Shown here: positions 1 through 64,000 of the stretch, piece after piece | Position numbering within the stretch: position 1 is the stretch's first letter | Layout: every line of letters starts with the position of its first letter | Origin: Escherichia phage dhaeg | Sequence record: MN850609.1 | Length of the DNA: 64,000 bases | Reading direction: 5' to 3' (one strand) | Position numbers and translations under genes: made by a program | The notes under the pieces: generated by a model | Database searches by the model: none | The model's input: the letters and a program-made list of their open reading frames with translations, nothing else | Told to the model about the DNA's origin: nothing

Positions 1-51
1 ACTGATTTCTATTAATGGGCTTCAGACTGAAACTCTGCTTGTCATGTAATA

Positions 52-76
52 TGCTTTAAGAATAGCGTGTTATTAT
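52..76 (+). promoter_or_regulatory. candidate MotA-type middle promoter upstream of gene 31
   Basis: TGCTTTA-like box, about 12 nt spacer, then TATTAT, roughly 30 nt before the gene 31 ATG; coordinates approximate. Confidence 0.3.
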
Positions 77-107
77 TAATCTATCAACAAAACAACATGG
101 ATTAAAT

Positions 108-431
108 ATGGAACTTCCTATTAAAGCGGTCGGAGAATATGTTATTCTCGTTTCCGAACCAAAACAAGCTGGCGATGAAGAAACTACTGCATCTGGTATC
201 GTTATTGGTAAACTTCACCAAGGTGAAATCCCTGAACTTTGTGAAATTTATTCTGTAGGACCTGATGTCCCTGAAGGGTTTTGTGAAGTAGGTGATTTGA
301 CTCCACTTCCTGTTGGTAAGATTGCTAACGTGCCGCATCCTTTAGTTGCATTGGGTATTAAACAGCCTAAAGAAATTAAACAGAAATTCGTTACCTGTCA
401 CTATAAAGCTATTCCGTGTCTTTATAAGTGA
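108..431 (+). CDS. 31: GroES-like co-chaperonin for capsid protein folding (gp31)
   Basis: 107-aa ORF; [16 protein letters not shown]...[17 protein letters not shown] matches remembered T4 gp31; next to rIII as in T4. Confidence 0.9.
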
Positions 432-591
432 TATAAATAATAATATGGATTGGCTGATGTCATACAGAGCTTTGCTGGTGTATGGGGTTAGCTAATCCTA
501 AGCGGTGGACTACAACTGAGAGACTTGCCGAAAGGAAGTGAAATTCAGAAGAACGTGTCCACCAATCTTTATCTCGAATCGAGAATTTAAA

Positions 592-840
592 ATGAACAAA
601 CATCTGAATCACGCTCTTGAACTGCAACGCAACGCTTGGAACAACGGTCACGAAAATTACGGCGCATCTATTGATGTTGAAGCCGAAGCACTGGAAATCC
701 TGCGTTATTTCAAACATCTTAATCCTGCTCAGGCTGCTCTGGCTGCTGAACTGGAAGCAAAAGATGAACTGAAATATGCTAAGCCTTTGGCTTCAGCAGC
801 TCGTAAAGCAGTACGTCATTTTATTATTACCCTGAAGTAA
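592..840 (+). CDS. rIII: lysis-inhibition accessory protein rIII
   Basis: 82-aa product from internal ATG (MNKHLNHALELQRNAWNNGHENYG...), 18 codons into the listed ORF, preceded by gagaatttaaa; size and position match T4 rIII. Confidence 0.85.
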   Translation: MNKHLNHALELQRNAWNNGHENYGASIDVEAEALEILRYFKHLNPAQAALAAELEAKDELKYAKPLASAARKAVRHFIITLK

Positions 841-867
841 AATCGAGGAGCCGTCGAACTGTCTGAT

Positions 868-887
868 TAATGATTTGCGAATCATTA
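868..887 (+). terminator. perfect 8-bp hairpin (taatgatt-tgcg-aatcatta) downstream of rIII
   Basis: Inverted repeat read directly, followed by tagtttt; AT-rich stem so termination efficiency is uncertain. Confidence 0.3.
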
Positions 888-1193
888 TAGTTTTAAGACC
901 CCGGCAGTTTTACGGTGTACCTCTTGAATGTTATTTTATAGCGGCAAGTGCATGCTACCCCGAGGTGATGGCCAATCGGGAGTACGCCTCAAGGCCTATA
1001 TACCCATCAGTATATATCTTATCCTCGAGAAATCGAACCCGGAACCTTTAAGCTAACGGTGCGCAACAGATAAGAGCTATGATGACGAGGTTTATGGTTA
1101 TCCTGTCGTTAAATATCCGAAACCTATGTTCCCCTTGAGGGCTTGCGCAGGCAACGCCAATAAGTCCTGCATTCTAATTTAAGAGATTTAAAA

Positions 1194-1355
1194 ATGGCTA
1201 AGAAAGAAGTTAAAGTAGTTGACGGAACCTCTAAACGCGCTGGTTACAAGCGTGCGTCTAACAAGCGTATCAATCAGGTAGTTGATAAGCTTCAAGCTCG
1301 TGCTCGTGCAGTATTGCGTGCAGATGCTGCTTGCTTCGGTAAAGTTATTGCATAA
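1194..1355 (+). CDS. small basic protein, 53 aa, below the ORF-track size cut-off
   Basis: ATG...TAA ORF translating to MAKKEVKVVDGTSKRAGYKRASNKRINQVVDKLQARARAVLRADAACFGKVIA, immediately followed by a strong terminator; weak SD. Confidence 0.4.
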   Translation: MAKKEVKVVDGTSKRAGYKRASNKRINQVVDKLQARARAVLRADAACFGKVIA

Positions 1356-1360
1356 GTTAT

Positions 1361-1386
1361 GGGACTCTTCGGAGTCCCATTTTTGT
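1361..1386 (+). terminator. rho-independent terminator
   Basis: gggactc-ttcg-gagtccc hairpin followed by atttttgtttct. Confidence 0.7.
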
Positions 1387-1406
1387 TTCTAAATCTTTAA
1401 AAAAGG

Positions 1407-1435
1407 GTATACATCTCCGGTAGGCATGATACTAT
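1407..1435 (+). promoter_or_regulatory. candidate sigma70-type early promoter (GTATAC-17-TACTAT)
   Basis: -35/-10-like hexamers with 17-nt spacing, directly upstream of a leader duplicated at 1874-1923. Confidence 0.4.
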
Positions 1436-1480
1436 AGACATGTACCAAATAATACGAAAACAAACCGGAGAATAAAATGA
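1431..1480 (+). repeat. about 50-bp leader repeat, copy 1
   Basis: 40 of its last 40 nt match 1884-1923 with one mismatch (tgtaccaaataatacgaaaacaaacYggagaataaaatga). Confidence 0.8.
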
Positions 1481-1845
1481 AAATCAATCTTAACTCATAT
1501 ATCAAATGTAAAGACCACGACGGTTATAAAGCTATTGAAACTAAAGAGATGCAATGGCGCTTGTACAAAGAACAATTTGAATTTGTAGGTTGTATGACTC
1601 CTGAAGGTCCTTCCGATGACTTCTCTTGGAAAATTTTGGTAACAAACTTTTTTACTGGTGATACCTACGAACTGAAAACTATCATAACCGGTAAGATTCG
1701 TTGTAAGACCTATGAAGATGAAGAAACCGGTTATTCTGAAGATGTTACATGGTATCAAAATGGTCGTATAACTGCAGATAACTTGATCGAAAAAATGAAA
1801 GCCAAAGGTGAATTAAATTTAGATAATTGGATTAAAGTTGCATAA
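1477..1845 (+). CDS. hypothetical early protein (122 aa)
   Basis: ORF with strong RBS (ggagaataaaATG) behind an early-type promoter; shares a CMTP motif at the same position with the next ORF. Confidence 0.6.
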   Translation: MKINLNSYIKCKDHDGYKAIETKEMQWRLYKEQFEFVGCMTPEGPSDDFSWKILVTNFFTGDTYELKTIITGKIRCKTYEDEETGYSEDVTWYQNGRITADNLIEKMKAKGELNLDNWIKVA

Positions 1846-1849
1846 AACG

Positions 1850-1890
1850 GTTTACTTTGGTACAGGTTGTGTTATTATAGACCTGTACCA
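1850..1890 (+). promoter_or_regulatory. early promoter inside a stem-loop (PeSL-like): GTTTAC-17-TATTAT with 9-bp stem tggtacagg/cctgtacca
   Basis: -35 gtttac and -10 tattat separated by 17 nt; the -10 lies in the loop of a perfect 9-bp inverted repeat. Confidence 0.5.
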
Positions 1891-1923
1891 AATAATACGA
1901 AAACAAACTGGAGAATAAAATGA
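1874..1923 (+). repeat. about 50-bp leader repeat, copy 2
   Basis: Near-identical to 1431-1480; covers the -10 region, 5' UTR, SD and start codon of the downstream ORF. Confidence 0.8.
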
Positions 1924-2285
1924 ACTACATCAACTTCGAACGTAAATATGTTTCTAACGGTATCGCTGGTTCTTCTGAAGTTATTTGCCTGTGGAAACAC
2001 AACAACGGCACAGTGTGCGAAATCGAACAGTGCATGACTCCTAACTACGTTTATATGCGCTTTGAAAATGGTATCACGGTTTCAATCACTATGGAAGGTT
2101 CTACTTTTAAAATCGCTTTAGACGATGATTTCCGTCAACGTGATTTAGGTACCCATCCTTGCTGGAACGGCGCTAATCGTAAGCTTCTGGTTAAAACTTG
2201 GATTCGTCATATCCTGAGCAACCGTGCTAAACCTGAACACCTGGAAGCAATCTTTGATGTAGTTCTGAATGAATTTGATATCTAA
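1920..2285 (+). CDS. hypothetical early protein (121 aa), distant paralogue of the 1477 ORF
   Basis: Same leader/RBS as the 1477 ORF; CMTP motif at residues 38-41 versus 39-42. Confidence 0.6.
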   Translation: MNYINFERKYVSNGIAGSSEVICLWKHNNGTVCEIEQCMTPNYVYMRFENGITVSITMEGSTFKIALDDDFRQRDLGTHPCWNGANRKLLVKTWIRHILSNRAKPEHLEAIFDVVLNEFDI

Positions 2286-2295
2286 TCTTAAAAAT

Positions 2296-2311
2296 GGAGG
2301 CTTCGGCCTCC
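2296..2311 (+). terminator. hairpin ggaggc-ttcg-gcctcc after the 1920 ORF stop
   Basis: 6-bp GC stem with tetraloop 10 nt past the stop codon; short T tract only. Confidence 0.35.
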
Positions 2312-2326
2312 TTTGAGGAAAATATT

Positions 2327-2614
2327 ATGTTTATGACCACTTATTTCGATACTCGTAAAAATTTCTGTGAAGTTGTTTTCTCTAAGGCAGGTAAAGATGT
2401 TCCTGCTGACAAACAGCCTACTCGTGAATCCATTAAGGCCTATGCTGATGTGGTTTGTCCAGTAGAATTCCGTACAGTCAATGGTCGTGACACCCTAGCA
2501 ATCACTAAGCTCAGCCATGATATTAACATCGACCCTAGCGCTGCCCGCGAAGTCAATACTTCTGACATCTACGGTGGTAATGTTAAATCACATGGATTTC
2601 AGATGAGGTTCTAA
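2327..2614 (+). CDS. hypothetical protein (about 95 aa)
   Basis: Internal ATG 11 codons into the listed ORF, preceded by gaggaaaat SD; the listed upstream ATG lies in the hairpin and has no SD. Confidence 0.5.
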   Translation: MFMTTYFDTRKNFCEVVFSKAGKDVPADKQPTRESIKAYADVVCPVEFRTVNGRDTLAITKLSHDINIDPSAAREVNTSDIYGGNVKSHGFQMRF

Positions 2615-2808
2615 TGCAACTATTCTTATCACAAACCGTCCAGTTAAAAGGTGTAGGTATTCCTGGAATGATTTCTAAGGTCTTGCCTGGTTTTAAATTA
2701 GGTAATGCTACTATTAAAGAAGCCTACACCGTCCTGTGGGTCGATGGAACTGAAGACGTTCGTATGGGTTCTGAATTGTCTGTAATCAAATGTTTGAAGC
2801 GAGGATAA
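2614..2808 (+). CDS. hypothetical protein (64 aa)
   Basis: ORF with GAGG SD; start overlaps the upstream stop (TAATG). Confidence 0.5.
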   Translation: MQLFLSQTVQLKGVGIPGMISKVLPGFKLGNATIKEAYTVLWVDGTEDVRMGSELSVIKCLKRG

Positions 2809-2809
2809 T

Positions 2810-3025
2810 ATGGTTAAGAAACTGATTCAGAAATTGTTAGGTACGGAAATGGTTGAAGTGACTTATCGTGTGACTGATGTTTCTCCTCATACGGCAGACC
2901 ATTTAGAACCTTATATCATGACAATTAAAATGCCTAAACATGACGGTGGCTTATCCATTGAAGACCGACTACCTGGTTATGGTCATTGGGCTGATGTGGA
3001 GATTATCAGTGTCAAAGATATTTAA
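2810..3025 (+). CDS. small protein, tandem paralogue A (71 aa)
   Basis: Shares the frame KLxQKLxGxEMVEVTYRVxDxSP...IISVKD with the next ORF; gaggataat SD. Confidence 0.55.
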   Translation: MVKKLIQKLLGTEMVEVTYRVTDVSPHTADHLEPYIMTIKMPKHDGGLSIEDRLPGYGHWADVEIISVKDI

Positions 3026-3034
3026 GGAACCTTC

Positions 3035-3247
3035 ATGATTAATAAATTATTTAAAAAGCTGTTTGGTTTGGAAATGGTTGAAGTGACTTATCGTGTTATT
3101 GATTTATCACCGCCATATGCTTGCGATGAAGATGCTATTAAAACTGTTGTTATGCGAAAAACATATCGCGGGCGGTCAATTAAAGAAAGATTACCGGACC
3201 ATGGCATGTGGTATGCAACCAAGATTATAAGTGTCAAAGATGTCTGA
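3035..3247 (+). CDS. small protein, tandem paralogue B (70 aa)
   Basis: Paralogue of 2810..3025 with conserved N- and C-terminal segments. Confidence 0.55.
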   Translation: MINKLFKKLFGLEMVEVTYRVIDLSPPYACDEDAIKTVVMRKTYRGRSIKERLPDHGMWYATKIISVKDV

Positions 3248-3698
3248 GTTAGAGATAAGAAGTAACTTTCCGTGGCCATCATGCGCATTAAGTAACTTTG
3301 CTAAATGGCCTTTCGTTATGGATGGTATCCAATTCGGTGGGCTCGAAGGATTCCTCCAAGGATGTAAGGTGAAAAATGTTGAACAGCAAAGACGTATATT
3401 TAGGATGTCCGGGTTGGACGCGCAAAAAGCTGGACGAGCTTATGCTAGAGCTCAGGACCGTGGCACGTTGTTCTGGCTTGGAACCCCGTTTTCAAGATAT
3501 TCCGAAGCATGGAAAGAGCTTTACGAAAGTGCGTATTTTGAAGCAGCGCTCCAGAACAAAGGATTTCGCGATGCGTTACAAGCCACTAAAGGTAAGGTTT
3601 TAAAGCATTCAATGGCAAGCCACCTAAAAGAATGTGATACAATACTAACTGAAAAAGAGTTTATCGACATCCTAAACAAATTGAGAGATTTATTATGA
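3240..3698 (+). CDS. NADAR/YbiA-like (DUF1768-type) domain protein
   Basis: LSNFAKWPFVMDGIQF...EGFLQ and W-x3-YESAYFEAALQNKGFRDALQATKGKVLKHS resemble the remembered E. coli YbiA/NADAR core (FSNFAAWPIKVDGKTW...SEHYFQ); start overlaps the upstream stop. Confidence 0.55.
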   Translation: MSELEIRSNFPWPSCALSNFAKWPFVMDGIQFGGLEGFLQGCKVKNVEQQRRIFRMSGLDAQKAGRAYARAQDRGTLFWLGTPFSRYSEAWKELYESAYFEAALQNKGFRDALQATKGKVLKHSMASHLKECDTILTEKEFIDILNKLRDLL

Positions 3699-4333
3699 AA
3701 CCAGTTATCTTAACAGATATCGATGGAGTATGTTTAAGTTGGCAGTCCGGCTTGCCTTATTTCGCACAGAAATATAATTTGCCTTTAGAACATATTTTGA
3801 ATATGATTCAGGACGAACGTTTCTTATCTCCAGGCGAACTGTTTAATTGTGACGACGAATTAGGCGCACGTTTAATCGAGAAGTATAACCAGTCAGATTT
3901 TATTCGTTATCTGTCCCCTTACATGGACGCATTAAAACACATCAACAAGCTCAAAAAAGACTTCGATTTTGTAGCCGTGACTGCGCTAGGCGACTCAATT
4001 GATGCCCTGCTGAATAGACAATTCAATTTGAATGCTTTGTTCCCTGGCGCATTCAAGGAGATTCTGATGTGTGGTCATTCAGAATCAAAAGAAGACCTGT
4101 TCATAAGAGCTAAAAATACGTACGGCAAACGTATTAAGTTTTATGTCGATGATTTGGCTCACCACTGTGATGCTGCATCTAATATTCTCATGGATATCCA
4201 AGTTTATTGGTTAGCCCGTGGTGAACGCGACTTTAAACCTAATTTAGCCGTAAAGGTTAATTCATGGGACGATATCGCAGCTATCGAATCCCTTCGTAAT
4301 AATGCAGCAGTTGAATGGATTGCTCGAGGTTAA
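3695..4333 (+). CDS. HAD-superfamily hydrolase (putative phosphatase/nucleotidase)
   Basis: N-terminal ILTDIDGV (HAD motif I DxDG[TV]) and C-terminal YVDDLAHH acidic motif; ATGA overlap with the NADAR-like gene. Confidence 0.5.
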   Translation: MKPVILTDIDGVCLSWQSGLPYFAQKYNLPLEHILNMIQDERFLSPGELFNCDDELGARLIEKYNQSDFIRYLSPYMDALKHINKLKKDFDFVAVTALGDSIDALLNRQFNLNALFPGAFKEILMCGHSESKEDLFIRAKNTYGKRIKFYVDDLAHHCDAASNILMDIQVYWLARGERDFKPNLAVKVNSWDDIAAIESLRNNAAVEWIARG

Positions 4334-4334
4334 T

Positions 4335-4607
4335 ATGTTTGTTGTTCATACAATTTCGGACCATGGCCCTACCACTACAATGGATTATGGTCACGTCAAT
4401 CAGTTCTTTCGTCATCAACCTTTATTTAGGATTGCCAAAGAAAATCCTTTATTTAAAGAATGTGTGGAGCAAGGGTTTATTTACATCAGCAAATACGATG
4501 TAAATATGTTTTCCACAGGCAATAATAGAATGATTACCTACAATAAACGCCTTGACTTGCTGTTAGAAGAAGTGGCGTATAATAGAAATCAATCCGGAAG
4601 AAGGTAA
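4335..4607 (+). CDS. hypothetical protein (about 90 aa)
   Basis: Internal ATG 11 codons into the listed ORF, immediately after the upstream TAA. Confidence 0.45.
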   Translation: MFVVHTISDHGPTTTMDYGHVNQFFRHQPLFRIAKENPLFKECVEQGFIYISKYDVNMFSTGNNRMITYNKRLDLLLEEVAYNRNQSGRR

Positions 4608-4610
4608 ATT

Positions 4611-6116
4611 ATGATTTTAGATATTTTGAACGAAATTGCTGCTATCGATTCTACTAAAGCTAAAGAAGCTATTATTGCTCGTGAAAAGGATAACGAGCTT
4701 CTGAAACGTGTTTATCATATGGCTTATACCCGTCGTCTGAACTACGGTATTAAAAAGTGGCCAGAACCTGGATTTACGTCTCAATCCTTTGGTATGATTA
4801 CACTTGAAGACCTTCTTGATTTCGCTGAGTTCACACTAGCAACCCGTAAGATTACAGGTAATGCTGCTATTGAAGAACTTGCTCAAATTATTGCTGATGC
4901 CAAGGGTCCTGACGCTGAGGTATTACGTCGCGTAATGATGCGTGACCTTGAATGTGGTGCATCGATTTCTATTGCCAACAAGGTTTGGAAAGGTTTAATC
5001 CCTGAACAACCTCAAATGTTGGCTAGTTCTTATGACGAAGCTCTAATTAAGAAAAATATTAAATGGCCAGCGTTCGCTCAATTAAAAGCTGACGGTGCTC
5101 GTTGTTTTGCTGAAGTTCGTAACGATGGGGTAACATTCCTTACTCGTGGTGGTAATGAATATCAAGGGCTTACTAAGCTTGCAGCCGAACTTATTAAAAT
5201 GACTGAAGAAGCTCGTCAGCGCCATCCTAATGGTGTTATGATTGACGGCGAATTAGTTTACCATACACCTAAAGTAGAACCTAAAGCATCTAATGATTTG
5301 TTTAGTATGTTTGATGAGGAACTTCCTGAATTAAGTAAGGCTAAGGAATTCCAAACCGTAGCTGATCGTTCTACGTCAAATGGCTTGGCTAATAAAGCCC
5401 TCCAAGGAACTATTACTCCGGCTGAAGCTGATGGTATGGTATTACAGGCATGGGACTTTGTTCCACTGGATGAAGTTTATTCTGAAGGCAAAATTAAAGG
5501 TCAAAAATACGATGTTCGTTTAGCGGCATTAGTACAAATGGCTGAAGGTTTTACACGTGTCGAGCCTATCGAAACGCAATGGGTTAATAATCTTGACGAA
5601 GCTAAAGTCGTTTATAAGAAATATGTCGACCAAGGTCTGGAAGGTATTATCCTTAAGAACATGGACTCCTACTGGGAAAACCGCCGTTCTAAGAATCTTA
5701 TCAAGTTCAAAGAAGTAATTGATATCGCTTTAGAAGTGGTGGGTTATTATGAACACTCGAAGGACCCTAACAAACTTGGTGGTGTCGAGCTAGTATCGCG
5801 GTGTCGTCGAATTACATCCGACTGTGGTTCAGGCTTTAAAGATACTACCCATAAGAAAGATAAATCAGGTAAAAAGGTATTGATTCCATTGGAAGACCGT
5901 CCTGATTTAGACCGTGAACTTCTTATGAAACAAGCTCGTGAAGGTAAGTTGATTGGACGTATTGCTGACTGTGAATGTAATGGTTGGGTTCATTCTAAAG
6001 GACGTACAGATACTGTAGGTATTTTCCTTCCAATTATTAAAGGTTGGCGTTTCGATAAAACAGAAGCTGATACATTTGAAGATGTATTTGGTGATTGGTC
6101 TCAAACTGGACTATAA
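4611..6116 (+). CDS. 30: ATP-dependent DNA ligase (gp30)
   Basis: 501 aa; adenylation motif I lysine in FAQLKADGARCF (KxDG); size and position as T4 gene 30. Confidence 0.9.
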   Translation: MILDILNEIAAIDSTKAKEAIIAREKDNELLKRVYHMAYTRRLNYGIKKWPEPGFTSQSFGMITLEDLLDFAEFTLATRKITGNAAIEELAQIIADAKGPDAEVLRRVMMRDLECGASISIANKVWKGLIPEQPQMLASSYDEALIKKNIKWPAFAQLKADGARCFAEVRNDGVTFLTRGGNEYQGLTKLAAELIKMTEEARQRHPNGVMIDGELVYHTPKVEPKASNDLFSMFDEELPELSKAKEFQTVADRSTSNGLANKALQGTITPAEADGMVLQAWDFVPLDEVYSEGKIKGQKYDVRLAALVQMAEGFTRVEPIETQWVNNLDEAKVVYKKYVDQGLEGIILKNMDSYWENRRSKNLIKFKEVIDIALEVVGYYEHSKDPNKLGGVELVSRCRRITSDCGSGFKDTTHKKDKSGKKVLIPLEDRPDLDRELLMKQAREGKLIGRIADCECNGWVHSKGRTDTVGIFLPIIKGWRFDKTEADTFEDVFGDWSQTGL

Positions 6117-6117
6117 T

Positions 6118-6288
6118 ATGAAAGCTTATTTAGAAACAATTGTTGTAACAAATACAAATACCACCGCGGCCTCTCAAATCATCCTAGAGTTTGAGGATGA
6201 AATAGCTTTTGCCGATTTTAAAGACGTGTTTGATGGCTATGAAAAAGGCCCGACATTCGAAGTATATCGTACGTTGCTACCACTTTAA
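6118..6288 (+). CDS. hypothetical small protein (56 aa)
   Basis: ATG 14 codons into the listed TTG-initiated ORF, directly after the ligase stop; followed by a terminator. Confidence 0.4.
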   Translation: MKAYLETIVVTNTNTTAASQIILEFEDEIAFADFKDVFDGYEKGPTFEVYRTLLPL

Positions 6289-6305
6289 GGCCTTCGGGCC
6301 TTTTA
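6287..6305 (+). terminator. rho-independent terminator (aaggcc-ttcg-ggcctt + ttttat)
   Basis: GC stem with tetraloop and a T tract directly after the 6118 ORF stop. Confidence 0.55.
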
Positions 6306-6338
6306 TGGCATAAATACGGTTATTAAAGAGGAATTATT

Positions 6339-8399
6339 ATGACCGAACAATTGAATGAGGTGTTTGAGTCCGAAGGCACCCTGCCTACTGTAAACTTAAA
6401 CCCAAAACTTAAAGTACCGCAGATTTGGAAGATTGGCGACGCCGAATCCCAATTAGTGGCCCGTATGGTATCTTATGCCTCTGAAGGCGATGCTATTAAA
6501 CAGGTTAAATTAGGTGATAAATACGCCCATGTTATCCTTATGAGCCTTTCAGCTAAAGGTTCTCCGGCCGAACTTAAAGGTGGCTTAGGCCCTACTCCTA
6601 TTGATGCTATTAATACCATTTTCGACGTAGTATTCGAACAAGTTAAAAAGCTTCGTATGGATGCTGTGATGTTCCGTTTTCCAACCAAGAAAATGAAAGG
6701 GCAAGGACCTATTGTCCAACGGATTATCCAACGTTTGGTAGCACAGAAAACCGGTGGACGTTTTAAAGTAGTTCCGGCTATGTACCAATTTACCGGTAAA
6801 CATACTTATATCCTAGTAGTTCGTAAACAAGCTGATATCGAAGATATCAAAGGTATGCCTGGAATTAATGCCGAATTGTATACTAAGGTAGATTCTGATG
6901 TTGGTGAAGTTTATATTTCTAAAAAAGAAGGCCTGCAGGTTACTAAAGAAACTGCTATTGCCGGCAGTATTGCTAAAGTTGAAGAACGTCGCACTGATAA
7001 AATGGTTATAACCAAGACTAAGATTTCTCGTCGCGCTATTGCAGCAAGCCAGTCTTTAGAATCCTATCGTAATGAAAGTGAACTGTTTAAGAAATATGAA
7101 GCCACTGCCGCTGATTTTAATAAACCGGCAACAGCTCCATTAATCCCTGATGCCCAAGAAATGGTTACTAATAACAATTCTCCTGCGGCTAAAAATAAGG
7201 TTGCTAATATAGTAGCTGAAGGCACTGCTGAAGAGTTGCATTACGATTATAAAATGTTTCCTCTTCACGGTATAGGTGAAATCCAAGAGAAAATTAAAGA
7301 GAGAATCCTTACGGCCATCAAAAACGAACCTTTGACATCTGTTAAAGCTCTAGAAAAATATGCCTCTGTTATTAATACCGTTTTCGAAGAATACAAAGGT
7401 GAATGGCTGGCTAAGCATAACAAAACTCGTAAAGGTCAGCCTGATGACGTCTGGAATGAATTAACCGAGTCCAAGTGGAAAGCAGCCAAGACCAAGTTCA
7501 TTAAAAAACGTGTGTATAGTTTTGCTGGTGTAGGTGGTGGTATTATGGTTGATATTACTTTAGGTCATAGTGCAGATAAATACACCCCTTCTCAAAAACG
7601 TGGTATTCGTGAATATTGTGGCTCCGGATATGGCGATATCAATAACCTTCTTTTAGGACGATATAATCCTCAGAACTATGAGGTTATGAGCGAAAAAGAT
7701 ATCGAATCTGCAGTTAATAATTTGGATTCTGCTTTTGAAAACGGTGATAGATTACCTGAAGGCATTACTGTTTATCGTGCACAGAGTATGACGTGGGCCA
7801 TATATAATGCTTTAGTCAAAAATAAAGTATTCTATTTTAGAAACTTTGTATCCACTTCACTGACTCCTATTATTTTCGGCCGTTTTGGTGTTACTCATGC
7901 GGGTGTGGGTCTTTTAGAGCCTGAAGTTAGAGCCGAACTTACCGTAGATAAAAATGATGAAGGTTATACTAAGGTCCAAGGTTCCGGCGACAAGTTGGTT
8001 AAAGTTGGTTGGGCTATTGATGGGGCTTCTAAGGTTAACGTAGTATTCCCTGGGCAACTTGGCATTGCTACTGAAGCTGAAATCATTCTCCCGCGTGGAC
8101 TAATGGTAAAAATTAATAAAATAACAGATGCATCCAATAATGACGGTATAATATCCAACAATACAAAACTCATTCAAGCTGAAGTTATGACAACAGATGA
8201 GCTTCAAGAGTCAGTGGTATATGATGGTGATGTACTAATGGAAACTGGTGAATTGGTTGTATACCAAGATGACTTCGATACTTCCGAAAGCCCTGTATCT
8301 TTTGATTCATTTGTTAAATCTACACGGTTTGACGTACTGCCTCTTTTGGCTTCATGCATAGACCTCTATGACATCCCAGAAAAATTCATCCAAGGGTAA
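6339..8399 (+). CDS. alt: Alt-type ADP-ribosyltransferase, paralogue 1 (packaged, injected)
   Basis: 686 aa (T4 Alt about 682); C-terminal R-S-ExE triad (TVYRAQ / FVSTSL / ATEAEIILPRG); N-terminal LNE motif consistent with gp21 processing; position between 54 and 30 as in T4. Confidence 0.85.
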   Translation: MTEQLNEVFESEGTLPTVNLNPKLKVPQIWKIGDAESQLVARMVSYASEGDAIKQVKLGDKYAHVILMSLSAKGSPAELKGGLGPTPIDAINTIFDVVFEQVKKLRMDAVMFRFPTKKMKGQGPIVQRIIQRLVAQKTGGRFKVVPAMYQFTGKHTYILVVRKQADIEDIKGMPGINAELYTKVDSDVGEVYISKKEGLQVTKETAIAGSIAKVEERRTDKMVITKTKISRRAIAASQSLESYRNESELFKKYEATAADFNKPATAPLIPDAQEMVTNNNSPAAKNKVANIVAEGTAEELHYDYKMFPLHGIGEIQEKIKERILTAIKNEPLTSVKALEKYASVINTVFEEYKGEWLAKHNKTRKGQPDDVWNELTESKWKAAKTKFIKKRVYSFAGVGGGIMVDITLGHSADKYTPSQKRGIREYCGSGYGDINNLLLGRYNPQNYEVMSEKDIESAVNNLDSAFENGDRLPEGITVYRAQSMTWAIYNALVKNKVFYFRNFVSTSLTPIIFGRFGVTHAGVGLLEPEVRAELTVDKNDEGYTKVQGSGDKLVKVGWAIDGASKVNVVFPGQLGIATEAEIILPRGLMVKINKITDASNNDGIISNNTKLIQAEVMTTDELQESVVYDGDVLMETGELVVYQDDFDTSESPVSFDSFVKSTRFDVLPLLASCIDLYDIPEKFIQG

Positions 8400-8402
8400 A
8401 TA

Positions 8403-10526
8403 ATGGAAAATTTAAACGAAGTTTTTGATAGTGATTCCGCTAAAAACTATCCAGTAACAAATCTTAAACCAGGCTCCGGTATCCCACAGATTTTCTCTAT
8501 TCAAGCACCAGGTAACGATAACCTGGTTGCTCGTATGGTATCTTATGCGTCTCAAGGAGACGCTATTAAAATGGTTAAGCCCGGCGACAAATACGTTCAT
8601 GTTATTTTAATGAGTTTGTCGAGCAAGGGTGCTCCAGCTGAACTAAAAGGTGGCCTTGGTTCCGACCCACTTGGTACATTGAATACTATTTTCGATACGA
8701 TATATGAACAAGTAAATAAACTTAAAATGGATGCGGTTTTGTTCCGTTTCCCTACCAAGAAAATGAAAGGTAAGGGCCCTACTGTTCAGCGTGTATTAGC
8801 TCGTTTGGCGATGGCACGTACCGGTGGTAAGTTTAAAGTTGTCGATAGCATGTTCCAGTTTAGTGGTAAACATACATACGTTCTTTTAGCACGTCGTGGC
8901 ACTAATATCGAAGATATCAAGGGTATGCCTGAAATTGATGCGGACCTTTATACCAAGGTTGAGTCTAAAGTCGGTGAAGTTTATGTTTCTAAGAAAACCG
9001 GCCAGGCCGTAAGTAAGGTCGAAGCCGTAGCAGCATCTATTGCACAGGTTGAAGAGAAACGTACCGATAAGGCTGTTATCTCTCGTACTAAAATTTCCCG
9101 TCGTATGGCTGCAGCAGCGCAGTATTCTACTGCCGAACCTGAAACTTTATCACCTAAAGAATTGCAGGTTTATAACGAGTTTGAAGCTTCCGTCCCTGTT
9201 CACTCGGCCGAAGGCCCTGAGAACGAAGGTATTGAACAAATTAGCCAGAACTTTAAAAAAGGTGCTATTACTAAAATGCGTCAGGCCTCTCAGTTTAAAT
9301 CTAAGAGTGAGGACCTTGCCAACTTTAGATACACCATTGCTCTCACACACGCTTTAATGACTGATAGTAAATTTAAACTAAATTATGCTAATAGAGATAA
9401 ACAAGGGTTTGAAATTTACTCTAATAATATGGCATTTTTTAATACGGAAGTCGATAGACTTTTAAGCGGCCTTTCTCAAATCAATACTACCAATAGTCTG
9501 GATATTATTAAGAGAATTGTTAATAACCTGAGTGCCCGTTTTCAGGGGTCTCCTTCAGAGAAAGCATCCCGAATTGCTTTCGCTATGGAAGCCGTTTATA
9601 AACTGATTAACGATTCTATTAGCGATGCATATGCTTATTCAGGCGAGCTCATTAAACCTAAGGGCTTGACCAAAGACGAAAGTAATGCCATTATTGAATA
9701 TTGTGCGGCTGAATATGCTCCTATGAACTTATTCCTTTTAGGTAAACCTGAATCCGAAAACAATACAACAGCTATTAAATTGATTAAGGATTTAGACTCA
9801 GCATTTACCAAGGGTATTAAACTTCCTAAGGGTACTATTTTGTATCGTGGTCAGGATTTACCATACAAAATTCTGCGCCATAATATTGATAACAAAACCT
9901 TTTACTTTAAGAACTTTGTATCCGCTTCATTAAAGCCTAATATCTTTGGTGAATTTGGTAAAAATTATATGGCCCTCGACAACCAAGCAGTTTTTGTTGG
10001 TGATGAAGGTTCTTTATCCTCCGCCGATGAGTTGTTTAAATTGGCCAGTGGTAGTTCATCTGACGTAGGTGAAGTTGATGATGAAGAGGTAGAATGGGAA
10101 GAAGACGAGTTTGGTAATCCAATTGCACCTGAAGGCCCTGCAGACAGGATTGCTGAAATTGGTATGGTTATTCGAGGTGCTGAAGCAGTTAAAGTTATCG
10201 CTCCTGGTGACCTTACAGAATATGCCGAAGAAGCGGAAATTATCCTTCCGCGCGGATTATTGTTGAAGGTTGATAAAGTAGCAGCTTTTGCTATGAATGA
10301 TAGGGTATCTCACAAATACCTTATGGAAGCTACAGTGACATCTCCTTCAGAACTCAGTGAGTCCGTTTACGATGGTGACCATCTGATGGAAACCGGCGAA
10401 GTTAAATTGATGAATGGGTTTAAAGAATTCCTAGTTTCAGAATCTGTTTCAGAAAGTAACGAGGCTATGGAAATCCTTGCTGCATCTTTGGACATCTCTT
10501 CTTTACCAAATAAATTCAAAATGTAG
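8403..10526 (+). CDS. Alt-type ADP-ribosyltransferase, paralogue 2
   Basis: 707 aa; first about 180 aa strongly similar to paralogue 1; own R-S-ExE triad (ILYRGQ / FVSASL / AEEAEIILPRG); divergent centre and an acidic insertion (DDEEVEWEEDEFG). Confidence 0.8.
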   Translation: MENLNEVFDSDSAKNYPVTNLKPGSGIPQIFSIQAPGNDNLVARMVSYASQGDAIKMVKPGDKYVHVILMSLSSKGAPAELKGGLGSDPLGTLNTIFDTIYEQVNKLKMDAVLFRFPTKKMKGKGPTVQRVLARLAMARTGGKFKVVDSMFQFSGKHTYVLLARRGTNIEDIKGMPEIDADLYTKVESKVGEVYVSKKTGQAVSKVEAVAASIAQVEEKRTDKAVISRTKISRRMAAAAQYSTAEPETLSPKELQVYNEFEASVPVHSAEGPENEGIEQISQNFKKGAITKMRQASQFKSKSEDLANFRYTIALTHALMTDSKFKLNYANRDKQGFEIYSNNMAFFNTEVDRLLSGLSQINTTNSLDIIKRIVNNLSARFQGSPSEKASRIAFAMEAVYKLINDSISDAYAYSGELIKPKGLTKDESNAIIEYCAAEYAPMNLFLLGKPESENNTTAIKLIKDLDSAFTKGIKLPKGTILYRGQDLPYKILRHNIDNKTFYFKNFVSASLKPNIFGEFGKNYMALDNQAVFVGDEGSLSSADELFKLASGSSSDVGEVDDEEVEWEEDEFGNPIAPEGPADRIAEIGMVIRGAEAVKVIAPGDLTEYAEEAEIILPRGLLLKVDKVAAFAMNDRVSHKYLMEATVTSPSELSESVYDGDHLMETGEVKLMNGFKEFLVSESVSESNEAMEILAASLDISSLPNKFKM

Positions 10527-10555
10527 TTTACAACACCACAAGGATGTGGTACTAT
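10526..10555 (+). promoter_or_regulatory. candidate early promoter GTTTAC-18-TACTAT with internal hairpin
   Basis: Same architecture as the promoters at 1850, 25527, 62616 and 62967; hairpin accaca-agga-tgtggt between -35 and -10. Confidence 0.4.
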
Positions 10556-10583
10556 TACCTTACACAAACATGAGGAGAACATT

Positions 10584-10874
10584 ATGAAATCTGCATTCCG
10601 TTTTAATGGTCAAGAACTGGTAGTTGAAAACGTTATCCCTGCTTCTGAAGAGTTCGACAGTGCAGTAGGTAATGAATTACGTCGAGTTTTCGGCGAAGAC
10701 AAACAGTTCGACTTACGCCCGGTTGAAAATTTTTCACAACCTGAGCAAACCGAAAATATTTTTAATGGTGTAGTAACCGGTCAGCTTGAATCTGAAGCTC
10801 CTATTTCTATCACGGTCTTTGTTAAAAAGCAGCCATTAATGACCGCTGCAGGTTTTATCTCGTTCCGTAAATAA
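10584..10874 (+). CDS. hypothetical protein (96 aa) downstream of alt
   Basis: ORF with gaggag SD; followed by a bidirectional terminator. Confidence 0.5.
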   Translation: MKSAFRFNGQELVVENVIPASEEFDSAVGNELRRVFGEDKQFDLRPVENFSQPEQTENIFNGVVTGQLESEAPISITVFVKKQPLMTAAGFISFRK

Positions 10875-10880
10875 ACCCCT

Positions 10881-10906
10881 AAAGGAGAGCGTAAGCTCTC
10901 CTTTTT
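10881..10906. terminator. bidirectional terminator between the 10584 ORF and gene 54
   Basis: 10-bp stem aaaggagagc/gctctccttt, loop gtaa, T tract on the plus strand and A tract (T on minus) upstream. Confidence 0.7.
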
Positions 10907-10908
10907 TG

Positions 10909-11862
10909 TTATAACAACCTGGATACTCCATTATTAATAGCACGCCCACCAAATGTATTAACCAACCCGGTCAATCCACTAGAAGCTCCTGAAAGTCTAC
11001 TTAATTTAGCTACAGAAGAACTTAATGAGTTACTCTCACTTATACCTGCTACGCCTTTAAGGACTTTATCTTCCAGCCATTCATAAGCAGCTTGTTTACC
11101 GACTGCACCCGTCTGTACACTTCTATAAGCAAATGTAACATCAAACGAAGCAATCTGGTTATCGCCATCATAAGATAATTCCGGCGATGAAACACTTACA
11201 GGAACACATCCATTAAGCATTACTACCGTATGTGGCAATCCATTACGAGAATGAAGGTTGACTTGGATATCGGCTTCAACATCCTCTGGCAATGCTCTTA
11301 ATTGTGTAATAGGGTCTTGGACACTGTTGACCCAATCATTAAAAGCACGGTAGTTAGCAGCTTCAGAATCCATACGGAAGCTTAATACCAATGGAGAATA
11401 TTCTCTTCCGGTAATTTTGATATTAGGCGAGTTGTGATTCAAATCCATTTCATAGTTCAAAGTATTATCTGGGATTTTAACAGCATGGACTAAAAGACCT
11501 GCCGTAGGATAAGCCATATTGAAAAAATCCATCAGATAAGTCCCGACTTCAAACTCACCTAGTAAGCTCTGCACAACCCTGGATGACATAGCACCAATCA
11601 GATATTTACTTATGCCTGACTTACGAATCAACTTCTGAGTGCCCGCGGTCACTAATGTCGTAACACCTTGAGTCAACTCTCCTTGAGTAATTCCAAACAA
11701 ATCAGTGTTCAATGGGATATTGTTAAATAAAGCTCCACCGAACTGGTCGAGGAGCGCTTGGGATTTAGAAGAAGGAACTGTAGCAAATACTACACTAAAC
11801 AGGTTATTCCTCTGTAGGTCAATATTAATTGCCTGGTTTTGAAATTCTTGTAAAGTATACAT
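10909..11862 (-). CDS. 54: baseplate tail-tube initiator (gp54)
   Basis: 317 aa (T4 gp54 about 320); synteny 54-48-29-28-27-51. Confidence 0.85.
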   Translation of the reverse strand: MYTLQEFQNQAINIDLQRNNLFSVVFATVPSSKSQALLDQFGGALFNNIPLNTDLFGITQGELTQGVTTLVTAGTQKLIRKSGISKYLIGAMSSRVVQSLLGEFEVGTYLMDFFNMAYPTAGLLVHAVKIPDNTLNYEMDLNHNSPNIKITGREYSPLVLSFRMDSEAANYRAFNDWVNSVQDPITQLRALPEDVEADIQVNLHSRNGLPHTVVMLNGCVPVSVSSPELSYDGDNQIASFDVTFAYRSVQTGAVGKQAAYEWLEDKVLKGVAGISESNSLSSSVAKLSRLSGASSGLTGLVNTFGGRAINNGVSRLL

Positions 11863-12950
11863 TAGAATCCTTCCGTATAAAGTGAGCCACGGTTCAAAGT
11901 AATGATTTCACGGAAAGTAACTTCTAAACTAAACGTAGATGGTAAGTTAGGAGCAATAGCCAAACCGTTAAAATGTCCATCAGGAGTTTTATCAAATCGT
12001 ATACTTTGGATTTGGCAGGGTCCGAAAATATCTTCACGGCCATCGTATGAACTACTATCACCAAAGTTTCGAATATACCAAATAGTTGGGTTACTTACCA
12101 CAATAACATTAGAAAGGAAGCTCGTAATACCTTCGCCTAATAGTTTGCCGTCAAAGTTATCAATAGCTTCTTTTTTAAATGTGGAACGGTACCAAGTATC
12201 AATCTTCTCTTTTAATTCACCGGCGAAGGCAGAGTTACCGGTTTCACCATAAGAATAGTAATTAAAGATTTCGTATATTTTAATAATCTGAATAAGGTCT
12301 TGGGCGTTTCTAGGGGTCATTTCCCAAGTAAATACCTTAGTACGGTTATCTGGCCCTGCATACATACTACGGGCGGTTGTGTATATTTGCTCACCTGAAT
12401 CGGCCATTACGCCGTTAGTTACGGATTCCAATGCTCCAAATACAGCAGTACTGGCAACGTTACTCAAAATACCGGTAGCAGTACCACCACCTTTAGTAAT
12501 TAATGATTCGCCTACATCATTAAATTTATGGGTAACCGAATCAACATCAGATTTAGAACGTGGGAGCAAAATATTGGCTAAAGCCTGGCTATCAAATTTA
12601 ACTCCTTTAGAGTTGTTACTAAACAAGTTTTTAACCGCACTGAATCCTCCGGTATTACCGGTAAGTTTACTAGCGGCTTTTGAAAACTTTTTAGTCATTT
12701 GGCTTGAACGGTCATTACGCAAATCGGGTGATACACGAGAGCTAAAATTATATGCTGTAAAAAGTAGCCCGTTTTTATATAAATCGCTTAACACCATATC
12801 CGTAGAGGTGTCATTACCAGAGGCCCTTTCTGCCGGGTATTGGGCCGTTACTGTAGTTTGGACCGGTTTAGCTTTAGACTGGCCGGCGGAGGTCTTTGAA
12901 CCTCCTTTAAACAAGGAGGCTACGTCAATGTCAATTTCTTTTACTTTCAT
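11862..12950 (-). CDS. 48: baseplate tail-tube cap (gp48)
   Basis: About 362 aa from the ATG two codons inside the TTG-initiated listed ORF, with AGGAT SD; T4 gp48 is about 364 aa. Confidence 0.85.
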   Translation of the reverse strand: MKVKEIDIDVASLFKGGSKTSAGQSKAKPVQTTVTAQYPAERASGNDTSTDMVLSDLYKNGLLFTAYNFSSRVSPDLRNDRSSQMTKKFSKAASKLTGNTGGFSAVKNLFSNNSKGVKFDSQALANILLPRSKSDVDSVTHKFNDVGESLITKGGGTATGILSNVASTAVFGALESVTNGVMADSGEQIYTTARSMYAGPDNRTKVFTWEMTPRNAQDLIQIIKIYEIFNYYSYGETGNSAFAGELKEKIDTWYRSTFKKEAIDNFDGKLLGEGITSFLSNVIVVSNPTIWYIRNFGDSSSYDGREDIFGPCQIQSIRFDKTPDGHFNGLAIAPNLPSTFSLEVTFREIITLNRGSLYTEGF

Positions 12951-12958
12951 TATCAATC

Positions 12959-14695
12959 CTAATTAACTTTAGTAGCTTGACGCATACCAGGAGCAGGAGT
13001 AGAAGACTGTGGTGGTAAATTATAACTGGTCTTACTCGTTTTCTTGATATTCGTTTGCTGATTTATTTGAGTTGGAGCTTGCTGACTATATTTAGCATTT
13101 TCCTTTGCTCTCATTTGCTCGTCAACCTTTTTAACCTGGGTGTTTTCAGGAGATTCCGCTACAGAAGCAGGTTTAGGCTTTTCAGCTTCGTTAAATTTCT
13201 CTAAAGATTTATTCATCTTATCAAGTAATTGCTGGATATTAAGGTCCTTAGGTGCTCCACCTTTAGCCATAATAGGGTCAGCCAATTGTTTCTCGATATC
13301 CGCTTTAAATGCCTTGGCATTTTCGATATCTTTAGAATCAGGCTTCATTATATTATCGGCGGTTTGAGTTAAACGAATAATATCGGCCTGTGCTTTATCA
13401 CGTTTCTTGAAATACTCTAAACGTTCTTCTTCAGGGAGGTCACGGAAGCTTGTGTCAATTCCACCTGCGCGTAATTGGTCAGCTTGTTCTTTAGTAAGGT
13501 TACCGTATTTCTCTGCCTGGTTTATAAGCTCGGGTTTATCCTTATACTTCTTATTCATTTTCTCGGCTGCTTCTAAAGCCTCGGCAGAACGTCTATCATG
13601 ATACTTGGCTACTTTAGTTTGGTCTTCGTCATCTAAAGTGGCTCCGGTATTTTGTTGATATGACATTAAAGCGGATGCCTCTACGTTTTCAGCCAACTCG
13701 CCCATACCTGGTATTTTACTTAAAATAGCAGAAATCAATTTAGAAATACCGAGCATTAACAGTTGTGCCATATTTTTGGTAAGATTAACCATACCGCGAA
13801 TAATAGCTTCTGCCAGACCTAGCCAATTTCTTTCGCTAAACATAGCTTCAGCATTCTTGGCCCAGGTCATTAAGCCTTCAAGTACAGGTCCCCACTCTTT
13901 AAACTTATCGTTAAATTTTTTCCATCCTTCATTAAATTGGTCCATGAAATATTGGAAGTATACACGAATAGCATCTATACCAAATATTAAAAGGGCTAAA
14001 CCTGCGGCAAGTTTAGCGGCTTCTGCAGCAGCAGTAATAGTATACTTAAAAAGCATGCCTGAAATTCTATCAGCGACGCCTATAGAAGCTTTAAATCCTT
14101 TTTCGGTTATTTTTGTAAGGGCTTCGATTTTATCAGAAAGAGAAGACTTATCACCTTCTTTACCTTCATCCGAATTTTTAGGAGGCTCTGGCATAAATTC
14201 GGCGTCAGGTTTATTATCTTCAGGCGGAAGAATATCTTCAACAACAGCAGGGACTTTAGGAGTTTCGGCCTTGGGTTCTTCCGGAATAGAGTCTTCAATA
14301 ACCTTTAATGAGCTCCCGTCCGGTGGAATAGAAATACCGGAAAATTTAGCCTCCAACATATTAGAAAGCTTATTAATCTTTTCGTTTAATGCATCCGAAA
14401 GAGCTTTAGACTGTTGGGTTTGTTCTGATATAGCTTCAGCTGTTAATTCTGTTCCAGCGACAACGTCTTGGACGCTTTTATCTACTCTATCTACAGAATT
14501 AATAATCTGATTGGACTTTGTCTCAACCACTTCAGAGAGCAATTCAGACGCCGCCTGGGAATCAGATAAAACATCTGATATATTTCCTAATTCATCGTTC
14601 TGAGTTTGGGCTAGCGCCTCAGCACGACGCTGAGGAGCCATTTCTTCAATCAGTTTATTGCGACGAAAACTATTCTGATTAGATTCATTCTTCAT
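12959..14695 (-). CDS. 29: tail-length tape measure / baseplate hub protein (gp29)
   Basis: 578 aa (T4 gp29 about 590); N-terminus [19 protein letters not shown]; coiled-coil-rich. Confidence 0.85.
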   Translation of the reverse strand: MKNESNQNSFRRNKLIEEMAPQRRAEALAQTQNDELGNISDVLSDSQAASELLSEVVETKSNQIINSVDRVDKSVQDVVAGTELTAEAISEQTQQSKALSDALNEKINKLSNMLEAKFSGISIPPDGSSLKVIEDSIPEEPKAETPKVPAVVEDILPPEDNKPDAEFMPEPPKNSDEGKEGDKSSLSDKIEALTKITEKGFKASIGVADRISGMLFKYTITAAAEAAKLAAGLALLIFGIDAIRVYFQYFMDQFNEGWKKFNDKFKEWGPVLEGLMTWAKNAEAMFSERNWLGLAEAIIRGMVNLTKNMAQLLMLGISKLISAILSKIPGMGELAENVEASALMSYQQNTGATLDDEDQTKVAKYHDRRSAEALEAAEKMNKKYKDKPELINQAEKYGNLTKEQADQLRAGGIDTSFRDLPEEERLEYFKKRDKAQADIIRLTQTADNIMKPDSKDIENAKAFKADIEKQLADPIMAKGGAPKDLNIQQLLDKMNKSLEKFNEAEKPKPASVAESPENTQVKKVDEQMRAKENAKYSQQAPTQINQQTNIKKTSKTSYNLPPQSSTPAPGMRQATKVN

Positions 14696-15206
14696 TTAAG
14701 ATATCCATGATTTTAAGCAATCCTTTGATAGGACCATTAGGACCAGGGATAGCTACAGTAGAAGTTATATCGTCGGCCCATGTAGCAACAAAGGCAGGCA
14801 TATCCAGAAAATCTGGTACATCGTTACCAAGGTAAAGAGATTGTAATACACTATCAACCGGACCAAAGGTTTGGAATGGTTCGTGCGATTTGAATTTAAA
14901 TGTTTTACCTTGGAATTGGAATTCAAGTCGCTGGCAGATATAAAGGTCATTTAGGTTATACGTAAACCCGTCCTTAGTTACCTTTTCTTTCAACCGTCCG
15001 TTGAATTCTAAAAGATGAAGAGCAGCGAAATCGGTTTCGGCCGCAGTTAAACCCTTATAAATGGAATTCATTAATATATGAAGAGCTTTATATGGGTCTT
15101 TTTCATCTTTAACCAATTTTTGGTGTTTAAGACCTAATTTAGGAATGGAAATCTCTTTATCACCCAGCGTTATTTTCTTGATCGGGAGTATCAGTTTTAA
15201 GTTCAT
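14685..15206 (-). CDS. 28: baseplate distal hub protein (gp28)
   Basis: 173 aa from the internal ATG with GAAGG SD (T4 gp28 about 177); overlaps the gp27 3' end in another frame. Confidence 0.75.
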
Positions 15207-16329
15207 TTTTAACCTTCGGTGGTTCTTCAATCTTAATAGGCTTACCATTAGTAAACATATAAAGGTTTGTAATTGATGTATTGTTACTCACTTCATGAAT
15301 AACTTCGTCTACATAAAAATCGTACTGGAATTGGTTTTTAGGGTCATAGAAATTAATCTTATCACCTGGAGTTAATTCAAAGTTACCGTATACCTTACAA
15401 TGAGCATAGCCATCATACTGGGCCATTGTAACTAATCTATCAGCTTCTTCAAATCCGTTTCGGTAGGTATAATCAGAATATCCACCTGAACGAGAAACCA
15501 ATATACTGTTTTGTCCATCACCAAAAGTAATTCGTGTAGCGTTTTTATCTAGGAACGAATGGGCATATACTGTAGCATTTTCGTATGGCTTTCTGGTATG
15601 TTGGTTAGCTTTAGTTAGCCACTCAAAATCAAATGCAATAGGGGTATCCATATCTTGGACGTATTGGCCTATTAAACGAGGCTCACCAACCACAAAATTG
15701 ATAGGCTCCTGATTAACCATAAATTCGTAGTCCATGATAGAAATACCATCTATATCTTCCCAGACAAATACAAATTTATCGGATTCAACAGCCATACCTA
15801 CTTCTCGCACAAATTCCATATATCTGTCCATAGAATCACACCACGGAACATTAGGAACGTAAACGTTTATTCCGTTCAAAGGAGGAGCAAGTAACGGACG
15901 GTCTTGGTAAATAACACCAATCATTTCTGTTAATGTTTCTTGAACGCTAGGGAAGAACATACGTCCGAATTTAAGATTTTCTAAAAAGTGGATAGGGGCG
16001 AGTTGTATTGTTATGATATTGTCGCCCTTAGAATCCACCCCTACTGCAAAGTGTTTACTTCCGTAAATTCTTGATTGGGTACGTTCAGAGTTGGCATTCT
16101 TAACAGAAACTTGGATAATTTGTTCACCATCCATTTTAGTATGAAGGTTTTTTGCATCATAAAACTGGAGCAATCCTTCATTACTACCGTAAAGGCCATC
16201 ACGCATTGTTAGGGTAGTAAATGTCGCGCCTAGTTCAACAAAACGATGCTCTAACCAGGCGTCATAATCTTCGTAAAGGCGTATACTAATATTAGGAAAG
16301 CCTTCACGCTGCATAGTTTTTGAACTCAT
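15160..16329 (-). CDS. 27: baseplate hub protein (gp27)
   Basis: 389 aa (T4 gp27 391); N-terminus ...[41 protein letters not shown] resembles T4 gp27. Confidence 0.9.
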
Positions 16330-17078
16330 TTCTTAAGGTCCTTTTCAACCAAAGACAAAGCAATACCGCGTTCGATTGGAATCATCTGCATAATGCTTTC
16401 TAATGAATAATTGTTCTTTACCAATAAATGGTTTATTTGGTAAAATAAAAATATCTCATCCGGATTGACTATAAGCTTAAACACCTCTAAAATATCGGTA
16501 TACGTAATTGTTCTACGATTACAGCATCCATATTTGAGTTCGAAATGAATAGGGCTTGTTTGTTTGACTATATCCTCTAAAGTGGATAAGTCTATAGCAT
16601 CTATTACGGCCAACTGGTCTTCTTCAGAAAGGTCAGTCCAATTATATGTCCCATTTTCATCTTCGACGGTTTGGAGGGTGTTCAAAATCAATTCAGATTT
16701 GTCGTGATATTCTATTTCCGGAAATTTGAATGTTAGTTTCAAGCCAGCCACTTCAATTGTAGGGTTATCTAACTTGGCCTGTTTCAAATTGAATAAGACT
16801 TGTTTATCCTTTTCACACTTACTGCAAGTGTATCGGATAGGAATTTTGGTCTTGCCGAGTGATGACGTGTAAAGTTCAATGAACATATACGGGCGCCATG
16901 ACATAGGATATTCACCGAAGTATTCTTCCAGTAACTCATCTAAAATTTGTTTTTGCTCTTCAGGTGATTTATTATTCATGTCATTTCGAATCAAAATAAA
17001 ATCACGATAATCAGCTACTGTAAAAGGTTTAAATCGGTGGACTCCATCGGGCATTTCACAACGTACTATATTAGCCAT
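16326..17078 (-). CDS. 51: baseplate hub assembly catalyst (gp51)
   Basis: 250 aa from the internal ATG ([12 protein letters not shown]...) with AAGAGGA SD; T4 gp51 about 249 aa. Confidence 0.75.
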
Positions 17079-17098
17079 AGGGTGTCCTCTTATTGATG

Positions 17099-17110
17099 TA
17101 TTTATAAATA
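17099..17110. promoter_or_regulatory. palindromic divergent late promoter TATTTATAAATA between genes 51 and 26
   Basis: Perfect 12-nt palindrome containing TATAAATA on both strands, about 20 nt upstream of each divergent start codon. Confidence 0.6.
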
Positions 17111-17128
17111 AGCTTAAAGGAGAAGACA

Positions 17129-17752
17129 ATGAATTATACTTTTGACGTAAAAATTAAAAACAAAACCATAAAATGCAGAGCATTTACCCTCAGAGAGTAT
17201 AAGGACTTGCTCCAAGCTAAATTAGAAGGCAGAATAGAGTCCTTTATCAATGAACTCATTTCGAATTGCACAGATGCTCGTGATTTAAACAAGCAAGAAT
17301 CTGAGCTCCTGGTGATAAACCTGTGGGCCCATTCATTAGCTGAAGTTAATATAGAACGTGAGTGGGTTTGTAGTTGTGGTCGCTCACAGGTTGTTCCTAT
17401 GACACTAACTCGCGCAACATTAGGTAAAGAGCCAGATGTTATTAAAGACTTTGGCAACTTTAAAATCGTGTTCAGATATCCTAAACTCTTTGAAGATAAA
17501 AATAGAGCTATGATGGTCGCAGGGTGTATCGATTATATTTTAACTTCTGCAGGCGAAAAGCTTTTTCTTTCCGATTTAAGTGATGCGGAACTTGATGACC
17601 TTTATTCTGTGATAACAGAAAAAGATATAAAAGAAGTTTATGATGCTCTAGTTGCCCCTAAGCCTATTTTGGCCATACCTATTTCTTGTGAATGTGGTGA
17701 ACATACCGTCCATGTTATTGAGGGACTTAAAGAGTTCTTTAAGGTGATGTAA
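17129..17752 (+). CDS. 26: baseplate hub subunit (gp26)
   Basis: 207 aa (T4 gp26 about 208); AGGAG SD; divergent from 51 as in T4. Confidence 0.75.
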   Translation: MNYTFDVKIKNKTIKCRAFTLREYKDLLQAKLEGRIESFINELISNCTDARDLNKQESELLVINLWAHSLAEVNIEREWVCSCGRSQVVPMTLTRATLGKEPDVIKDFGNFKIVFRYPKLFEDKNRAMMVAGCIDYILTSAGEKLFLSDLSDAELDDLYSVITEKDIKEVYDALVAPKPILAIPISCECGEHTVHVIEGLKEFFKVM

Positions 17753-18141
17753 TGAATATCAATAAAATGTATTCAGATTTAGACCCTGAAATGAGGACGT
17801 CTTGGAATAGAGACGTCGCTAAAGCTACAGGGGCCCGTGCAGTAAAAAACAGTTTGCTAGGCATTATTACCACCCGTAAGGGTTCTCGCCCTTTTATGCC
17901 TGAATTTGGTTGTGATATCAGTAATCAACTATTTGAGAATATTACTCCATTAATCACAGATACCATTAAGCGTAATATAGTTTCCGCTGTGCGGAACTTC
18001 GAACCTAGAATTTCTGCTCTTGCCGTAGGCGTTACCCCTGTTTATGATGACAACTCTATTATAGTAACTGTCCAGTTTAGTATTGTTGATGACCCGGATA
18101 CATTAGAGCAAATTAGAATCCAGCTCTCACAGAGTGGTTAA
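17752..18141 (+). CDS. 25: baseplate wedge protein gp25 (gpW/lysozyme-like fold)
   Basis: 129 aa; MNINKMYSDLDPEMRTSWNRD...GSRPFMPEFGCDISNQLFEN...VQFSIVDDPDTLEQIRIQL matches remembered T4 gp25 almost residue by residue. Confidence 0.92.
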   Translation: MNINKMYSDLDPEMRTSWNRDVAKATGARAVKNSLLGIITTRKGSRPFMPEFGCDISNQLFENITPLITDTIKRNIVSAVRNFEPRISALAVGVTPVYDDNSIIVTVQFSIVDDPDTLEQIRIQLSQSG

Positions 18142-18199
18142 TTGCTGTTCAAATGAATAGTGTATAATGGTCCTATGGTTATTACACAGGAAACATGCG

Positions 18200-18634
18200 A
18201 TGAGTAAAGAGATTGAATATAAATTGGAATCATTCCAAGATGCATTAGATGAAGATTTAAAGATTGATGGGACCCGTTTACAGTATGAAGTACAGAACAA
18301 CGTTTTGCTGCACAGCAAATGGCTAAGGCTGTATACGAATTGTAAGAAAGAGATAATGCGATTAGAAATCCAGAAAAAGACCTCTCTTAAGAAGCGATTA
18401 GATTTCTACACGGGACGTGGAGAGCCCGGTGATGAGGTTTGTATGGACCAGTATGAGAAGTCAGAATTAAAGACTGTAATGGCCGCAGATTCTAGCGTGA
18501 TTAAAATAGATACATCAATTCAATATTGGGCTTTATTACAGGACTTTTGTAGTTCAGCCCTTGATGCTATTAAAGCGCGAGGTTTTAACCTTAAGACCAT
18601 GCATGAGATGAGGCAATTTGAGGCAGGTAAATAA
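18200..18634 (+). CDS. uvsY: recombination mediator UvsY
   Basis: About 144 aa from the internal ATG with AGGAAA SD; TRLQYEVQNNVLLHSKWLRLY...YEKSELKTVMAAD...IQYWALLQDFCSSALDAIKARGF...FEAGK matches remembered T4 UvsY. Confidence 0.88.
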   Translation: MSKEIEYKLESFQDALDEDLKIDGTRLQYEVQNNVLLHSKWLRLYTNCKKEIMRLEIQKKTSLKKRLDFYTGRGEPGDEVCMDQYEKSELKTVMAADSSVIKIDTSIQYWALLQDFCSSALDAIKARGFNLKTMHEMRQFEAGK

Positions 18635-18732
18635 TGAGACGTACTAAAAATACCAAACCCATTAAAGTAGATGCCGATAAGATGAAACTTCTCCAAGAAT
18701 TCATTAATGCCGCTTTAGCAAGTAATAAATAG
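18634..18732 (+). CDS. small ORF (32 aa), uvsY.-1-like by position
   Basis: TAATG-coupled ORF MRRTKNTKPIKVDADKMKLLQEFINAALASNK; called by position only. Confidence 0.3.
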   Translation: MRRTKNTKPIKVDADKMKLLQEFINAALASNK

Positions 18733-18760
18733 ATATGTAAGATAAACTAAGGAGACAATC

Positions 18761-18928
18761 ATGTCAGATAAGATTTGCGTTGTCTGTAAAACTCCAATCG
18801 ATGCTGCATTGGTTGTTGAAACAGAAAAAGGTCCGGTTCATCCGGGTCCATGTTATAATTACGTTCAAAGCATGCCTGTTACGGAAAACACTGAAGAACA
18901 GCTGAACGAAACCCAATTATTACTTTAG
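18761..18928 (+). CDS. small Cys-containing protein (55 aa), uvsY.-2-like by position
   Basis: AGGAG SD; MSDKICVVCKTPIDAALVVETEKGPVHPGPCYNY... with CxxC plus a downstream Cys. Confidence 0.4.
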   Translation: MSDKICVVCKTPIDAALVVETEKGPVHPGPCYNYVQSMPVTENTEEQLNETQLLL

Positions 18929-18958
18929 TCTAGTGTGTATAGCCATTTTATGGTTATT

Positions 18959-18993
18959 GGCCCTTCCGAAAGGTTGGGCCCTTTTTTGTTTTT
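18959..18993 (+). terminator. rho-independent terminator between convergent uvsY-side genes and uvsW.1
   Basis: ggccc...gggcc stem with inner GAAA loop, followed by cttttttgttttt. Confidence 0.6.
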
Positions 18994-19219
18994 AGAACTC
19001 TTCTTGCTCTTCGTCATCCATGGATTCTAATTCAGCCCGTTTACCTGCCAGGGCATCACGAACACTGATATCATCCGAATCTCGAAGTTCAGCTTCTTTA
19101 CTACGAGTTTTGTAATACTTCTCCAATTCCTTCAAACCGTCCATGGTTTGACAAGAACTAATTTTAGACATGAAGCTCTCGATAGAGGCTTCATAGATAA
19201 CTTCTTTAAAGGACTTCAT
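18992..19219 (-). CDS. uvsW.1: UvsW.1-like small protein
   Basis: 75 aa; ATGA-coupled to the uvsW stop; T4 UvsW.1 is about 76 aa. Confidence 0.6.
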   Translation of the reverse strand: MKSFKEVIYEASIESFMSKISSCQTMDGLKELEKYYKTRSKEAELRDSDDISVRDALAGKRAELESMDDEEQEEF

Positions 19220-20712
19220 AAATCCACCTGTTTCATTACGTAATTAAATTTCTCGTCAGCATAACGTTGAATACGTTCTAAGGCATGTTTTAATGCATAA
19301 TTCAAATGAACATATTTCTTTTTAGCATTTGCTGATTTAGGCTTAACGCCCATGTCGTCTATAATGTCCCAAACTTGTGCTGTTGATTTAGAAGCATGTT
19401 TACGGAGCACACGACCTATTGTCTGGAGTACAATGATTTTGGATTTTACCGGATGTGCAAATATTACATGGTGGAGGTTCTTAACGGAAATACCAGTAGA
19501 GAACACACCATAACTTGCCACAACAATAATACCCTTACCATTTTCCGCCATTACTTTAAGAGCATTACGAGTTTCTGTATTAACTTCACCTGATACGTAA
19601 TAAACTTCTTTATGTTGCTCTTTAACCATTTCAAAAAGAGTTTTACCGTGCTCGATGTTTTTAAACATCAGGAATACGTTCTCTTCTTTCTTAGCGAGTT
19701 TAACAGCTAAATTAGCAACCCATTTATTACGACGAGTAGCCTTAGTAATGACTTTAATTTCTGATTGGTAATCTTTACCTTTCATCTTAACAGTGAATTC
19801 ATCCGGATAACGAAGGAAAATACTGTTTATTTTTAAATCAGTTACCTGTCCTTCTTCCATTAACTGTGAAGTGGATACTGGCTTAAACACATCACCAAAC
19901 AAACCCATATATTGCATTAAATTGGCTTTACCGTCTTTTAAAGAACCGGACAAACCGAATTTAAACATACAATTGGTAAGGCCTTCGATGATGGTAGAAA
20001 TTGATTTACCTGTTGCCAAATGGCATTCGTCATTCATAAACATACCAAACTGAGCAAACCATTCTTTAGGTTGTTTAATAGCCGTTTGATAAGTTGAAAC
20101 ATAAATCATTGCATCAGAATCACGAGCAGTACCTGAACGAATACCAAGCATAGCGGCTTTAGGGAACAAACGATAATCGATGAAGTCATTAATCATCTGG
20201 TCGACAAGTGCAGTAGTAGGAACTAAGATAAGAATTTTACCTTCATAGTTCTCAACGTAATATCGACTCAGGAGCGCCTGAATCAATGATTTACCTGCGG
20301 ATGTAGGTAAATTCAGAATTGCACGACGTTTTGTCAGACCGTTGTATACGGCTTCATTCTGGTACCAATGTGGCTCAATCTTGGTAGAACCTGAATAAAT
20401 CTCTTGTGAAGCCACCCATGAGTCAAAATCTTCGCGAGAAATATCTTCCTGTTCAAGAATACGTGGGTCTATCCAAAGAGAGTATTCAAACTGGTCAGCG
20501 AATTTTTTAATTTGTGGGACTAGACCATACGGAAGTTTACGGTTATAATCTAGAAGACGAATTCTCCCGTCCCATTGCCCGTAACGGTATTTAGGGTTAA
20601 ATTTATATCCATCAGCTTCAAAGCTGAAATAGTCTCTGAGTTCGTAGAAGGTGGATTCATCACACTCAACACGAACATGACTAAAATTATCAAAATGTAC
20701 TTGAATTTGCAT
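19216..20712 (-). CDS. uvsW: UvsW RNA-DNA / DNA-DNA helicase
   Basis: 498 aa; helicase motifs LPTSAGKS (Walker A) and MNDECH (DECH box); extensive match to remembered T4 UvsW. Confidence 0.92.
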   Translation of the reverse strand: MQIQVHFDNFSHVRVECDESTFYELRDYFSFEADGYKFNPKYRYGQWDGRIRLLDYNRKLPYGLVPQIKKFADQFEYSLWIDPRILEQEDISREDFDSWVASQEIYSGSTKIEPHWYQNEAVYNGLTKRRAILNLPTSAGKSLIQALLSRYYVENYEGKILILVPTTALVDQMINDFIDYRLFPKAAMLGIRSGTARDSDAMIYVSTYQTAIKQPKEWFAQFGMFMNDECHLATGKSISTIIEGLTNCMFKFGLSGSLKDGKANLMQYMGLFGDVFKPVSTSQLMEEGQVTDLKINSIFLRYPDEFTVKMKGKDYQSEIKVITKATRRNKWVANLAVKLAKKEENVFLMFKNIEHGKTLFEMVKEQHKEVYYVSGEVNTETRNALKVMAENGKGIIVVASYGVFSTGISVKNLHHVIFAHPVKSKIIVLQTIGRVLRKHASKSTAQVWDIIDDMGVKPKSANAKKKYVHLNYALKHALERIQRYADEKFNYVMKQVDL

Positions 20713-20726
20713 GTCTAATTCTCAGT

Positions 20727-20748
20727 TATAAATATAATTATATTTATA
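20727..20748. promoter_or_regulatory. divergent late promoter pair (TATAAATA plus strand for 20768 gene; TATAAATA minus strand for uvsW)
   Basis: tataaata at about 20727-20734 and tatttata at about 20741-20748 in the 55-nt divergent intergenic region. Confidence 0.55.
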
Positions 20749-20767
20749 CACCAACAAGAGACTAATT

Positions 20768-21439
20768 ATGGATACTCAATATATTGAAGAGCTTCGTGCA
20801 CTCGAAGATAAAAAAGAAGCTAAAGCTAAGTTAATCGAATACGGCGAACAATTCGGTTTGAAACTTAAGAAAACCCGTTCGTTTGATAATTTGATTATCG
20901 ATATCTCTGAAGGCCTTAAAGCCCTGGCTGATGAACCACTTCCAGAAACCGAAGGTTTGTCTATTTCTGATTTGATTGATGCCGCCGACGAACTCACAGG
21001 CGCTAACGAATTTGTTGATGGTGCCGAACCCGCCAAAGAAGAGGCTACCCTATTATTTGATGCCCCTGAAGCGGTAGTTGAAGTTATTGAGGTAGCCGAA
21101 CTTCCTAAGGTAGAGATTATTGAAGAAGACGTCCCGTTTGTCGAAGAGAAATTCAAAGAGGCTGTGGCCGAGGTTATTGAATCTGAAAAACCTGTATTCT
21201 CTTTACCTGAAAACTTTAGCCCTAATCTTTTACTCATTGGTAAAAACCCAGGGTATTGTACTGTGCCTTGGTGGATTTATCAATGGATTACCGAAACCCC
21301 TGATTGGAAAGAACGCCCTAAAGATTTCCAACACCCATCTGCCCACCAAACACTATTCAGTCTGATTTATTACATCAATCGTAATGGTTCAGTATTAGTA
21401 CGTGAAACGCGTAATTCATCTTTCGTAACTTTAAAATAA
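20768..21439 (+). CDS. acidic protein, inh-like by position, with C-terminal WW/DW/RNG module
   Basis: 223 aa; highly acidic N-terminal two-thirds; C-terminal PWWIYQWITETPDWKERP...INRNGSVLVRE echoes the C-termini of both Hoc-like proteins; T4 inh occupies this position. Confidence 0.45.
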   Translation: MDTQYIEELRALEDKKEAKAKLIEYGEQFGLKLKKTRSFDNLIIDISEGLKALADEPLPETEGLSISDLIDAADELTGANEFVDGAEPAKEEATLLFDAPEAVVEVIEVAELPKVEIIEEDVPFVEEKFKEAVAEVIESEKPVFSLPENFSPNLLLIGKNPGYCTVPWWIYQWITETPDWKERPKDFQHPSAHQTLFSLIYYINRNGSVLVRETRNSSFVTLK

Positions 21440-21448
21440 GGGTAAAAT

Positions 21449-22861
21449 ATGGCTTTTACTGTAAGTATAGCCGGCACAGCGTCTATTAAAATAGGCGAAA
21501 GTGCTAACTACACTGCTACCGCAACAGGTGCAGCTGTAGAAGGAACCATTACATATGTATGGTCTATTGATGGTGCTTCTAATCCAGAAGCAACCAATGT
21601 TTTGAAATATACAGGTGCTGCACCTGTAGGTAAGAAAGTTTTAAAAGTAGTAGCAACTTCTACTCCGGCTGAAGGCGAACCTGAGGTAGCTGAAGATACT
21701 TTTGAAGTTACCGTAGCTAATAAGACCATGTCTATTTCTTTGGCTTTGGACCCTATTTCTGTTTCTAAAGAAGTTGGCCAATCTCAAGTTGTTACTGCTA
21801 ACGTGACGGGTGCACCTGCAGGTGCAACAATTGCTTATGTTTGGAAACGTAACACCAGCGTAATCTCTGGCCAAACTGGTAAAACTATTACTGTAACCGA
21901 AGCCGCGGAAGCAAATTACACGTTGAACTGTGAAGTTACTGTTACCGCCCCTGAATATAACCCGGGTACCGCTACTAAAGGTGCTGCGGTAACTTTTGTT
22001 AAGAAAACTATATCAGGTGTTTCTGTTACTTTAACACCGGCCTCAATTAGTACAGAGAAAGACTCATCTGCACAGTTTAAAGCGGATGTAGTCGGCGCTC
22101 CTTCCGGCGTAAATGCAACTTATTCTTGGAAGAAAAACGGTTCTATTATTCCGGGCGAAAGCAGTAATACTCTTGCTGTTGATACGTCTACAATAGGTTC
22201 TTACTCTATTGAAGTTTCGGTACTCCTAAAAGGTACGGATTATAATGATTTAACCGTTACCAAAACAGGAAGTGTAACAATTACTAAAAAGACTATGGCA
22301 GGTGTTTCTGTTAATTTAACGCCTGCTTCTATTACTGTCTCTGAAGGAATCCCGGCTTCTTTTAAAGCCACGGTAGTCGGTGCGCCTAGTGGTGCTACTT
22401 TTGCTTATTCTTGGAAGAAAGATGGTTCACCTGTTGTGGGTGCTACGGATACATTAGTAATTGACACAAGCGCTGAAGGTTCACAGGTTATTGAAGTTTC
22501 TGTTGTGGTTTCGGCTACCGACTATAATTCTGTGACCGTCACAAAATCCGGTAATGTAACAATTACGGCTAAAGTCGCTCCTGAACCAGAGGGCGAACTA
22601 CCTTACGTTCATCCGCTACCAGTTCGTAATTCAGCTTATATTTGGTGTGGTTGGTGGGTTATGGACGAAATTCAGAAAATGACCCTTGAAGGCAAAGACT
22701 GGAAAACTGACGAACCTGATAGTGAATATTATCTCCATCGTTATACCCTTCAAAAAATGGTAGCCGATTATCCTGAGGTTGATGTACAGGAATCTCGTAA
22801 TGGTAGAATTATTCACAGAACCGCTTTGGATGCTGGAATTATTTACGATTACGTTTATTAA
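21449..22861 (+). CDS. hoc: Hoc-like capsid decoration protein with four Ig-like (BIG2-type) repeats
   Basis: 470 aa; four tandem ~90-aa repeats each containing Y(S/V)WK(K/R)(N/D)(G/T)S; C-terminal YIWCGWWVMDEI...DW...YPEVDVQESRNGRII shared with the 23135 ORF. Confidence 0.75.
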   Translation: MAFTVSIAGTASIKIGESANYTATATGAAVEGTITYVWSIDGASNPEATNVLKYTGAAPVGKKVLKVVATSTPAEGEPEVAEDTFEVTVANKTMSISLALDPISVSKEVGQSQVVTANVTGAPAGATIAYVWKRNTSVISGQTGKTITVTEAAEANYTLNCEVTVTAPEYNPGTATKGAAVTFVKKTISGVSVTLTPASISTEKDSSAQFKADVVGAPSGVNATYSWKKNGSIIPGESSNTLAVDTSTIGSYSIEVSVLLKGTDYNDLTVTKTGSVTITKKTMAGVSVNLTPASITVSEGIPASFKATVVGAPSGATFAYSWKKDGSPVVGATDTLVIDTSAEGSQVIEVSVVVSATDYNSVTVTKSGNVTITAKVAPEPEGELPYVHPLPVRNSAYIWCGWWVMDEIQKMTLEGKDWKTDEPDSEYYLHRYTLQKMVADYPEVDVQESRNGRIIHRTALDAGIIYDYVY

Positions 22862-22863
22862 TA

Positions 22864-22881
22864 AAGGGCCGCAAGGCCCTT
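22864..22881 (+). terminator. hairpin aagggcc-gcaa-ggccctt after hoc
   Basis: 7-bp stem directly after the hoc stop; modest T tract. Confidence 0.5.
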
Positions 22882-22946
22882 ATTTAGTTTATGATAATGT
22901 TTCGGGAGATTAAGTTATTGACGAATAATTTTTAATAGGTGGATAT

Positions 22947-23126
22947 ATGAAATTTAACAAAGATATAGGGTTGTTGGTTTTCTTTATAGTGCTGTTTTTG
23001 TTTTCGTTAATTTCATTAACTAGTGGGTTGTTTGCTTCTATATTGGCTCTTTTCACATGCATTAGTTCCTTTTTTGGGATAATAGCTACTATAGATAAAA
23101 TTTTACATACCAAAAAGGGCCCGTAG
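22947..23126 (+). CDS. small two-helix membrane protein (59 aa), not in the ORF track
   Basis: ATG preceded by AGGTGGA; MKFNKDIGLLVFFIVLFLFSLISLTSGLFASILALFTCISSFFGIIATIDKILHTKKGP; stop lies in the downstream terminator stem. Confidence 0.45.
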   Translation: MKFNKDIGLLVFFIVLFLFSLISLTSGLFASILALFTCISSFFGIIATIDKILHTKKGP

Positions 23127-23133
23127 GCCCTTT
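23114..23133. terminator. bidirectional terminator aaagggcc-cgta-ggcccttt between the convergent hoc-type genes
   Basis: 8-bp stem flanked by A run upstream and T run downstream, so it reads as a terminator on both strands. Confidence 0.65.
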
Positions 23134-23134
23134 A

Positions 23135-24001
23135 TTATTTTTCAGGAGGGACGTAAACTAAGTCTTTCCTTTCTAAGATGTAGCCATTTCTCGACTCTTG
23201 TATCTCTACTTCAGGATACTTAGACAAAAGGTCGGCTACTTTTTGTAACTCACATTTATACTTGTATGGGCTGTTGTTTATATCCAAAGTCCAATCTTCT
23301 CCCAATCTAACGGCTTCTCTTATTTCGTCCCATACCCACCAACCTATCCACATATACGATTCATTTCTTCCACCGCCATAGGGTAAATAAGCATTAAGGT
23401 CGTTATCATATATGAAAGGGCACTGCAATACATCATCCCTAGGTTTTATTTCAACTAAAAGTTCTTCAGAAGCAGGGATATATGCTCCTTCGCAGGTCGC
23501 TATAGATTTTAATGTATAATCTCCAAATTTATCAGGGTCGTCTATTAATATATCAATATCTTCGTCTTTAGATAATTCTACTCCATCTCTATACCATCTA
23601 CAAATTCTTTCGGCATAAGTGGGTTCCACTCTACACGACGGGCGAAGTGAAACTGTTTCTCCTATATTGGCATATATTAATTCCCTAGAGTTTATATCTA
23701 GGACTATTCTTCTTGGAAGGGTACCTATTTCAAGTTCTATTTCGTTACTCTTTGTTATTTCACCACTTTTCTTATTTGTTATGGTCGCATAAAATGTTCC
23801 TGCCGCCGGGAATCCTACTTCCCATAAATTTAATTCAAAAGGGTCTTCGGTAGGAAGTTGTGGAATATGGACATCGTTTTTATACCAATTAATTTCTACG
23901 TCATCTAGAGTAGAACCGGGTGGTAATACAAACCCGGTATAAAAGGTTACTGTCCTGCCAACCAATTCATATCTAGGACCATTTATTTTAAGTACAATCA
24001 T
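23135..24001 (-). CDS. second Hoc-like decoration protein (two Ig-like domains plus shared C-terminal module)
   Basis: 288 aa; Ig-like segments with WYKND / WYRDG motifs; C-terminal YMWIGWWVWDEI...DW...YPEVEIQESRNGYIL parallels the 21449 ORF; strong AAGGAGG SD. Confidence 0.7.
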   Translation of the reverse strand: MIVLKINGPRYELVGRTVTFYTGFVLPPGSTLDDVEINWYKNDVHIPQLPTEDPFELNLWEVGFPAAGTFYATITNKKSGEITKSNEIELEIGTLPRRIVLDINSRELIYANIGETVSLRPSCRVEPTYAERICRWYRDGVELSKDEDIDILIDDPDKFGDYTLKSIATCEGAYIPASEELLVEIKPRDDVLQCPFIYDNDLNAYLPYGGGRNESYMWIGWWVWDEIREAVRLGEDWTLDINNSPYKYKCELQKVADLLSKYPEVEIQESRNGYILERKDLVYVPPEK

Positions 24002-24010
24002 TTAACCTCC

Positions 24011-25516
24011 TTAAAACGTGCTCATATTGGTATGGTCTTCGACAGAAAATAAAACTTCAACAGGGATATCTGTAGTCGTATTAAGAGGGCCGCCTACAAT
24101 AAACACAGATACAGTGTAGTATTTTCTAGTATCACGGTCAAATATTTCGTAACGGTTAAATTGTCTTGCACTAGAATAAGCCAAATCGTCGAATAATTCA
24201 GGAGATGATGACCACAACACATTACTCCAGTTGGCACATTCTATTCCGTTTTCATAGTTGGTAAATCTTTTAATATCAAGCCTATTAGTAAGACCTGCAT
24301 TAGTAGCCCTTATATGGATGCCTACAGATGAGTACATGCGAACATGAAGAACCATATTAAGGTCCCACAAACGTATTTCCTTCCACTCTGAAGTGTTCAG
24401 AGGCTTATCAAATCTTAAAGAGCCTTTCCAATATCTAGGTGGATAGAATGGGAAAAGTTTATCATATAAAGATTTTAATTGAGACTGGGTTAAAGAATCG
24501 ACATCAAATACTGCATCTTTGCCTGGCGCACCTGCAGGACCTATAGGACCTTGAATACCTTGTGGCCCGGGTTCACCCTTTTCACCTTTAGGACCTGGGT
24601 CGCCTTGCGGTCCTTGGGCACCTTGCTCTCCAGGTGCACCATCTTCTCCGGGATTTCCTGGACGCCCTTCTTTTACAAATAAATTCCAATAATCGGCCCA
24701 CAGGTCTCCACTCCCAGGATAACTATCATTATTTGCTATATTATCCTGGATACAAATCCAAGAAGACCCTTCGCACTGGACCAAATCGTTTATATAATAA
24801 GACGAACCAAGGGCCCAGTTTCCGGCCCAGATAAACCCATTACCATCTTGGCCTGGCGCGCCTTGTGGACCTTGAGGGCCGGTTGGGCCTGTTGGTCCTT
24901 GAGGACCTGGTGCACCGATATTAGCCAATAGTGCCCAAACTCCTTCGCTAGGAGGTATTGTTCCTGTATTAGAACTGATGCAAAAATAAGAAGCTCCCTG
25001 GTATCCAACTGCATCGTCTTTAGAGTATTGGGTAGATTCATCCCAGGCTCCCTTCCACACCAAACCTGCCGGGCCTATAGGACCTTGTGGTCCTTGCGGT
25101 CCTACTTCTCCTTGGGCCCCTTGTAAACCCTGAGGGCCTTCTTTTCCTGGTGAACCCGGGTCTCCTTTAGGACCTTCTGGACCTGCTGGTCCTGGTTCGC
25201 CCTTTTCTCCTTTAGGACCGGGGTTACCTTGAATACCTTGCGGCCCTGGGTCTCCTTTAGGGCCTTGTGGACCTTCAGTACCAGGTGTTAGCATCTCATT
25301 AGTTATACCTAAATGGGCCAACGCGCCTTCCCTAGAAGCTTGTTTTATAAATTCAAGTCCATAGCTTTGAGAAGAATCTAGCATAGTAGGGTCTAAGGTG
25401 CTTTCACTAGTGAGTATGTCCACAAATTCCAATGATTTGTTCTGTGGAACTTCTACTAATGATACGCCTCTAAAGTGGCCTCTACCATCATGCCCGTATA
25501 ATGGATTGTCTGACAT
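24011..25516 (-). CDS. collagen-like protein with two CBM5/12-like aromatic modules and a C-terminal globular domain
   Basis: 501 aa; three blocks of uninterrupted Gly-X-Y triplets ([13 protein letters not shown]...) separated by two ~45-aa modules fitting AW-x5-Y-x3-D-x-V-x-Y-x-G-x2-Y-x-C...W; AGGAGA SD; 10 nt upstream of the 23135 ORF. Confidence 0.8.
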
Positions 25517-25526
25517 AAAATCTCCT

Positions 25527-25556
25527 GTTTACAAGTTAAAATTCTCATGTTACTAT
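25527..25556 (+). promoter_or_regulatory. candidate early promoter GTTTAC-18-TACTAT
   Basis: Same hexamer pair as other early promoters in the window; drives the small HTH ORF. Confidence 0.4.
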
Positions 25557-25585
25557 TGAATAGTTCAAATCACAAGAGAACTGTT

Positions 25586-25798
25586 ATGGATAAGATTAAA
25601 GTACATTTTTTACATGAATCGGGTATGAATTTTATTGATATTGCTAAAAAGATTGGCGGAACTGCCAGAGATATGGCTAAAGCCTGGGCCGAAGTTGAGA
25701 ATGCTAAGGCCAAGTTTAAAGCAAAAGAGAAAGTTGTGTATCGTAAAAGATTAAACAACAAAAAGGTCAGCGCAAAGCGCGTTTTTGGTCTAAAGTAA
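25586..25798 (+). CDS. small putative HTH DNA-binding protein (70 aa)
   Basis: Internal ATG (MDKIKVHFL...); helix-turn-helix-like MNFIDIAKKIGGTARDMAKAW followed by a Lys/Arg-rich tail. Confidence 0.45.
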   Translation: MDKIKVHFLHESGMNFIDIAKKIGGTARDMAKAWAEVENAKAKFKAKEKVVYRKRLNNKKVSAKRVFGLK

Positions 25799-25826
25799 TA
25801 TGCTTTAAATTTAGGTGTGTTATAAT
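25799..25826 (+). promoter_or_regulatory. MotA-box middle promoter with extended -10 (TGCTTTA, 13-nt spacer, TGtTATAAT) upstream of rnlB
   Basis: taTGCTTTAaat then tgttataat; matches the T4 middle promoter architecture. Confidence 0.5.
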
Positions 25827-25912
25827 GGGTCTAGGTCCTTCCGTTAAACCATTTGGCTTGGTGACAGAAGATTACTAGCTCTTCTATTTAATTATATTTA
25901 TTATGGTGATTT

Positions 25913-26920
25913 ATGTTCAAGAAATATAGCAGTCTGGAAAACCACTACAACAGTAAGTTTATCGAAAAACTCCGTACCAATGGTTTGACTGGTGGTGAAT
26001 GGGTAGCACGTGAGAAGATTCATGGAACCAACTTTAGTTTAATCATAGAACGTGACGCAGTCACATGCGCCAAGCGCACTGGCCCAATTCTCCCTGCTGA
26101 AGATTTCTATGGTTATGAAATTGTACTTAAGAACTACGCTGATTCTATTAAATCTATACAAGATATTATGGAAACTTCAGCAGCCGTATCTTATCAAGTT
26201 TTCGGTGAATTCGCTGGAACAGGCATTCAGAAGAACGTTGATTACGGTGATAAAGATTTTTATGTATTTGACATTATTGTTACCACCGAAAGCGGCGATG
26301 TGACTTATGTCGACGATTATATGATGGAATCATTTTGTAAGACGTTCAAATTTAAAATGGCACCACTTTTAGGTCGTGGTAAATTTGAAGACCTTATTAA
26401 ATTGCCAAATGATTTAGATTCCGTCCTTCCTGATTATAATTTTACAGTAGATAATGTCGGGCTAGCCGAAGCTAATGCTCATGTGTGGAATGCCGAAGCA
26501 AAAGGCGAAGTATTTACCGCTGAAGGGTACGTATTAAAACCTTGTTATCCGCTTTGGCTGCCTAATGGAAATCGTGTAGCAATTAAATGCAAGAACTCTA
26601 AATTCAGCGAGAAGAAAAAAACTGATAAGCCTATTAAAGTTGCAGTAGTATTATCCCAAGACGATTTAGATTTATTACAACAATTCACAGATTATGTGAC
26701 TGTTAACCGTATTAACAACGTTATCAGTAAGATTGGTGAAGTATCACCTAAAGATTTTGGAAAGGTAATGGGACTGACGGTCCAAGATATTTTGGAAGAG
26801 GCAGCCCGCGAAGAATTAGAATTAACCGATGCAGAAAACCCTGTTGAAGTTAAAAAGCAGCTTATTGAGTGCGTTAAAGATACGCTACGAGCTGTATGGA
26901 TTGAATTAGTATCCAAATAA
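25913..26920 (+). CDS. rnlB: RNA ligase 2 (Rnl2)
   Basis: 335 aa; nucleotidyltransferase motif [10 protein letters not shown] (KxHGxN); long colinear match to remembered T4 Rnl2. Confidence 0.92.
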
Positions 26921-26925
26921 ACAAT

Positions 26926-26947
26926 AAAGGGACCTTACGGTCCCTTT
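26926..26947. terminator. bidirectional terminator aaagggacc-ttac-ggtcccttt between rnlB and the gene 24 paralogue
   Basis: 9-bp stem; T tract downstream on the plus strand and on the minus strand; overlaps the gene 24 paralogue stop codon. Confidence 0.7.
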
Positions 26948-28227
26948 TATTTTTCTAGTGGTGGAAGTTTAACACCGAGATAAGAACTCAACTGGCTTTG
27001 GTTAGCCATTTTGTCCATATCAGAACCATCAATAATGCGGGCTTCTTTATCGTCCTTAGCGACGGTATAAGGGTTTGCAGTCAATGCATAACGAGCAAGC
27101 AATGCTACTGTAGGTTGTAAGCTTTCTGGGTCAACAATAACCTTAAATTCACCTACTGAAGTATCACCTTCTTCATCAACCACATCCAAACCTTCCGTAT
27201 AAGGCGCATAATATAAAGATGCGACCGTCTGTCCTTCACCCATCTGAGCATTTACACCAACAATAACATAATCACATGGACTATTCATATCGGCATAAAG
27301 AGGTAGACCATTCTTTAATACACCATAAGCCAATTCATCTTGGTCTTCCTTTTTCTCAACCCAACCGGATGCAGCGAGAATAGCAGCACAACGAGAACTA
27401 GCTACGGCATAAGTCCCAGCGAAAGAAGTTTGACGTTGGACGGCAGAGTTCATCTCACACATGTAATAATATAATGTACGAGCACGGTCCTGGGCATTAT
27501 CATAACGTGGGTTAGTAAGGTCCAATACGCCCTTTTCAGAAACACCCTGGACTTTAAAACGAGAACTCACTGTAATTAATGACTGTAATACGTCCTTATT
27601 AATTTCTTCTGCCATTTGAATGCCTAGCAGATTTTCAATGAAATTAGGAGCATTAAACCCGTTTGATTCTAGGTCTTGGGCTAATTCGACTGTCAATGAA
27701 GTTTTCAGTTTACGTGATTTAACTTCAGATTGCCATTTGTCAATACGGAAGCCTGCTTCAGCAATTTCAGGATGGCCTTGTTCGAATTTAGAAGTAATAG
27801 CAGCATCTGATACCATACGAATATGCCCAGCGGCCACTGCTTCAGAAATAACTTCACCGAGGTCGGTTTCCGTGGTTCCGGCGAAAGGAGATGCTTCTAG
27901 AACTTTAAACACTACACTTTCAAACTGGAACATATCGCCGGCTGCATAAGCTGTAGACGAATCGGTAAATTCAGGAATATTTTCACGTTCCGACATACCA
28001 ATCTGGCCTGCAAATGTAGCGCCACCAAGATAAGTCATTTTGTCGTCAGGGTTAAGTACACGAACCCCGTACAGAGCAGCAACAGGTTGGCTTGTTTTTT
28101 GTTCAGCAACTAGGGCTTTAAAGATTCGTTTATTAGTTGCTTGGGTGTATGAAAGAAGAGCAGGACGGCCAACCGAGTTGGCAGCCGTCAATGTGGATTC
28201 TTTAATTAGGTCTATAATCTTAGACAT
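26947..28227 (-). CDS. capsid vertex protein gp24 paralogue (divergent second copy)
   Basis: 426 aa; colinear with the adjacent gp24 at roughly half identity by eye (SVGRPALL.. vs SLGRPNLV.., conserved LKTxLTVELAQDLESNGF, ANPYTVAKDDKEARIIDG); 1-nt TAATG overlap. Confidence 0.85.
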   Translation of the reverse strand: MSKIIDLIKESTLTAANSVGRPALLSYTQATNKRIFKALVAEQKTSQPVAALYGVRVLNPDDKMTYLGGATFAGQIGMSERENIPEFTDSSTAYAAGDMFQFESVVFKVLEASPFAGTTETDLGEVISEAVAAGHIRMVSDAAITSKFEQGHPEIAEAGFRIDKWQSEVKSRKLKTSLTVELAQDLESNGFNAPNFIENLLGIQMAEEINKDVLQSLITVSSRFKVQGVSEKGVLDLTNPRYDNAQDRARTLYYYMCEMNSAVQRQTSFAGTYAVASSRCAAILAASGWVEKKEDQDELAYGVLKNGLPLYADMNSPCDYVIVGVNAQMGEGQTVASLYYAPYTEGLDVVDEEGDTSVGEFKVIVDPESLQPTVALLARYALTANPYTVAKDDKEARIIDGSDMDKMANQSQLSSYLGVKLPPLEK

Positions 28228-29510
28228 TAATCAGCCTCGTAAATAATTGCTGGAAGTTTAACACCAAGCAGATAAGACATATTACTCTGACCAGCCATTA
28301 AATCCATATTGGTTGCATCGATAACACGAGCTTCTTTATCGTCTTTAGCTACGGTGTACGGGTTAGCGGACAGTGCATAACGAACCATCAGAGAAATAGA
28401 AGGCTGTAATGAATCCGGGTCGACAATAACCTTATAAGCACCAACGTGTTCTTGGTCGTCTAAATCCAGGCCTTCTGTATATGGGGCATAGAAAATAGAA
28501 CCGACAACTTCATTACCACCATAGTTCTCTTTAACACCTACGATAACATAATCCAATGGGCTGTTAACGTCACAGAACAGAGGTAATCCATTCAACAAAT
28601 AACCATAGGCCGTTTCTGGGAGCCAATTATTATCTTCAGGTCTATGTTTTAACCAGCCAGAACCTGCAAGCATTGCAGCCACACGACTTGAAGCCACAAC
28701 AAACGTACCCGAATAAGAAGTAGTTTTCTGGATTTCAGAATTCATCTCACAAACAATTTCATAAAGTTTACGTGCAGATTCTGGAGCACTATCATAAGTC
28801 AAATCGATGATGCCATTATCAGATACACCCGTAACTTTATAGCGTTTGGATACGGTTATTAGAGATTGCAGAACATCTTTATTAATTTCATCTGCCATTA
28901 CTGTAGCCAGGAGGTCTTCTAAGAATGCAGGGGCGTCGAAGCCATTTGATTCCATATCCTGTGCTAATTCTACGGTCAAAGCAGTCTTCAATTTACGGGT
29001 CTTAACAGGGGCATTCCATTTATTAACCTGGAATACAGCATCAGAGATTTCTACATCACTCTCTTCAAATTTAGTGGTATGGGCTGCATCAGGAACCAAA
29101 CGACACGTTAATGACACCAAACCTTCTTGAAGAGCATCGGCCAATTCTGTAGCGCTAGTGGATGCGAGTGGGCTTGCTTGAAGAGCCTTATAAACCACAT
29201 TCTGATACTTAAAGTAGTCACCCTTGGCAATCGCCTGGGCTTTATCTGTGAGTTCCGGGATAGTTTCACGGTCTTTAGAACCAACTTCACCACCATAAAC
29301 TGCACCGGTTTGGAAACTGAATTCATTATCAGGGGTAAGATATTTGACACCATACAACGCAGCGATAGGTTGGTTTGTACGTTGTTCAGCGATGATATCG
29401 CGATAAATTAGTTTAGTGGTAGCACGGGTCAAAGCAACAAGATTAGGGCGACCCAATGAGTTGCTGGTAGTAGTTGTTGACTCGCGCAGTAATTCGTTAA
29501 TCTTTGCCAT
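28227..29510 (-). CDS. 24: capsid vertex protein gp24
   Basis: 427 aa; MAKINELLRESTTT...SIFYAPYTEGLDLDD...LGVKLP closely matches remembered T4 gp24; LRE near the N-terminus consistent with gp21 processing. Confidence 0.92.
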   Translation of the reverse strand: MAKINELLRESTTTTSNSLGRPNLVALTRATTKLIYRDIIAEQRTNQPIAALYGVKYLTPDNEFSFQTGAVYGGEVGSKDRETIPELTDKAQAIAKGDYFKYQNVVYKALQASPLASTSATELADALQEGLVSLTCRLVPDAAHTTKFEESDVEISDAVFQVNKWNAPVKTRKLKTALTVELAQDMESNGFDAPAFLEDLLATVMADEINKDVLQSLITVSKRYKVTGVSDNGIIDLTYDSAPESARKLYEIVCEMNSEIQKTTSYSGTFVVASSRVAAMLAGSGWLKHRPEDNNWLPETAYGYLLNGLPLFCDVNSPLDYVIVGVKENYGGNEVVGSIFYAPYTEGLDLDDQEHVGAYKVIVDPDSLQPSISLMVRYALSANPYTVAKDDKEARVIDATNMDLMAGQSNMSYLLGVKLPAIIYEAD

Positions 29511-29538
29511 TGCGCTTTCCTTATTGAGGGTATATGTT

Positions 29539-29546
29539 TATTTATA
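29539..29546 (-). promoter_or_regulatory. late promoter TATAAATA for gene 24
   Basis: Reverse complement of tatttata about 29 nt upstream of the gene 24 ATG. Confidence 0.6.
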
Positions 29547-29598
29547 AAAGTTGTTTACAGCAAGGTTCCCACGTGTTACTATAGTACAGAAACAAGAA

Positions 29599-29618
29599 TG
29601 GGAGACCGAAGTCTCCCA
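29599..29618 (-). terminator. hairpin tgggagac-NNNN-gtctccca after gene 23
   Basis: 8-bp stem 16 nt past the gene 23 stop; T-rich on the minus strand after the stem. Confidence 0.6.
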
Positions 29619-29633
29619 TAATAAGGTTAGGTC

Positions 29634-31193
29634 TTAGATACCTTTAACATAAACGCGACGGAAGTAACCATTCAGACCGAGGCTGTTAACGATGTCCGGC
29701 ATACCATTCTGAATACGTTTGGTAGGTGCCTGAGCAGCTGGGTCAGCGAACGGGTTAATACCGATACCGTAACGAGTTTTGAAGCCCATTACCGGCTGGA
29801 AGTTCTTCGGATCGGAACCGCGCAGTGGGGTCAGTGCAACGTAAGGGGCGTAGTAGATACCTGCGTCCATTTCGTTGGAACCTTTATAACCGATGGTGAA
29901 GTAATCAGCACGGGCATACTGGTCGATGTAAACGCGATATTTACCACCAAGAACACCGGCAAATACTGCTTTAGTGGTGTCAACGTTGAAACCTTGACCC
30001 AGACCTTGAGCTGCATAACTTACAGAAGTATCAACTGCAGCCAGTACGTTAACTACGTTACGGGAAGCGATGATGAAGTTACCAGCACCACGACCGGTCT
30101 GACGAGCGATTTCGGCTGCTTCTTTATCAATCTGGAACAGAAGGGCTTTAAAGCTCTCACCGGCCCAACGAGCACCACGGATATCGATCGGGTCCTGGAA
30201 GTCAAACACACCAGCTTTAGCGCCAACGGTGTTGGTCATACCAGATTTACCAACCTGTGCAGAGTAGTTAATCCAATCAATAACTTCACGGTTGATTTCG
30301 AGCATAATTTCGGTAGCAAGGATACCGGACAGTTCAGCATCTGCATCCATACCGTGTACTGCACGAAGGTCCTGTGCCAGTTCGATGGAGTAACTTGCTT
30401 TCAGCTGACGGGATTTAGCTTCGATAACTTGTTTATCGATACGGAAGCCCATTTCGTTCCACGGGTTGTCCTGAGAACCGTTAAAGCCTTCCTGAAGTTC
30501 AGCGATAGAAGTAGCCATACCTTCAGCCAATTCAGCCAGCTGACCAGCTTCCAACAGAGAGGTTACGGCAACATCCAGTTTAGCAGCATCGGTAGCAGCA
30601 GCATCAACGGTTACGGCTTCAACAGCCTGGAAGTGTGCAGAACCGGTAGCTTCGAAGAAGTGAGAATAAATTTTACCAACTTCCAGAACTTTACCTGCAG
30701 CCAGTGCTTCAAAAGTCTGAGCAGCACCCTGACCAGAGAACATAGCATTCGGAGCATACATCGGGTGGAAAGCTTCTTTAGCGCCAGCAGCGATAGGGTC
30801 TTTACCGTATACTGCGCGCAGTGCAAATACCTGGCCGGTAGGGTTATTCAGAGGCTGAACACCACAAATATCAAAAGCAATCAGATGAGGAATAGCACGA
30901 CGAACCATACCCATTACTGCCGGCCCAATCTGAGTTACAGCACCAGAGGTCTGGCCAGCTGCGATATTGGTAGCATCATAACCGTGGTCACCACCGATTT
31001 CAGCTTCAGTCAGGAAAGAACCAAATGCTTCGGAGATTTTTTCGTCACGATATTCAGGAGCGGTCAGAATATCTTGTTCCTGGTTTTCAAAGATTTTAGC
31101 GATGATAGCTTGTTTAGAAGCACCAACGATTTCAGGAAGAGCTTCGTTTTCCAGCAGAGCGGACCATTTTTGTACTAATGCATTCTTTTTCAT
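29634..31193 (-). CDS. 23: major capsid protein gp23
   Basis: 519 aa; long near-identical stretches to remembered T4 gp23 (AIIAKIFENQE..., GDHGY.ATNIAAGQTSGAVTQIGPAVMGMVRRAIP, ...FRRVYVKGI). Confidence 0.97.
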   Translation of the reverse strand: MKKNALVQKWSALLENEALPEIVGASKQAIIAKIFENQEQDILTAPEYRDEKISEAFGSFLTEAEIGGDHGYDATNIAAGQTSGAVTQIGPAVMGMVRRAIPHLIAFDICGVQPLNNPTGQVFALRAVYGKDPIAAGAKEAFHPMYAPNAMFSGQGAAQTFEALAAGKVLEVGKIYSHFFEATGSAHFQAVEAVTVDAAATDAAKLDVAVTSLLEAGQLAELAEGMATSIAELQEGFNGSQDNPWNEMGFRIDKQVIEAKSRQLKASYSIELAQDLRAVHGMDADAELSGILATEIMLEINREVIDWINYSAQVGKSGMTNTVGAKAGVFDFQDPIDIRGARWAGESFKALLFQIDKEAAEIARQTGRGAGNFIIASRNVVNVLAAVDTSVSYAAQGLGQGFNVDTTKAVFAGVLGGKYRVYIDQYARADYFTIGYKGSNEMDAGIYYAPYVALTPLRGSDPKNFQPVMGFKTRYGIGINPFADPAAQAPTKRIQNGMPDIVNSLGLNGYFRRVYVKGI

Positions 31194-31214
31194 GTGTTGT
31201 ATAACCTTATTAAA

Positions 31215-32030
31215 TTAAGAAATTCGAGATGCTGCGATTGCAGACAGGTCCGCGAAGGACAGGGTAGGCTTAGCGCCTTTTTCTTCAACTGCTTCCGAAA
31301 TATAATTCAGTGCTGCAGCATCGTCTTCAGTTTTATTTATAGCGGCTTCAGTGATTGGTTTTTCAACGTCGGTCTGACCCTTAACCATTTCAACGATAGC
31401 GCCAATTTTTTTACCAAATGCATCGGAATAATCCATGCCTTCTACCAGAGAACTAACTTTTTCTTTCTGAGATTCAGTCAGGTCTTTGGTTGCTTCCATA
31501 ACAGCTTGTTCACGCTGTACGTAATTAATATATGCGTCACGCTTGCCAACTTCTTCGAACAAACGAGCGGTTTCAGCTTTCTGTTCAGCCAATTCTTCTT
31601 CCATTTCAGCGACAACGTCTACTGCTTCTTCTGGAACAACCACGTTATGTTCAACAAACAGTTCTTTCATACCCATCAACATGGATTCGAACAGTTCGGC
31701 TTTAATACCTTTATCAACAGCCAGCTGGTTTTCAGCCATCCATTCTTTAGCGACGTGGTCAAGGAAACGACCGGCAGCTTCTTGGATTTTCTTATCAGCT
31801 TTTTCTTCAGCTTCTTCTTTATTTTTCTCAACTTCTTCTTCCGCTTTTTCAGCGATTTTAGCGATATGAGATTCAGCCAGTTTAACGGCGTGTTGCTTGA
31901 CGGTAGCTTCGAATACAGTGCCGAAAGTTTCTTTTGCTTCCGGAGAAATATTAACTGATTCGAAAATACTGTCAAGAGCAACGGAAGCATCAATATTCTG
32001 TGCTTCGGCGATCAGTTGTTCTTTAAGCAT
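31215..32030 (-). CDS. 22: prohead core scaffold protein gp22
   Basis: 271 aa; acidic, Lys/Glu-rich coiled-coil scaffold; between 21 and 23. Confidence 0.85.
   Translation of the reverse strand: MLKEQLIAEAQNIDASVALDSIFESVNISPEAKETFGTVFEATVKQHAVKLAESHIAKIAEKAEEEVEKNKEEAEEKADKKIQEAAGRFLDHVAKEWMAENQLAVDKGIKAELFESMLMGMKELFVEHNVVVPEEAVDVVAEMEEELAEQKAETARLFEEVGKRDAYINYVQREQAVMEATKDLTESQKEKVSSLVEGMDYSDAFGKKIGAIVEMVKGQTDVEKPITEAAINKTEDDAAALNYISEAVEEKGAKPTLSFADLSAIAASRIS
31334..31341 (-). promoter_or_regulatory. candidate late promoter TATAAATA for gene 23, inside the gene 22 coding region
   Basis: Reverse complement of tatttata about 140 nt upstream of the gene 23 ATG; T4 is remembered to have its gene 23 late promoter inside gene 22. 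Confidence 0.45.
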
Positions 32031-32057
32031 TTTGTAGTCCTGTTGTTTAGATAATAA

Positions 32058-32065
32058 TATTTATA
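32058..32065 (-). promoter_or_regulatory. late promoter TATAAATA for gene 22, overlapping the gene 21 stop
   Basis: Reverse complement of tatttata about 28 nt upstream of the gene 22 ATG. Confidence 0.55.
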
Positions 32066-32696
32066 ACGCTTTTTTCATGGCCTCTGCGAGAGCCATAAAG
32101 GCGTCATCGGCACTGGTATCGGTATCTACCGTTTGTGATTCTGTAATTTGTTTAGGAGTTACATAAGCATCAGGAGCAGATGGACCCCATACTGCATCAA
32201 CACCGACGGTTAATTTATAACCTTCGTTTACACGCTTATATCCTTTATTGGTTTCAGTTAAAGAACCTAGACCACGAGAACTAACACCAGGCACCCAACC
32301 GGCTCTAATATTAGCAGCTAGTTTATCACCAGGACCATGGTCGCCTTCAATAATACGAGCACGTCCATAAACGTCATTACCTTTCCACCACATATCTTCA
32401 ATAATAATAGCGGCTTGCATAGGGTCGACGTTAGCACGAGGCGGATGATTTAATTCTCCTAAAGCTTGTTTAGTAGCAACCTGTTCTGCCATATAATCAG
32501 CAACAGCTTTTTCCAAAATAGGTTTTGGATAAAGGCGTTTATTACGGTTAACCACTTCGGCTTGCATGAATATGCCTTCTATATAAAGGCCCGGGGCAAG
32601 TCCAGAATCTTTTCCATCATGAGATTCCAACATCGGAACCCCATCGATAATTTCACCTGGTTGTCCCCAATGTTCGATGAGCAATTCAGGTTTCAT
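32061..32696 (-). CDS. 21: prohead protease gp21
   Basis: 211 aa (T4 gp21 about 212); position 68-21-22. Confidence 0.88.
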   Translation of the reverse strand: MKPELLIEHWGQPGEIIDGVPMLESHDGKDSGLAPGLYIEGIFMQAEVVNRNKRLYPKPILEKAVADYMAEQVATKQALGELNHPPRANVDPMQAAIIIEDMWWKGNDVYGRARIIEGDHGPGDKLAANIRAGWVPGVSSRGLGSLTETNKGYKRVNEGYKLTVGVDAVWGPSAPDAYVTPKQITESQTVDTDTSADDAFMALAEAMKKAL

Positions 32697-33124
32697 TAGT
32701 TAAGTCCAAAGGCTTTACGTTTAGAACGAGCTTTCTTACGCTTACGTTCAGCACGTACTTGAGTAGACGGGTTAGCACGTTTGGTTTTAGACGCTTTGCG
32801 AGCAATCTGACGGCGTTTTGCTTTAGACAACCCAGTCGTTTGATAAGCGTTGCGTTGACGGGTTTTAATATCTTTAGTACGAGTAAGCTCACCTTTAGAA
32901 GAGACGTGCTTAACGATAAATTCGTTAAGAGCCATATTTTCATTCAAAGAGGCAATGGCGATAGCTGTATCGATATCACCATCAGCAATCATGTTCTCTA
33001 CAAGATTATTTATATCGCTTTTCTCGAGGGCTTCAGAAAGAGTAGCAAAACGTCCCTGTGCTTCTGGAATTTTGGCCTCTACGCTTTCTAGAGTTAATTC
33101 GTAATCATCAGGGATAAGGAACAT
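32696..33124 (-). CDS. 68: prohead core protein gp68
   Basis: 142 aa with basic C-terminal tail; size and order match T4 gene 68. Confidence 0.7.
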
Positions 33125-33402
33125 TATTCGTCGTCCTCGTCTTCATCATCATCGCCGTCATCACCTTCATCCGCATCGTCAGATTCTTTTTTGTCTTTCT
33201 TATCTGCTTTATCGGATTTTTCGTCTTTATCTTCGTCTTCGTCATCTTCGTCGGCTTCTTCGCCTTCAATCATAACGGAGCGAGCAATTTCTGCTTTACG
33301 GGCTTCAATCAAAGCGGCTACTCGAGATTCGATAAGCGGGGCTGCTGCTTTACGAACTGCTACGAGGTCGTTTGATTTAATAGCTTCGATTAAATCTTCC
33401 AT
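33124..33402 (-). CDS. 67: prohead core protein gp67 (highly acidic)
   Basis: 92 aa ending in a poly-Asp/Glu tract; order 20-67-68-21 as in T4. Confidence 0.7.
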
Positions 33403-34976
33403 TAGAAATCCTCTTCTTCTTCATCTGGGTTTTGGAAACGAGCCTCTTTAGACTCTTCTTCAATTTGCTTAGCTTCTTGATTAATTTCTTCGTCAGTCAT
33501 CTGAAGGAAATCTTTCATAGCCGTTTGATGTGAAATATACTTACCAATAAATGGTTCAGCCATCGTTAGCATATTGATTCTGCGTTCCATGATTTCCGCA
33601 TCTTTCATTTCACTGAAATAGCTATCACGATTGAACGTAACTTTAATATTATTTATTTCCTTTTCCCACTCATCTTCTGTAATAATCTTTTTAAGAATGA
33701 GGTTTGTTTTTAACGGGTCTAGGAAAATTTCTTCAAATTTGTTTTGTAGCTGGCGAATCCATTTAGCAAATTTCAACTCATCACGAGTGATTGCTGTACC
33801 GGCATCAAACATAACGCCTGAATTAGATTCACTAGGGATACGTGACTCTGGAATACGCAGTGCACGATAAAGTGCTGTGCGGAAATAAAGAACATCATCC
33901 ATATCACTCATACCAGTAGCACCTGGCATTGTATCAACTTCTGTTACCGCTTTACCGTCACGACGTTGCAACCAATAGTCTTCAGTCATAGACATATTAT
34001 GTTGTTGGTTTTTAATTTTACCTGTCGAAGCATCATACACCACACGGTTTTTCATCGTGTTCATGATATGTTGCATTTGTGCTGCAGCCTTACGTGAAGG
34101 CATATTACCTGTATCGATATAAAACACACGACGGTCAGGAGCACGTGTAATACGGTAGATGACCATTGCGTCTTCCATCAATTTAAGCTGGTTTGCAGGC
34201 TTAATAGCACGTTGCAAATAGCCAATGATGTTTTTACCGCAACAATCTAATAATCCGGAATGTGCATAAACTACGGCAGCACGAGGAATTTTAACTTTAG
34301 TCCCGGCTGAATAAATGCGTCCATCAGCGCAATAACTTTCATGGCCTGTGTCGTAAACGAAAAACTCGCGATACCCGTCTACAATTTTAACGCCGTCTTC
34401 CATACGTGTAACGATTTCACGAATATATTGGACTTGGCGCGGGTCTAAGCGTCGAAGCTCTTGTACGCCATCTTTCATTTTTTTAGGGTTTATAATTTTA
34501 TGAAAGAATATTCTCGAGTCTACATACCAACGTTGGAAATGGTCAGTGCCTTTACGTTGGAAATTTAAAAGGTTTAAAACTTCACTAAATTCAGCCAAAA
34601 TTTTATCTTTAATTGATTGACTAAATTCCGTGCCGTCTAAATTCAATGCAACTACTTCTTTATCATCCTCGTAGACAATAGCGTCAGACACAATTTCTTG
34701 AACGGCATTGTCGACTTCATAGTTGTTCATCAAATTACGGTAGGTATCAATGAGTTCCCTGGTGTTTTTAACTTCAGGCTCATTACTACCAAACATTTGT
34801 TGCATAAGAGCATTATAAGGAATATTTTGCTCTTGGGTTTCAATTTCGCGAGCGCCATCATCAAGCTTAGGTGCAGTGACAGACTCTAAATTGTTATTTA
34901 ATTGTTGTTTATATTCTTTTTCGTCTTCATTAGCCCATGGCTTAAGAAAACTTAATATTGTATTAAAGTTTGCCAT
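33402..34976 (-). CDS. 20: portal vertex protein gp20
   Basis: 524 aa (T4 gp20 about 524); GGAG SD; position after gene 19. Confidence 0.95.
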
Positions 34977-35000
34977 TAGAGTCTCCGATGAATGGGATAA

Positions 35001-35014
35001 GGAGCCGAAGCTCC
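35001..35014 (-). other. hairpin ggagc-NNNN-gctcc in the gene 20 leader
   Basis: 5-bp GC stem between the late promoter and the gene 20 RBS. Confidence 0.4.
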
Positions 35015-35024
35015 TTTATAATTC

Positions 35025-35032
35025 TATTTATA
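35025..35032 (-). promoter_or_regulatory. late promoter TATAAATA for gene 20
   Basis: Reverse complement of tatttata between the gene 19 stop and the gene 20 start. Confidence 0.6.
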
Positions 35033-35033
35033 C

Positions 35034-35537
35034 TCATTCCCACCAATCGATAGCGAACGTAGATTCGAAAGTTTCTACCTCGTTGTTTGAATCCCAATCC
35101 ATCTGGACTTCACCAACGTTAGTAGGCCATAAGCCATAAATTGTAACTTCTTTAGTCACAGTCTTACCATCACGGTGGAACTGTCGAACAATTGCTTGTT
35201 TCTTATATTCTGCAGGTGCAGCACCGGTAATTTCATTGGTCATACCGTGGCAGAGGTTTTGCCAATCGACAATTGCCTGACGGGTGTCATGGGCATCATC
35301 GTTATAAATGGTAATAGTCCAATCATCAAACGTACGGTCGCCAGCTACGTTAATTTTACGGTTCATGTAGCCAACCGGTACTTTTTCTACAATGCCTGCC
35401 GGCATAGGTGCTGCTTTACATTTAAAGCTAAAGTTTTTACCAAGAAATGGAATTTCCACTTCGAAAAGGTTAGGGCGTGCAAAGTCACCTGACTCAAACG
35501 CACGAGTGATATCTGTCAACTCCATGGGATGCCTCAT
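35034..35537 (-). CDS. 19: tail tube protein gp19
   Basis: 167 aa (T4 gp19 about 163); between 18 and 20. Confidence 0.9.
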   Translation of the reverse strand: MRHPMELTDITRAFESGDFARPNLFEVEIPFLGKNFSFKCKAAPMPAGIVEKVPVGYMNRKINVAGDRTFDDWTITIYNDDAHDTRQAIVDWQNLCHGMTNEITGAAPAEYKKQAIVRQFHRDGKTVTKEVTIYGLWPTNVGEVQMDWDSNNEVETFESTFAIDWWE

Positions 35538-35543
35538 AAGTCA

Positions 35544-35564
35544 GTTCCTGGCCACACCAGGAAC
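35544..35564 (-). other. 5' UTR hairpin (gttcctgg-ccaca-ccaggaac) overlapping the gene 19 RBS
   Basis: 8-bp perfect stem between the late promoter and the ATG; the AGGAA SD lies within the stem. Confidence 0.5.
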
Positions 35565-35577
35565 GTTCTGATTAATT

Positions 35578-35585
35578 TATTTATA
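35578..35585 (-). promoter_or_regulatory. late promoter TATAAATA for gene 19
   Basis: Reverse complement of tatttata about 40 nt upstream of the gene 19 ATG. Confidence 0.6.
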
Positions 35586-35710
35586 ACAGTTGATAAATCA
35601 TATTCCTGATAGTTAATCAATCCCAGGCGCAATTCTACGTGATGTACGCTGTAACCAAACCCATGGTATAATGGTTTTAGGTTCTTTATATTACAGCCTG
35701 GGATAATAGA

Positions 35711-37693
35711 TTATACTAAAGGTCCAATCAATTCATCAAAATCAGCACCAGTGCTCGTTGCAACGAAGTTCAACGTGATGTAGTTAATAGAACGAGAAGG
35801 TTTTACGTATATATTAGCAATAAACTCGTTACGGTCGATAACCGCAGGGGTGTTCACTGTAGTATCACAAACCACACGTCCTTCATAAATCCCACCAAGT
35901 GCCTTAATACCATCTAAGTACTGAGAAACTTCCATACGGAAGCTTGAACGAGTGAAGTTATCGTTCAATTCAAACAGTTTATATTTAGAGGCATCACCGA
36001 TATTTTTCTTAAGCATGTTGAACAGACGGCGAACGTTAATGTGGTCCATCGGAGATGGAACTTTAGTTGCAGTCTTATCACCAAACAATACGAAACCATC
36101 ACCACCAGCAAAACCAACAACTGGGTTAATAGCTTCCTGGTACATGCGGTCGCGTTGTGCTTGGCGTGGTTCAATTGCCAATTTCAGAACGTTAAGAATC
36201 TGACCACGGTTATAACCAGCAGGAGACATCCAAGGCTGAGACACATCATCAGTACGTGCACACAAACCAGCCATATCAGCAGCCAGTGGTACCCAACGGT
36301 TTACGTCATTATATTTGTCATACTGATATTTATAGTTACCATCAATAGCAGCATAAGTGGTACTGATGTTCATGTTGTTGGCATCGAAATTACCAGCACC
36401 GGTACGCCAGTCAATAAGGTTATCTACTGCACGAGTCAGTGGAACGTTAACCAACAGTCCTTTAGGAGGAGAAATAAATGCTAAGCAATCCTGACGTTCA
36501 TCAGCAATACTCACAACGTGTTTCTGAACAGTAGAAGCCACTTCGTCGCCTTCACCAGCAACAGCACCGGCAATAAGCAGGTTAATATGGAGTGCTTCAC
36601 GATCGGCAAACAAATCCCAACCTTGCATCAAATCGCCTGCAGTAACTTTATCGTTAGCAGAAACACCGCCCATCAGATTAATGATACCGCTGAAGCCTTT
36701 AGGCCAGTTCAAAGAGGTAGCAAAAATATAGTTGGAAGTACCTTTAGCGAAATAGTCGTCAAGATAAATGTTATTACCGTAAACGTCTTTTTCACCTTCT
36801 TTGGTAGAAAGTACGACAGATTCTACGATAGCGCCATCGCGACGAACAATAATTGCGTATTGGTCATCTGTTTGCGGTCCGTAATTAAATACTGCCTTGG
36901 CAATAGAAGCACGGGTACCACCGCCAGGATAAATATCCAGCATTTTAGAAGAACCAGCATCATAAGCGGCTTTGGAAACGATTTCTACTTCCAGAGTAGA
37001 ACCAATTTCACCGGGATAAAGAGCCACTACGCCTGGCATAGCAAATTTCTTAAGAGAAGCTTGGAATTCAAGAGAAGTAATAGCTTCTTCACTATTCTCT
37101 GCTTCAGTCAAAAGAATACCGGAATCCGTAACAATTTTACCTACGGTAATAGTACCAGAAACACCGGAAGATGCAGAAGTAACTTCAGCGGTCCAAGCTG
37201 GGCCAAGGGTAGGATACTGGTTTAAAGAACGTGCATAAGCAATAATTTTTGCTGACGGAATAAACACGGAAAGAATTTTACCGTCTGTATCTACAGAAGT
37301 CACACGACCTTCAGATTCGACTACAGTTTGGTTATATTTAATATTGATTTTATCGCCTACTGCATAGTTGGAACCGGCCGTAGTAATAGTGGTCTCAATG
37401 TTACCAGCGATAGGAGATGCGTTTTTAGCAAATTCGCGACTAACAACACGAACTGTGCGAAGGTCATTACCATACTGGAGGAAGTTCATACCAGACATAA
37501 AGTAATCTGCTACTTCGTTATTAGGACCTCCAAATAAATCAACCAGTTCAACTTCATTAGTAATCTGAGTTACCTGGAAAGCAGGGCCCCACTGGAATTT
37601 ACCTACCAGCGCTGCACGACCCGTTGCGTTACGAACGACAGTACTCTGTACGGACGTTTCTTTGAGCTCAATGCCCGGTGATAATAAAGCCAT
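35711..37693 (-). CDS. 18: tail sheath protein gp18
   Basis: 660 aa (T4 gp18 about 659); between 17 and 19. Confidence 0.95.
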   Translation of the reverse strand: MALLSPGIELKETSVQSTVVRNATGRAALVGKFQWGPAFQVTQITNEVELVDLFGGPNNEVADYFMSGMNFLQYGNDLRTVRVVSREFAKNASPIAGNIETTITTAGSNYAVGDKINIKYNQTVVESEGRVTSVDTDGKILSVFIPSAKIIAYARSLNQYPTLGPAWTAEVTSASSGVSGTITVGKIVTDSGILLTEAENSEEAITSLEFQASLKKFAMPGVVALYPGEIGSTLEVEIVSKAAYDAGSSKMLDIYPGGGTRASIAKAVFNYGPQTDDQYAIIVRRDGAIVESVVLSTKEGEKDVYGNNIYLDDYFAKGTSNYIFATSLNWPKGFSGIINLMGGVSANDKVTAGDLMQGWDLFADREALHINLLIAGAVAGEGDEVASTVQKHVVSIADERQDCLAFISPPKGLLVNVPLTRAVDNLIDWRTGAGNFDANNMNISTTYAAIDGNYKYQYDKYNDVNRWVPLAADMAGLCARTDDVSQPWMSPAGYNRGQILNVLKLAIEPRQAQRDRMYQEAINPVVGFAGGDGFVLFGDKTATKVPSPMDHINVRRLFNMLKKNIGDASKYKLFELNDNFTRSSFRMEVSQYLDGIKALGGIYEGRVVCDTTVNTPAVIDRNEFIANIYVKPSRSINYITLNFVATSTGADFDELIGPLV

Positions 37694-37722
37694 TTTGAAT
37701 CCTCTTGGTTATGCTTTATTGT

Positions 37723-40032
<2,310 letters not shown>

Positions 40033-40036
<4 letters not shown>

Positions 40037-40899
40037 GGGTTTCTCCTTGGTGCTGGAGGCTCTGGTTCAACAGGCACCGGAATATCTTGTGAATACGTTT
40101 GAATGGACTTACCATCCCATTCTTTTTCTTCTACGCCTCTAGGAACTACTTCGCTATCAACCGATTCAAAATTACCTTCAGGAGCGAGTTCTTTAGAGTT
40201 GGCAAAGAAATCAAGATAAATGGTTTTGATTTCGCCTTCCATTTCTTTAACAGGAGGATATAGCCATCCGTTAACCTCAAACATCATAGACCATTCTAAG
40301 CGACGACGTGAAGTGGTATCACCTTCTAATTGTTCGTCCATTGCTATAGATTGGAACACAATACGAATATCACGGTCAAATTTAATTTCGTTTGTATAGA
40401 GTTCGGTAATTGTTGTATTAAAGTGAGGTTGGAAATACGGCATAATTTGTTCCACAATCTGGAACATATCATCTTGAGTTCTAGTGTAAATACCCAGTTC
40501 AAAAATCATTTTTACTGGAGTAGGAGAATATTGGCTGACTCGTTTCCGAGGGTCTCCATTCTCAAATTGAATTTGTGTTCTATTTTGAAGAGCCGTTTTG
40601 TATTGTGAGTTATAAAGCATGTCAACCATTTGGAGGTTCATACGTGGAAGAACAGTTTCCACTTTAGCTTTTTGTTCAGCCCTTTCTTTTGGGGACATAT
40701 TAGGATTTGGGATATTTTGAACTGCGGTCCACTTACCTAAATTAGCCATAAATCTTTCTTTAGAAGCATACGTAATAGGAACCTTAATAAATTTAAGCCC
40801 TGTATCTTCTCTTTGACGTGCTACTTGAACATGGGAAAATAAATCACCCATCAAAACAATATAGCGACGTAGCGAACTATTATACCAATGTCCAAACAT
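40033..40899 (-). CDS. 15: tail sheath stabiliser / tail completion protein gp15
   Basis: 288 aa from the ATG one codon inside the TTG-initiated listed ORF, with AGGAGG SD. Confidence 0.85.
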
Positions 40900-40913
40900 C
40901 AAACCTCCTAAAA

Positions 40914-40930
40914 TGGCGCATAGTGCGCCA
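40914..40930 (-). other. hairpin tggcgca-NNN-tgcgcca between genes 14 and 15
   Basis: 7-bp stem directly upstream of the gene 15 SD. Confidence 0.4.
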
Positions 40931-40938
40931 TGTATTAT

Positions 40939-41712
40939 TTAATCATCTAAAAAAGCATCATCAAATGCTGTAGGAGGAGCATCTTCTCCTCTACCATTAA
41001 TCACCACATAAGGATGTACGAATTCCGCTGCTTCAGCATTAATCTCATTAACCTCTTCATATTGGATATCAGAGATATCAGCCAACCCGTCGATATTTTT
41101 AACAGGCATTAAATCAAGCTCACTGAATTCAGGAATATTAATACCTTCATTTCTCTGTAATTCAGGACGAAGTTCTTCACCATTATAAATGAACTTGGTA
41201 GCAGTAATACGACGCTGGACGTTTGTACCAACTTGATAGAACGGGTCGTAAGGTTGAACCCAATTAATTTCAAATAGACTGTTGTCCATAGGGAAATAAA
41301 TCAAGTCACCTGAAACAGGTTCAGTACCATTGCATTGATGTTTAAAAAGGTTAGGGTTAATTGTGATTGTTACTTCATCATTAACCATCATACCGAACTT
41401 ACTGAAATAAGTATTGTCACCGGAATAACCTTCAAAGGAATCTAAATAACCTGCAAACTTCCAGGCTTTAGTAAATTTGTTCTGAAGGTCTTCGCCAAAT
41501 AGCTGGTCTGGTTTAACATATTCACGTGGTATATAATAAAGCTCGATACCACGCATTTGAATAGACTCAGCAACTAAAGCATCAGCCAATGTTTGGGTGT
41601 TCTCATGGCGATAAAAGTTGACGAATGGGTTCATTATTTCAGTTTCGTTCGTGTTAGCATAGCCAGTATTATCTTCTAGCTTAGCGAATAAACTCGAATC
41701 GAAAGTAGCCAT
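40939..41712 (-). CDS. 14: neck protein gp14
   Basis: 257 aa (T4 gp14 about 256); position 13-14-15. Confidence 0.85.
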
Positions 41713-41714
41713 AA

Positions 41715-42647
41715 TTATCCAATTAAAATAGGTGTTGGTGGGTCGAGCAAATCTAATTCTTCACGAAGACGTTCTTTTTCTAAACGAGCCTCTTCAATCA
41801 ATCGAATACCATCTACAGTGGTTCCACCTGCAAGTTGCATGCCTTGGTGTTTGGCTAGAATATTGCCATTGACTTCTTTAACCAATGCAGTGGCATAATC
41901 TTTAACCCAACGGTTATTATATGCACCGTCCTGAAGGCCGAGGTCCTCGCCTACGCGCATACCGGAAATACGACGAGATGGGTTATCCCAAATAGCACCT
42001 GGGCTCCATTCGTTTTCACCACAGGCCGAAGCATAACCATAGCCTACGGTATTTCCAACCATAGAATCAACCCCATTAAAAGAACGAGTATAAACTTCGA
42101 TTACAATAAAATCGCCTTTAACAAAGTTACCCATTACCTTCAATTGTTCAGTGGCATCGTTATACCAATAATCTGGTAGTGGAACCAAAAGGTCCTGCAT
42201 CATAGAACGATATTGCATTAGCTGCGTAAAATAACCAAGGTCGGCGCCGAAGGCATTAGGTCCGAAACTGTTACATGAAGACCCAAGCCCACCATTAATA
42301 CCAGCTAAGCCTAATACAAAATCTGTAAACCAGGGATAAGTTGCTTGCCCATCCATAGATGTTAAAGAACCAACGTTAGTTCTCAAAATTTGTGTTACTG
42401 CAAATATATTACGTCCTTTAAGGTCGAATACACCATTACGGAATTTTTCTTCATCGTCGTGGCCGATATAAAAAGCCTGATATCCTTTGTTATACCCGTT
42501 ATAATGGTATTCACCGTAGAGCTCTAGAGCACGCTGGATGCAATCATATACTTGGTCTGTAGTTACTTCAATATTTGTAATCGGTGCACCCAGGCGGCGC
42601 AGAATAGCGTCCTTGAGTTGCTTAGGGTTGAATGATTCGCTTGCCAT
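41715..42647 (-). CDS. 13: neck protein gp13
   Basis: 310 aa (T4 gp13 about 309); position wac-13-14. Confidence 0.85.
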
Positions 42648-42668
42648 ATTTTATTCCTCTAATAACCG

Positions 42669-42676
42669 TATTTATA
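42669..42676 (-). promoter_or_regulatory. late promoter TATAAATA for gene 13
   Basis: Reverse complement of tatttata about 22 nt upstream of the gene 13 ATG. Confidence 0.6.
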
Positions 42677-42680
42677 GCAA

Positions 42681-42700
42681 AAAAGGGCCGAAGCCCTTTT
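42681..42700 (-). terminator. terminator hairpin aaaagggc-cgaa-gccctttt after wac
   Basis: 8-bp stem with T tract immediately after the wac stop. Confidence 0.65.
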
Positions 42701-42702
42701 TA

Positions 42703-44772
42703 TTATGGTGCTGAGTTTAAAGTCACAAAATCAGACAATAATACCCATGCGTTATCAACCAGAACGTACGGGAGTCCGTCTGCAGCAGGAGCCACCGGCG
42801 GACGTTTAGCTAATTCTGTTTCTAAGGCTGTAATTTTACCTTCGGCGGTGGTTAAACGGGTTCCTAAATCGGCAACTTTATCCGATTCAACCTTAACTGC
42901 GGCTAAATCGGACTGAAGGGTAGTTATTTTACCTTCAGCTGTTGTTACACGAGTTGTTAAAGGAGCTATTTTAGCGGTATCTAATTTAATATCAGTAATT
43001 TCGCCTTCATTAGCTGCTACTCGCCCGGTTAAAGTAACGATATCACCTTTATTCTTGGTTATATCGGCTTTAATAGGGGTTAATTGTGATTCTATAGAAC
43101 TCACATCTAAAGCCAAAGCCGTAACATCAGAATCGGTTGTATCCGTCTTGGTTTCCAATGCGGTTATTTTGCCATTAATAGTTACGTCACTTTCTTCCAA
43201 AGCAGTAATACGATTATCTTGCTCAGTGTCTTTGGATTTTAACAAAACAACATCGGCTTTAATTTCTCCTACTGAAGTGTTTAAAGCACCAGTTCTGGTA
43301 TCAAGAGAAGAAATGGAGGCGTCATTAGTATCGACTCTAGCCGTTAAGGCTGATACCTTACCATCAGTAACCAATAAAGAAGCTTTTACTGCATCGATTT
43401 CTGTAGTACCATCAAGGATTTCCGTCCATGCCGAATCCTTACGTCCATACAATTTACCATCAGTAGGTGCTTCACCCAATTTAGTAGGCATCTGAGCTTC
43501 AAGGCCTTTAACCGAGTTTATTAATCCTCGTTCTTCTACGGTACTACCGTTAGGGTTGGTTCCTTCAATTTGGTTGGTGATTTTAAGAATAGAACCTTTG
43601 ATGCCTGTTTGGTTATTACCAATTTCGGCCTGCAAATCCTGAATAGTAGAGGCTGAAGTATTGCCTTGAGTTGTAAGGTCGTTCAAACGTTTATTGATTG
43701 TTCCTGCTGCCGGACTCACATCCGCACCGATTTTACGGTCTATATCAGAAACCTGGAAACGAAGCCCTTCAGATGAACTAGCACCAACTATGGTTTTTAA
43801 CTCATTAACATCAGTACGCAAGCCGCCCAATCTGCCGTTAATAGACGTAGGGGTATCGGCAGTACCGATGGCAGTTTCTACTGCAGTAACCCTAGGGACC
43901 AATCCATTATTAACAGTGTTTTCTAAAGTAGACGTTTTAGTTTCTAATGTAGTTACTCTGGTATCAATAGAGCCCTTATTAAAGCCTATACTGGTTTTGA
44001 TAGAATCTATCGATTCATTAAAGTTTACGGCTGCCGTTTCGAGAGCTGAAATTCTAGTATAAGCAGGTTGTTTACCTACCGTATCAATATGTGGACCAAG
44101 TTCTTCACGAATTTCGTTAAGTTTAAGCCCAAGTTGACCTACATCAGAATCTTCATAATTCTTTTCAAGGGTATCTATACGTTGCGAATGGTCGACAATA
44201 GCACTGGTATTATCCATAATACGACGTTTCATACCGGTGGCTTCAGAAGTTTCACCGGGAGGAAGCGGCTGGCTGTTTATATCTTGGTTTGCATAATGGC
44301 CAATTTCTGATTTAAGAAGATTTATATTTTCTCTAACAGTGAGATACGGGCCATCTAAAGACGGGTCATAATAACCGACATCTTCTTCTAAAAAATTAAA
44401 ATTAACTGTTAAGTCGCCTAAGTCCTTTTTAGTCTCGGAAGCCTTTTCATCTACAGCCAATATATCGACACGGTTCTTTTCAATTTGCTGAATAACAGCC
44501 GTATCAGTAGAAATATCAAGGGCTTCATTAATCAAATTAACGTTATCCACAAGCTCGTTAATTTTGTCTTTAGAAGCTATGCTGTTTTCTTCTAATCTAA
44601 CTACGTTAGTTTGTACTCCTAAAGCAGGGGCATTCAAATTACCGTCGTGACCGTATTTAGTCGTGGCTCCTTCAATACATTCGCCATTGCGTATCCAACG
44701 GATACGCTCTTGGGATGCATCAGGTACACCATCGACAAACGGAAGTTCTTTAATACTCAGTTTGTCAATCAT
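42703..44772 (-). CDS. wac: fibritin (whisker / neck fibre, wac), extended form
   Basis: 689 aa, largely coiled-coil; C-terminal foldon-like ...APAADGLPYVLVDNAWVLLSDF (T4 foldon [20 protein letters not shown]); between 12 and 13. Confidence 0.8.
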   Translation of the reverse strand: MIDKLSIKELPFVDGVPDASQERIRWIRNGECIEGATTKYGHDGNLNAPALGVQTNVVRLEENSIASKDKINELVDNVNLINEALDISTDTAVIQQIEKNRVDILAVDEKASETKKDLGDLTVNFNFLEEDVGYYDPSLDGPYLTVRENINLLKSEIGHYANQDINSQPLPPGETSEATGMKRRIMDNTSAIVDHSQRIDTLEKNYEDSDVGQLGLKLNEIREELGPHIDTVGKQPAYTRISALETAAVNFNESIDSIKTSIGFNKGSIDTRVTTLETKTSTLENTVNNGLVPRVTAVETAIGTADTPTSINGRLGGLRTDVNELKTIVGASSSEGLRFQVSDIDRKIGADVSPAAGTINKRLNDLTTQGNTSASTIQDLQAEIGNNQTGIKGSILKITNQIEGTNPNGSTVEERGLINSVKGLEAQMPTKLGEAPTDGKLYGRKDSAWTEILDGTTEIDAVKASLLVTDGKVSALTARVDTNDASISSLDTRTGALNTSVGEIKADVVLLKSKDTEQDNRITALEESDVTINGKITALETKTDTTDSDVTALALDVSSIESQLTPIKADITKNKGDIVTLTGRVAANEGEITDIKLDTAKIAPLTTRVTTAEGKITTLQSDLAAVKVESDKVADLGTRLTTAEGKITALETELAKRPPVAPAADGLPYVLVDNAWVLLSDFVTLNSAP

Positions 44773-44781
44773 TTTATTTCC

Positions 44782-46314
44782 TTAAGCAACTTTAATAATG
44801 AATAGGATGGACATAGTCCAAGGACGGTTTTCGTTACCAATTAACCCTTCACTGTTTAGGGTAGTTCTTGAATCTCGTGAACCGGAACCGTCAATTTCGT
44901 ATCCTTCGTTTGTAAAGTAAGAACGGTTATCCCAGTCTAATCCTTTACGAGTACCGGCAAAGTTGGAACGAACAGTGTTACCAAAAGCACCTGCGTTATC
45001 ATGTTCACCAAAACCACCTGCATGTTTATGGAACCGAAGTTGTTGAGCTTGTACTGTACCGTGTCCATATGAACCACAACCTACACCTAATTTTGGTTTG
45101 CCTTTGGCGTCGTTACCTTTGGCGTCTCTAATTCTAACGTTGGCGTCCCATTCTTTTAATCCACCGTCATTAGTTTGGTTTGCACCTCTAGGATATAATC
45201 CACGGAAGTCAGGACGAGCACCAGTTGAGCCCCATTTACTACCAACTACGTTTCGGAATCCTTGCTCACCAGAGTTACCACCATCACAAACGGCCCAACC
45301 TGCAGGGATATTGTTAATTTGGCCTCCCCACATAACGATAGTACCAATAGGAACAGAATCTTTTAATTGGTCGACAGTAACAACATCACGCCCATTACGA
45401 CGTAAAGTACCATTAACGTTTAAAGTACCATTAATAGTACCACCGGTGGTAGAAATAACGTTAGCATTATATGCCAATGCTGTACTTCCATCGCCAGAAC
45501 CCACGGTAGTTGTGGTTTTAAGAAGGCCTATTCTACCGGTATTACCCGTTCTTGACAAAAGGGTTTGAGGCGTAATAGCTTTATTTGCATCAATTCCGGC
45601 CGAAACTTCAGCTCCAGTGGCTAATTGAACCAGTCCACGTCGAGAAGTATTAGAAGTTAAAGAAATAAGCCCTGATGGAGAAATTGCGACGCCATTAGTC
45701 AATGTGCCATTTGCCACTTCGGCATTTGTCGCGATTCTAACAATACCTTCAGTAGTTTGTGTTGCACTTGCATAAGTTGGTAAGGCCGATGTAGCGGCTC
45801 CAATTGCCTGTGCGGTTTTAAGAGGCGTCATAGCCGTAGTATCATCTGTACCCGCTAAAGCCGCTGGCAAGGTTGAAATCTTGAGTACACCTGTAGTGTT
45901 CTCTGTGGCTAAACGATTGGTGAATGTATAATCTATAGTAGCCTTCAAAGATGATGCTACGATTGCAGCCTGGGTCTCTGTCCCAGCGATGGCCTCATCA
46001 TTAGTAGCATAACGTGTGATACCTACATAGGTTTCAGTTGCTTGAGTAGGAATGTCCAAGCGGCCTTTTAAAGTAGCCGGGGTCACAGCAGAGAAAGTAT
46101 CAGTGCCATCAATAACTTCTTGTTGGGTGGCTAATCTAATAATACCCTGTTCTGTTTCGGATGCGGCCGGAATATTACCTGTAACACCTATAGCAGAAAT
46201 GGATGATAAGGCGTCTTGGACGTTGGTAATACTAGGGTCAAAATTCGACCCGGTAGGGTCGAATGTTTTAAATTCCGATTTATCACTTATATGTTTTAGT
46301 GTATTTGTAGACAT
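44782..46314 (-). CDS. 12: short tail fibre protein gp12
   Basis: 510 aa (T4 gp12 527); position 11-12-wac. Confidence 0.8.
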   Translation of the reverse strand: MSTNTLKHISDKSEFKTFDPTGSNFDPSITNVQDALSSISAIGVTGNIPAASETEQGIIRLATQQEVIDGTDTFSAVTPATLKGRLDIPTQATETYVGITRYATNDEAIAGTETQAAIVASSLKATIDYTFTNRLATENTTGVLKISTLPAALAGTDDTTAMTPLKTAQAIGAATSALPTYASATQTTEGIVRIATNAEVANGTLTNGVAISPSGLISLTSNTSRRGLVQLATGAEVSAGIDANKAITPQTLLSRTGNTGRIGLLKTTTTVGSGDGSTALAYNANVISTTGGTINGTLNVNGTLRRNGRDVVTVDQLKDSVPIGTIVMWGGQINNIPAGWAVCDGGNSGEQGFRNVVGSKWGSTGARPDFRGLYPRGANQTNDGGLKEWDANVRIRDAKGNDAKGKPKLGVGCGSYGHGTVQAQQLRFHKHAGGFGEHDNAGAFGNTVRSNFAGTRKGLDWDNRSYFTNEGYEIDGSGSRDSRTTLNSEGLIGNENRPWTMSILFIIKVA

Positions 46315-46979
46315 TAACTTACTCGCTTATAGTGATATAAAGTTGTAGTTCCATTTATAGTTCCACCGGTCATAGATTCTGTAGTAGAACCTAAATATTC
46401 CCAGTATCCATAACCTGCACGAGGCTCTTGGACTATAGTTTGGGAAATGGTACATCCAGCCTGTTTAAATGGCTCAAAAATATGGTTTTGGTAGTCGTTA
46501 TATTTAATGTTTAAAGTAGATTGGTCCAGAGGGTCGATAGAGGTTTCTGCTAAAATATAACTATTAGCAATAGCGCTTATAAAAACATCGTTAACTTTAG
46601 AAGCAACCAGAACCGAAGAATCACCCACAATAACTTCAACAGGCAAACCAAATACCTTAATTATAACCGTATCGCCTAATTCGCCACCAGAAGAAATGGA
46701 GCCAGAGAAAGTTAATTTATCAGATTGTTGGATAAAGCCAGGCGCTCTGTTTTCGGTAGTAGTTACCACCGCATTAACAGGAAGTTCTGCGCGGAAAGCA
46801 ATATCATCAATAGCACTTTGGACTGTAGGGTAATAAACGCCTTTTCGGGTTTGGTTTGCCGATGGACCACCAATAGGGCGTTGACCTGCCACTGCGGCAG
46901 GTTGATTAGTTGTAAAAGAAAATTCTAAAAAGTCGGCAAGGCGGGATTTTAACCCGCTTTTCATTTCTGTTAAAGTCAT
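46314..46979 (-). CDS. 11: baseplate wedge / short-tail-fibre attachment protein gp11
   Basis: 221 aa (T4 gp11 219); translationally coupled to 10 and 12. Confidence 0.8.
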   Translation of the reverse strand: MTLTEMKSGLKSRLADFLEFSFTTNQPAAVAGQRPIGGPSANQTRKGVYYPTVQSAIDDIAFRAELPVNAVVTTTENRAPGFIQQSDKLTFSGSISSGGELGDTVIIKVFGLPVEVIVGDSSVLVASKVNDVFISAIANSYILAETSIDPLDQSTLNIKYNDYQNHIFEPFKQAGCTISQTIVQEPRAGYGYWEYLGSTTESMTGGTINGTTTLYHYKRVS

Positions 46980-48790
46980 TACGCAATCCTCACCCAGCGA
47001 TAAACGGTTGTATATGGAGGCAATGTATTAATTGGAATAGGCGTTGTAGATTGCTGCTTGTTTATTGTAGCTTTATCTTCACGATATTTGGTATAAGCAG
47101 GACCTTGTGCATCCGGGTCTACCAAACATCCACCGATAACAATAGGGCCATTATCATCAGCAACTAATACCTTGTCATCTGTATTAAGTTCAGGAACATT
47201 TTCATATTTAATCGAAATATTATGAGAACCACCTGTTCCACCTGCGGTAGATTTAGGAATACCAGAAGAATCCAAATCGTTATTGTTCGCATTGAACAAT
47301 GAATCTGCATCCGGCGACCAACCTACAAGGAAACTATCAGATAAACGTTTCCAACTACCCATACCCATATAAGTTGCAGGGTTATTAGGGTTCACCGTGT
47401 TCTCGTAAATTGTCCCTATTGGATGGAACAAATCGAACATCACTGCAGCCGTATTAATAGAAACTTCGGATTCTGCAACAGGTTCAAAGTTAGGAGAAAA
47501 TGGATTATCCACATCAGTAATACGAACCTGGCCGGTTAAAGACACCGAAGGACCTTGAGAAATGTAGATATCATTTGTAGTATCCAAAATCTCATCAATA
47601 GTCATGGTAGTACCAATATCATTATTATACCAAATTACGGTAAGGATATCACCATGTTCTAATTTACGTCCAAATTCGAATGATTCGATTTTATCGTCAT
47701 CTGCAATATTCAAAATATAATCAGATTTAGATTGTGTCCATACACCACCCGAATCAGCACAAAGAGCTGCATCATCAGTATCAACACCTTCACAATAGAA
47801 AGCAGGGAACCCTGCAGTACCAGCTTGGTGCAATAAAGTACTGTTAAGCATTACCTGGCAAGCATTAGGGTTAATAGGGCTTGTAGGAGAAACATTTAAT
47901 TCCACCGCGGTAATAGTCTGTATGGTAGAAAGGTCTAATACTACTTTAGAACCGTTAACTGTGGTTTCATGGGTAAGGGTTTTATCTAAAATAGTAATAT
48001 CACGACGATTATAAGAACTACGCCATTGGGCCAATCCATCGTTATAGGATTTAATGATTACTGTATCACCGGCTTCACATGGATATTTCAAACGGATATC
48101 TTTACCGTTCAATTCAACCAATTCGCCTGGGTTAGCGCCTGGGCTACCGAACTCTGAAGTGGCTTCATCAAATATATCATCTACACCATAAAACAAGGTG
48201 TTACCACGTTGAATTACGCTAAGACTAGAAATATTATAGGTTAATCCTGGGAAAATATCCAAGAAATCGGTTTGGCCTTCAGTAGCAATAAACTGTTTGG
48301 TTGCTACAGTAGCGAGGTCGTTATTTGGAATACGGTTAACTTGCTTGTTCTCAACATATTCCCAGCGACCCGGAGCACAATAGACAAGTTCAAGGTCAGC
48401 AAAGTTACGGGCTATTTCAACCTGTACAGCAGAGCCTTTAATCGTATCACCTGGAGCAGGTATAATTGTTACAGGGTTAGCTTGCCAAGAAGAATAAACG
48501 TCACGCAAACGAATTACAAAGTTATATTCTGAAGGGGTACCTTTAGGAAGTTGAACGTTAATCCTTCCACCCTGGGTATTCAACGTATAGCTATGACCCA
48601 TAACAGCATTAAGTAAAGGACCATCTGCAGTAGAATATTGTTTCCAGGCACCAGCAGCGTGAGGATTATCTCCATCACCTAATTGATAGTATAACTCGTT
48701 AAAGTTATTATTGATTTTTAGACCACCTGCGCGCAGGTAATCTCCGGAGCCATCATCAACGGCCTGGCCTATTTTTAATTCTTGTTTCAT
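46979..48790 (-). CDS. 10: baseplate wedge protein gp10
   Basis: 603 aa (T4 gp10 602). Confidence 0.85.
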   Translation of the reverse strand: MKQELKIGQAVDDGSGDYLRAGGLKINNNFNELYYQLGDGDNPHAAGAWKQYSTADGPLLNAVMGHSYTLNTQGGRINVQLPKGTPSEYNFVIRLRDVYSSWQANPVTIIPAPGDTIKGSAVQVEIARNFADLELVYCAPGRWEYVENKQVNRIPNNDLATVATKQFIATEGQTDFLDIFPGLTYNISSLSVIQRGNTLFYGVDDIFDEATSEFGSPGANPGELVELNGKDIRLKYPCEAGDTVIIKSYNDGLAQWRSSYNRRDITILDKTLTHETTVNGSKVVLDLSTIQTITAVELNVSPTSPINPNACQVMLNSTLLHQAGTAGFPAFYCEGVDTDDAALCADSGGVWTQSKSDYILNIADDDKIESFEFGRKLEHGDILTVIWYNNDIGTTMTIDEILDTTNDIYISQGPSVSLTGQVRITDVDNPFSPNFEPVAESEVSINTAAVMFDLFHPIGTIYENTVNPNNPATYMGMGSWKRLSDSFLVGWSPDADSLFNANNNDLDSSGIPKSTAGGTGGSHNISIKYENVPELNTDDKVLVADDNGPIVIGGCLVDPDAQGPAYTKYREDKATINKQQSTTPIPINTLPPYTTVYRWVRIA

Positions 48791-49650
48791 TATAATGGAA
48801 CTCCAATAGTTTGGGTATCTACGACTTTAATTGCTAATCTCATAGGGGTTTCAGATGATGCCGTAGCCACTATATAGTTAGAGGTATCAAATTTAAAATC
48901 GAGTTTGTAAATTTCGTCTTCATCAGTGGTCTGTCCACGACGGATAACAGCATATTCGGTGGAATATATTTTTTTAGCTTGGTTATCCATAAACAAAAGA
49001 TATTCAGAAGCTTTATAAATGGTTTCATTAGCATTTACTGCGGTAACTAAAAGCTTGACCAAAGAATATTGACCTGAAAAAACCACCGGTATATCTCTAG
49101 GTACGTTAGAAATGTTATATGTTCTATTTAACGGCACTCGTTTATCACCAAACATGCTCTCAATAGAATAATCCCATACAGCTATACCGTTGATGTCACT
49201 TACACACCATAATAGAACTCTAGTATAAGGAGTTACTATTCTTAGGGTTGATGTAGGATGGTTTAAAAACGAATCCAATATACGGATTTCAAGATAGTTG
49301 GTAGCTGAAATACTTCCATTAGAGTTAATTATTTCAATACCTTCACCTACGGCTCCTTTTACCGTGGTTAACACTATAGAACCTGTAGAAGCATCAATAT
49401 CAACCAAAGAACCAAGGTCAACAGAACTTGCTTGGTCGGTATCGCCAAATTTTTGATAGTATCCAGTGGCATGTAATTTCTGACCGGTAGTTTCGCCTGT
49501 AAGAGCGGTTTTACGTTGGTCACCAAAGGTATTATAGATGTTGTTTAAGTCGGTGTTTAGTTTAACACCACCGTCATAAAGAATGTCGCCGGTGCTAGCA
49601 TTACCAATTTCACCAACGTCAATTAGTAATTTACCAGTTTGCTTAATCAT
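48790..49650 (-). CDS. 9: baseplate wedge / long-tail-fibre socket protein gp9
   Basis: 286 aa (T4 gp9 288). Confidence 0.8.
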   Translation of the reverse strand: MIKQTGKLLIDVGEIGNASTGDILYDGGVKLNTDLNNIYNTFGDQRKTALTGETTGQKLHATGYYQKFGDTDQASSVDLGSLVDIDASTGSIVLTTVKGAVGEGIEIINSNGSISATNYLEIRILDSFLNHPTSTLRIVTPYTRVLLWCVSDINGIAVWDYSIESMFGDKRVPLNRTYNISNVPRDIPVVFSGQYSLVKLLVTAVNANETIYKASEYLLFMDNQAKKIYSTEYAVIRRGQTTDEDEIYKLDFKFDTSNYIVATASSETPMRLAIKVVDTQTIGVPL

Positions 49651-49676
49651 AGGTATGCCTCATTATTGATATAATG

Positions 49677-49684
49677 TATTTATA
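49677..49684 (-). promoter_or_regulatory. late promoter TATAAATA for gene 9
   Basis: Reverse complement of tatttata about 27 nt upstream of the gene 9 ATG. Confidence 0.6.
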
Positions 49685-49690
49685 CCCCCG

Positions 49691-49710
49691 AAAGGGCCTT
49701 GCGGCCCTTT
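49691..49710 (-). terminator. terminator hairpin aaagggcc-ttgc-ggcccttt after gene 8
   Basis: 8-bp stem flanked by T tract directly after the gene 8 stop. Confidence 0.65.
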
Positions 49711-49711
49711 A

Positions 49712-50716
49712 TTAGAATTCGAAGATAATGTTAATTTCTTCGGTTTGGTCCATGGAACGAATAACCGGAGGACGGTTTTCCATATAAATCATTTCACCGG
49801 AGTGGCGGGAGAGGTCTATAACGTCATAGTACTCTTTTTCGGCTTTAATGATCGGGTCTGATGGGTGGGCTTTAGCTTCCAATGGGTTGGAAATTATTGA
49901 AAGTTGTCTAAATCCTTTATTCCCTGGCAAACTAAATTCAGGGAAATAAACTGAATCTAAGAATGCTTTAAAACGAATAGTATTGCCTTTAATACGATAA
50001 ATCAATCCGTAATCGTCTTGTTGCCAAGTGAGGTTATTCTCGTATCCCCAACGTTCAGGGTCTTCAGCAATTTCTTCCGGCCATGGAACTACAATATATT
50101 CATTGGTACAACGGTTGATACTTACATCAGGTGGAATCTCATAAAGATATTCCCAAAGATACCCATCGCCGGTATCAACCATACCTTCGGTATCGCCTTG
50201 TCCTGCTGGAGCTTTAACTGAAGGGACGTTTGCGGTCCATTTACCACCAAGTTTAATACACTCGGTTTTATTATCAAGAGATAAAATAGAGCATGCTCCG
50301 GATTCAGGAACATCCACACAACGATAAACCATCCAACCTGCACCAACATCAGTACGGTTTTGCGGCTGGCTATTCGCCACTACAATTTCACCAATCTGGA
50401 ATGTGAAAGGATTAGGATAAGAGGTATCGCCCCAGTCTTTGCGAGGAACAACACAATCCAACATACTCTTATAAACCTTAACACAACCCATCATGTTTGT
50501 CCAGACGTCCTCTACGCCCTCAGAATCATCTACAGGATACGGTGGAGCAAAGCCTGGGTCGTTTTCGTTAGGAGCCCATGGTTGGGCTCTCCCGAAAGAT
50601 ACATACATCGTGTTCTGGTCTTCACCATCACCGATTGTTCTGTAAAAGTTGTACATCTTTTCCGTTCTAAATTTAGAAGTAACAATAGAACGATATATTA
50701 CTGTTGAATTAATCAT
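49712..50716 (-). CDS. 8: baseplate wedge protein gp8
   Basis: 334 aa from the ATG one codon inside the TTG-initiated listed ORF (T4 gp8 334). Confidence 0.85.
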   Translation of the reverse strand: MINSTVIYRSIVTSKFRTEKMYNFYRTIGDGEDQNTMYVSFGRAQPWAPNENDPGFAPPYPVDDSEGVEDVWTNMMGCVKVYKSMLDCVVPRKDWGDTSYPNPFTFQIGEIVVANSQPQNRTDVGAGWMVYRCVDVPESGACSILSLDNKTECIKLGGKWTANVPSVKAPAGQGDTEGMVDTGDGYLWEYLYEIPPDVSINRCTNEYIVVPWPEEIAEDPERWGYENNLTWQQDDYGLIYRIKGNTIRFKAFLDSVYFPEFSLPGNKGFRQLSIISNPLEAKAHPSDPIIKAEKEYYDVIDLSRHSGEMIYMENRPPVIRSMDQTEEINIIFEF

Positions 50717-53700
50717 CAATTTTTACCTGAGTTGGGTCTTGCGGGTCTCTAGGGTTTCCTATATCAGCTTTAAGTCTGTCATCAACTAAAGCACGCCATT
50801 TTGAAAATGTTACTGCACTTTGGTCAAATAAAGGACTATGCTTTTTAATACGTTCATGAGGTAATTGGCCTTGGAATACAGAGAAATCATTTTCTGCGTC
50901 ATAATCAGCAGGAATATCAAACGGTTCACCTGCTTTAGGTCCAACGTTATAAACCGGGAGCCCTGTTCTAGGGTCTCGTTCTATATTACCATCAAATCCG
51001 ATTACAGCAACTCTATCATACCATTCAGATGGAAGACCTGAGTCCCACTTATAGTTCTTAAGTATATTAATAATGGTTTCCGTGTGCTTTAATGTCAAAC
51101 CGACGTTAACAAACATAGAAAGCAACGTAATCCCTATAAAACCAAATCCTACAGGGTGGACAAATCTCAATACATCATTACGATATCGAGAAGTAGGGAG
51201 GTTGGATTTAATAGTCATAACATAATAAGAACGGTTGCGGTTAATATAATCGATATTGTTACTTAACAATTCTTTACCGCGTACACCCTGCACTATCATA
51301 CCTTTAAATGATGTGCGTTCAGATTTAATCTCTTGACCCACTATAAAACGACCTAAAAGATTATGAATGGTTAAACGCCATTGCAATTTACCATCTTTAT
51401 AATTTCGTTCTATATAAGTAACATTACTTCTTCCTGTAGGGGTATAAATTGTTTGGCCGACAATATCTTCACTGATGTTATCGGATTCTACAATGATATC
51501 ATATTCAATAGAGTTCTTAGACTCTATATCAATTTCGACATCTTCGTTATAAAGCAATTTAAACAGGAACTTATAAGAAGCCTCGGTACCTTTTGTAGAC
51601 CAGAAATCCGATTGACGAGCCTGGAAGAAACGAACCACTTCGTCGCGCTTTTCTTTAGACAGGTAGATATTACGTTTATAGATTTCGGACCACAAATATT
51701 CCCACGAGTCTTCTTCACGAGGATATTGGTTACGAATAAGATTTAATAGGTTATTATAATGAGTGCCAGAGCCATCACTAATAAACTGAAGATAATATTC
51801 GCAGAATTTTTCAAAGTTAGAATCTTGAAGCAAATAACTATCAGGGACCATTTTAACCAATAAAGGACGCAAATCAGGGTCTTGTTCACCTGTTTCTTCT
51901 TTAGGGGTCCATGGGATTTCATGCTCTTGGTTTTGGAGCTCTGCGGTAAACATTATTTCTTTAGGCTTCCAAATTATTCTAACTTCATCTCGAACTCGAT
52001 AATCGAACTCGAAATATCCTACCAATTCACCTGATGATTTGTGAATCATAATACCTGAAGAATATTTTTTAAATCCGCTGAATTCAATGTTAGGGCATGT
52101 TACGGTACAAAAGCCTTTATCCCAAATTTCACGGATAATACGCTCTGGAGAAGAACCACTGTTTAAATCAATAATTTTCTGATATAATGCATCGTTATAA
52201 ACTACCATCGCATGATTACTTGTGGTAATCCAAGAGCGGGTTCCATCGCGTCTAGACCAACTAAAGAATGGTTCGGCGTAATAAGCCATTCGGCCAGGTT
52301 TGAATTCTTTAAAATCTGATTTACTGTTGGCTCTAAAGCTCATCATCAGATAATGTTTATCATGAATCCACTGCTCATCCTTAACGTATTTTACGGCAGA
52401 AGCCACGATAGGGTATTCTAAAGGCAATTCGTTGTCAACTTCCACCTCGTATTTGAAGTTACTTGAGCTAAAGAATATTTCTTCACCGTCTGTAGACATG
52501 CTGGTATAACCATGCTCAATACGACGTCTCTCTTCTTCAGTATTACCAAATACTCTGGTCCATGTATCAGTTTCAGCATCCAACCAATAAACGCCTTTAG
52601 ATTCAGAATCAACCACGTTTTCTTCTTTAGTAGGGTCCATTCTTTCTTCTTTAACTTCACCCGTAATTAAGGCAAAAGTATTTCCTTGAATAGAGTCCAA
52701 TTTATAACAAACTGCTTTAGGGTTGCCGGTTATGGTCGAATATCCACTTTCAAATATTTTTTCACCATAAGTAGGAGAACCTGGGTCGGTATCAATAGGC
52801 GCATCGGTGGTTTTTGCTTTATAAACTCTGTCTCTAGCAGCCACGTAAATAAAATCATCCGAAGCACACATTGCCTCTGCTATAGTAGAAATAGCTAATG
52901 GTAAACGGGCATAAGAACCAAAAATTTCAATTTCAAAATCAAGGTCGATATCACTACCAATTTTAGCAAATGTCACGTCTTGTGAGCTAAAACGTACATC
53001 GTCAGCAGACCATCTGATATCGCTCGATTTACGTCCGTAAAATATACGGTCATAACCTAAAACATAAGTTGTGGTGTCCGTTTGGTAATGGGCCGTACGT
53101 GAAACCGGGTTACCTACTCGGTCATTAAACAAACGAATATAGTGCCAGTTTTGAGCTTTGTCATTAGATACCTTAGCAGTGTTCTGAAATCTTTCTAAAA
53201 GATAAAGTACACCACCAAGCTCCATTAAAATGGAACGATTAGGGTCCTTACATACGGCTTGAATACTTCCTTGAATCTCATGAAAGCGGTCAGCCTTTAA
53301 TACATAATTAGAAATTGAAGAAAGGTGAGAATACGATGGAGTCCAAGTAAAATCCTCTGTCATCATAGAAGCCATAATGGCATCACTATTAAAATCCACG
53401 TAATTCTGGTTATTTTTGGTAAATTTTTCTTCAATGAATTTATTGGATAAAGTGAATTCTCGCATATGCTCGAAGGTATATGCGTTGGTAGAAAATGTCT
53501 CGAATTCTTCTGTATAAACCCATTCAGATTGTTCAAATCCTTGAGCAGCTACAGCGACACGCATTTTATAAAACGAATTAGGAGAAATAAATCTTTCTTC
53601 GAACCAGTTATTGTTCGGGGTGTAACCTAAATTTCTCCAAAATAACTTATCATCGGGTATAGATTCACCCGCATCCTTGGTTTGGGCCAGTTCTACGAAA

Positions 53701-53801
53701 TAATAGAAATTGGCGCCTACGTCATCCCAAAGAATACTTACATGGTTAGCCGAGAGTTTATCAATTCTCAAACTAGTAACGGAAGGCGCTTGCACAGACA
53801 T
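50709..53801 (-). CDS. 7: baseplate wedge protein gp7
   Basis: 1030 aa (T4 gp7 1032). Confidence 0.9.
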   Translation of the reverse strand: MSVQAPSVTSLRIDKLSANHVSILWDDVGANFYYFVELAQTKDAGESIPDDKLFWRNLGYTPNNNWFEERFISPNSFYKMRVAVAAQGFEQSEWVYTEEFETFSTNAYTFEHMREFTLSNKFIEEKFTKNNQNYVDFNSDAIMASMMTEDFTWTPSYSHLSSISNYVLKADRFHEIQGSIQAVCKDPNRSILMELGGVLYLLERFQNTAKVSNDKAQNWHYIRLFNDRVGNPVSRTAHYQTDTTTYVLGYDRIFYGRKSSDIRWSADDVRFSSQDVTFAKIGSDIDLDFEIEIFGSYARLPLAISTIAEAMCASDDFIYVAARDRVYKAKTTDAPIDTDPGSPTYGEKIFESGYSTITGNPKAVCYKLDSIQGNTFALITGEVKEERMDPTKEENVVDSESKGVYWLDAETDTWTRVFGNTEEERRRIEHGYTSMSTDGEEIFFSSSNFKYEVEVDNELPLEYPIVASAVKYVKDEQWIHDKHYLMMSFRANSKSDFKEFKPGRMAYYAEPFFSWSRRDGTRSWITTSNHAMVVYNDALYQKIIDLNSGSSPERIIREIWDKGFCTVTCPNIEFSGFKKYSSGIMIHKSSGELVGYFEFDYRVRDEVRIIWKPKEIMFTAELQNQEHEIPWTPKEETGEQDPDLRPLLVKMVPDSYLLQDSNFEKFCEYYLQFISDGSGTHYNNLLNLIRNQYPREEDSWEYLWSEIYKRNIYLSKEKRDEVVRFFQARQSDFWSTKGTEASYKFLFKLLYNEDVEIDIESKNSIEYDIIVESDNISEDIVGQTIYTPTGRSNVTYIERNYKDGKLQWRLTIHNLLGRFIVGQEIKSERTSFKGMIVQGVRGKELLSNNIDYINRNRSYYVMTIKSNLPTSRYRNDVLRFVHPVGFGFIGITLLSMFVNVGLTLKHTETIINILKNYKWDSGLPSEWYDRVAVIGFDGNIERDPRTGLPVYNVGPKAGEPFDIPADYDAENDFSVFQGQLPHERIKKHSPLFDQSAVTFSKWRALVDDRLKADIGNPRDPQDPTQVKIDD

Positions 53802-53813
53802 TAAATCTCCTCA

Positions 53814-53831
53814 AAGCCTCCTAAGAGGCTT
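53814..53831 (-). other. intergenic hairpin aagcctc-NNNN-gaggctt between genes 6 and 7
   Basis: 7-bp stem overlapping the gene 6 stop and just upstream of the gene 7 SD. Confidence 0.4.
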
Positions 53832-55788
53832 ATATTGTAATAGGTTCTAATTCAATGGTCGTGTATTGAGGGCGGAGGTCATCTTCAAATACGATTAATG
53901 AACCATCTTTTGTAAAGATGTTATCTTGGTCAGGTCCCGCATAAAGTTCTATAGATTGAACTTCAAAACGGTCGGACGTTAAACCAATAGCCGCGATGTC
54001 CCAGAAAATGAAATCTGAATAATAATCGATTTCACCTATAACGTAATAAACGGATTGGTCTGCAGGAGCAGGCATTTTATCAAAGTCATTTCCTGTATAT
54101 GGTTTAATATATTGGTTTTCAATTACATCTCCTGGACGGAAAGGCCCAATAACCATTTTACCATCACCACGTTCGTCTTTATCTGTAGCGGCAATTCGTA
54201 CATTATATGCCGGGTGGTCTTCAGAAACGTTAGTAGGGACAAACTCAAATTCACTAGAAACCACAGAACGGTTAGTGTATTGATTATAGTATTTAATACC
54301 TGACTCAGGAGTTTTGAAAAAGTTCAATACCTCACGAACCATTGTTATGGTAGCAGAGGAGCCTAAAATACTATGGTCAGCATTATCAATATAAGTCAGC
54401 ATTTTTGACTTAGCGAATCCGTGGTTAAAAATTTCTACTTCGTTAATATAATAACGGTCTATCTGAGAAAGAATTTGGGCCGATAACCACTGTTCAGATT
54501 CCTGTAATTTATTCAAGGCATACGATACCTTAATTTTATGCTTTAAGAACAAATAATCGGGAGAAATAACAGAAGCGGTAATAGGGGCTAAGTTAAATTC
54601 TTTTAGATAGTCTTGGATATCTTCACGTTGGACCGCGGTCAAATATAGCCCTGATTTAGGTTTAATGGTGACAAAAGCATAACCGGGTTTATTTGGGTCT
54701 GTAAAGGTTTGTACTGCTTGCACGATAGAACCAAAACGTTCGGATACGAATGTATCGTAGTCGGTTCCTGTTACAGCACGCATCTGGGCTTCACGCTTAA
54801 CTACAGCCAATTCACGGATTCGTTCAATATCTTCAGGGTCGCCACCACCATCAGCACCCACATAATCAGGGTCGTCGTTATAGTTTTCAGTAATTTTTTC
54901 TACAGTAATATAAGCCAAGGAGTCAGCATAACTGAAGTCCACCGCACCGTTAGCAACTTCACCATCTGTACGAAGATATTCGATGACGATAGTAGAATCT
55001 TTAACAGGTTTTAGGCCGCCGATATAATTAGCTTCCAATACTCCACCCGCAACAGATTTCTCGGCTTCACCCTCACCAAAGAAGAATTCTGTATTACCAT
55101 CTACGGTTTCACGCATATAATAAATTGTTGAAGTACTGCCAGCGTGGACCATTGATTTATTGGTCCAGTTAATCCATTCTGAGCCATCAACGTAAAGTCT
55201 AACTTCTTGTCTATCAATATCAGGGTCACGAATAAGAATAGGAGTTTTAGGGTCATATTTAAGTTCAGTACGAATAATACGTCCCTGGGCCAAAGAAACA
55301 ATAGGCCAATACTGATTATTAACGTCTCGCACTGCGATAACGTTATCAGTTGTCACAAAAGAATATGGGTCTGCTGATGTATCACGTGCATAAGCCAAGA
55401 ATTTGGTACCTCTAGGGATACGAATATTCTTTTCATTAAGGGCTTGCGTGCATGTGAGCATTACCGTAGTTTTAGCTGCAGACTTAGAACTAGGGAGATA
55501 TCCATTGTCTTGTGCAGCTTGGACAACAGAAGAACGAAGGTTTGCTGTTCCTATAAAAGATTCGTATAAAGCTGTGTTAGCAAATTGCTGCATATAAAGG
55601 GTATTATAAGCAAGCATATCAATAAGGATATTCATTCGAGAACCAACGAAATCATAATCCTTAAATTCGTCCTGGCTGGAAAGCCAGTCTATAATATTCT
55701 TTTTAATTTCTTCAAACGTAGCTCCCACAAATACTTTTGGGATAGCGTTAACGGTTCTTGTTAATTGGTAATTCGTAGGAGTAGCCAT
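53830..55788 (-). CDS. 6: baseplate wedge protein gp6
   Basis: 652 aa (T4 gp6 660). Confidence 0.9.
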   Translation of the reverse strand: MATPTNYQLTRTVNAIPKVFVGATFEEIKKNIIDWLSSQDEFKDYDFVGSRMNILIDMLAYNTLYMQQFANTALYESFIGTANLRSSVVQAAQDNGYLPSSKSAAKTTVMLTCTQALNEKNIRIPRGTKFLAYARDTSADPYSFVTTDNVIAVRDVNNQYWPIVSLAQGRIIRTELKYDPKTPILIRDPDIDRQEVRLYVDGSEWINWTNKSMVHAGSTSTIYYMRETVDGNTEFFFGEGEAEKSVAGGVLEANYIGGLKPVKDSTIVIEYLRTDGEVANGAVDFSYADSLAYITVEKITENYNDDPDYVGADGGGDPEDIERIRELAVVKREAQMRAVTGTDYDTFVSERFGSIVQAVQTFTDPNKPGYAFVTIKPKSGLYLTAVQREDIQDYLKEFNLAPITASVISPDYLFLKHKIKVSYALNKLQESEQWLSAQILSQIDRYYINEVEIFNHGFAKSKMLTYIDNADHSILGSSATITMVREVLNFFKTPESGIKYYNQYTNRSVVSSEFEFVPTNVSEDHPAYNVRIAATDKDERGDGKMVIGPFRPGDVIENQYIKPYTGNDFDKMPAPADQSVYYVIGEIDYYSDFIFWDIAAIGLTSDRFEVQSIELYAGPDQDNIFTKDGSLIVFEDDLRPQYTTIELEPITI

Positions 55789-55796
55789 TTTAATTC

Positions 55797-56090
55797 CTAT
55801 TTTATGAATACTTTAGATGAGGCTTGTGCGACTGTATCACCGCACGAAATAGGGTCTGCCATCTGGACAGCCTTTTTGCCTGTAACATATACCTTTGATG
55901 TTCTAGGTTGGGTTACCCCACCGTGGGTTTCATATGGTTTTTTAATTTCTGTATGAGGAGTTATTGGGTCCCCATCGACTAATACAGGAATGCCGCCTGT
56001 AAATACTTTACCCTGGGTGGCATTTATTACTGTAGGAGGCCATGCTTCATGACCTGCGGTTACGCATTGGTTATAACTTAAGCCCGACAT
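55797..56090 (-). CDS. 5.4: PAAR-repeat spike-tip protein gp5.4
   Basis: 97 aa (T4 gp5.4 is 97 aa); between the gp5 region and gene 6. Confidence 0.8.
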
Positions 56091-56647
56091 TATGGCCTCG
56101 CATATACATATTCTCTGAGTTGATTAGCCCATTTGCTCCAATTACCCACTATAACCTTGGTATAAACCTTAGTAAGGGTTTTTCTTACTGGTGCTGGAGG
56201 AGGGTCGGTTTCGCTACCGGCTCTAGAATTACTTCCTCCTGAGCTCCCTGTATCACCTCCTGATGACTCTTCCTGAAAGTCATAGATTAATGTGACAGTA
56301 TAGGAAAAAGTCTTCTGAAGATTACCAGGGGCTTTCCAGAGGTATAATTGAGTGCTCTTGTCCTCTGGTAAATCTTTCCATGAACCTGCTGTTTTAAATT
56401 CATCACCTAATCGATATTTTAACGCATCTTCAGAGAATCCAAATACCGATTCATAGGTTCCGTATAAACGAGCCCCATCGACAATAATGCCTTCTGTTGG
56501 CTCATATTCTGTTATATTTATTTCAACTAATGTTTCGTTTGTTTCTAATTGAGCGGTAAACGTAACATCGATTGAGGCTCCTTCCATGGAGTCTCCTAAA
56601 TCAGTGCTCATAGGTAAAATATTAGCCAATGTCAATCCTCGAACCAT
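56090..56647 (-). CDS. gp5.1-like protein with Gly/Ser-rich linker
   Basis: Listed ORF opens on TTG; likely ATG 8 or 20 codons in; overlaps the gene 5 3' end; contains [18 protein letters not shown] linker; called by position. Confidence 0.5.
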
Positions 56648-58364
56648 CAATAGTATATTGACCGGATGCAATAGAACTCATAGTCGACATAGTTTCAGAC
56701 CAATTACCAGCAACGGTCATATCAACGTTTCCGTTTACCGACCATTTAACGTTTCCATTTACTGTATAATCATGGTTGCCTTCAACTAATGTTTTTGCAT
56801 CACCTTTAACAGTTATATCAGCATTGCCTTCAACAATAACCGTAACATTTCCTTTAACAATAAGGGTTCCGTCGCCTTCTACCGTTTTGGTTTCGTTACC
56901 ACGAATATGGATGCTTTCAGAACCGTCAGTTTGACGTCGAACGTTTGCCATATTATAATAGGTTTCATCACCACCTATATTGACTTTATTATTACCGCCA
57001 ACATAAGTATTAGAATCGCCTTGGGTCATATAATATCCGTCGGCTACGGTCTTAGAAGTTTTACGTCCATCAGGAGCAACTTCTTCATAACTACCTGTAG
57101 GGTGAATTAATCGGTAACGTTCTTGCCCTGGTGTGTTATCGAATTCTTGGATATGCCCACCTTCAGTTTGCATGGTTTGGACATATGGATATTCGCCTTT
57201 ATAACTGGAATCCGGCTCTTTAAAAAGAATCCTTGTATCTTCTGGAGTCCATGGGTCGGCTGGGTCTGAATTTGTAGGGGCTGCAAAGGTTTGAATCATC
57301 CTATAAGAACGGCCATTAAATTCTCTTTCTTTAGGGGCCATAATACCGTATGATTCCATATTACCGGTAAGGATAATCATTGATACCCTTGAGGCACGTC
57401 CCTTAGTTTGGTTAAACCATACTGAATTACGAGCTTCCTCAAATGCCTTTTTATAATCGCCTATTAACATAGCACTGAGCATACCACGGAATTTAGCAAG
57501 TCCACCTAAACCCATTTGGAAAGCCATGTTTTCAAGAGCCATTTGTCTTGAACGGTTTTCTTTATTGTAAACCGGACCTACAACACTATGCCTACCTATA
57601 TCGTTTTGAACTTTTTTAAGGTCTTCCTGGAATAACTTAGAAGCCTCGTCCATTGATATTGCACCTGGATTACCTTTAACTTCTCGACCTATTTGATTAG
57701 ATAATATTTTGTTTATCTGGGTCATATCTCTAATAGGTTGTGGAGTAATAAGGTGGCCTATACCAATAGTAGGGTATCCTTCGGTGTCCCAATATACCTT
57801 CAGTCTAAGCCCTTCATCACGATGAAGCATGTTTTCTATTGTGAAATTAGGATTATCATCAGGCTTAACTTGGCTTAAATCCAAACCGTCAGGATTAATA
57901 CCTACATCAGTGTTTGCATCTTGTATTACGTTAGAAGTGGCATCATATCCAACTTCACCACCTCGGTTTAGTGCAGCGGCATCATTACCTAAATAAAGCG
58001 GATACTGCCCTGTAGGGTCACTAAAACCTTCGTTTGGATTTGCCTTTTGTTTTGATGCTGAACCGTACGTACCAAGGACAAGCCCGTTTAATTTCCACTT
58101 ATCAAGAAAATGGCCATAAACTTGTGTACCAGGGACCATACCAGTCATAGCGGTTTGGATACCGGAAACAGAGGCAGAAGATGTAGGCATTAATACCGAC
58201 ATCCATGGTAAATCTTCCGTACGAAGGCCTTTTACAGGGCCCTGTACTTTTTCATACGGGTGCATACCCCATACGCGTACGCGTACACGACCTTGTTGGA
58301 GTGGGTCCATTCGGTCTTCAACTACACCGACGAACCAACTTACGTTATCAGACATGTTAATCAT
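56622..58364 (-). CDS. 5: baseplate hub spike protein with lysozyme domain (gp5)
   Basis: 580 aa (T4 gp5 575); lysozyme segment DTEGYPTIGIGHLI (T4 lysozyme DTEGYYTIGIGHLL); C-terminal V-x-G-N repeats of the beta-helix needle. Confidence 0.95.
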   Translation of the reverse strand: MINMSDNVSWFVGVVEDRMDPLQQGRVRVRVWGMHPYEKVQGPVKGLRTEDLPWMSVLMPTSSASVSGIQTAMTGMVPGTQVYGHFLDKWKLNGLVLGTYGSASKQKANPNEGFSDPTGQYPLYLGNDAAALNRGGEVGYDATSNVIQDANTDVGINPDGLDLSQVKPDDNPNFTIENMLHRDEGLRLKVYWDTEGYPTIGIGHLITPQPIRDMTQINKILSNQIGREVKGNPGAISMDEASKLFQEDLKKVQNDIGRHSVVGPVYNKENRSRQMALENMAFQMGLGGLAKFRGMLSAMLIGDYKKAFEEARNSVWFNQTKGRASRVSMIILTGNMESYGIMAPKEREFNGRSYRMIQTFAAPTNSDPADPWTPEDTRILFKEPDSSYKGEYPYVQTMQTEGGHIQEFDNTPGQERYRLIHPTGSYEEVAPDGRKTSKTVADGYYMTQGDSNTYVGGNNKVNIGGDETYYNMANVRRQTDGSESIHIRGNETKTVEGDGTLIVKGNVTVIVEGNADITVKGDAKTLVEGNHDYTVNGNVKWSVNGNVDMTVAGNWSETMSTMSSIASGQYTIDGSRIDIG

Positions 58365-58966
58365 TAGAGGGCTTTCTCCATTTCACGAATAAGGGCAGAA
58401 ATAAAAGACTCAATATCATTAGGGTCAATAATCTTTATTTCGCGCTTATATTCATTTTTACGAATGGCATCCTCGTAAATATCTACTGCGGCTAATGGAC
58501 CTTCGTATTGAGGATAACGTTTTTCTGTATCGCCTTTATCATACCAAGTATACGGATTTTCCGGTGTGTTGACAAGATTCCAGAATTTCTCACCTTTTTC
58601 GTTTACATGGTAAAGGACCTGGTTTCCGCCGTCGGTAGAATATCTTTGGATTGCCGCTTGATATGCTGCTTCTTGCCCGGTAATCCATCCATAATAAGGG
58701 TCATATATATTGTTGCACATAAGTAGAACCCAATATAATTGGACATTGCCATAAAGAAGATGGGCCAATTCTTCTGGACGAGGGGCCCCATTGATATAAT
58801 AAGTCTTTAGTGTATAATTTTTAGCCACTTTATCAAAATATTCTTTATAATTTCTAAATATATCAGTCATCGGCACGCTCAATACATCGGCATTTGTTAA
58901 TGAGCCCGAATCCGGCTTGACTGTTTTTGATTCGTAATCGATAGGATCGAAAAATGAGAAGAGCAT
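58364..58966 (-). CDS. 53: baseplate wedge protein gp53
   Basis: 200 aa (T4 gp53 196); precedes gene 5. Confidence 0.85.
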   Translation of the reverse strand: MLFSFFDPIDYESKTVKPDSGSLTNADVLSVPMTDIFRNYKEYFDKVAKNYTLKTYYINGAPRPEELAHLLYGNVQLYWVLLMCNNIYDPYYGWITGQEAAYQAAIQRYSTDGGNQVLYHVNEKGEKFWNLVNTPENPYTWYDKGDTEKRYPQYEGPLAAVDIYEDAIRKNEYKREIKIIDPNDIESFISALIREMEKAL

Positions 58967-58978
58967 AGGGCCTCCGAG

Positions 58979-59001
58979 TATAAATAATATTAATATTTAT
59001 A
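58979..59001. promoter_or_regulatory. divergent late promoter pair between genes 53 and 4
   Basis: tataaata at about 58979-58986 (plus, gene 4) and tatttata at about 58994-59001 (minus-strand TATAAATA, gene 53) in a 46-nt intergenic region. Confidence 0.6.
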
Positions 59002-59012
59002 AGGAGGCAACT

Positions 59013-59462
59013 ATGGCTTACTCAGGGAAATTTAAACCTACAAACTTACAAAAATATAAAGGTGACTGGAAGAAAATCCAATATCGTTCCTCTTGGGAAG
59101 CATGGCTAATGAGATGGCTTGATAATCATCCTAATGTAGTCCAATGGAATTCAGAAGAGGTTGTGATTCCATATTTTTGTAATGCTGAAGGAAAGAAACG
59201 TCGATATTATATGGACTTCTGGGTTAAGTTTGATAATGGTCAACAATTCTTTTTTGAAGTCAAACCTTTTAAAGAGACCCACCCTCCAGCGATTCCGGTA
59301 AAAATGACCACTGCCGCTAAAAAGAGATATATTAACGAACATTATACTTGGTCTGTGAATAGTGACAAGTGGAAAGCCGCTAAAGCTACCGCAGATAAAA
59401 TGGGTATCAACTTTAGATTGATTACCGAACATTCACTGAAAAAATTAGGATGGAAAGGATGA
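59013..59462 (+). CDS. 4: head completion protein gp4
   Basis: 149 aa (T4 gp4 150); GGAGG SD; order 53 / 4-2-3-1. Confidence 0.8.
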
Positions 59463-60286
59463 GTATATTTTCCTACATCAATGAGGCCACTGAAACCACA
59501 AAAGGTTCTAAGCCTACTCGTTCAGAGCAACAATGGATAGCTTTAGGTGTTGAATATGCCAAAGCTAAGGCCAAAGGTGTCTCGTCTAAGAAATTCGCTG
59601 AAGATAAAGGCATTAAGTATTCTAGCTTTACATCTGCGATGTCTCGATACTCGAGTCGAATTAAAACTGCCGTACAGGTCGAAAAACTTCAGAAGAAACC
59701 TGGCAATAAATTGACCAAAGCCGAACGTCAATTAATTTTGGTGAATAGTTTTAGAAAGAGTATTCGTGATAAGATTGCTAACGAAGGCGCTGCTGTAAAC
59801 AATAAATCAGCTAAATGGTTTACAGAAACATTAAAGAAAGGAATTCGTGGACACCAGGTATCTAAACCATCTCCTGGTAAGCTTTATGCTTATATCTATG
59901 ATGCTAAACACAAGGACACATTACCCTACTGGGACAAATATCCTTTAATCATTTATCTTGGGCTCGGTAAGCATAATCTGATGTATGGGTTGAACTTACA
60001 CTATATTCCGCCTAAAGCACGCCAACAATTTCTAGAAGAATTGCTGAAGCAATACGCGAGTACGCCTACCATTACGAACTCGACCAAATTAAAAATTGAT
60101 TGGAGTAAGGTAAAAGGATTTGCTGGTGCTGACGCGATGATTAAGGCTTATATCCCTGGAAATATCAAGGGACCTTTAGTAGAGATAAAACCTTCTGATT
60201 GGGCTAATGTCGTAATGATGCCTCTCCAGCAGTTCATGTCTAAAGGTAAGCGTTACTCAGCTCAGAAAGTATGGAAGAACGCATAA
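59459..60286 (+). CDS. 2: DNA end protector protein gp2
   Basis: About 275 aa from the ATG overlapping the gene 4 stop (ATGA), with GGAAAGG SD (T4 gp2 274). Confidence 0.8.
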
Positions 60287-60368
60287 TCTATTATCCCAGC
60301 CAGTTATTGAATGGAACAGACCTAGGACCATTATACACTGTCTGGGACTTAAGCAATATAGGAATCCT

Positions 60369-60959
60369 ATGAACGGTTTATTTAACCAAACTAACACTAC
60401 CAACTTTATCTTAGAGGTTAGTGACTCAGGAATGACGCAGTCATTCAAATTGAACGTACAAGATGTAACACTACCGGGTATCCATATTCCTATCTCAGAC
60501 GTCCCCGGATCGACCCAGGGCATACATCGTGCTAAGCTGCCAGGTTCTACAGTAGAATTCGATCCCTTGATTGTAAACTTTCTTGTAGACCGTGAGTTGA
60601 AATCATGGATGGACGTTTATAAATGGATGCTATCATTAAACAACTATGTAACACATGAATCCGAAGCCTGGCATCCTAAAGGCTTGCCTGAAGCGATTAC
60701 CCTCCATATCCTTGATAACAACAAACAGAAAATCGTAATGAGCATTCATTACTACGGCGGTTGGCCATCCGACTTATCGGAAATCCAATACTCGTATAAA
60801 GAAGATTCTGACCCTGCTATAATCGCTACGGCAACATTCAACTTCAAGTCGTTTGCTGTAGAAATAGATGGTACAATAGTTACAGGTCGTCCACAAATTG
60901 ATTCGTATGCCGAACAACGTGTGGCTCGTATGTCTATGCATCCATCTATGAGAAAATAA
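60369..60959 (+). CDS. 3: tail tube terminator / sheath stabiliser gp3
   Basis: 196 aa (T4 gp3 176); called by position between 2 and 1. Confidence 0.7.
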   Translation: MNGLFNQTNTTNFILEVSDSGMTQSFKLNVQDVTLPGIHIPISDVPGSTQGIHRAKLPGSTVEFDPLIVNFLVDRELKSWMDVYKWMLSLNNYVTHESEAWHPKGLPEAITLHILDNNKQKIVMSIHYYGGWPSDLSEIQYSYKEDSDPAIIATATFNFKSFAVEIDGTIVTGRPQIDSYAEQRVARMSMHPSMRK

Positions 60960-61712
60960 TGAAACTAATATCAATTGTAGGAATCAAACGTAGCGGTAAG
61001 GATACCGTTGCTAACTATGTAATTGAGAATACGGATTCCGTAAAATTCCAACTCGCTGGTCCTATTAAAAAGTATCTGGCTGAAGCTTATGAATACATAT
61101 CTGATGACCCTGTATTTGACCGTAGCTATATGCCTAAATTAGATTTTAATTGTTTTGAAGGTATCGGTTATGACCGTGAAGAAATAATTCCTTTAAAACC
61201 GTATGATGTGGTTGATATTTTTGAACATGCTATTGTTAAGCTGAATAATATCCTTCCTATTCCAGGAATTGATGTTCGTATCGCATATCATTATGGTCTT
61301 ACCCCGGTCCAGTATCTGTCTGAAGAAACAAAAGACCAGCTATTTGAAGTAATAAATAAAAATAACAATTGGTCAGTACGTCGTCTCATGCAGACCCTTG
61401 GGACTGATATTATTGTTAACCAATTTGATAAGATGTATTGGGTTAAGTTGTTCGCTTTAGACTATTTTGATAAAATATACTCTGATGCGAAATACTATGT
61501 CGTACCTGATGTTCGTCAAACACACGAAATTGATTCACTCAGAGCGATGGGTGCTACGATTATTCATGTAGTTCGCGCTGAAACCGGTCAAGTACAAGAC
61601 TCGCACATCACTGAAGCGGGTCTACCAATTTTACCTGGTGACGTTGTTATTGAAAATAACGGCACTCTTTCTGAACTATACACTACTATTGATAAATTAT
61701 TAGGAAATAAAA

Positions 61713-61720
<8 letters not shown>
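60959..61720 (+). CDS. 1: deoxynucleoside monophosphate kinase gp1
   Basis: 253 aa (T4 gp1 241); P-loop GIKRSGKDT at the N-terminus. Confidence 0.85.
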
Positions 61721-62604
<884 letters not shown>

Positions 62605-62615
62605 TTTAAAAATGT

Positions 62616-62657
62616 TTTACAAAGGGCTTTAGTGATGATACTATAGGCCTATCAAAA
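62616..62657 (+). repeat. promoter-containing repeat, copy 1 (TTTACA-17-TACTAT)
   Basis: About 42 nt with 3 mismatches to 62967-63008; contains -35/-10-like hexamers and a short stem. Confidence 0.6.
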
Positions 62658-62670
62658 ACAAACTAACCAA

Positions 62671-62961
62671 ATGGAAATCAAAATGAAAACTTATCAAGAA
62701 TTTAGTAAATCCCAAAAAGTGGCTCCTATCACTGAAGCCAGTGTTATGAGTGAAGTTATAGCCCTAAACAAAGGCCGTGAAGGTAAACCGGTTATCGGTC
62801 TTAATGGTGATGAACTTAAAGGTACTGTTTATCTGGGCGACGGTTACCATGCTAAAAAAGACGGTGGGAGCATTGTTATTTCCCCGGCTCAAGAATCTTC
62901 TGTAATGAAAACCGTTTACATCGCCACCAAGCACTTTGATATTTTGAAAAAAGCACTTTAA
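62671..62961 (+). CDS. hypothetical protein (96 aa)
   Basis: ORF downstream of the repeat promoter; a second in-frame ATG lies at 62683. Confidence 0.5.
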   Translation: MEIKMKTYQEFSKSQKVAPITEASVMSEVIALNKGREGKPVIGLNGDELKGTVYLGDGYHAKKDGGSIVISPAQESSVMKTVYIATKHFDILKKAL

Positions 62962-62966
62962 AGTTA

Positions 62967-63008
62967 TTTACAACGGGCTCTAGTGATGATACTATAGCCC
63001 TATCAAAA
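62967..63008 (+). repeat. promoter-containing repeat, copy 2 (TTTACA-17-TACTAT) with gggct/agccc stem
   Basis: Near-identical to 62616-62657. Confidence 0.6.
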
Positions 63009-63031
63009 CAAATGAGTGATTGGAGAATAAA

Positions 63032-63217
63032 ATGAAACGTTGTGAATTAATTAGAAATGTTACTGCACTGGCCGCCGTTACTGCTTTTGGCTTTAGTATG
63101 TTTGCAGGATTCATGTTGGATTTGCTTACAACTTCCGAGAATATAATCTCTTTAGTAGTGGCATTCTTAATTGGTTCAATCTCTTTCGTTATGGATAAAA
63201 TCTCTAAAGGTGAGTAA
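63032..63217 (+). CDS. small membrane protein (61 aa, two hydrophobic helices)
   Basis: Internal ATG with ggagaataaaATG leader (same SD context as the 1477 and 1920 ORFs); ALAAVTAFGFSMFAGFML and [14 protein letters not shown] hydrophobic stretches. Confidence 0.5.
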   Translation: MKRCELIRNVTALAAVTAFGFSMFAGFMLDLLTTSENIISLVVAFLIGSISFVMDKISKGE

Positions 63218-63218
63218 A

Positions 63219-63599
63219 ATGTATAAAGTGTATGCGGATTATCAAGCAAATCCATCTGAAAAACCAGATTGCCAAATTGGGTGGGCGCATGACACCCTGC
63301 TTGAAGCGGTAAATGAAGCACAGAAATTAGGATATAGTTATGTAGATATTGTTCAACCGGGTGGAACAGTTATTACTCTTGAAGAATTCAAGAATATCAA
63401 AACAAACTTTTTGCTCTTTGCCGGTGATAACTATTATCCTCGTGGCGGTTATGCTGACTTAATCGCAAAGGCCGCGACTGAAGATGAACTGCGCGATATC
63501 ATTAAAGAAAACGAGAATAAGCCTTGTTACGGTTCCAATCGTTTTGACTGGTGGCAGATTGTCAATGCCAATACCCACACTATTGTAGACGAGGGTTAA
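63219..63599 (+). CDS. hypothetical protein (126 aa)
   Basis: Internal ATG with AAGGTGAG SD, directly after the upstream stop. Confidence 0.5.
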   Translation: MYKVYADYQANPSEKPDCQIGWAHDTLLEAVNEAQKLGYSYVDIVQPGGTVITLEEFKNIKTNFLLFAGDNYYPRGGYADLIAKAATEDELRDIIKENENKPCYGSNRFDWWQIVNANTHTIVDEG

Positions 63600-63884
63600 A
63601 TGTTATACGTTAAGGTTACTAATCCAGAGAATGGCTATAAATCCGATCAGGTTGCAGCCGAGTTGTTGATTCGAAATTACGGCAAAGATGCCGTGCTTGA
63701 TGTTCAACAGGTTAATATTGGCCGTAGTTCAAGCGATGTTAAACTCAAAGTTAACAGCCATCGCTATAATTCTGTTAACTTTACTTTTTATACCGCAACT
63801 GAAAATGGATTGGTCGAATACGACATCTTTAAAAACCCTTTGAAGATTGCTTCTATTAAACTTGACTATATTAATATGCTTTAA
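63600..63884 (+). CDS. hypothetical protein (94 aa)
   Basis: TAAATG-coupled ORF. Confidence 0.5.
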   Translation: MLYVKVTNPENGYKSDQVAAELLIRNYGKDAVLDVQQVNIGRSSSDVKLKVNSHRYNSVNFTFYTATENGLVEYDIFKNPLKIASIKLDYINML

Positions 63885-64000
63885 GAATTATGTGATATTA
63901 TTACTCTATCATTAATACCCTCTATTACCAAAGGTTCTTCCCTCAAAGAGCCTTTCATAATAGAATTAAGGCCCTGTAGCTGGACGGTCAAGCGAGCGAC

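Follow-up and report, generated by a model that had tools for sequence, protein, structure and literature searches.

Two adjacent genes in the 64,000-nucleotide stretch of Escherichia phage dhaeg analyzed here (MN850609.1; the window) raise the question why a phage carries two Alt-type ADP-ribosyltransferases in tandem and whether both act on the same host proteins. Their reading frames were found exactly as given in a preliminary description of this DNA: altA (6339..8399, plus strand) encodes a 686-aa type-A Alt ADP-ribosyltransferase with a precursor of 76.1 kDa, and altB (8403..10526, plus strand) encodes a 707-aa type-B enzyme with a precursor of 77.8 kDa. The window is 99.8% identical in DNA to Escherichia phage dhabil; the values for JS10 and IME08 were 94.7% and 90.3%. 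Genes identical to altA and altB are present in dhabil (dhabil_260 and dhabil_259), and the pair is already annotated as alta and altb in JS10 and IME08; furthermore, the alt duplication in JS98 has been mentioned in print (PMC4177764). Both the annotation and this mention had been missed in the preliminary description. The gene order 30 - alt.1 - alta - altb - alt.-3 - 54 is common to the window, JS10, IME08, and dhabil, the Alt-family slot between gene 30/alt.1 and alt.-3/gene 54 being occupied here by altA and altB. These genes are the known alta/altb pair of the JS98-like (Dhakavirus) T4-type coliphages, with no material difference from those of JS10, JS98, IME08, and dhabil, and the pair is not new. 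In the literature searched, no functional work on alta or altb of these four phages was found, nor any direct evidence from proteomics or biochemistry for AltA or AltB in the Dhakavirus virion, for their cleavage, or for their activity.

The locus was inspected for expression signals. An alt.1 homologue (6118..6288, plus strand; Pfam PF24647 Phage_blade, E 4.8e-22) lies upstream; it serves as a synteny marker only and is found in the matching position in JS10, T4, and T2. A terminator-like hairpin, ggccttcgggcc, then TTTT (6289..6304, plus strand), stands upstream of altA; it was read directly from the sequence, was not among the results of a simple terminator scan, and is identical in JS10, IME08, T2, and T4. 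A conserved terminator upstream of alt has been described (PMC1524935). The element CATAAATA (6309..6316, plus strand) resembles a T4 late promoter and aligns with the perfect box TATAAATA that precedes alt in T4 and T2, from which it differs by one mismatch at the first position. An exact TATAAATA was looked for here and not found; CATAAATA is kept in three Dhakavirus genomes and may function as a promoter. The Shine-Dalgarno-like sequence AAGAGGA of altA (6326..6332, plus strand) has its GAGG core in all five aligned genomes. The altA stop and the altB start are separated by 3 nt only, and translation of altB is therefore probably coupled to that of altA. The rightward block is completed by an alt.-3 homologue of 96 aa (10584..10874, plus strand; DUF5498, Pfam PF17602, E 3.6e-34), which conforms to the synteny, and the terminator scan revealed an intrinsic-terminator-like hairpin with a T run (10881..10904, plus strand) that closes this block ahead of the convergent gene 54.

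Both proteins belong to the Alt-type ADP-ribosyltransferases, as had been proposed. Pfam PF03496 ADPrib_exo_Tox was matched by AltA with E 3.8e-32 (111.7 bits) and by AltB with E 5.9e-18 (65.3 bits; gathering cut-off 23.4), and matches to PHROG 802 (Alt-like RNA polymerase ADP-ribosyltransferase) extended over residues 1-685 of 686 in AltA (E 7e-258) and 1-707 in AltB (E 1.1e-250). The ART domain of AltA (7584..8210, plus strand) carries R480 (7776-7778), S505-T-S507 (7851-7859), and E579-A-E581 (8073-8081); that of AltB (9663..10361, plus strand) carries R482 (9846-9848), S507-A-S509 (9921-9929), and E610-A-E612 (10230-10238). Alignment thus bore out that both R-S-ExE triads are intact; no deviation in the R, S-x-S, and E-x-E columns was seen among the 55 family representatives, and AltA and AltB show the ART fold of the R-S-E clade. 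Enzymes with E-x-E modify arginine and those with Q-x-E modify asparagine; the E-x-E motif thus points to NAD-dependent arginine ADP-ribosylation by both proteins. T4 Alt has E574-M-E576 at this position (NP_049811 numbering). Mutation of a glutamate numbered E577 abolishes its activity (PMC11404850), and by our own assignment this residue is most likely the second glutamate of the motif.

Comparison of AltA with AltB revealed a shared N-terminal Alt domain comprising residues 1-238 of AltA (6339..7052, plus strand) and 1-240 of AltB (8403..9122, plus strand; a confidently modeled alpha/beta fold). Over about 238 aa, the identity between the two was 65% at both the protein and the DNA level, and no identical DNA run exceeded 17 nt; the earlier statement of a near-identical N-terminal stretch of about 180 aa was an overstatement. 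In every one of the 72 representative clusters found, the Alt N-domain occupied residues 1-240, and 59 of 70 Alt-family proteins carry an ART cargo by Pfam, most of the others being fragments. N-domains clustered by genome: the copies carried by one phage were 65% (dhabil), 68% (T2), or 56% (Aeromonas phage 31) identical, as compared to 32-47% between genera; those of AltA and AltB were 42-47% identical to that of T4 Alt. Middle and ART regions clustered by type across genera. A GNAT acetyltransferase fold was considered for the N-domain; at the sequence and profile level, a Pfam search gave no GNAT match at E up to 1, and a profile of 21 N-domain sequences gave none among PDB sequences at E up to 10.

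The central regions do differ, as had been noted. The type-A middle region of AltA (residues 239-415; 7053..7583, plus strand) was 64% identical to the first Alt of T2, 34% to T4 Alt, and 11% to AltB; aligned identities between the AltA and AltB middles ranged from 11% to 15%, and BLASTP gave no match between them. The type-B middle region of AltB (residues 241-420; 9123..9662, plus strand), helical in the structure model, was 45-47% identical to that of the second Alt of T2 and of about 400 further records, mostly Tequatrovirus. The ART domains of AltA and AltB were 37-39% identical. Their ARTT loops before E-x-E differ as well: type B carries an aromatic residue (TEYAEEAE in AltB, SGFPSEAE in T2), which is missing from type A (GIATEAE) and from T4 Alt (APSNEME). 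Furthermore, the acidic insertion reported for the second protein was recovered between S-x-S and E-x-E as SDVGEVDDEEVEWEEDEFGNPIAPEGPADRIAE (residues 553-585; 10059..10157, plus strand), with 14 D/E in 33 residues and low pLDDT in the structure model. Among the 55 family representatives, no other segment from S-x-S to E-x-E is as long (100 aa, as compared to a median of 71 aa) or as acidic.

Selection on both genes was estimated relative to JS10 and IME08. The dN/dS ratio was 0.09-0.11 for altA and 0.04-0.05 for altB, and stayed below 0.15 in each of three regions of both genes, revealing strong purifying selection on altA and altB. In the ART region it was 0.01-0.06; since, in addition, the catalytic residues are invariant, we argue that catalysis itself is selected.

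In T4, Alt occurs in 40 copies as a protein of the core (PMC9026906), and it is cleaved at ITE-6 and LTE-619 (PMC5694885). Predicted N-terminal gp21 sites are L5-N-E7 in AltA (6351..6359, plus strand) and L4-N-E6 in AltB (8412..8420, plus strand). Both align with T4 ITE 4-6, in agreement with the gp21-processing motif LNE pointed out previously, and 51 of the 55 family representatives have retained the [LIVM]-x-E site. A second, C-terminal site strengthens the case for processing made in the preliminary description: L622-Q-E624 of AltA (8202..8210, plus strand) and L651-S-E653 of AltB (10353..10361, plus strand) are predicted counterparts of T4 LTE 617-619. This site, too, is kept in 51 of the 55 representatives, E653 in at least 90% of them. 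Cleavage there would release C-terminal propeptides of 62 aa after LQE-624 (8211-8396, plus strand) and of 54 aa after LSE-653 (10362-10523, plus strand). The motif alone does not prove cleavage, because mass spectrometry found only two of the eight L/I-x-E motifs of T4 Alt cut; AltA has 11 and AltB 8. One of these, IAE 583-585, sits where the disordered acidic loop of AltB ends, and its cleavage would split the ART domain. The window encodes the prohead core protease gp21 (32061..32696, minus strand; Pfam PF03420 Peptidase_S77, E 1.1e-103; annotated in dhabil), the predicted processor of both Alt proteins, as well as the scaffolding core protein gp22 (31215..32030, minus strand; Pfam PF25623 T4_CASP, E 2.4e-90), which in T4 belongs to the prohead core that takes up Alt during assembly (PMC9026906).

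The identity and synteny of the genes, the domain architecture of their products, the intact motifs for catalysis and cleavage, the purifying selection, and a gp21 gene in the window were observed directly. We regard it as fairly probable that alta and altb of Dhakavirus encode two paralogous, catalytically competent, arginine-specific mono-ADP-ribosyltransferases which are packaged, trimmed by gp21, and ejected, and which differ in their substrates. Both genes would be transcribed late as a single unit from the CATAAATA box behind the conserved hairpin. The precursors (76 and 78 kDa) would enter the prohead core via the shared Alt N-terminal region and/or the terminal propeptides; gp21 would then trim them after the N-terminal L-N-E and after L-Q-E624 or L-S-E653, leaving mature proteins of about 68 kDa (AltA) and 71 kDa (AltB). 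Ejected with the DNA, the mature enzymes would ADP-ribosylate arginines of host proteins at the very start of infection. The shared N-domain may act as a lineage-matched delivery module, and the unrelated middles, the differing ARTT loops, and the acidic loop of AltB may direct the two enzymes to different substrate sets. The difference in predicted pI between the mature proteins (9.0 for AltA, 6.0 for AltB) likewise speaks for distinct specificities. The substrates of T4 Alt include at least 27 host proteins (PMC8120803); therefore, two such promiscuous enzymes could overlap heavily. The effector cassette of T4 Alt also differs from those of AltA and AltB, and its targets are thus not simply transferable.

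The variable cassettes could, with a lower but appreciable probability, form an arsenal against host defence or toxins, AltB acting mainly against defence and not in the take-over of transcription. T4 Alt is known to ADP-ribosylate R84 of MazF and thereby to block this toxin (PMC8120803), and mutations in the neighboring alt.-3 can escape the CmdTAC defence (PMC11618068). The turnover seen across the family fits such an arsenal: phages carry one, two, or three Alt copies, MX01 has a third type in addition to types A, B, and T4, and the middle region is hypervariable throughout. Moreover, a cassette swap separates T4 Alt from T2 Alt: identity is 99% in the N-domain and 94% in the C-tail, but falls to 32% in the middle and 67% in the ART domain. 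Decay of a copy is documented in T4, whose alt.-1 and alt.-2 match residues 1-56 and 62-116 of the second Alt of T2 at 95-96% identity and are the decayed remnant of type B. However, altB is highly conserved within Dhakavirus (dN/dS as above) and gives no indication that positive selection is at work, and a role in counter-defence would be compatible with two packaged enzymes of different specificity, not exclusive of them.

We consider it rather unlikely that both enzymes mainly hit Arg265 of the RNA polymerase alpha subunit, the second copy providing a higher injected dose or a backup. The catalytic core and the arginine-type E-x-E motif are common to AltA and AltB, T4 uses two enzymes, Alt and ModA, on Arg265 (PMC2988021), and T4 manages without type B. 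Yet types A and B stay distinct across genera, with unrelated middles, weakly similar ART domains, and different ARTT and acidic loops; moreover, each gene is under strong purifying selection, whereas a copy kept for dosage alone should stay similar or decay. That AltB is not injected at all, serving mainly as a structural prohead-core component or acting late inside the producing cell, is very improbable: aside from its catalytic role, Alt has been called an important protein of the T4 core (PMC11404850), and mature AltB is predicted to be acidic (pI 6.0) as compared to AltA (pI 9.0), but its catalytic residues are invariant, its ART region is strongly constrained, and it has the N-domain and both cleavage motifs in common with the packaged T4 Alt.

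AltA and AltB can finally be compared with known systems. To our knowledge, T4 Alt (NP_049811, 682 aa) is the only biochemically characterized member of the family. It resembles AltA and AltB in the order of N-domain, helical middle, R-S-ExE ART domain, and C-terminal tail, in its genomic slot, in the upstream hairpin and late box, and in keeping both gp21 sites. Over its whole length, AltA can be aligned with T4 Alt, at 49% identity. In the ART domain, T4 Alt shares 64% identity with AltA and 39% with AltB, and its middle, related to that of AltA, has no detectable similarity to that of AltB (13%). The first Alt of T2 is much closer to AltA (84% in the ART domain, besides the middle identity given above); therefore, T4 Alt represents a distinct sub-type. 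Apparently, neither AltA nor AltB has the effector cassette of the characterized enzyme, so that assigning its target R265 in the RNA polymerase alpha subunit even to AltA is uncertain.

The second Alt of T2 (AYD82791; labeled 'alt.-1' or hypothetical protein), encoded in the corresponding position after alt, is a type-B orthologue of AltB, with 58% identity in the ART domain, 60% in the C-tail, and the same KFKM end. The ARTT aromatic is F in T2 and Y in AltB, and in place of the long acidic insertion the T2 protein has only a short ...STYANEDAE... stretch. Its N-domain is just 46% identical to that of AltB because N-domains follow the genome and not the type. The second Alt type is widespread and not peculiar to this phage, a point missed in the preliminary description; common in T-even phages and decayed in T4, it is not known to have been the subject of a biochemical study.

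R-S-E toxins of the C3, VIP2, iota, and Vis type share PF03496 with the Alt proteins. About 36-38 residues separate S-x-S from E-x-E in the toxins C3, iota, and VIP2, whereas this segment has 55-100 in the Alt proteins, which also differ from these toxins by a phage-specific N-domain, gp21-cleaved propeptides, and delivery by the phage head without a toxin translocon. The general concept of head-packaged ARTs has been described (PMC5512222, PMC9503650), and one of these papers explicitly sets Alt apart from genuine polyvalent proteins (PMC5512222). Alt differs from MuF-fused and polyvalent effectors in that its cargo is almost always an ART and a MuF domain is missing; by analogy, it may be likened to them and to polymorphic toxins in combining a conserved, lineage-matched N-terminal module with exchangeable C-terminal cassettes.

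Two Alt-family genes lie in tandem on the plus strand of the window: altA (6339-8399) encodes AltA with 686 aa and altB (8403-10526) encodes AltB with 707 aa, as read from the ORF list. They are separated by 3 nt, counted from the stop codon of altA to the start of altB. Both proteins exceeded the gathering cut-off of Pfam PF03496, ADPrib_exo_Tox (E 3.8e-32 for AltA and 5.9e-18 for AltB), and aligned over their full length with the Alt-like PHROG 802 (E 7e-258 and 1e-250). BLASTP comparison of AltA with AltB returned two homologous blocks, residues 3-238 at 64% identity and the last ~270-285 residues at 34%; no match was found between these blocks, in agreement with the differing central regions reported in the preliminary description. 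The N-terminal homology reported there was also recovered, but it is not a near-identical stretch of ~180 aa: it covers ~238 aa with 65% identity at both the protein and the DNA level. In identity, catalytic residues, and processing motifs the preliminary description largely holds; its central functional proposal is that the two enzymes may differ in their targets. No Rfam family matched within 5900-11000, and antisense ORFs within altA and altB are all ≤105 aa.

The pair is already known at the annotation level, being annotated in related genomes and mentioned in print, and is not unusual among these phages. Over a 4.9-kb region the identity values were 99.8% with the Dhakavirus phage dhabil, 94.7% with JS10, and 90.3% with IME08, and the JS10 and IME08 records already label the genes alta and altb. 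The gene order 30 - alt.1 - alta - altb - alt.-3 - 54 - 48 places them in the same slot as alt of T4 and T2. Duplication of alt in JS98, Bp7, and Ac42 has been published (PMC4177764); paralogues in RB49 and 44RR were noted together with T4 alt.-1/alt.-2 (PMC1524935). A literature search found no functional study of AltA or AltB.

Both proteins had been described as Alt-type ADP-ribosyltransferases (ART) with an intact R-S-ExE triad, and all three elements indeed aligned with those of T4 Alt, the biochemically characterised member. The residues are R480, S505-T-S507, and E579-A-E581 in AltA, R482, S507-A-S509, and E610-A-E612 in AltB, and R478, S503-T-S505, and E574-M-E576 in T4 Alt (NP_049811 numbering). 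In an alignment of 55 full-length representatives drawn from an exhaustive HMMER search for the family, R482, S507, E610, and E612 (AltB numbering) were invariant. A T4 Alt "E577A" mutant is catalytically dead (PMC11404850); this number differs by one residue from the NP_049811 numbering, and we infer that "E577" is most likely the second glutamate of E-x-E. Compared with JS10 and IME08, altA gave dN/dS values (Nei-Gojobori) of 0.11 and 0.086, and altB gave 0.039 and 0.049; in each of three regions of both genes the values remained <0.15. In the same comparisons dS was ~0.9 for the ART domain plus tail of altA (window 7584-8396) as compared to 0.17-0.33 for its N-domain and uniformly 0.1-0.35 for altB; hence, the 3' part of altA has a mosaic history differing from that of the neighbouring sequence.

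T4 Alt is a prohead-core protein of about 40 copies that is ejected with the DNA (PMC9026906; PMC2988021). Virion mass spectrometry located its cuts by the prohead core protease gp21 at ITE-6 and at LTE-619, the latter removing 63 C-terminal residues (PMC5694885). The motif LNE, previously suggested to be of gp21 type, aligned with ITE-6; furthermore, LQE-624 of AltA and LSE-653 of AltB aligned with LTE-619. Each of the two sites fits [LIVM]-x-E in 51 of the 55 representatives. As an incremental point, both gp21 sites are conserved in AltA and AltB. Genes for gp21 (32061-32696, minus strand; Peptidase_S77, E 1e-103) and for gp22 are present in the window. Cleavage of AltA and AltB by gp21 would yield predicted mature proteins comprising residues 8-624 (68.3 kDa, pI 9.0) and 7-653 (71.1 kDa, pI 6.0), respectively. 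L/I-x-E motifs are frequent, and T4 Alt uses two of eight. No Dhakavirus virion proteomics was found in the literature search. AltB contains a further gp21-type motif, I583-A-E585 (window 10149-10157), at the C-terminal end of an acidic loop that is disordered; cleavage at IAE-585, should the prohead protease have access to it, would split the ART domain between S-x-S and E-x-E. Head proteins of this genome show tandem paralogy elsewhere too: in the near-identical dhabil record at 141774-144337, two adjacent gp24-like head-vertex genes and two separate hoc-like outer-capsid genes are annotated; from that record, they would lie at about 26950-29510 on the minus strand of the window.

Upstream of altA, a hairpin ggccttcgggcc with a T run (6289-6304) is followed by a late-promoter-like box CATAAATA (6309-6316) located between this hairpin and the GAGG ribosome-binding site. 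In T4 and T2 an identical hairpin precedes a perfect TATAAATA late promoter; the exact TATAAATA is absent upstream of altA, and the C variant of the box is common to three Dhakavirus genomes. Sigma-70-like matches were no more frequent than expected by chance. A terminator-like hairpin was found 3' of alt.-3; together with the hairpin, the late-like box, and the 3-nt gap, it makes late co-transcription of altA and altB plausible. The alt.-3 homologue (10584-10874, plus strand; 96 aa, DUF5498) lies directly downstream of altB. In T4, the CmdTAC ADP-ribosyltransferase defence system is evaded by mutants with a C-terminally extended Alt.-3 (PMC11618068). The alt.1 homologue (6118-6288, plus strand; 56 aa) matched PF24647, "Phage blade protein" (E 4.8e-22). 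Its ATG at 6118 is the start annotated in relatives; the listed ORF 6076-6288 begins at an upstream TTG.

Alt proteins consist of an N-domain, a cassette of middle region plus ART domain, and a C-tail; a conserved KISRR(A/M)xAxxQ junction lies at about residue 230-240. A per-domain identity matrix was calculated for eight proteins: dhabil A and B (the AltA and AltB pair of that phage), T4 Alt, T2 copies 1 and 2, and MX01 copies 1-3. N-domains clustered by genome, with identities of 65% for dhabil A versus B and 68% for T2 copy 1 versus 2, as compared to 42-47% across genera. N-domains of the distant Aeromonas phage 31 were likewise 56% identical within the genome and 32-44% to others. Middle and ART regions, however, clustered by type and not by genome. 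One group, type A, is formed by dhabil A with T2 copy 1 and MX01 copy 1 (middle 64-92%, ART 84-94%), and the other, type B, by dhabil B with T2 copy 2 and MX01 copy 3 (middle 45-98%, ART 58-99%). T4 Alt forms a separate sub-type with 34% (middle) and 65% (ART) identity to type A, and the extra middle copy of MX01 represents a fourth type. Delivery and effector modules evolve separately, which is again an incremental point. In some Dhakavirus genomes (MX01, QL01, C6, AnYang, and fDHCT2), alta and altb are separated by a third Alt gene of the tandem array. In MX01 (NC_031934, 3940-5985; 681 aa) its product has a B-like N-domain (91%), an A-like C-tail (69%), middle and ART regions of the fourth type (about 20% and 40% identity), and PF03496 with an intact R-S-ExE triad.

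The similarity of the two dhabil N-domains may reflect ancient gene conversion or, alternatively, independent duplication with cassette replacement. Their dS is saturated at 1.7, so any homogenisation must be old; recent gene conversion was rejected on this basis and because DNA identity is 65% with a longest identical run of 17 nt. Recent horizontal transfer was likewise rejected as the source of the 84-94% ART identity of T2 Alt copy 1 to Dhakavirus AltA: dS is saturated here as well (2.45), and therefore strong constraint, not recency, explains this similarity.

A sequence search with AltA found no match in the PDB and hence no solved Alt structure. An MSA-based AlphaFold model of AltB reached pLDDT 79.6 and pTM 0.79, whereas single-sequence AlphaFold gave an unusable model (pLDDT 34.7). 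In the MSA-based model, the N-domain (1-240) is an alpha/beta fold predicted with confidence, the middle region (250-412) is helical, and the ART core (420-650) is followed by a C-tail that is ordered in part. The acidic insertion already described for the second protein was located at AltB 553-585 (14 D/E per 33 residues), after S-x-S and ...LKPNIFG... and before the strand leading into the ARTT loop and E-x-E. It falls within ~518-580, a region modelled with low confidence which is probably a flexible loop. The segment from S-x-S to E-x-E has 55-100 residues (median 71) among the 55 representatives; no other is as long as that of AltB or comes near it in acidity. The AltB segment contains 24 D/E, and its maximal net charge per 30 residues is -13 versus no more than -8 elsewhere. 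The T2 type-B protein does not carry this long insertion, which is thus specific to Dhakavirus. Upstream of E-x-E, the ARTT loop of type-B proteins carries an aromatic residue, tyrosine in dhabil and phenylalanine in T2, that is absent from type A and T4 Alt. The same position aids substrate recognition in C3-like and iota-like toxins.

In the N-domain, a Gly-rich loop KGGLGxxP precedes helix 89-107, and G86 and P89 are conserved in ≥90%. The modelled structure hints faintly at a GNAT relationship, but neither sequence nor profile searches supported it. The N-domain was surveyed by exhaustive HMMER; a word-indexed protein search gave one truncated match. Among 70 proteins with an Alt N-domain that were searched for non-ART cargo, 59 contain PF03496, and P0063 and P0064 show ART-like motifs that are degenerate by eye. 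The sole candidate was P0067, a metagenomic protein of 541 aa with the Alt N-domain at 3-162, in which no ART domain was recognisable by Pfam, PHROGs, or eye. A convincing case for the N-domain as a general-purpose delivery domain therefore did not emerge.

A tblastn search with the AltB middle region matched 445 phage records. Identity was ≥95% in 43 of them (Dhakavirus) and <60% in the other 402 (about 44-48% among the matches listed), which are mostly Tequatrovirus including T2, RB5, and RB33. For the Alt N-domain itself, 1,823 loci were counted in 1,201 phage records, with two copies in Tequatrovirus, two to three in Dhakavirus, and one in most other genera. T2 has two tandem full-length Alt genes encoding 697 aa (2142-4235) and 685 aa (4239-6296); the second, of type B, is labelled "alt.-1, hypothetical protein". 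In T4 (NC_000866), alt (5455-7503) is accompanied by alt.-1 and alt.-2 (5066-5451, minus strand), which match residues 1-56 and 62-116 of the second T2 Alt at 95-96% and are only 56% identical to T4 Alt. Hence, judged by these identities, alt.-1/alt.-2 are what is left of a type-B gene that decayed recently by frameshift and truncation, and not the duplication of T4 alt stated in the T4 record. Type B is an Alt type of its own, conserved and uncharacterised, that T4 has lost. Like the conservation of both gp21 sites, the separate evolution of modules, and the outlier acidic loop of AltB, this is a modest increment.

A wider reading, which we regard as rather doubtful, is that type-B Alt (AltB, the second T2 Alt, and ~400 further records, mostly Tequatrovirus) would be an injected effector that differs in function and acts on a host target set of its own, perhaps with defence or toxin proteins among them. 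This effector would have been overlooked because the model phage T4 retains just the decayed alt.-1/alt.-2. Alt would then combine a genome-matched delivery N-domain, possibly GNAT-like, with swappable ART cassettes, the Dhakavirus acidic loop being a specificity or auto-regulatory element. This putative injected effector occurs in hundreds of phages, some considered for therapy, and is easily testable.

Identity between T4 and T2 Alt is 99% for the N-domain and 94% for the C-tail, but only 32% for the middle region and 67% for the ART domain. On these values, the two differ by an internal swap of the effector cassette within an otherwise near-identical gene, and the characterised T4 enzyme consequently does not represent the common Alt type. 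The textbook picture of a single injected Alt rests on T4; however, T4 proves to be the exception, having recently lost its type-B enzyme and retaining an Alt cassette which differs from those of T2 and Dhakavirus. Thus, caution is needed when the T4 Alt targets RNAP alpha R265, MazF, and EF-Tu are transferred to other T-even phages.

What the first reader, a model, noticed from the sequence alone, without database searches (positions are those of the whole stretch)
17099..17110. Palindromic and divergent late promoters, and a recurring hairpin-plus-TATAAATA junction
TATTTATAAATA is a perfect palindrome giving a TATAAATA box to both the 51 and 26 directions. Divergent pairs also occur near 20727-20748 and 58979-59001. 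A hairpin family AAAGGGCC-N4-GGCCCTTT recurs at about 22864, 23114, 26926, 42681 and 49691, twice immediately followed by a late promoter, which points to a reused terminator-promoter junction module.
Basis: seen in the sequence. Interest (0 to 1): 0.4.

Follow-up and report, generated by a model that had tools for sequence, protein, structure and literature searches.

The report
T4-type late promoters and terminator hairpins
These are the ordinary late-gene promoters (TATAAATA boxes, three pairs firing in both directions) and operon-end RNA hairpins of a T4-like coliphage, inherited at the same spots as in phage T4 rather than copied around as a module.

Summary
The window is a Dhakavirus (JS98/JS10-like T4-type phage, about 100% identical to Escherichia phage dhabil). 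TATTTATAAATA lies at 17099-17110 between divergent genes 51 and 26. Paired boxes lie at 20727-20748 (uvsW|inh) and 58979-59001 (53|4). All five hairpins exist, and two abut a late box (wac|13, 8|9). It is not chance: 12 of 18 boxes lie in the 3.8% of DNA that is intergenic, all pointing at a gene start. The palindrome is expected 0.06 times per window and the paired boxes 0.00 times.

It is also not new. T4 carries the identical palindrome at 26|51, the same box-7 nt-box at 4|53, and a hairpin abutting TATAAATA at 8|9. All three divergent arrangements are conserved across T4-like genera.

The "reused module" idea holds only as recurring architecture. The copies share nothing beyond about 20-36 nt of functional core. 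Orthologous junctions keep their position while stems change by compensatory substitutions. At wac|13 the hairpin is nearly universal but the box is optional. Hairpins mark late-operon ends, and a promoter with no -35 element can sit directly against them. The 8|9 hairpin has a poor U-tract and may only attenuate.

Side finding: AAAGGGCC hairpins bound indels around hoc.

The parts
17099..17110 (.). Palindrome TATTTATAAATA: two back-to-back late -10 boxes overlapping by 4 bp. P51 is 17106->17099 on the minus strand and P26 is 17103-17110 on the plus strand. Predicted starts are about 17093 (-) and 17116 (+).
   Evidence: The distances to the ATGs are 20 and 18 nt. The identical palindrome is in T4 at 26|51 and in 13 of 14 distinct 51|26 gaps down to about 61% gp25 identity. 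The start sites are inferred from the -13..-6 rule (PMC1524935).
20727..20748 (.). Face-to-face late boxes with a 6-nt spacer: Pinh (20727-20734, +) and PuvsW (20748->20741, -). Predicted starts are 20740 (+) and 20735 (-).
   Evidence: The 6-nt spacer is invariant in all genera sampled, T4 included, where the first box reads AATAAATA.
58979..59001 (.). Face-to-face late boxes with a 7-nt spacer: P4 (58979-58986, +) and P53 (59001->58994, -). Predicted starts are 58992 (+) and 58988 (-).
   Evidence: T4 has TATAAATA-N7-TATTTATA at 4|53, and relatives have spacers of 7-8 nt.
42669..42701 (-). The wac|13 operon boundary. Reading the minus strand: wac stop (42703), hairpin AAAAAGGGC-UUCG-GCCCUUUUU plus one further U (42701->42680), 'GC', then the late box P13 (42676->42669), 21 nt before the gene 13 ATG.
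   Evidence: -14.2 kcal/mol. A hairpin is present in 61 of 68 distinct orthologous junctions, and a box follows in 21 of those 61.
49677..49710 (-). The 8|9 operon boundary. Reading the minus strand: gene 8 stop (49712), hairpin AAAGGGCC-GCAA-GGCCCUUU (49710->49691), CGGGGG, then the late box P9 (49684->49677), 26 nt before the gene 9 ATG. The U-tract has only 3 U's.
   Evidence: -16.4 kcal/mol. The junction is present in 11 of 11 distinct orthologous sequences and in T4, with different stems. The terminator scan does not call it.
22864..22881 (+). Hairpin AAGGGCC-GCAA-GGCCCUU immediately after the hoc stop codon (22861). It ends the Pinh->inh-hoc unit and is the left boundary of a small-ORF cassette.
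   Evidence: (-14.9 kcal/mol).
23114..23133 (.). Bidirectional hairpin AAAGGGCC-CGTA/UACG-GGCCCUUU. It sits at the 3' end of the 59-aa ORF (+) and of the hoc-like gene (-, stop at 23135), and it is the right boundary of the cassette.
   Evidence: Indel breakpoints in IME08 and IME341 fall at this hairpin.
26926..26947 (.). Bidirectional terminator AAAGGGACC-N4-GGUCCCUUU between the convergent genes rnlB (+, stop at 26920) and 24b (-, stop at 26947).
   Evidence: which lists it on both strands. T4 has the same stem with a different loop at 24|rnlB.
29539..29619 (-). The 23|24 boundary: hairpin AUGGGAGAC-UUCG-GUCUCCCAU (29619->29598) after the gene 23 stop, then the late box P24 (29546->29539) 51 nt later, 28 nt before the gene 24a ATG.
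   Evidence: (-15.2 kcal/mol).
34999..35032 (-). The 19|20 gap in reversed order: late box P20 (35032->35025) directly after the gene 19 stop, then hairpin AAGGAGC-UUCG-GCUCCUU (35016->34999), which starts at about +4 of the predicted P20 transcript.
   Evidence: -11 kcal/mol, z = -1.9.
35544..35585 (-). The 18|19 gap in reversed order: late box P19 (35585->35578), then hairpin GUUCCUGG-UGUGG-CCAGGAAC (35564->35544) in the 5' leader.
   Evidence: T4 has two hairpin+box units in the same gap.
10881..10904 (.). Bidirectional terminator AAAGGAGAGC-GUAA-GCUCUCCUUU between alt.-3 (+) and gene 54 (-). It ends the P51->51-27-28-29-48-54 unit.
   Evidence: (-16.8 and -15.9 kcal/mol), where it is the top hit.
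32058..32065 (-). Late box P22, overlapping the end of gene 21 and lying 27 nt upstream of the gene 22 ATG.
   Evidence: T4 has the same context (junction 21|22).
37723..37730 (-). Late box P18, overlapping the end of gene 17 and lying 29 nt upstream of the gene 18 ATG.
   Evidence: T4 has a box at the same place (junction 17|18).
31334..31341 (-). Late box inside gene 22, 140 nt upstream of gene 23 (the P23 counterpart).
   Evidence: T4 has a box at the equivalent position inside gene 22 (junction 22|23).
33007..33014 (-). Late box inside gene 68, 310 nt upstream of gene 21. It is probably a real internal promoter.
   Evidence: T4 has a box inside gene 68 (L005 position 29134).
432..439 (+). 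Late box directly after the gene 31 stop codon, 152 nt upstream of rIII.
   Evidence: No cross-phage comparison was made.

Best explanation
The window is the late-gene half of a T4-type phage. The TATAAATA boxes are its late promoters. They are read by host RNA polymerase core carrying the phage sigma gp55 and the co-activator gp33, and they are activated by the gp45 sliding clamp.

The three paired sites are conserved bidirectional late promoters at the points where late operons diverge (51|26, uvsW|inh, 53|4). In the palindrome the two -10 boxes overlap by 4 bp, back to back. In the other two pairs the boxes face each other across 6-7 nt, so the two predicted open complexes melt essentially the same DNA. 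In each case only one polymerase can occupy the site at a time. I infer that direction is chosen by the orientation of the incoming clamp.

The GC-rich hairpins, with A-tract/T-tract flanks and UUCG, GNRA or UACG tetraloops, are RNA elements at the 3' ends of late transcription units. Most are intrinsic terminators, and those between convergent genes work in both directions. Some act as attenuators or 3'-end stabilisers instead.

Where two late operons lie head to tail, the next promoter sits a few nucleotides after the hairpin. This is possible because a late promoter needs no -35 element. The hairpin-plus-box junction is therefore an operon boundary compacted by selection on a tightly packed genome. 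It is inherited in place, not copied as a cassette.

Shown here: sequence, placement, statistics, conservation and stem covariation. Inferred: transcript start and end positions, mutual exclusion of the two polymerases, direction choice by clamp orientation, and termination efficiency.
For: Identity and gene map:
- The window matches phage dhabil at about 100%, and JS10 supplies T4 gene names.

Promoters:
- 12 of 18 boxes are intergenic, and all 12 point at a same-strand start, 18-52 nt away except the rIII box at 152 nt.
- The 16 well-placed boxes have 75-100% A/T from -5 to +3, A at +1 in 13 of 16, and no conserved -35. This matches the published description of T4 late promoters: an 8-bp TATA box, an AT-rich downstream segment, no -35 element, and late transcripts of either polarity (PMC2988020; PMC1524935).
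- JS10 encodes gp55, gp45 and gp44/62.

Conservation:
- The palindrome is in T4 and in 13 of 14 distinct 51|26 gaps.
- The uvsW|inh spacer is always 6 nt, and the 53|4 spacer is 7-8 nt.
- Clamp orientation sets the polarity of activation, and gp45 sits at the upstream end of the promoter complex (PMC2988020).

Hairpins:
- They are stable, lie directly after stop codons, and include the top terminator-like sites in the scan.
- Boxes and hairpins together give a consistent operon map: P53->8 | P9->wac | P13->...; P20->23 | P24->24b; P51->54; Pinh->hoc.
- The junction at 8|9 is present in 11 of 11 distinct sequences with five different stem cores counting T4. A hairpin is present at wac|13 in 61 of 68.
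- 7 of 8 stem pairs change on both sides, and 88.6% of cells are paired against 18-70% in slid registers.
Against: - No transcript ends were measured for this phage. Start and stop positions are extrapolated from T4 rules.
- The T4 review itself cautions that not all listed consensus sites are proven active in vivo.
- The boxes at 36327 and 38225, deep inside genes 18 and 17, have no T4 counterpart and may be chance matches.
- The total number of terminator-like sites is not above shuffles (22 against 15.4 +/- 4.4, and 18 against 15.2 +/- 3.8). Only the strongest, intergenic ones stand out.
- The 49691 hairpin has only three U's before CGGGGG, and the scan calls neither hairpin that abuts a late box. 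'Terminator' may be the wrong word for 8|9.
- The alignment used for covariation was selected for having a hairpin, which inflates pairing of the inner pairs.
- gp33 was not looked up.
Confidence: 0.88

Rival explanations
1. The hairpin+TATAAATA junction is a true repeated or mobile regulatory cassette, a late-promoter analogue of the PeSL and PmSL cassettes of T4-type phages. On this view it was copied to several places and serves as a recombination linker for shuffling late genes.
For: - PeSLs (stem-loop plus early promoter) and PmSLs (stem-loop plus middle promoter) exist and mediate indels. One published stem-loop consensus, A3-4G3-loop-C3T3-4, matches the AAAGGGCC hairpins (PMC4122927; PMC2839356).
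- In the hoc region, two AAAGGGCC hairpins bracket a 59-aa ORF that is absent from IME08 and JS10. A second indel in IME341 starts at the same hairpin.
- The repeat finder groups three of the hairpins into one family, D13.
Against: - Similarity among the copies stops at the functional core: 36 nt at 67-75% identity, with flank identity around the random null. Real early-promoter cassettes in the same window are 83-93% identical over 55-60 nt.
- The two hairpin+box junctions sit between core structural genes at positions conserved down to 38% protein identity, and their stems diverge independently.
- Hairpin and box occur independently at wac|13.
- The hairpins that bound indels in the hoc region are not followed by late boxes.
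Confidence: 0.07
2. The hairpins are mainly RNA-stability, processing or attenuation elements, not efficient intrinsic terminators. They would act as barriers to 3' exonucleases or as 5' protective stem-loops. Late operons would then be largely read through, and the downstream late boxes would only boost transcription.
For: - The 8|9 hairpin has UUU followed by CGGGGG, and the 'TTTCGGG' tail is conserved in most sampled sequences with 50-98% gp9 identity.
- In the 19|20 and 18|19 gaps the hairpin lies downstream of the box, in the 5' leader.
- The loops are the extra-stable UUCG, GNRA and UACG types.
- At wac|13 in many genera the hairpin abuts the Shine-Dalgarno sequence with no promoter after it, so gene 13 must be expressed by read-through there.
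Against: - Four of the five named hairpins, plus 10881 and 29598, have good U-tracts, on both strands where genes converge.
- Bidirectional symmetry (A-tract, stem, T-tract) is what termination in both directions would need. RNA stability alone would not require it.
- This rival is not exclusive of the main explanation: an element can terminate some transcripts and stabilise those it terminates.
Confidence: 0.3
3. The palindrome and the inverted box pairs are binding sites for a dimeric DNA-binding protein, for example an A/T-binding late regulator such as DsbA, rather than pairs of promoters.
For: - Perfect dyad symmetry is typical of dimer operators.
- The T4 review reports DsbA sites overlapping two late promoters.
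Against: - Each half-site is exactly the 8-bp late consensus. Each lies 18-33 nt from a start codon and has the AT-rich -5..+3 context of single late promoters.
- The symmetry takes two different geometries: a 4-bp overlap at one site and a 6-7 nt spacer at the other two. A single dimer would not fit both.
- One relative replaces the palindrome with TATAAATATTTATA. That keeps both boxes but changes the dyad.
- The reported DsbA affinity is low and the gene is non-essential.
Confidence: 0.04
4. The motifs are chance matches in an AT-rich genome.
For: - The genome is 60% A+T. Shuffles give 8.6 boxes per window, so several of the 18 could be random, notably 36327 and 38225.
Against: - Intergenic enrichment with P about 1e-13 and fully consistent orientation.
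- The composite motifs are expected 0.00-0.06 times per window.
- Cross-genus conservation at the same junctions.
Confidence: 0.01

Closest known systems
Bacteriophage T4 late promoters (gp55 sigma, gp33 co-activator, gp45 sliding-clamp activator)
   Same: - The same 8-bp TATAAATA box, AT-rich -5..+3, no -35 element, and placement upstream of orthologues of T4 late genes on either strand.
- Many sites are positional orthologues of T4 boxes: 26|51, 4|53, inh side, 8|9, 17|18, 18|19, 19|20, 21|22, inside gene 22, inside gene 68, and upstream of gene 24.
   Different: - Nothing in kind.
- This Dhakavirus has a late box before gene 13 where T4 has none.
- It has a perfect TATAAATA on the inh side where T4 has AATAAATA.
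- T4's segE, segD and segC insertions are absent.
Overlapping divergent late promoters of the T4 baseplate hub cluster (genes 51 and 26). From memory, and not retrievable here: Scarlato et al. 1989, Virology 171:475.
   Same: The same locus and the identical 12-bp palindrome TATTTATAAATA in T4 DNA.
   Different: Only the flanking leader sequences differ.
Intrinsic (Rho-independent) terminators and stable tetraloop hairpins of T4 intercistronic regions. From memory: C(UUCG)G hairpins, Tuerk et al. 1988 PNAS. Terminators, including bidirectional ones, are catalogued for T4-like genomes in Nolan et al. 2006, PMC1524935.
   Same: A GC-rich stem, a UUCG, GNRA or UACG tetraloop, a flanking A-tract and T-tract, and placement directly after stop codons, with two-strand symmetry between convergent genes.
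   Different: The 8|9 member lacks a canonical U-tract, and two members lie in 5' leaders rather than at 3' ends.
PeSL and PmSL cassettes (promoter-early or promoter-middle stem-loops) of T4-type phages (Arbiol 2010, PMC2839356; Comeau 2014, PMC4122927)
   Same: - A composite of stem-loop and promoter in a short intergenic space.
- A stem-loop consensus of the A3-4G3-loop-C3T3-4 type.
- In the hoc region the hairpins bound indels, as PeSLs do.
   Different: - The promoter is the late type, which those two papers do not describe.
- There is no ~100-bp conserved cassette sequence.
- The junctions lie between core genes, not in hyperplastic regions, and are not associated with indels.
- True PeSL-like early cassettes do occur elsewhere in the window, at 1427-1481/1870-1924 and 62598-62657/62949-63008.
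T4 gene e-type control, where a late promoter inside a hairpin gives late transcripts that lack the arm masking the ribosome-binding site (reviewed in PMC3014915)
   Same: A hairpin and a late promoter occur together next to a translation start.
   Different: At 42680 and 49691 the whole hairpin lies upstream of the box and does not include the Shine-Dalgarno sequence, so no unmasking logic applies.

Membership tests
T4-type late promoter | An 8-bp TATAAATA element (A tolerated at the first position) | tested here: met
   There are 18 exact matches, and 14-16 are well placed. Orthologous sites in relatives show TATAAATA, AATAAATA or CATAAATA.
T4-type late promoter | No conserved -35 element, and an AT-rich segment just downstream of the box | tested here: met
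   Across 16 sites, -5..+3 is 75-100% A/T against 60% for the window, and no column between -43 and -14 is conserved. The description is from PMC2988020.
T4-type late promoter | Located upstream of late (virion and morphogenesis) genes, on either strand | tested here: met
   The boxes precede genes 51, 26, uvsW, inh, 24, 23, 22, 20, 19, 18, 13, 9, 53 and 4.
T4-type late promoter | The phage encodes gp55, gp33 and gp45 with its clamp loader | tested here: inconclusive
   The genes lie outside the window. The close relative JS10 encodes gp55, gp45 and gp44/62. gp33 was not looked up.
T4-type late promoter | gp55-dependent primary 5' ends about 6 nt downstream of the box, late in infection | not testable with these tools
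   It needs RNA 5'-end mapping. A T4 dRNA-seq data set exists (GSE255091, bioRxiv 10.1101/2024.04.04.588121), but its TSS table is not held here.
Intrinsic (Rho-independent) terminator | A stable GC-rich stem-loop | tested here: met
   The stems are 7-10 bp with 4-5 GC pairs and 4-nt loops, at -11 to -17 kcal/mol.
Intrinsic (Rho-independent) terminator | A U-tract immediately 3' of the stem | tested here: inconclusive
   Met for 22864, 23114 (both strands), 26926 (both strands), 10881, 29598 and 42680 (GCCC then U6, partly inside the extended stem). Not met for 49691, which has UUU then CGGGGG.
Intrinsic (Rho-independent) terminator | Located downstream of a stop codon at the end of a transcription unit | tested here: met
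   All five named hairpins begin 1-6 nt after a stop codon. They coincide with unit ends defined by the next late box or by a convergent gene.
Intrinsic (Rho-independent) terminator | RNA 3' ends map to the U-tract | not testable with these tools
   It needs Term-seq, 3' RACE or in vitro termination assays.
PeSL/PmSL mobile regulatory cassette | A sigma-70-like early promoter, or a Mot-box middle promoter, combined with the stem-loop | tested here: not met
   The promoter at 42669 and 49677 is the late TATAAATA type. No TTGACA/TTTACA-N17-TAnnAT element lies in these junctions.
PeSL/PmSL mobile regulatory cassette | Copies conserved in sequence over roughly 100 bp | tested here: not met
   Similarity extends over only about 36 nt at 67-75%, and the flanks are near the random level.
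PeSL/PmSL mobile regulatory cassette | Flank ORFans and coincide with indel breakpoints between close relatives | tested here: inconclusive
   Not met for the two hairpin+late-box junctions, which are conserved between core genes. Met for the promoter-less hairpins at 22864 and 23114 around the 59-aa ORF.
Gene e-type hairpin with internal late promoter (translational unmasking) | The late box lies inside the hairpin, and the hairpin sequesters the Shine-Dalgarno sequence or start codon | tested here: not met
   The boxes lie 3-6 nt 3' of the complete hairpins, and the SD and ATG are 10-26 nt further on and unpaired.

The most novel reading that the evidence does not exclude
The AAAGGGCC-type hairpins, including those fused to late promoters, may do more than end transcripts. 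Two readings are not excluded.
(a) They act as recombination linkers in late regions, a late-promoter counterpart of PeSL cassettes. The three alternative gene arrangements bounded by these hairpins around hoc hint at this.
(b) Placing a terminator 3-6 nt before a promoter that has no -35 element lets a polymerase released at the hairpin be recaptured by gp55/gp33/gp45 at the next box. This would couple the output of successive late operons.
Neither was tested here.
Probability: 0.1. Interest if true: 0.45.

Novelty: already known. Interest (0 to 1): 0.12.

Why it matters
It matters little as a discovery. It confirms that a sequence-only reader correctly recognised the T4 late-transcription grammar in an unlabelled Dhakavirus window.

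The comparative work adds three modest, useful points:
- The three bidirectional late promoters are deeply conserved in exact geometry: a 4-bp overlap, a 6-nt spacer and a 7-8-nt spacer. That makes them good natural substrates for testing how clamp orientation selects direction.
- Terminator hairpins at late operon boundaries are positionally ancient and show clear stem covariation, while the adjacent promoter can be gained or lost.
- The same hairpin type marks indel breakpoints in the variable hoc region.

The predicted operon map can guide annotation or engineering of therapeutic Dhakaviruses.

Tried and rejected
- Rfam scan of the whole window: no family reached its threshold.
- The T4 GenBank record in the collection carries no promoter or terminator features, so T4 was compared by sequence only.
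- The T4 genome review (PMC150520) is not held.
- Searches for the 1989 paper on overlapping baseplate promoters found nothing. That citation therefore rests on memory.
- The T4 dRNA-seq TSS table that could have verified 5' ends at the orthologous T4 sites is not among the held supplements.
- The gp26 protein anchor returned only six near-identical Dhakavirus loci, so the gp25 anchor was used instead.
- The generic terminator scan gives totals no higher than shuffles, and it misses 42680 and 49691 because its U-tract window starts after the A-U extended stem. It was used only to rank sites.
- The gene e-type translational unmasking model was considered and rejected on geometry.
- The idea that the junction copies are homologous repeats was tested by flank identity and repeat finding, and rejected.
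Full report
**What the window is.** Bases 15000-21000 match Escherichia phage dhabil (MN850621.1, genus Dhakavirus, Tevenvirinae) at about 100%, and JS10/JS98 at about 96%. T4 gene names from JS10 and the dhabil annotation give the gene map:
- gene 31 and early genes on the plus strand up to 10874;
- the baseplate hub genes 54-48-29-28-27-51 on the minus strand (10909-17078);
- genes 26-25-uvsY on the plus strand from 17129;
- uvsW on the minus strand, ending at its ATG at 20712;
- inh-hoc on the plus strand (20768-22861);
- a long run of minus-strand late genes (24, 23, 22, 21, 68, 67, 20, 19, 18, 17-13, wac, 12-9, 8-5, 53) up to 58966;
- genes 4-2-3-1-57A-57B on the plus strand from 59013.

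**Checking the observation.**
- *Palindrome:* TATTTATAAATA is at 17099-17110. It supplies one exact TATAAATA on each strand, 20 nt from the gene 51 ATG and 18 nt from the gene 26 ATG.
- *Other pairs:* the two other pairs are exact.
- *Hairpins:* all five exist. Three fit the stated consensus within one mismatch. The one at 26926 has a GGGACC core and the one at 42680 a GGGC core.
- *Abutting a box:* the hairpins at 42680 and 49691 are followed by a late box on the minus strand after 3 and 6 nt.
- *Further members:* a systematic stem-loop inventory found 29598 (UUCG loop, 51 nt before the gene 24 box), 10881, 1359 and 6287. It also found two gaps where the order is reversed, with the box first and the hairpin in the leader: 35025/34999 before gene 20 and 35578/35544 before gene 19.

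**Is it more than chance?** Yes.
- There are 18 boxes against 8.6 +/- 3.0 in dinucleotide shuffles.
- Twelve of the 18 lie in the 3.8% of the window that is intergenic (binomial P about 1e-13, somewhat liberal because intergenic DNA is more AT-rich). Every one of those points at a same-strand start codon, 18-52 nt away for 11 and 152 nt for the rIII box.
- Two more overlap the stop codons of genes 21 and 17, 27-29 nt before genes 22 and 18.
- The boxes inside gene 22 (140 nt before gene 23) and inside gene 68 have T4 counterparts at the same places.
- Only 36327 and 38225 look like possible chance matches.
- The palindrome is expected 0.06 times per window, box-N5-9-inverted box 0.00 times (2 observed), and the hairpin consensus 0.03 times (3 observed).
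- The hairpin RNAs fold at -11 to -17 kcal/mol, mostly with z <= -3.

**What the boxes are.** The 16 well-placed boxes have the context described for T4 late promoters. From -5 to +3 they are 75-100% A/T against 60% for the window. Position +1 is A in 13 of 16 and -1 is T in 13 of 16. No column is conserved around -35. The literature describes an 8-bp TATA box at -13 to -6, no -35 element, about 50 sites in T4, and late transcripts of either polarity (PMC2988020; PMC1524935). The close relative JS10 encodes gp55, gp45 and gp44/62.

**The divergent pairs are conserved, in two geometries.**
- *51|26.* T4 has the identical 12-bp palindrome at 26|51. Using gp25 as anchor, the palindrome is present in 13 of 14 distinct 51|26 gaps down to about 61% gp25 identity, while the flanks diverge. 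The one exception (L157) has TATAAATATTTATA, which keeps both boxes in a different register. Here the boxes are back to back and overlap by 4 bp. With the -13..-6 rule, the predicted starts are about 17093 (-) and 17116 (+).
- *uvsW|inh and 53|4.* The plus-strand box lies to the left of the minus-strand box, so they face each other. The spacer at uvsW|inh is exactly 6 nt in every genus sampled, including T4, and the spacer at 53|4 is 7-8 nt. The predicted starts (20740/20735 and 58992/58988) are 4-5 nt apart, the transcripts do not overlap, and the two open complexes would melt nearly the same DNA.
- *Mechanism (inferred).* In all three sites two polymerases cannot fit at once. Activation requires the nick in the non-transcribed strand, so clamp orientation sets polarity, and gp45 sits at the upstream end of the complex (PMC2988020). 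I therefore infer that the orientation of the arriving clamp chooses the direction at these sites. From memory, overlapping divergent late promoters at the T4 baseplate cluster were mapped experimentally (Scarlato et al. 1989). That paper could not be retrieved here.

**What the hairpins are.** Each starts 1-6 nt after a stop codon.
- Those between convergent genes (10881, 23114, 26926) are symmetric (A-tract, stem, T-tract) and score as terminators on both strands.
- On the transcribed strand the loops are GCAA, UACG, GUAA, UUCG and GCAA, the extra-stable tetraloop classes.
- Boxes and hairpins together give a coherent operon map:
  - P53->53-5-...-8, ending at hairpin 49691; then P9->9-12-wac, ending at hairpin 42680; then P13->13-14-15-16-17;
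  - P20->20-...-23, ending at hairpin 29598; then P24->24a-24b, ending at hairpin 26926;
  - P51->51-...-54, ending at hairpin 10881;
  - Pinh->inh-hoc, ending at hairpin 22864.
- One caveat: the 8|9 hairpin has only UUU followed by CGGGGG, and the generic scan calls neither late-box-abutting hairpin. For 42680 this is a technicality, because GCCC is followed by six U's that are partly paired with the A-tract. For 49691 it suggests attenuation or RNA stabilisation rather than efficient termination.

**Is the hairpin+box junction a reused module?** Three tests say it is a recurring architecture, not a copied sequence.
1. *Within the window,* the copies are alike only over the core. Family D13 covers 36 nt at 67-75% identity. 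The 30-nt flank identities are 0.17-0.47 against a null of 0.26 +/- 0.08, with 3 of 20 comparisons above the null's 95th percentile of 0.40. In contrast, true repeated early-promoter cassettes in the same window are 83-93% identical over 55-60 nt and have stem-loops straddling the -10, which is the PeSL signature.
2. *At orthologous positions,* the junctions are old.
   - At 8|9 all 11 distinct sequences (gp9 identity 98% down to 38%), plus T4, have stop codon, hairpin, 5-9 nt, then T/AATAAATA.
   - Their stem cores are GGGCC, GGGACC, GGAGAC, GGAGC or GGGAGCC, and their loops GCAA, UUCG, GAAA, CUAGU or CAU.
   - At wac|13 a hairpin is present in 61 of 68 distinct sequences, with 14 stem cores.
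   - On a loop-anchored alignment, 7 of 8 stem pairs change on both sides, and 88.6% of cells pair against 18-70% in slid registers. The caveat is that the rows were chosen for having a hairpin.
3. *Hairpin and promoter are separable.* At wac|13 only 21 of the 61 hairpins are followed within 12 nt by a late box (15 TATAAATA, 6 CATAAATA). T4-type phages and many others go straight from the hairpin to the Shine-Dalgarno sequence.

The simplest reading is that head-to-tail late operons need an end signal and a start signal in a very short gap. Because the late promoter has no -35 element, the start signal can sit directly against the end signal. The GGGCC-tetraloop-GGCCC stem recurs because it is a short, very stable solution that is also common at these sites in other genera.

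**Comparison with known systems.**
- The promoters meet the testable criteria for T4-type late promoters. What remains untested is 5'-end mapping and gp55 dependence.
- The hairpins meet the terminator criteria, except for the U-tract at 49691.
- The junctions fail two defining PeSL/PmSL features, namely promoter class and extended sequence conservation.
- The gene e-type arrangement, with a late box inside a hairpin that masks the ribosome-binding site (PMC3014915), does not apply. Here the whole hairpin lies upstream of the box and does not include the Shine-Dalgarno sequence.

**Side finding relevant to the module idea.** Between hoc and the convergent hoc-like gene, the window has hairpin, then a 59-aa hydrophobic ORF, then a second hairpin with the same AAAGGGCC stem (22862-23134).
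- IME08 and JS10 have a single hairpin at this site. IME08 lacks exactly 22866-23111, with both breakpoints inside the hairpins.
- IME341 keeps the cassette but jumps from the second hairpin to about 25306, using a microhomology (ATACCnAAAnGGGCC), and so lacks hoc2 and most of the next gene.
- Its first hairpin has the loop TTGC, the reverse complement of the window's GCAA.
- So hairpins of this type do mark recombination breakpoints in a variable region, as described for PeSL stem-loops. These particular hairpins are not attached to late boxes, however.

**Verdict.** Everything central to the finding is established T4 biology, present at orthologous positions in T4 itself, so it counts as already known and of low interest. 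The residual novel readings are hairpin+late-box units acting as recombination linkers, and polymerase hand-off from terminator to promoter. Neither was tested, and I consider both unlikely.

Noticed in passing
window 22862-23134: A cassette lies between the hoc stop codon and the stop of the convergent hoc-like gene. It consists of hairpin AAGGGCC-GCAA-GGCCCTT, a 59-aa hydrophobic ORF (22947-23126, MKFNKDIGLLVFFIVLFLF...) whose stop codon sits in the loop of the second hairpin, and hairpin AAAGGGCC-CGTA-GGCCCTTT. dhabil, CLB_P2, Ec2-ASingh and IME341 have it. IME08 and JS10 lack it and have a single hairpin there. IME08's breakpoints fall inside the two hairpins. This is a PeSL-style indel, but with no obvious promoter.
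   Followed up: partly
window 23133-25305 versus L007 (IME341) 1206-1320: IME341 lacks the hoc-like gene and most of the following collagen-repeat gene. The junction is at the second hairpin and uses a 13-of-15-nt microhomology (ATACCnAAAnGGGCC) with window 25306-25320.
   Followed up: partly
L007 (IME341) 963-980 versus window 22864-22881: The stems are the same, but the loop is TTGC in IME341 and GCAA in the window. These are exact reverse complements, so this is a loop flip of a palindromic-stem hairpin between close relatives.
   Followed up: no
window 1427-1481 / 1870-1924 and 62598-62657 / 62949-63008: These are repeated early-promoter cassettes, 93% and 83% identical. They have TTTACA-N17-TACTAT-type promoters and stem-loops that straddle the -10 (for example GGTACAGGT...ACCTGTACC at 1859-1889, and GGGCT...AGCCC). 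They look like genuine PeSL-type elements in the early regions of this phage.
   Followed up: partly
window 29554-29582 (+): An early-type promoter (TTTACA-N17-TACTAT, with TG before the -10) lies in the 23|24 gap on the strand antisense to the late genes. It points straight into hairpin 29598-29619 and then into gene 23 antisense. JS10 has a small plus-strand ORF in this gap and T4 has segD. In the window no ORF follows it.
   Followed up: no
window 49685-49693 and loci L008-L018: The spacer between the 8|9 hairpin and the gene 9 late box keeps a conserved TTTCGGG(G) motif in nine of the ten distinct sequences with 50-98% gp9 identity (one reads TTTAGGG). It takes the place of a U-tract. Its role is unknown. 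It could form a small alternative CCC-UUUC-GGG pairing with the 3' arm of the hairpin.
   Followed up: no
locus L157, about 613-626: One T4-like contig (71% gp25 identity) replaces the 51|26 palindrome with TATAAATATTTATA. The two boxes face each other and overlap by 2 bp, instead of lying back to back and overlapping by 4 bp.
   Followed up: no
window 36327-36334 and 38225-38232 (-): Exact TATAAATA boxes lie deep inside genes 18 and 17, with no counterpart in T4. They could be chance matches, or internal late promoters, since T4 gene 17 is annotated with internally initiated products.
   Followed up: no
window 556-5638 versus MN850621.1: The dhabil GenBank record appears to lack about 5 kb that the window contains, from rIII to the 5' part of the ligase gene. 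In the record the ligase CDS is a 456-nt fragment at the record's end, and gene 31 sits at the record's start. The best full-length match to this stretch is Dhakavirus CLBP2 at 96.7%.
   Followed up: partly
window 6339-10526; 26947-29510; 21449-22861; 24011-25516: There are tandem gene duplications (altA/altB, 72-78% over repeat blocks spaced 2070 nt apart; gp24a/gp24b), internal ~285-nt Ig-like repeats in hoc, and collagen-like GGxCCx repeats in the minus-strand gene 24011-25516.
   Followed up: no

What the first reader, a model, noticed from the sequence alone, without database searches (positions are those of the whole stretch)
20768..25516. Expanded capsid-decoration locus: three proteins sharing a Hoc-type C-terminal module, plus a collagen-like protein
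Where T4 has single inh and hoc genes, this window has an acidic protein (20768..21439), a four-Ig-repeat Hoc-like protein (21449..22861) and a convergent two-Ig-domain Hoc-like protein (23135..24001). The two Hoc-like proteins end in a clearly homologous module (GWWV.DEI...DW...YPEV.(V/I)QESRNG). The acidic protein ends in a weaker echo of it (PWWIYQWI...DW...INRNGSVLVRE). This looks like a family of capsid-docking proteins with swappable display domains, co-located with a collagen-like gene 10 nt upstream of the second Hoc-like gene.
Basis: partly seen in the sequence, partly recalled or inferred. Interest (0 to 1): 0.7.

Follow-up and report, generated by a model that had tools for sequence, protein, structure and literature searches.

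The report
Capsid-docking protein family with fibre partner
In this T4-like coliphage, the head-decoration protein Hoc, a second shorter Hoc and the poorly understood protein Inh all carry the same capsid-docking domain, and the short Hoc always sits next to a collagen-like fibre gene, which suggests a two-part head fibre that I could not find described.

Summary
Hoc1 has four Ig-like repeats plus the T4-type capsid-binding domain (CBD). Hoc2 has two Ig domains plus a CBD, and their CBDs align at E 6e-18. The "acidic protein" is not an extra gene. It is the ortholog of T4 Inh.

Second Hoc proteins and the CBD as a docking module were already published in 2023, so that part is known. Two points appear unreported. 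First, Inh belongs to the CBD superfamily. Second, the collagen-like gene and the short Hoc form a conserved, mobile two-gene cassette. They are adjacent in every phage lineage that has both, and one metagenomic contig carries the cassette twice in tandem. I infer that Hoc2 anchors the fibre to capsid hexamers. No binding has been shown.

The parts
20727..20734 (+). T4-type late promoter motif TATAAATA, 33 nt upstream of inh
   Evidence: Exact match. 18 matches in the window against 8.6 expected.
20768..21439 (+). inh: ortholog of T4 Inh ('inhibitor of prohead protease'), 223 aa, pI 4.44
   Evidence: phrog_1051 E 5.4e-91. Pfam Phage_Inh_N + Phage_Inh_C. Found in 1,431 phage records. Syntenic order uvsW-inh-hoc.
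20768..20941 (+). Inh N-terminal helical domain (residues 1-58)
20942..21202 (+). Inh acidic, low-confidence linker (residues 59-145; 26 D+E vs 5 K+R, pI 4.05)
   Evidence: Length and sequence vary between phages.
21203..21436 (+). Inh C-terminal domain (residues 146-223), a distant homolog of the Hoc capsid-binding domain
21449..22861 (+). hoc1: 470 aa, four Ig-like repeats (residues 1-378, nt 21449-22582) plus capsid-binding domain (residues 379-470, nt 22583-22858)
   Evidence: T4 Hoc 5vf3_Z E 1.9e-115. Repeat analysis. Pfam I-set/Ig_3/Ig_2.
22864..22881 (+). Terminator-like hairpin after hoc1
   Evidence: sequence.
23114..23133 (.). GC-rich hairpin with T-runs on both strands, directly after the hoc2 stop; likely bidirectional terminator
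   Evidence: sequence.
23135..24001 (-). hoc2: 288 aa short Hoc. Distal Ig domain D1 (residues 1-95, nt 23717-24001), D2 (96-188, nt 23438-23716), capsid-binding domain (195-288, nt 23138-23419)
   Evidence: BLASTP to Hoc1 CBD E 6e-18. phrog_1149 E 6.2e-43. AF2 pLDDT 85. Foldseek 3shs E 1.9e-12. All conserved CBD residues kept.
24011..25516 (-). Collagen-like fibre gene, 501 aa, ending 9 nt upstream of hoc2 in the same frame
   Evidence: Pfam Collagen E 8.6e-24 and CBM_5_12 E 1.9e-9. phrog_5073 'tail fiber protein' E 1.8e-83.
25283..25516 (-). Fibre N-terminal conserved domain (residues 1-78, motif (F/Y)GHDGRG); proposed attachment domain
   Evidence: Found in only 25 of 50,697 phage records, all T4-like. 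No Pfam, PHROG or PDB family. Unique within the window.
24515..25282 (-). Fibre stalk: G-X-Y runs at residues 79-153, 201-227 and 284-334, interrupted by two CBM5/12-like modules (about residues 154-200 and 228-283)
24014..24514 (-). Fibre C-terminal domain (residues 335-501), beta-rich, no known family. Shared with CGG4-1, Cronus, Aeromonas phage 65 and L026 fibre A; different in JS10 and IME08

Best explanation
The locus encodes three paralogous proteins built on one ~75-90-residue alpha/beta capsid-docking domain. In T4 Hoc this domain sits at the centre of expanded gp23* hexamers. Each protein carries a different N-terminal cargo:
- Hoc1 carries four Ig-like domains, the classical Hoc fibre one domain longer than in T4.
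- Hoc2 carries two Ig-like domains. Its distal domain is unusually conserved.
- Inh carries a small helical domain on a long acidic, disordered linker.

Shown: the homology of all three domains, and the retention in Hoc1 and Hoc2 of all conserved T4 contact residues. Inh retains the hydrophobic core, the WW pair and the central loop (E-T-R-N-S for E-S-R-N-G). The gp23 docking segment is conserved.

Also shown: the collagen-like gene and hoc2 form a tightly linked, mobile two-gene cassette.

Inferred:
1. Hoc1 and Hoc2 compete for the same hexamer-centre sites and give a mixed decoration.
2. Hoc2 is the capsid anchor for the collagen-like protein. The fibre is presumably trimeric. It would bind the conserved distal Ig domain(s) of Hoc2 through its conserved N-terminal (F/Y)GHDGRG domain, and project a stalk with two CBM5/12 carbohydrate-binding modules and an exchangeable C-terminal tip.
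3. Inh uses its reduced docking domain to bind gp23 capsomers, which would explain its old label 'minor capsid protein'. How that relates to inhibition of the gp21 protease is unknown.
For: CBD homology:
- Hoc1 vs Hoc2: E 6e-18.
- Inh_C vs Hoc CBD: hhalign 96.2%/2.6e-9, 97.7%/1.5e-12 and 98.0%/2.8e-13. Reversed and shuffled controls gave P >= 0.0014.
- PHROG Hoc profile hits Inh 156-216 at E 1.2e-4.
- Bridging sequences exist, such as P0207 'LGYWVVDEI...VTIRESRNS' and P0210 '...VIVRETRHS'.
- In Aeromonas phage 25, Inh has 'VPYWIHDWM' and Hoc has 'VPYWVHDWM'.
- Residue map: W309, W310, W325, E355, R357 and N358 are conserved in all three subfamilies. D313 is D in most divergent Inh proteins.
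- gp23 residues 326-344 are 18/19 identical to T4. The roles of these residues come from PMC10385173.

Cassette:
- The fibre N-domain occurs in 25 phage records and the Hoc2 distal Ig domain in 22. 20 records have both, always on the same strand with Hoc2 starting right after the fibre gene (spacers from +11 to -11 nt).
- The pair sits at different genome positions: after hoc1, after gp24, near tk, and next to a nicotinamide phosphoribosyltransferase gene.
- The apparent exception, IME08 (2 records), keeps 13 codons of the deleted fibre gene upstream of hoc2. It also has a second fibre gene with the N-domain 1.5 kb away.
- Two metagenomic contigs show the same pair. A third, L026, has two tandem fibre-Hoc2 cassettes.
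- In Hoc2, D1 is more conserved than D2 (38% vs 27% mean identity). Fibre N-domain identity tracks D1 (Spearman 0.48) but not the CBD (0.005).
- Several orthologous cassettes have a T4 late promoter motif upstream or follow gp24 directly.
Against: - There are no binding, proteomic or imaging data for any of these proteins in this phage or its relatives. No paper found in the searchable library mentions the cassette or an Inh-Hoc link.
- The fibre family is annotated 'tail fiber protein' (phrog_5073), and its attachment site is unknown.
- A trimer bound to a monomeric Hoc2 raises a stoichiometry question.
- In dhabil, JS10 and L024 there is no canonical late promoter within 120 nt upstream of the fibre gene.
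- The co-variation statistic uses non-independent pairs from only 11 phages.
- For Inh: peripheral T4 contact residues (Y293, H295, W306, G359, Y360) are not kept.
- A Tevenvirinae-only Inh_C profile searched against 1.84 billion proteins found 94 Inh-like proteins and no Hoc at E <= 1e-3. The relationship is therefore remote.
- From my own knowledge: hoc-minus T4 capsids show no obvious density at hexamer centres, so Inh cannot occupy many sites on mature heads. The protease it is said to inhibit works inside the prohead.
Confidence: 0.55

Rival explanations
1. The collagen-like protein is what its annotation says: a tail, neck or baseplate fibre. It attaches through its N-domain to a non-capsid site. 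Hoc2 is simply a second, shorter Hoc. The two genes travel together because they sit in a hyperplastic region and are co-selected as surface-adhesion accessories, without touching each other.
For: - phrog_5073 and many related collagen-repeat families are labelled tail fibre.
- The hoc region is known to be plastic (PMC2839356).
- Phages with a second Hoc but no mention of a fibre are described in PMC10385173 (Muldoon, PG7).
- No direct evidence of contact exists.
Against: - Adjacency is kept in every lineage that has both domains, at at least four different genome positions. Spacers run from -11 to +11 nt, including ATGA-type overlaps.
- The cassette duplicates as a unit in L026.
- The Hoc2 distal Ig domain is more conserved than its inner one and co-varies with the fibre N-domain rather than with the CBD. 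Hoc Ig domains are otherwise described as variable (PMC10385173 abstract).
- The fibre N-domain has no paralog in the other structural genes of this 64-kb window.
Confidence: 0.3
2. Hoc2 is an assembly chaperone or tip adhesin for the fibre, like the genes that commonly follow phage fibre genes (T4 gp38, lambda Tfa). It does not decorate the capsid.
For: Gene order (fibre then small partner) and tight translational coupling resemble fibre-chaperone pairs. This rests on my own knowledge of T4 g37-g38 and lambda stf-tfa.
Against: - Hoc2 keeps the full capsid-binding domain with every conserved residue of T4 Hoc. The gp23 site is conserved.
- The fibre C-terminal tips differ between dhabil and JS10, while Hoc2 stays the same type.
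- An Ig-Ig-CBD architecture is that of Hoc.
Confidence: 0.05
3. The Inh C-domain shares ancestry and fold with the Hoc docking domain but no longer docks at the hexamer centre. It has been repurposed to bind something else in the prohead, for example gp21 itself, unassembled gp23 or the unexpanded lattice. Inh would then not be a third decoration protein.
For: - Peripheral capsid-contact residues of Hoc are replaced in Inh, and the first strand and C-terminal extension are missing.
- Inh_C is basic (pI 8.9) on an otherwise acidic protein.
- KEGG-style schemes list Inh among head-internal components (PMC13072308).
- Inh is conserved in phages whose hoc is very different or not recognisable next to it (Ah1, VH7D, RB43).
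Against: - The loop that touches all six gp23 subunits in T4 (E355-N358) and the WW pair are the most conserved positions of Inh_C across 94 cluster representatives.
- GenBank records call Inh a minor capsid protein.
Confidence: 0.35

Closest known systems
T4 Hoc (highly immunogenic outer capsid protein; PDB 5vf3, 8t1x, 8t9r; Fokine et al. 2023, PMC10385173)
   Same: Hoc1 is its ortholog. The C-terminal domain is almost identical and there is a string of Ig-like domains. Hoc2 has the same architecture with two Ig domains. All conserved contact residues are kept.
   Different: Hoc1 has one extra Ig repeat. Hoc2 belongs to a distinct CBD subtype (F-K/R-Y-K/P-C motif). Its distal Ig domain is conserved across genera, and it is always paired with a fibre gene.
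Second Hoc-like proteins of Serratia phage Muldoon and Enterobacter phage PG7 (PMC10385173, section 3.6)
   Same: One phage encodes more than one protein with the Hoc docking domain. The domain is proposed as a way to display other cargo on the capsid.
   Different: That paper describes cargo fused in the same polypeptide (Ig domains, a GDSL lipase). Here the proposed cargo is a separate protein encoded by the upstream gene. Inh is not mentioned in that paper.
T4 Inh (inh/lip gene product; Pfam Phage_Inh_N PF26097 + Phage_Inh_C PF26098)
   Same: The window protein is a full-length ortholog at the same genome position.
   Different: Nothing differs for this phage. What is added is that Phage_Inh_C is a remote member of the Hoc docking-domain superfamily. 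Precomputed Pfam hits keep the two apart.
Bacterial and phage collagen-like fibres (e.g. Bacillus BclA, PDB 1wck; prophage collagen-like tail fibres, PMC3368898)
   Same: An N-terminal anchoring domain, a G-X-Y triple-helix stalk and a globular C-terminal tip. BclA is a weak sequence hit through the collagen region.
   Different: The N- and C-terminal domains match no known family. The stalk is interrupted by two CBM5/12 modules. The gene is obligately linked to a Hoc-like gene.
Capsid-borne fibres in other viruses (phi29 head fibres, capsid fibres of flagellotropic phage 7-7-1, trimeric adenovirus fibre on pentameric penton base)
   Same: Long fibres attached to the capsid shell, used for first contact with surfaces. 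Symmetry mismatch between fibre and attachment site is tolerated. The 7-7-1 example is; the others are from my own knowledge.
   Different: No homology. The proposed anchor here is a separate Hoc-type adaptor at hexamer centres.

Membership tests
Hoc family (T4-type head outer capsid protein) | C-terminal domain homologous to T4 Hoc residues 281-376 | tested here: met
   Hoc1: E 1.9e-115 to 5vf3_Z. Hoc2: E 6e-18 to Hoc1 CBD and phrog_1149 E 6.2e-43. Inh: met only at profile and structure level.
Hoc family (T4-type head outer capsid protein) | Conserved residues Y293, H295, R300, W309, W310, D313 and loop E355-S-R-N-G359 (PMC10385173) | tested here: met
   Hoc1 keeps all of them. Hoc2 keeps Y, R, WW, D and ESRNG, with H295 changed to N. 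Inh is only partial: it keeps WW, E, R and N, and has K for R300, Q for D313, T for S356 and S for G359. Y293 and H295 are absent.
Hoc family (T4-type head outer capsid protein) | N-terminal string of Ig-like domains | tested here: met
   Hoc1 has four repeats. Hoc2 has two beta-sandwich domains, top fold hit RB49 Hoc. Inh does NOT meet this: its N-terminus is helical followed by a disordered acidic linker. Inh is therefore not a Hoc, only a relative of its docking domain.
Hoc family (T4-type head outer capsid protein) | One copy binds the centre of each expanded gp23* hexamer | not testable with these tools
   Only indirect evidence: gp23 residues 326-344 are 18/19 identical to T4, with D336 and R344 kept.
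Inh (inhibitor of prohead protease gp21) | Phage_Inh_N + Phage_Inh_C architecture, located between uvsW and hoc | tested here: met
   66% identity to T4-type Inh over the full length, e.g. RB3; also aligns in full to T6 Inh.
Inh (inhibitor of prohead protease gp21) | Inhibits gp21 and is a minor head component | not testable with these tools
   Known only from record annotations. A decoy-substrate idea (enrichment of [LI]xE sites) was not supported across the family.
Collagen-like proteins (Pfam PF01391) | Long uninterrupted G-X-Y repeats | tested here: met
   Runs of 25, 9 and 17 triplets. Pfam E 8.6e-24, 83.5 bits against a cut-off of 27.2.
CBM family 5/12 | Match above Pfam gathering score | tested here: met
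   37.8 and 42.9 bits against a cut-off of 26.2, in two stretches. Sugar binding was not tested.
Phage tail fibre (phrog_5073) | Sequence match to the family | tested here: met
   E 1.8e-83 over residues 3-226.
Phage tail fibre (phrog_5073) | Attachment to the tail or baseplate | not testable with these tools
   The label is an annotation, not a tested location. The strict linkage to a Hoc-like gene argues for the capsid.

The most novel reading that the evidence does not exclude
T4-like phages carry a previously unrecognised two-component head-fibre system. A dedicated short Hoc (Hoc2) docks on capsid hexamers, and its conserved distal Ig domain holds the N-terminal domain of a trimeric, collagen-stalked, CBM-bearing fibre with an exchangeable tip. 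Capsids would then carry two kinds of fibre at once. Separately, Inh would use a pared-down copy of the same docking domain to sit on gp23 capsomers, possibly on the unexpanded prohead where Hoc cannot bind. That would link capsomer state to the timing of protease action.
Probability: 0.35. Interest if true: 0.75.

Novelty: new variant of a known kind. Interest (0 to 1): 0.58.

Why it matters
Hoc is the main platform for T4 phage display and vaccine design, and it is implicated in phage adherence to mucus.

If a natural adaptor version of Hoc tethers a separate fibre protein, it would show how phages add long adhesins to the head non-covalently, with exchangeable parts. It would also offer a ready-made two-part display system.

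The Inh result gives a concrete, testable handle on a T4 protein that recent head reviews do not discuss: a defined 75-residue domain, a candidate binding site on gp23 and specific residues to mutate. Both ideas can be tested quickly with existing T4 and Dhakavirus genetics, hoc-minus heads and cryo-EM.

Tried and rejected
- A homolog search with only the 100-residue Hoc2 C-terminus found no candidates, because of the word index. This wasted one search.
- Pairwise BLASTP of Inh against Hoc1 and Hoc2 is not significant.
- hmmsearch of a Tevenvirinae Inh_C profile against 1.84 billion proteins reached only Inh-like proteins. HMMER alone does not bridge the two families at database scale. Those 94 hits were then used to build a more diverse profile.
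- Idea: the acidic Inh linker is a decoy substrate rich in gp21 sites ([LI]xE). It is not enriched across the family. Rejected.
- The fibre N- and C-terminal domains gave nothing against Pfam, PHROGs or PDB sequences.
- An IMG/VR scan with the fibre N-domain returned only three phages already in hand.
- There is no exact or 1-mismatch late promoter within 120 nt upstream of the dhabil fibre gene. Sigma-70-like matches in the region do not exceed the shuffled expectation.
- Ten literature search calls (two were rejected as malformed and did not run) found no statement on an Inh-Hoc relationship or on a fibre-Hoc2 pair. The T4 genome review and the 2010 Hoc functional paper are not held. Prior mention elsewhere cannot be excluded.
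- gp24 duplication as the possible fibre attachment site was considered. Tandem gp24 genes accompany the cassette in several phages here. By my recollection of the JS98 genome, cassette-lacking Dhakavirus members also carry 24a/24b, but I did not check that here. I did not pursue the idea.

Full report
**Identity and layout.** The region is 100% identical to Escherichia phage dhabil (MN850621; Dhakavirus, Tevenvirinae). Only three other records cover most of it. The gene order is:
- uvsW (-)
- inh (20768-21439, +)
- hoc1 (21449-22861, +)
- an unannotated 59-codon ORF
- hoc2 (23135-24001, -)
- a 501-residue collagen-like gene (24011-25516, -)
- a 24.3-like gene, rnlB, two gp24 paralogs and gp23

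GenBank already labels both hoc genes 'head outer capsid protein'. JS10 and IME08 have carried two 'hoc' annotations for years. A T4 late-promoter motif lies 33 nt upstream of inh. Hairpin terminators follow hoc1 and hoc2.

- Hoc1 matches T4 Hoc at E 1.9e-115, with an inserted ~100 residues. It contains four ~94-residue repeats, and the last two are 59% identical.
- Hoc2 aligns to the Hoc1 C-terminus at 46% identity, E 6e-18.
- The Hoc2 AlphaFold model (pLDDT 85) shows two beta-sandwich domains and a C-terminal alpha/beta domain. Its best PDB match is the RB49 Hoc Ig domains.
- All four proteins are acidic, pI 4.4-4.9.
- Within the 64-kb window, exactly three ORFs carry the docking domain.

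**The acidic protein is Inh.** It is not an addition to the T4 gene set. It matches phrog_1051 at E 5.4e-91 and carries Pfam Phage_Inh_N and Phage_Inh_C. It is 66% identical to T4-type Inh (e.g. RB3) along its full length and also aligns in full to T6 Inh, and it has relatives in 1,431 phage records. The C-terminal ~75 residues are the most conserved part of the family.

**Inh_C is a remote homolog of the Hoc capsid-binding domain.**
- Pairwise BLASTP is not significant.
- A Tevenvirinae-only profile searched against 1.84 billion proteins found 94 Inh-like proteins and no Hoc.
- Profile-profile comparison is clear: 96.2%, E 2.6e-9; 97.7%, E 1.5e-12; and 98.0%, E 2.8e-13 with the 93 diverse sequences.
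- Reversed and 30 column-shuffled controls gave no P below 0.0014.
- The PHROG Hoc family hits Inh 156-216 on its own.
- Some divergent Inh proteins read almost like Hoc ('LGYWVVDEI ... VTIRESRNS'). In Aeromonas phage 25 the two proteins share 'VPYW(I/V)HDWM'.

**Register and residues.** Every alignment instead pairs it with Inh E213-T-R-N-S217. Fokine et al. describe the residue roles in T4 Hoc:
- The ESRNG loop touches all six gp23* subunits.
- N358 bonds to gp23 R344.
- R357 pairs with D313.
- W309/W310 contact gp23.

In Inh, the WW pair, W325, E355, R357 and N358 equivalents are conserved across the family. D313 is D in most divergent members. Y293, H295, W306, G359 and Y360 are not kept. 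The gp23 docking segment 326-344 of this phage differs from T4 at one position.

I infer that Inh docks on gp23 capsomers through a reduced version of the Hoc site. This is not shown, and how it would inhibit an internal protease is open. The idea that the acidic linker is a decoy substrate was not supported.

**What is already known.** Fokine et al. 2023 report 650 proteins with the Hoc C-domain. They also report second, shorter Hoc proteins in Muldoon and PG7, and a PG7 protein with the docking domain fused to a lipase. They explicitly propose the domain as a way to display other ligands. That paper and the 2023 T4 head review do not mention Inh. Precomputed Pfam hits never place Phage_Inh_C on Hoc proteins.

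**The collagen-like gene is linked to hoc2.** The protein has these parts:
- a 78-residue N-terminal domain with the motif (F/Y)GHDGRG
- three G-X-Y runs
- two CBM5/12 modules
- a 167-residue C-terminal domain

The two terminal domains match no family.

*Co-occurrence in phage records.* The N-domain occurs in 25 of 50,697 phage records. The distal Ig domain of Hoc2 occurs in 22. Twenty records have both. In every one the Hoc2 gene starts directly after the fibre gene on the same strand. I inspected this in:
- dhabil and JS10
- Salmonella phage CGG4-1
- Erwinia phages Cronus and FBB1
- Aeromonas phages 65, GomatiRiver_11 and AS4
- Pantoea phage Phynn
- Salmonella phage ABTNLsp5
- Escherichia phage TH15

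Spacers range from an 11-nt overlap to 11 nt.

*Position in the genome.* The pair sits at different places: beside hoc1, directly after gp24, near tk, and next to a nicotinamide phosphoribosyltransferase gene.

*Exceptions.* These are remnants. AP1 and PspYZU05 keep only N-terminal fragments. IME08 keeps 13 codons of the deleted fibre gene upstream of hoc2, plus a frameshifted fibre gene with the N-domain 1.5 kb away.

*Metagenomic contigs.* Two contigs repeat the pattern. A third, L026, carries two cassettes in tandem, each fibre followed by its own Hoc2, next to a 932-residue Hoc1 and inh.

*Conservation within the cassette.* Among orthologs the fibre tip varies, while the fibre N-domain and Hoc2 D1 stay recognisable. 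D1 is more conserved than D2 (38% vs 27%). Fibre N-domain identity correlates with D1 (rho 0.48) and not with the CBD (rho 0.005). The pairs are not independent.

*Promoters.* Several orthologous cassettes have a late-promoter motif or follow gp24 directly. dhabil, JS10 and L024 lack one.

**Most likely mechanism.** Hoc2 is a capsid-bound adaptor, and the fibre is its cargo. The Hoc2 docking domain occupies hexamer centres in competition with Hoc1. Its distal Ig domain holds the fibre N-domain. The collagen stalk, presumably a trimer, projects CBM modules and a variable tip for contact with polysaccharide-rich surfaces.

The cassette and the homologies are shown. The contact, the stoichiometry and the location are inferred.

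The main rival is that the fibre attaches to the tail or neck and the linkage reflects co-selection only. The chaperone reading of Hoc2 is unlikely, because its docking domain is intact.

**Verdict.** Two points go beyond what I could find described: Inh as a member of the Hoc docking-domain superfamily, and a conserved fibre-Hoc2 cassette. Both are cheap to test.

Noticed in passing
L026 1-8861 (Logan SRR10097265 contig, 118,878 bp): Two tandem fibre-then-Hoc2 cassettes (1-1358 then 1367-2203; 2232-3992 then 4001-4861). A 932-residue Hoc1 and inh lie next to them, so one phage has four proteins with the docking domain.
   Followed up: partly
window 22947-23126 (+): Unannotated 59-codon ORF with a good ribosome-binding site, encoding a very hydrophobic, basic protein (pI 9.5, probably two membrane helices). 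It sits between the hoc1 and hoc2 terminator hairpins. The GenBank record instead annotates a 37-codon ORF at 22800-22913 that overlaps the end of hoc1.
   Followed up: no
window 26947-28227 and 28227-29510 (-): Two tandem gp24 (vertex protein) paralogs, annotated 24a/24b in JS10 and IME08. Tandem vertex-protein genes also occur in CGG4-1, Cronus and ABTNLsp5, which carry the fibre-Hoc2 cassette. Whether the second paralog relates to head decoration was not examined.
   Followed up: no
L002 (IME08) 7829-7867 and 9297-10693: IME08 keeps the first 13 codons of a dhabil-type fibre gene directly upstream of hoc2. Its annotated 'tail fiber-like protein' is missing its N-domain only because of a frameshift in the deposited sequence.
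   Followed up: yes
[not shown]
   Followed up: no
L004 6626-7129 (RB43); L008 5311-5778 (Aeromonas phage Ah1): The RB43 ORF carries the docking domain at its N-terminus, followed by an Ig-like part. The Ah1 ORF just downstream of inh ends in an Inh-like 'VVVREPRNSMF' motif. These are further architectures of the same superfamily.
   Followed up: no
window 25517-25586 (-), compared with L023, L020 and L024: dhabil, JS10 and L024 share 'AACTTGTAAACAGGAG' right before the fibre start codon. ABTNLsp5 and TH15 have closely related 'TTGTAAACAGGTATAAATA' / 'TTGTAAACAGTATAAATA', so the late promoter appears to have been deleted in the dhabil type.
   Followed up: partly
P0212 (247 aa): An odd hit with five repeats of a short 'EETRNSSGHTL' segment that matches only the last third of Inh_C. 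It is probably unrelated repetitive sequence.
   Followed up: no
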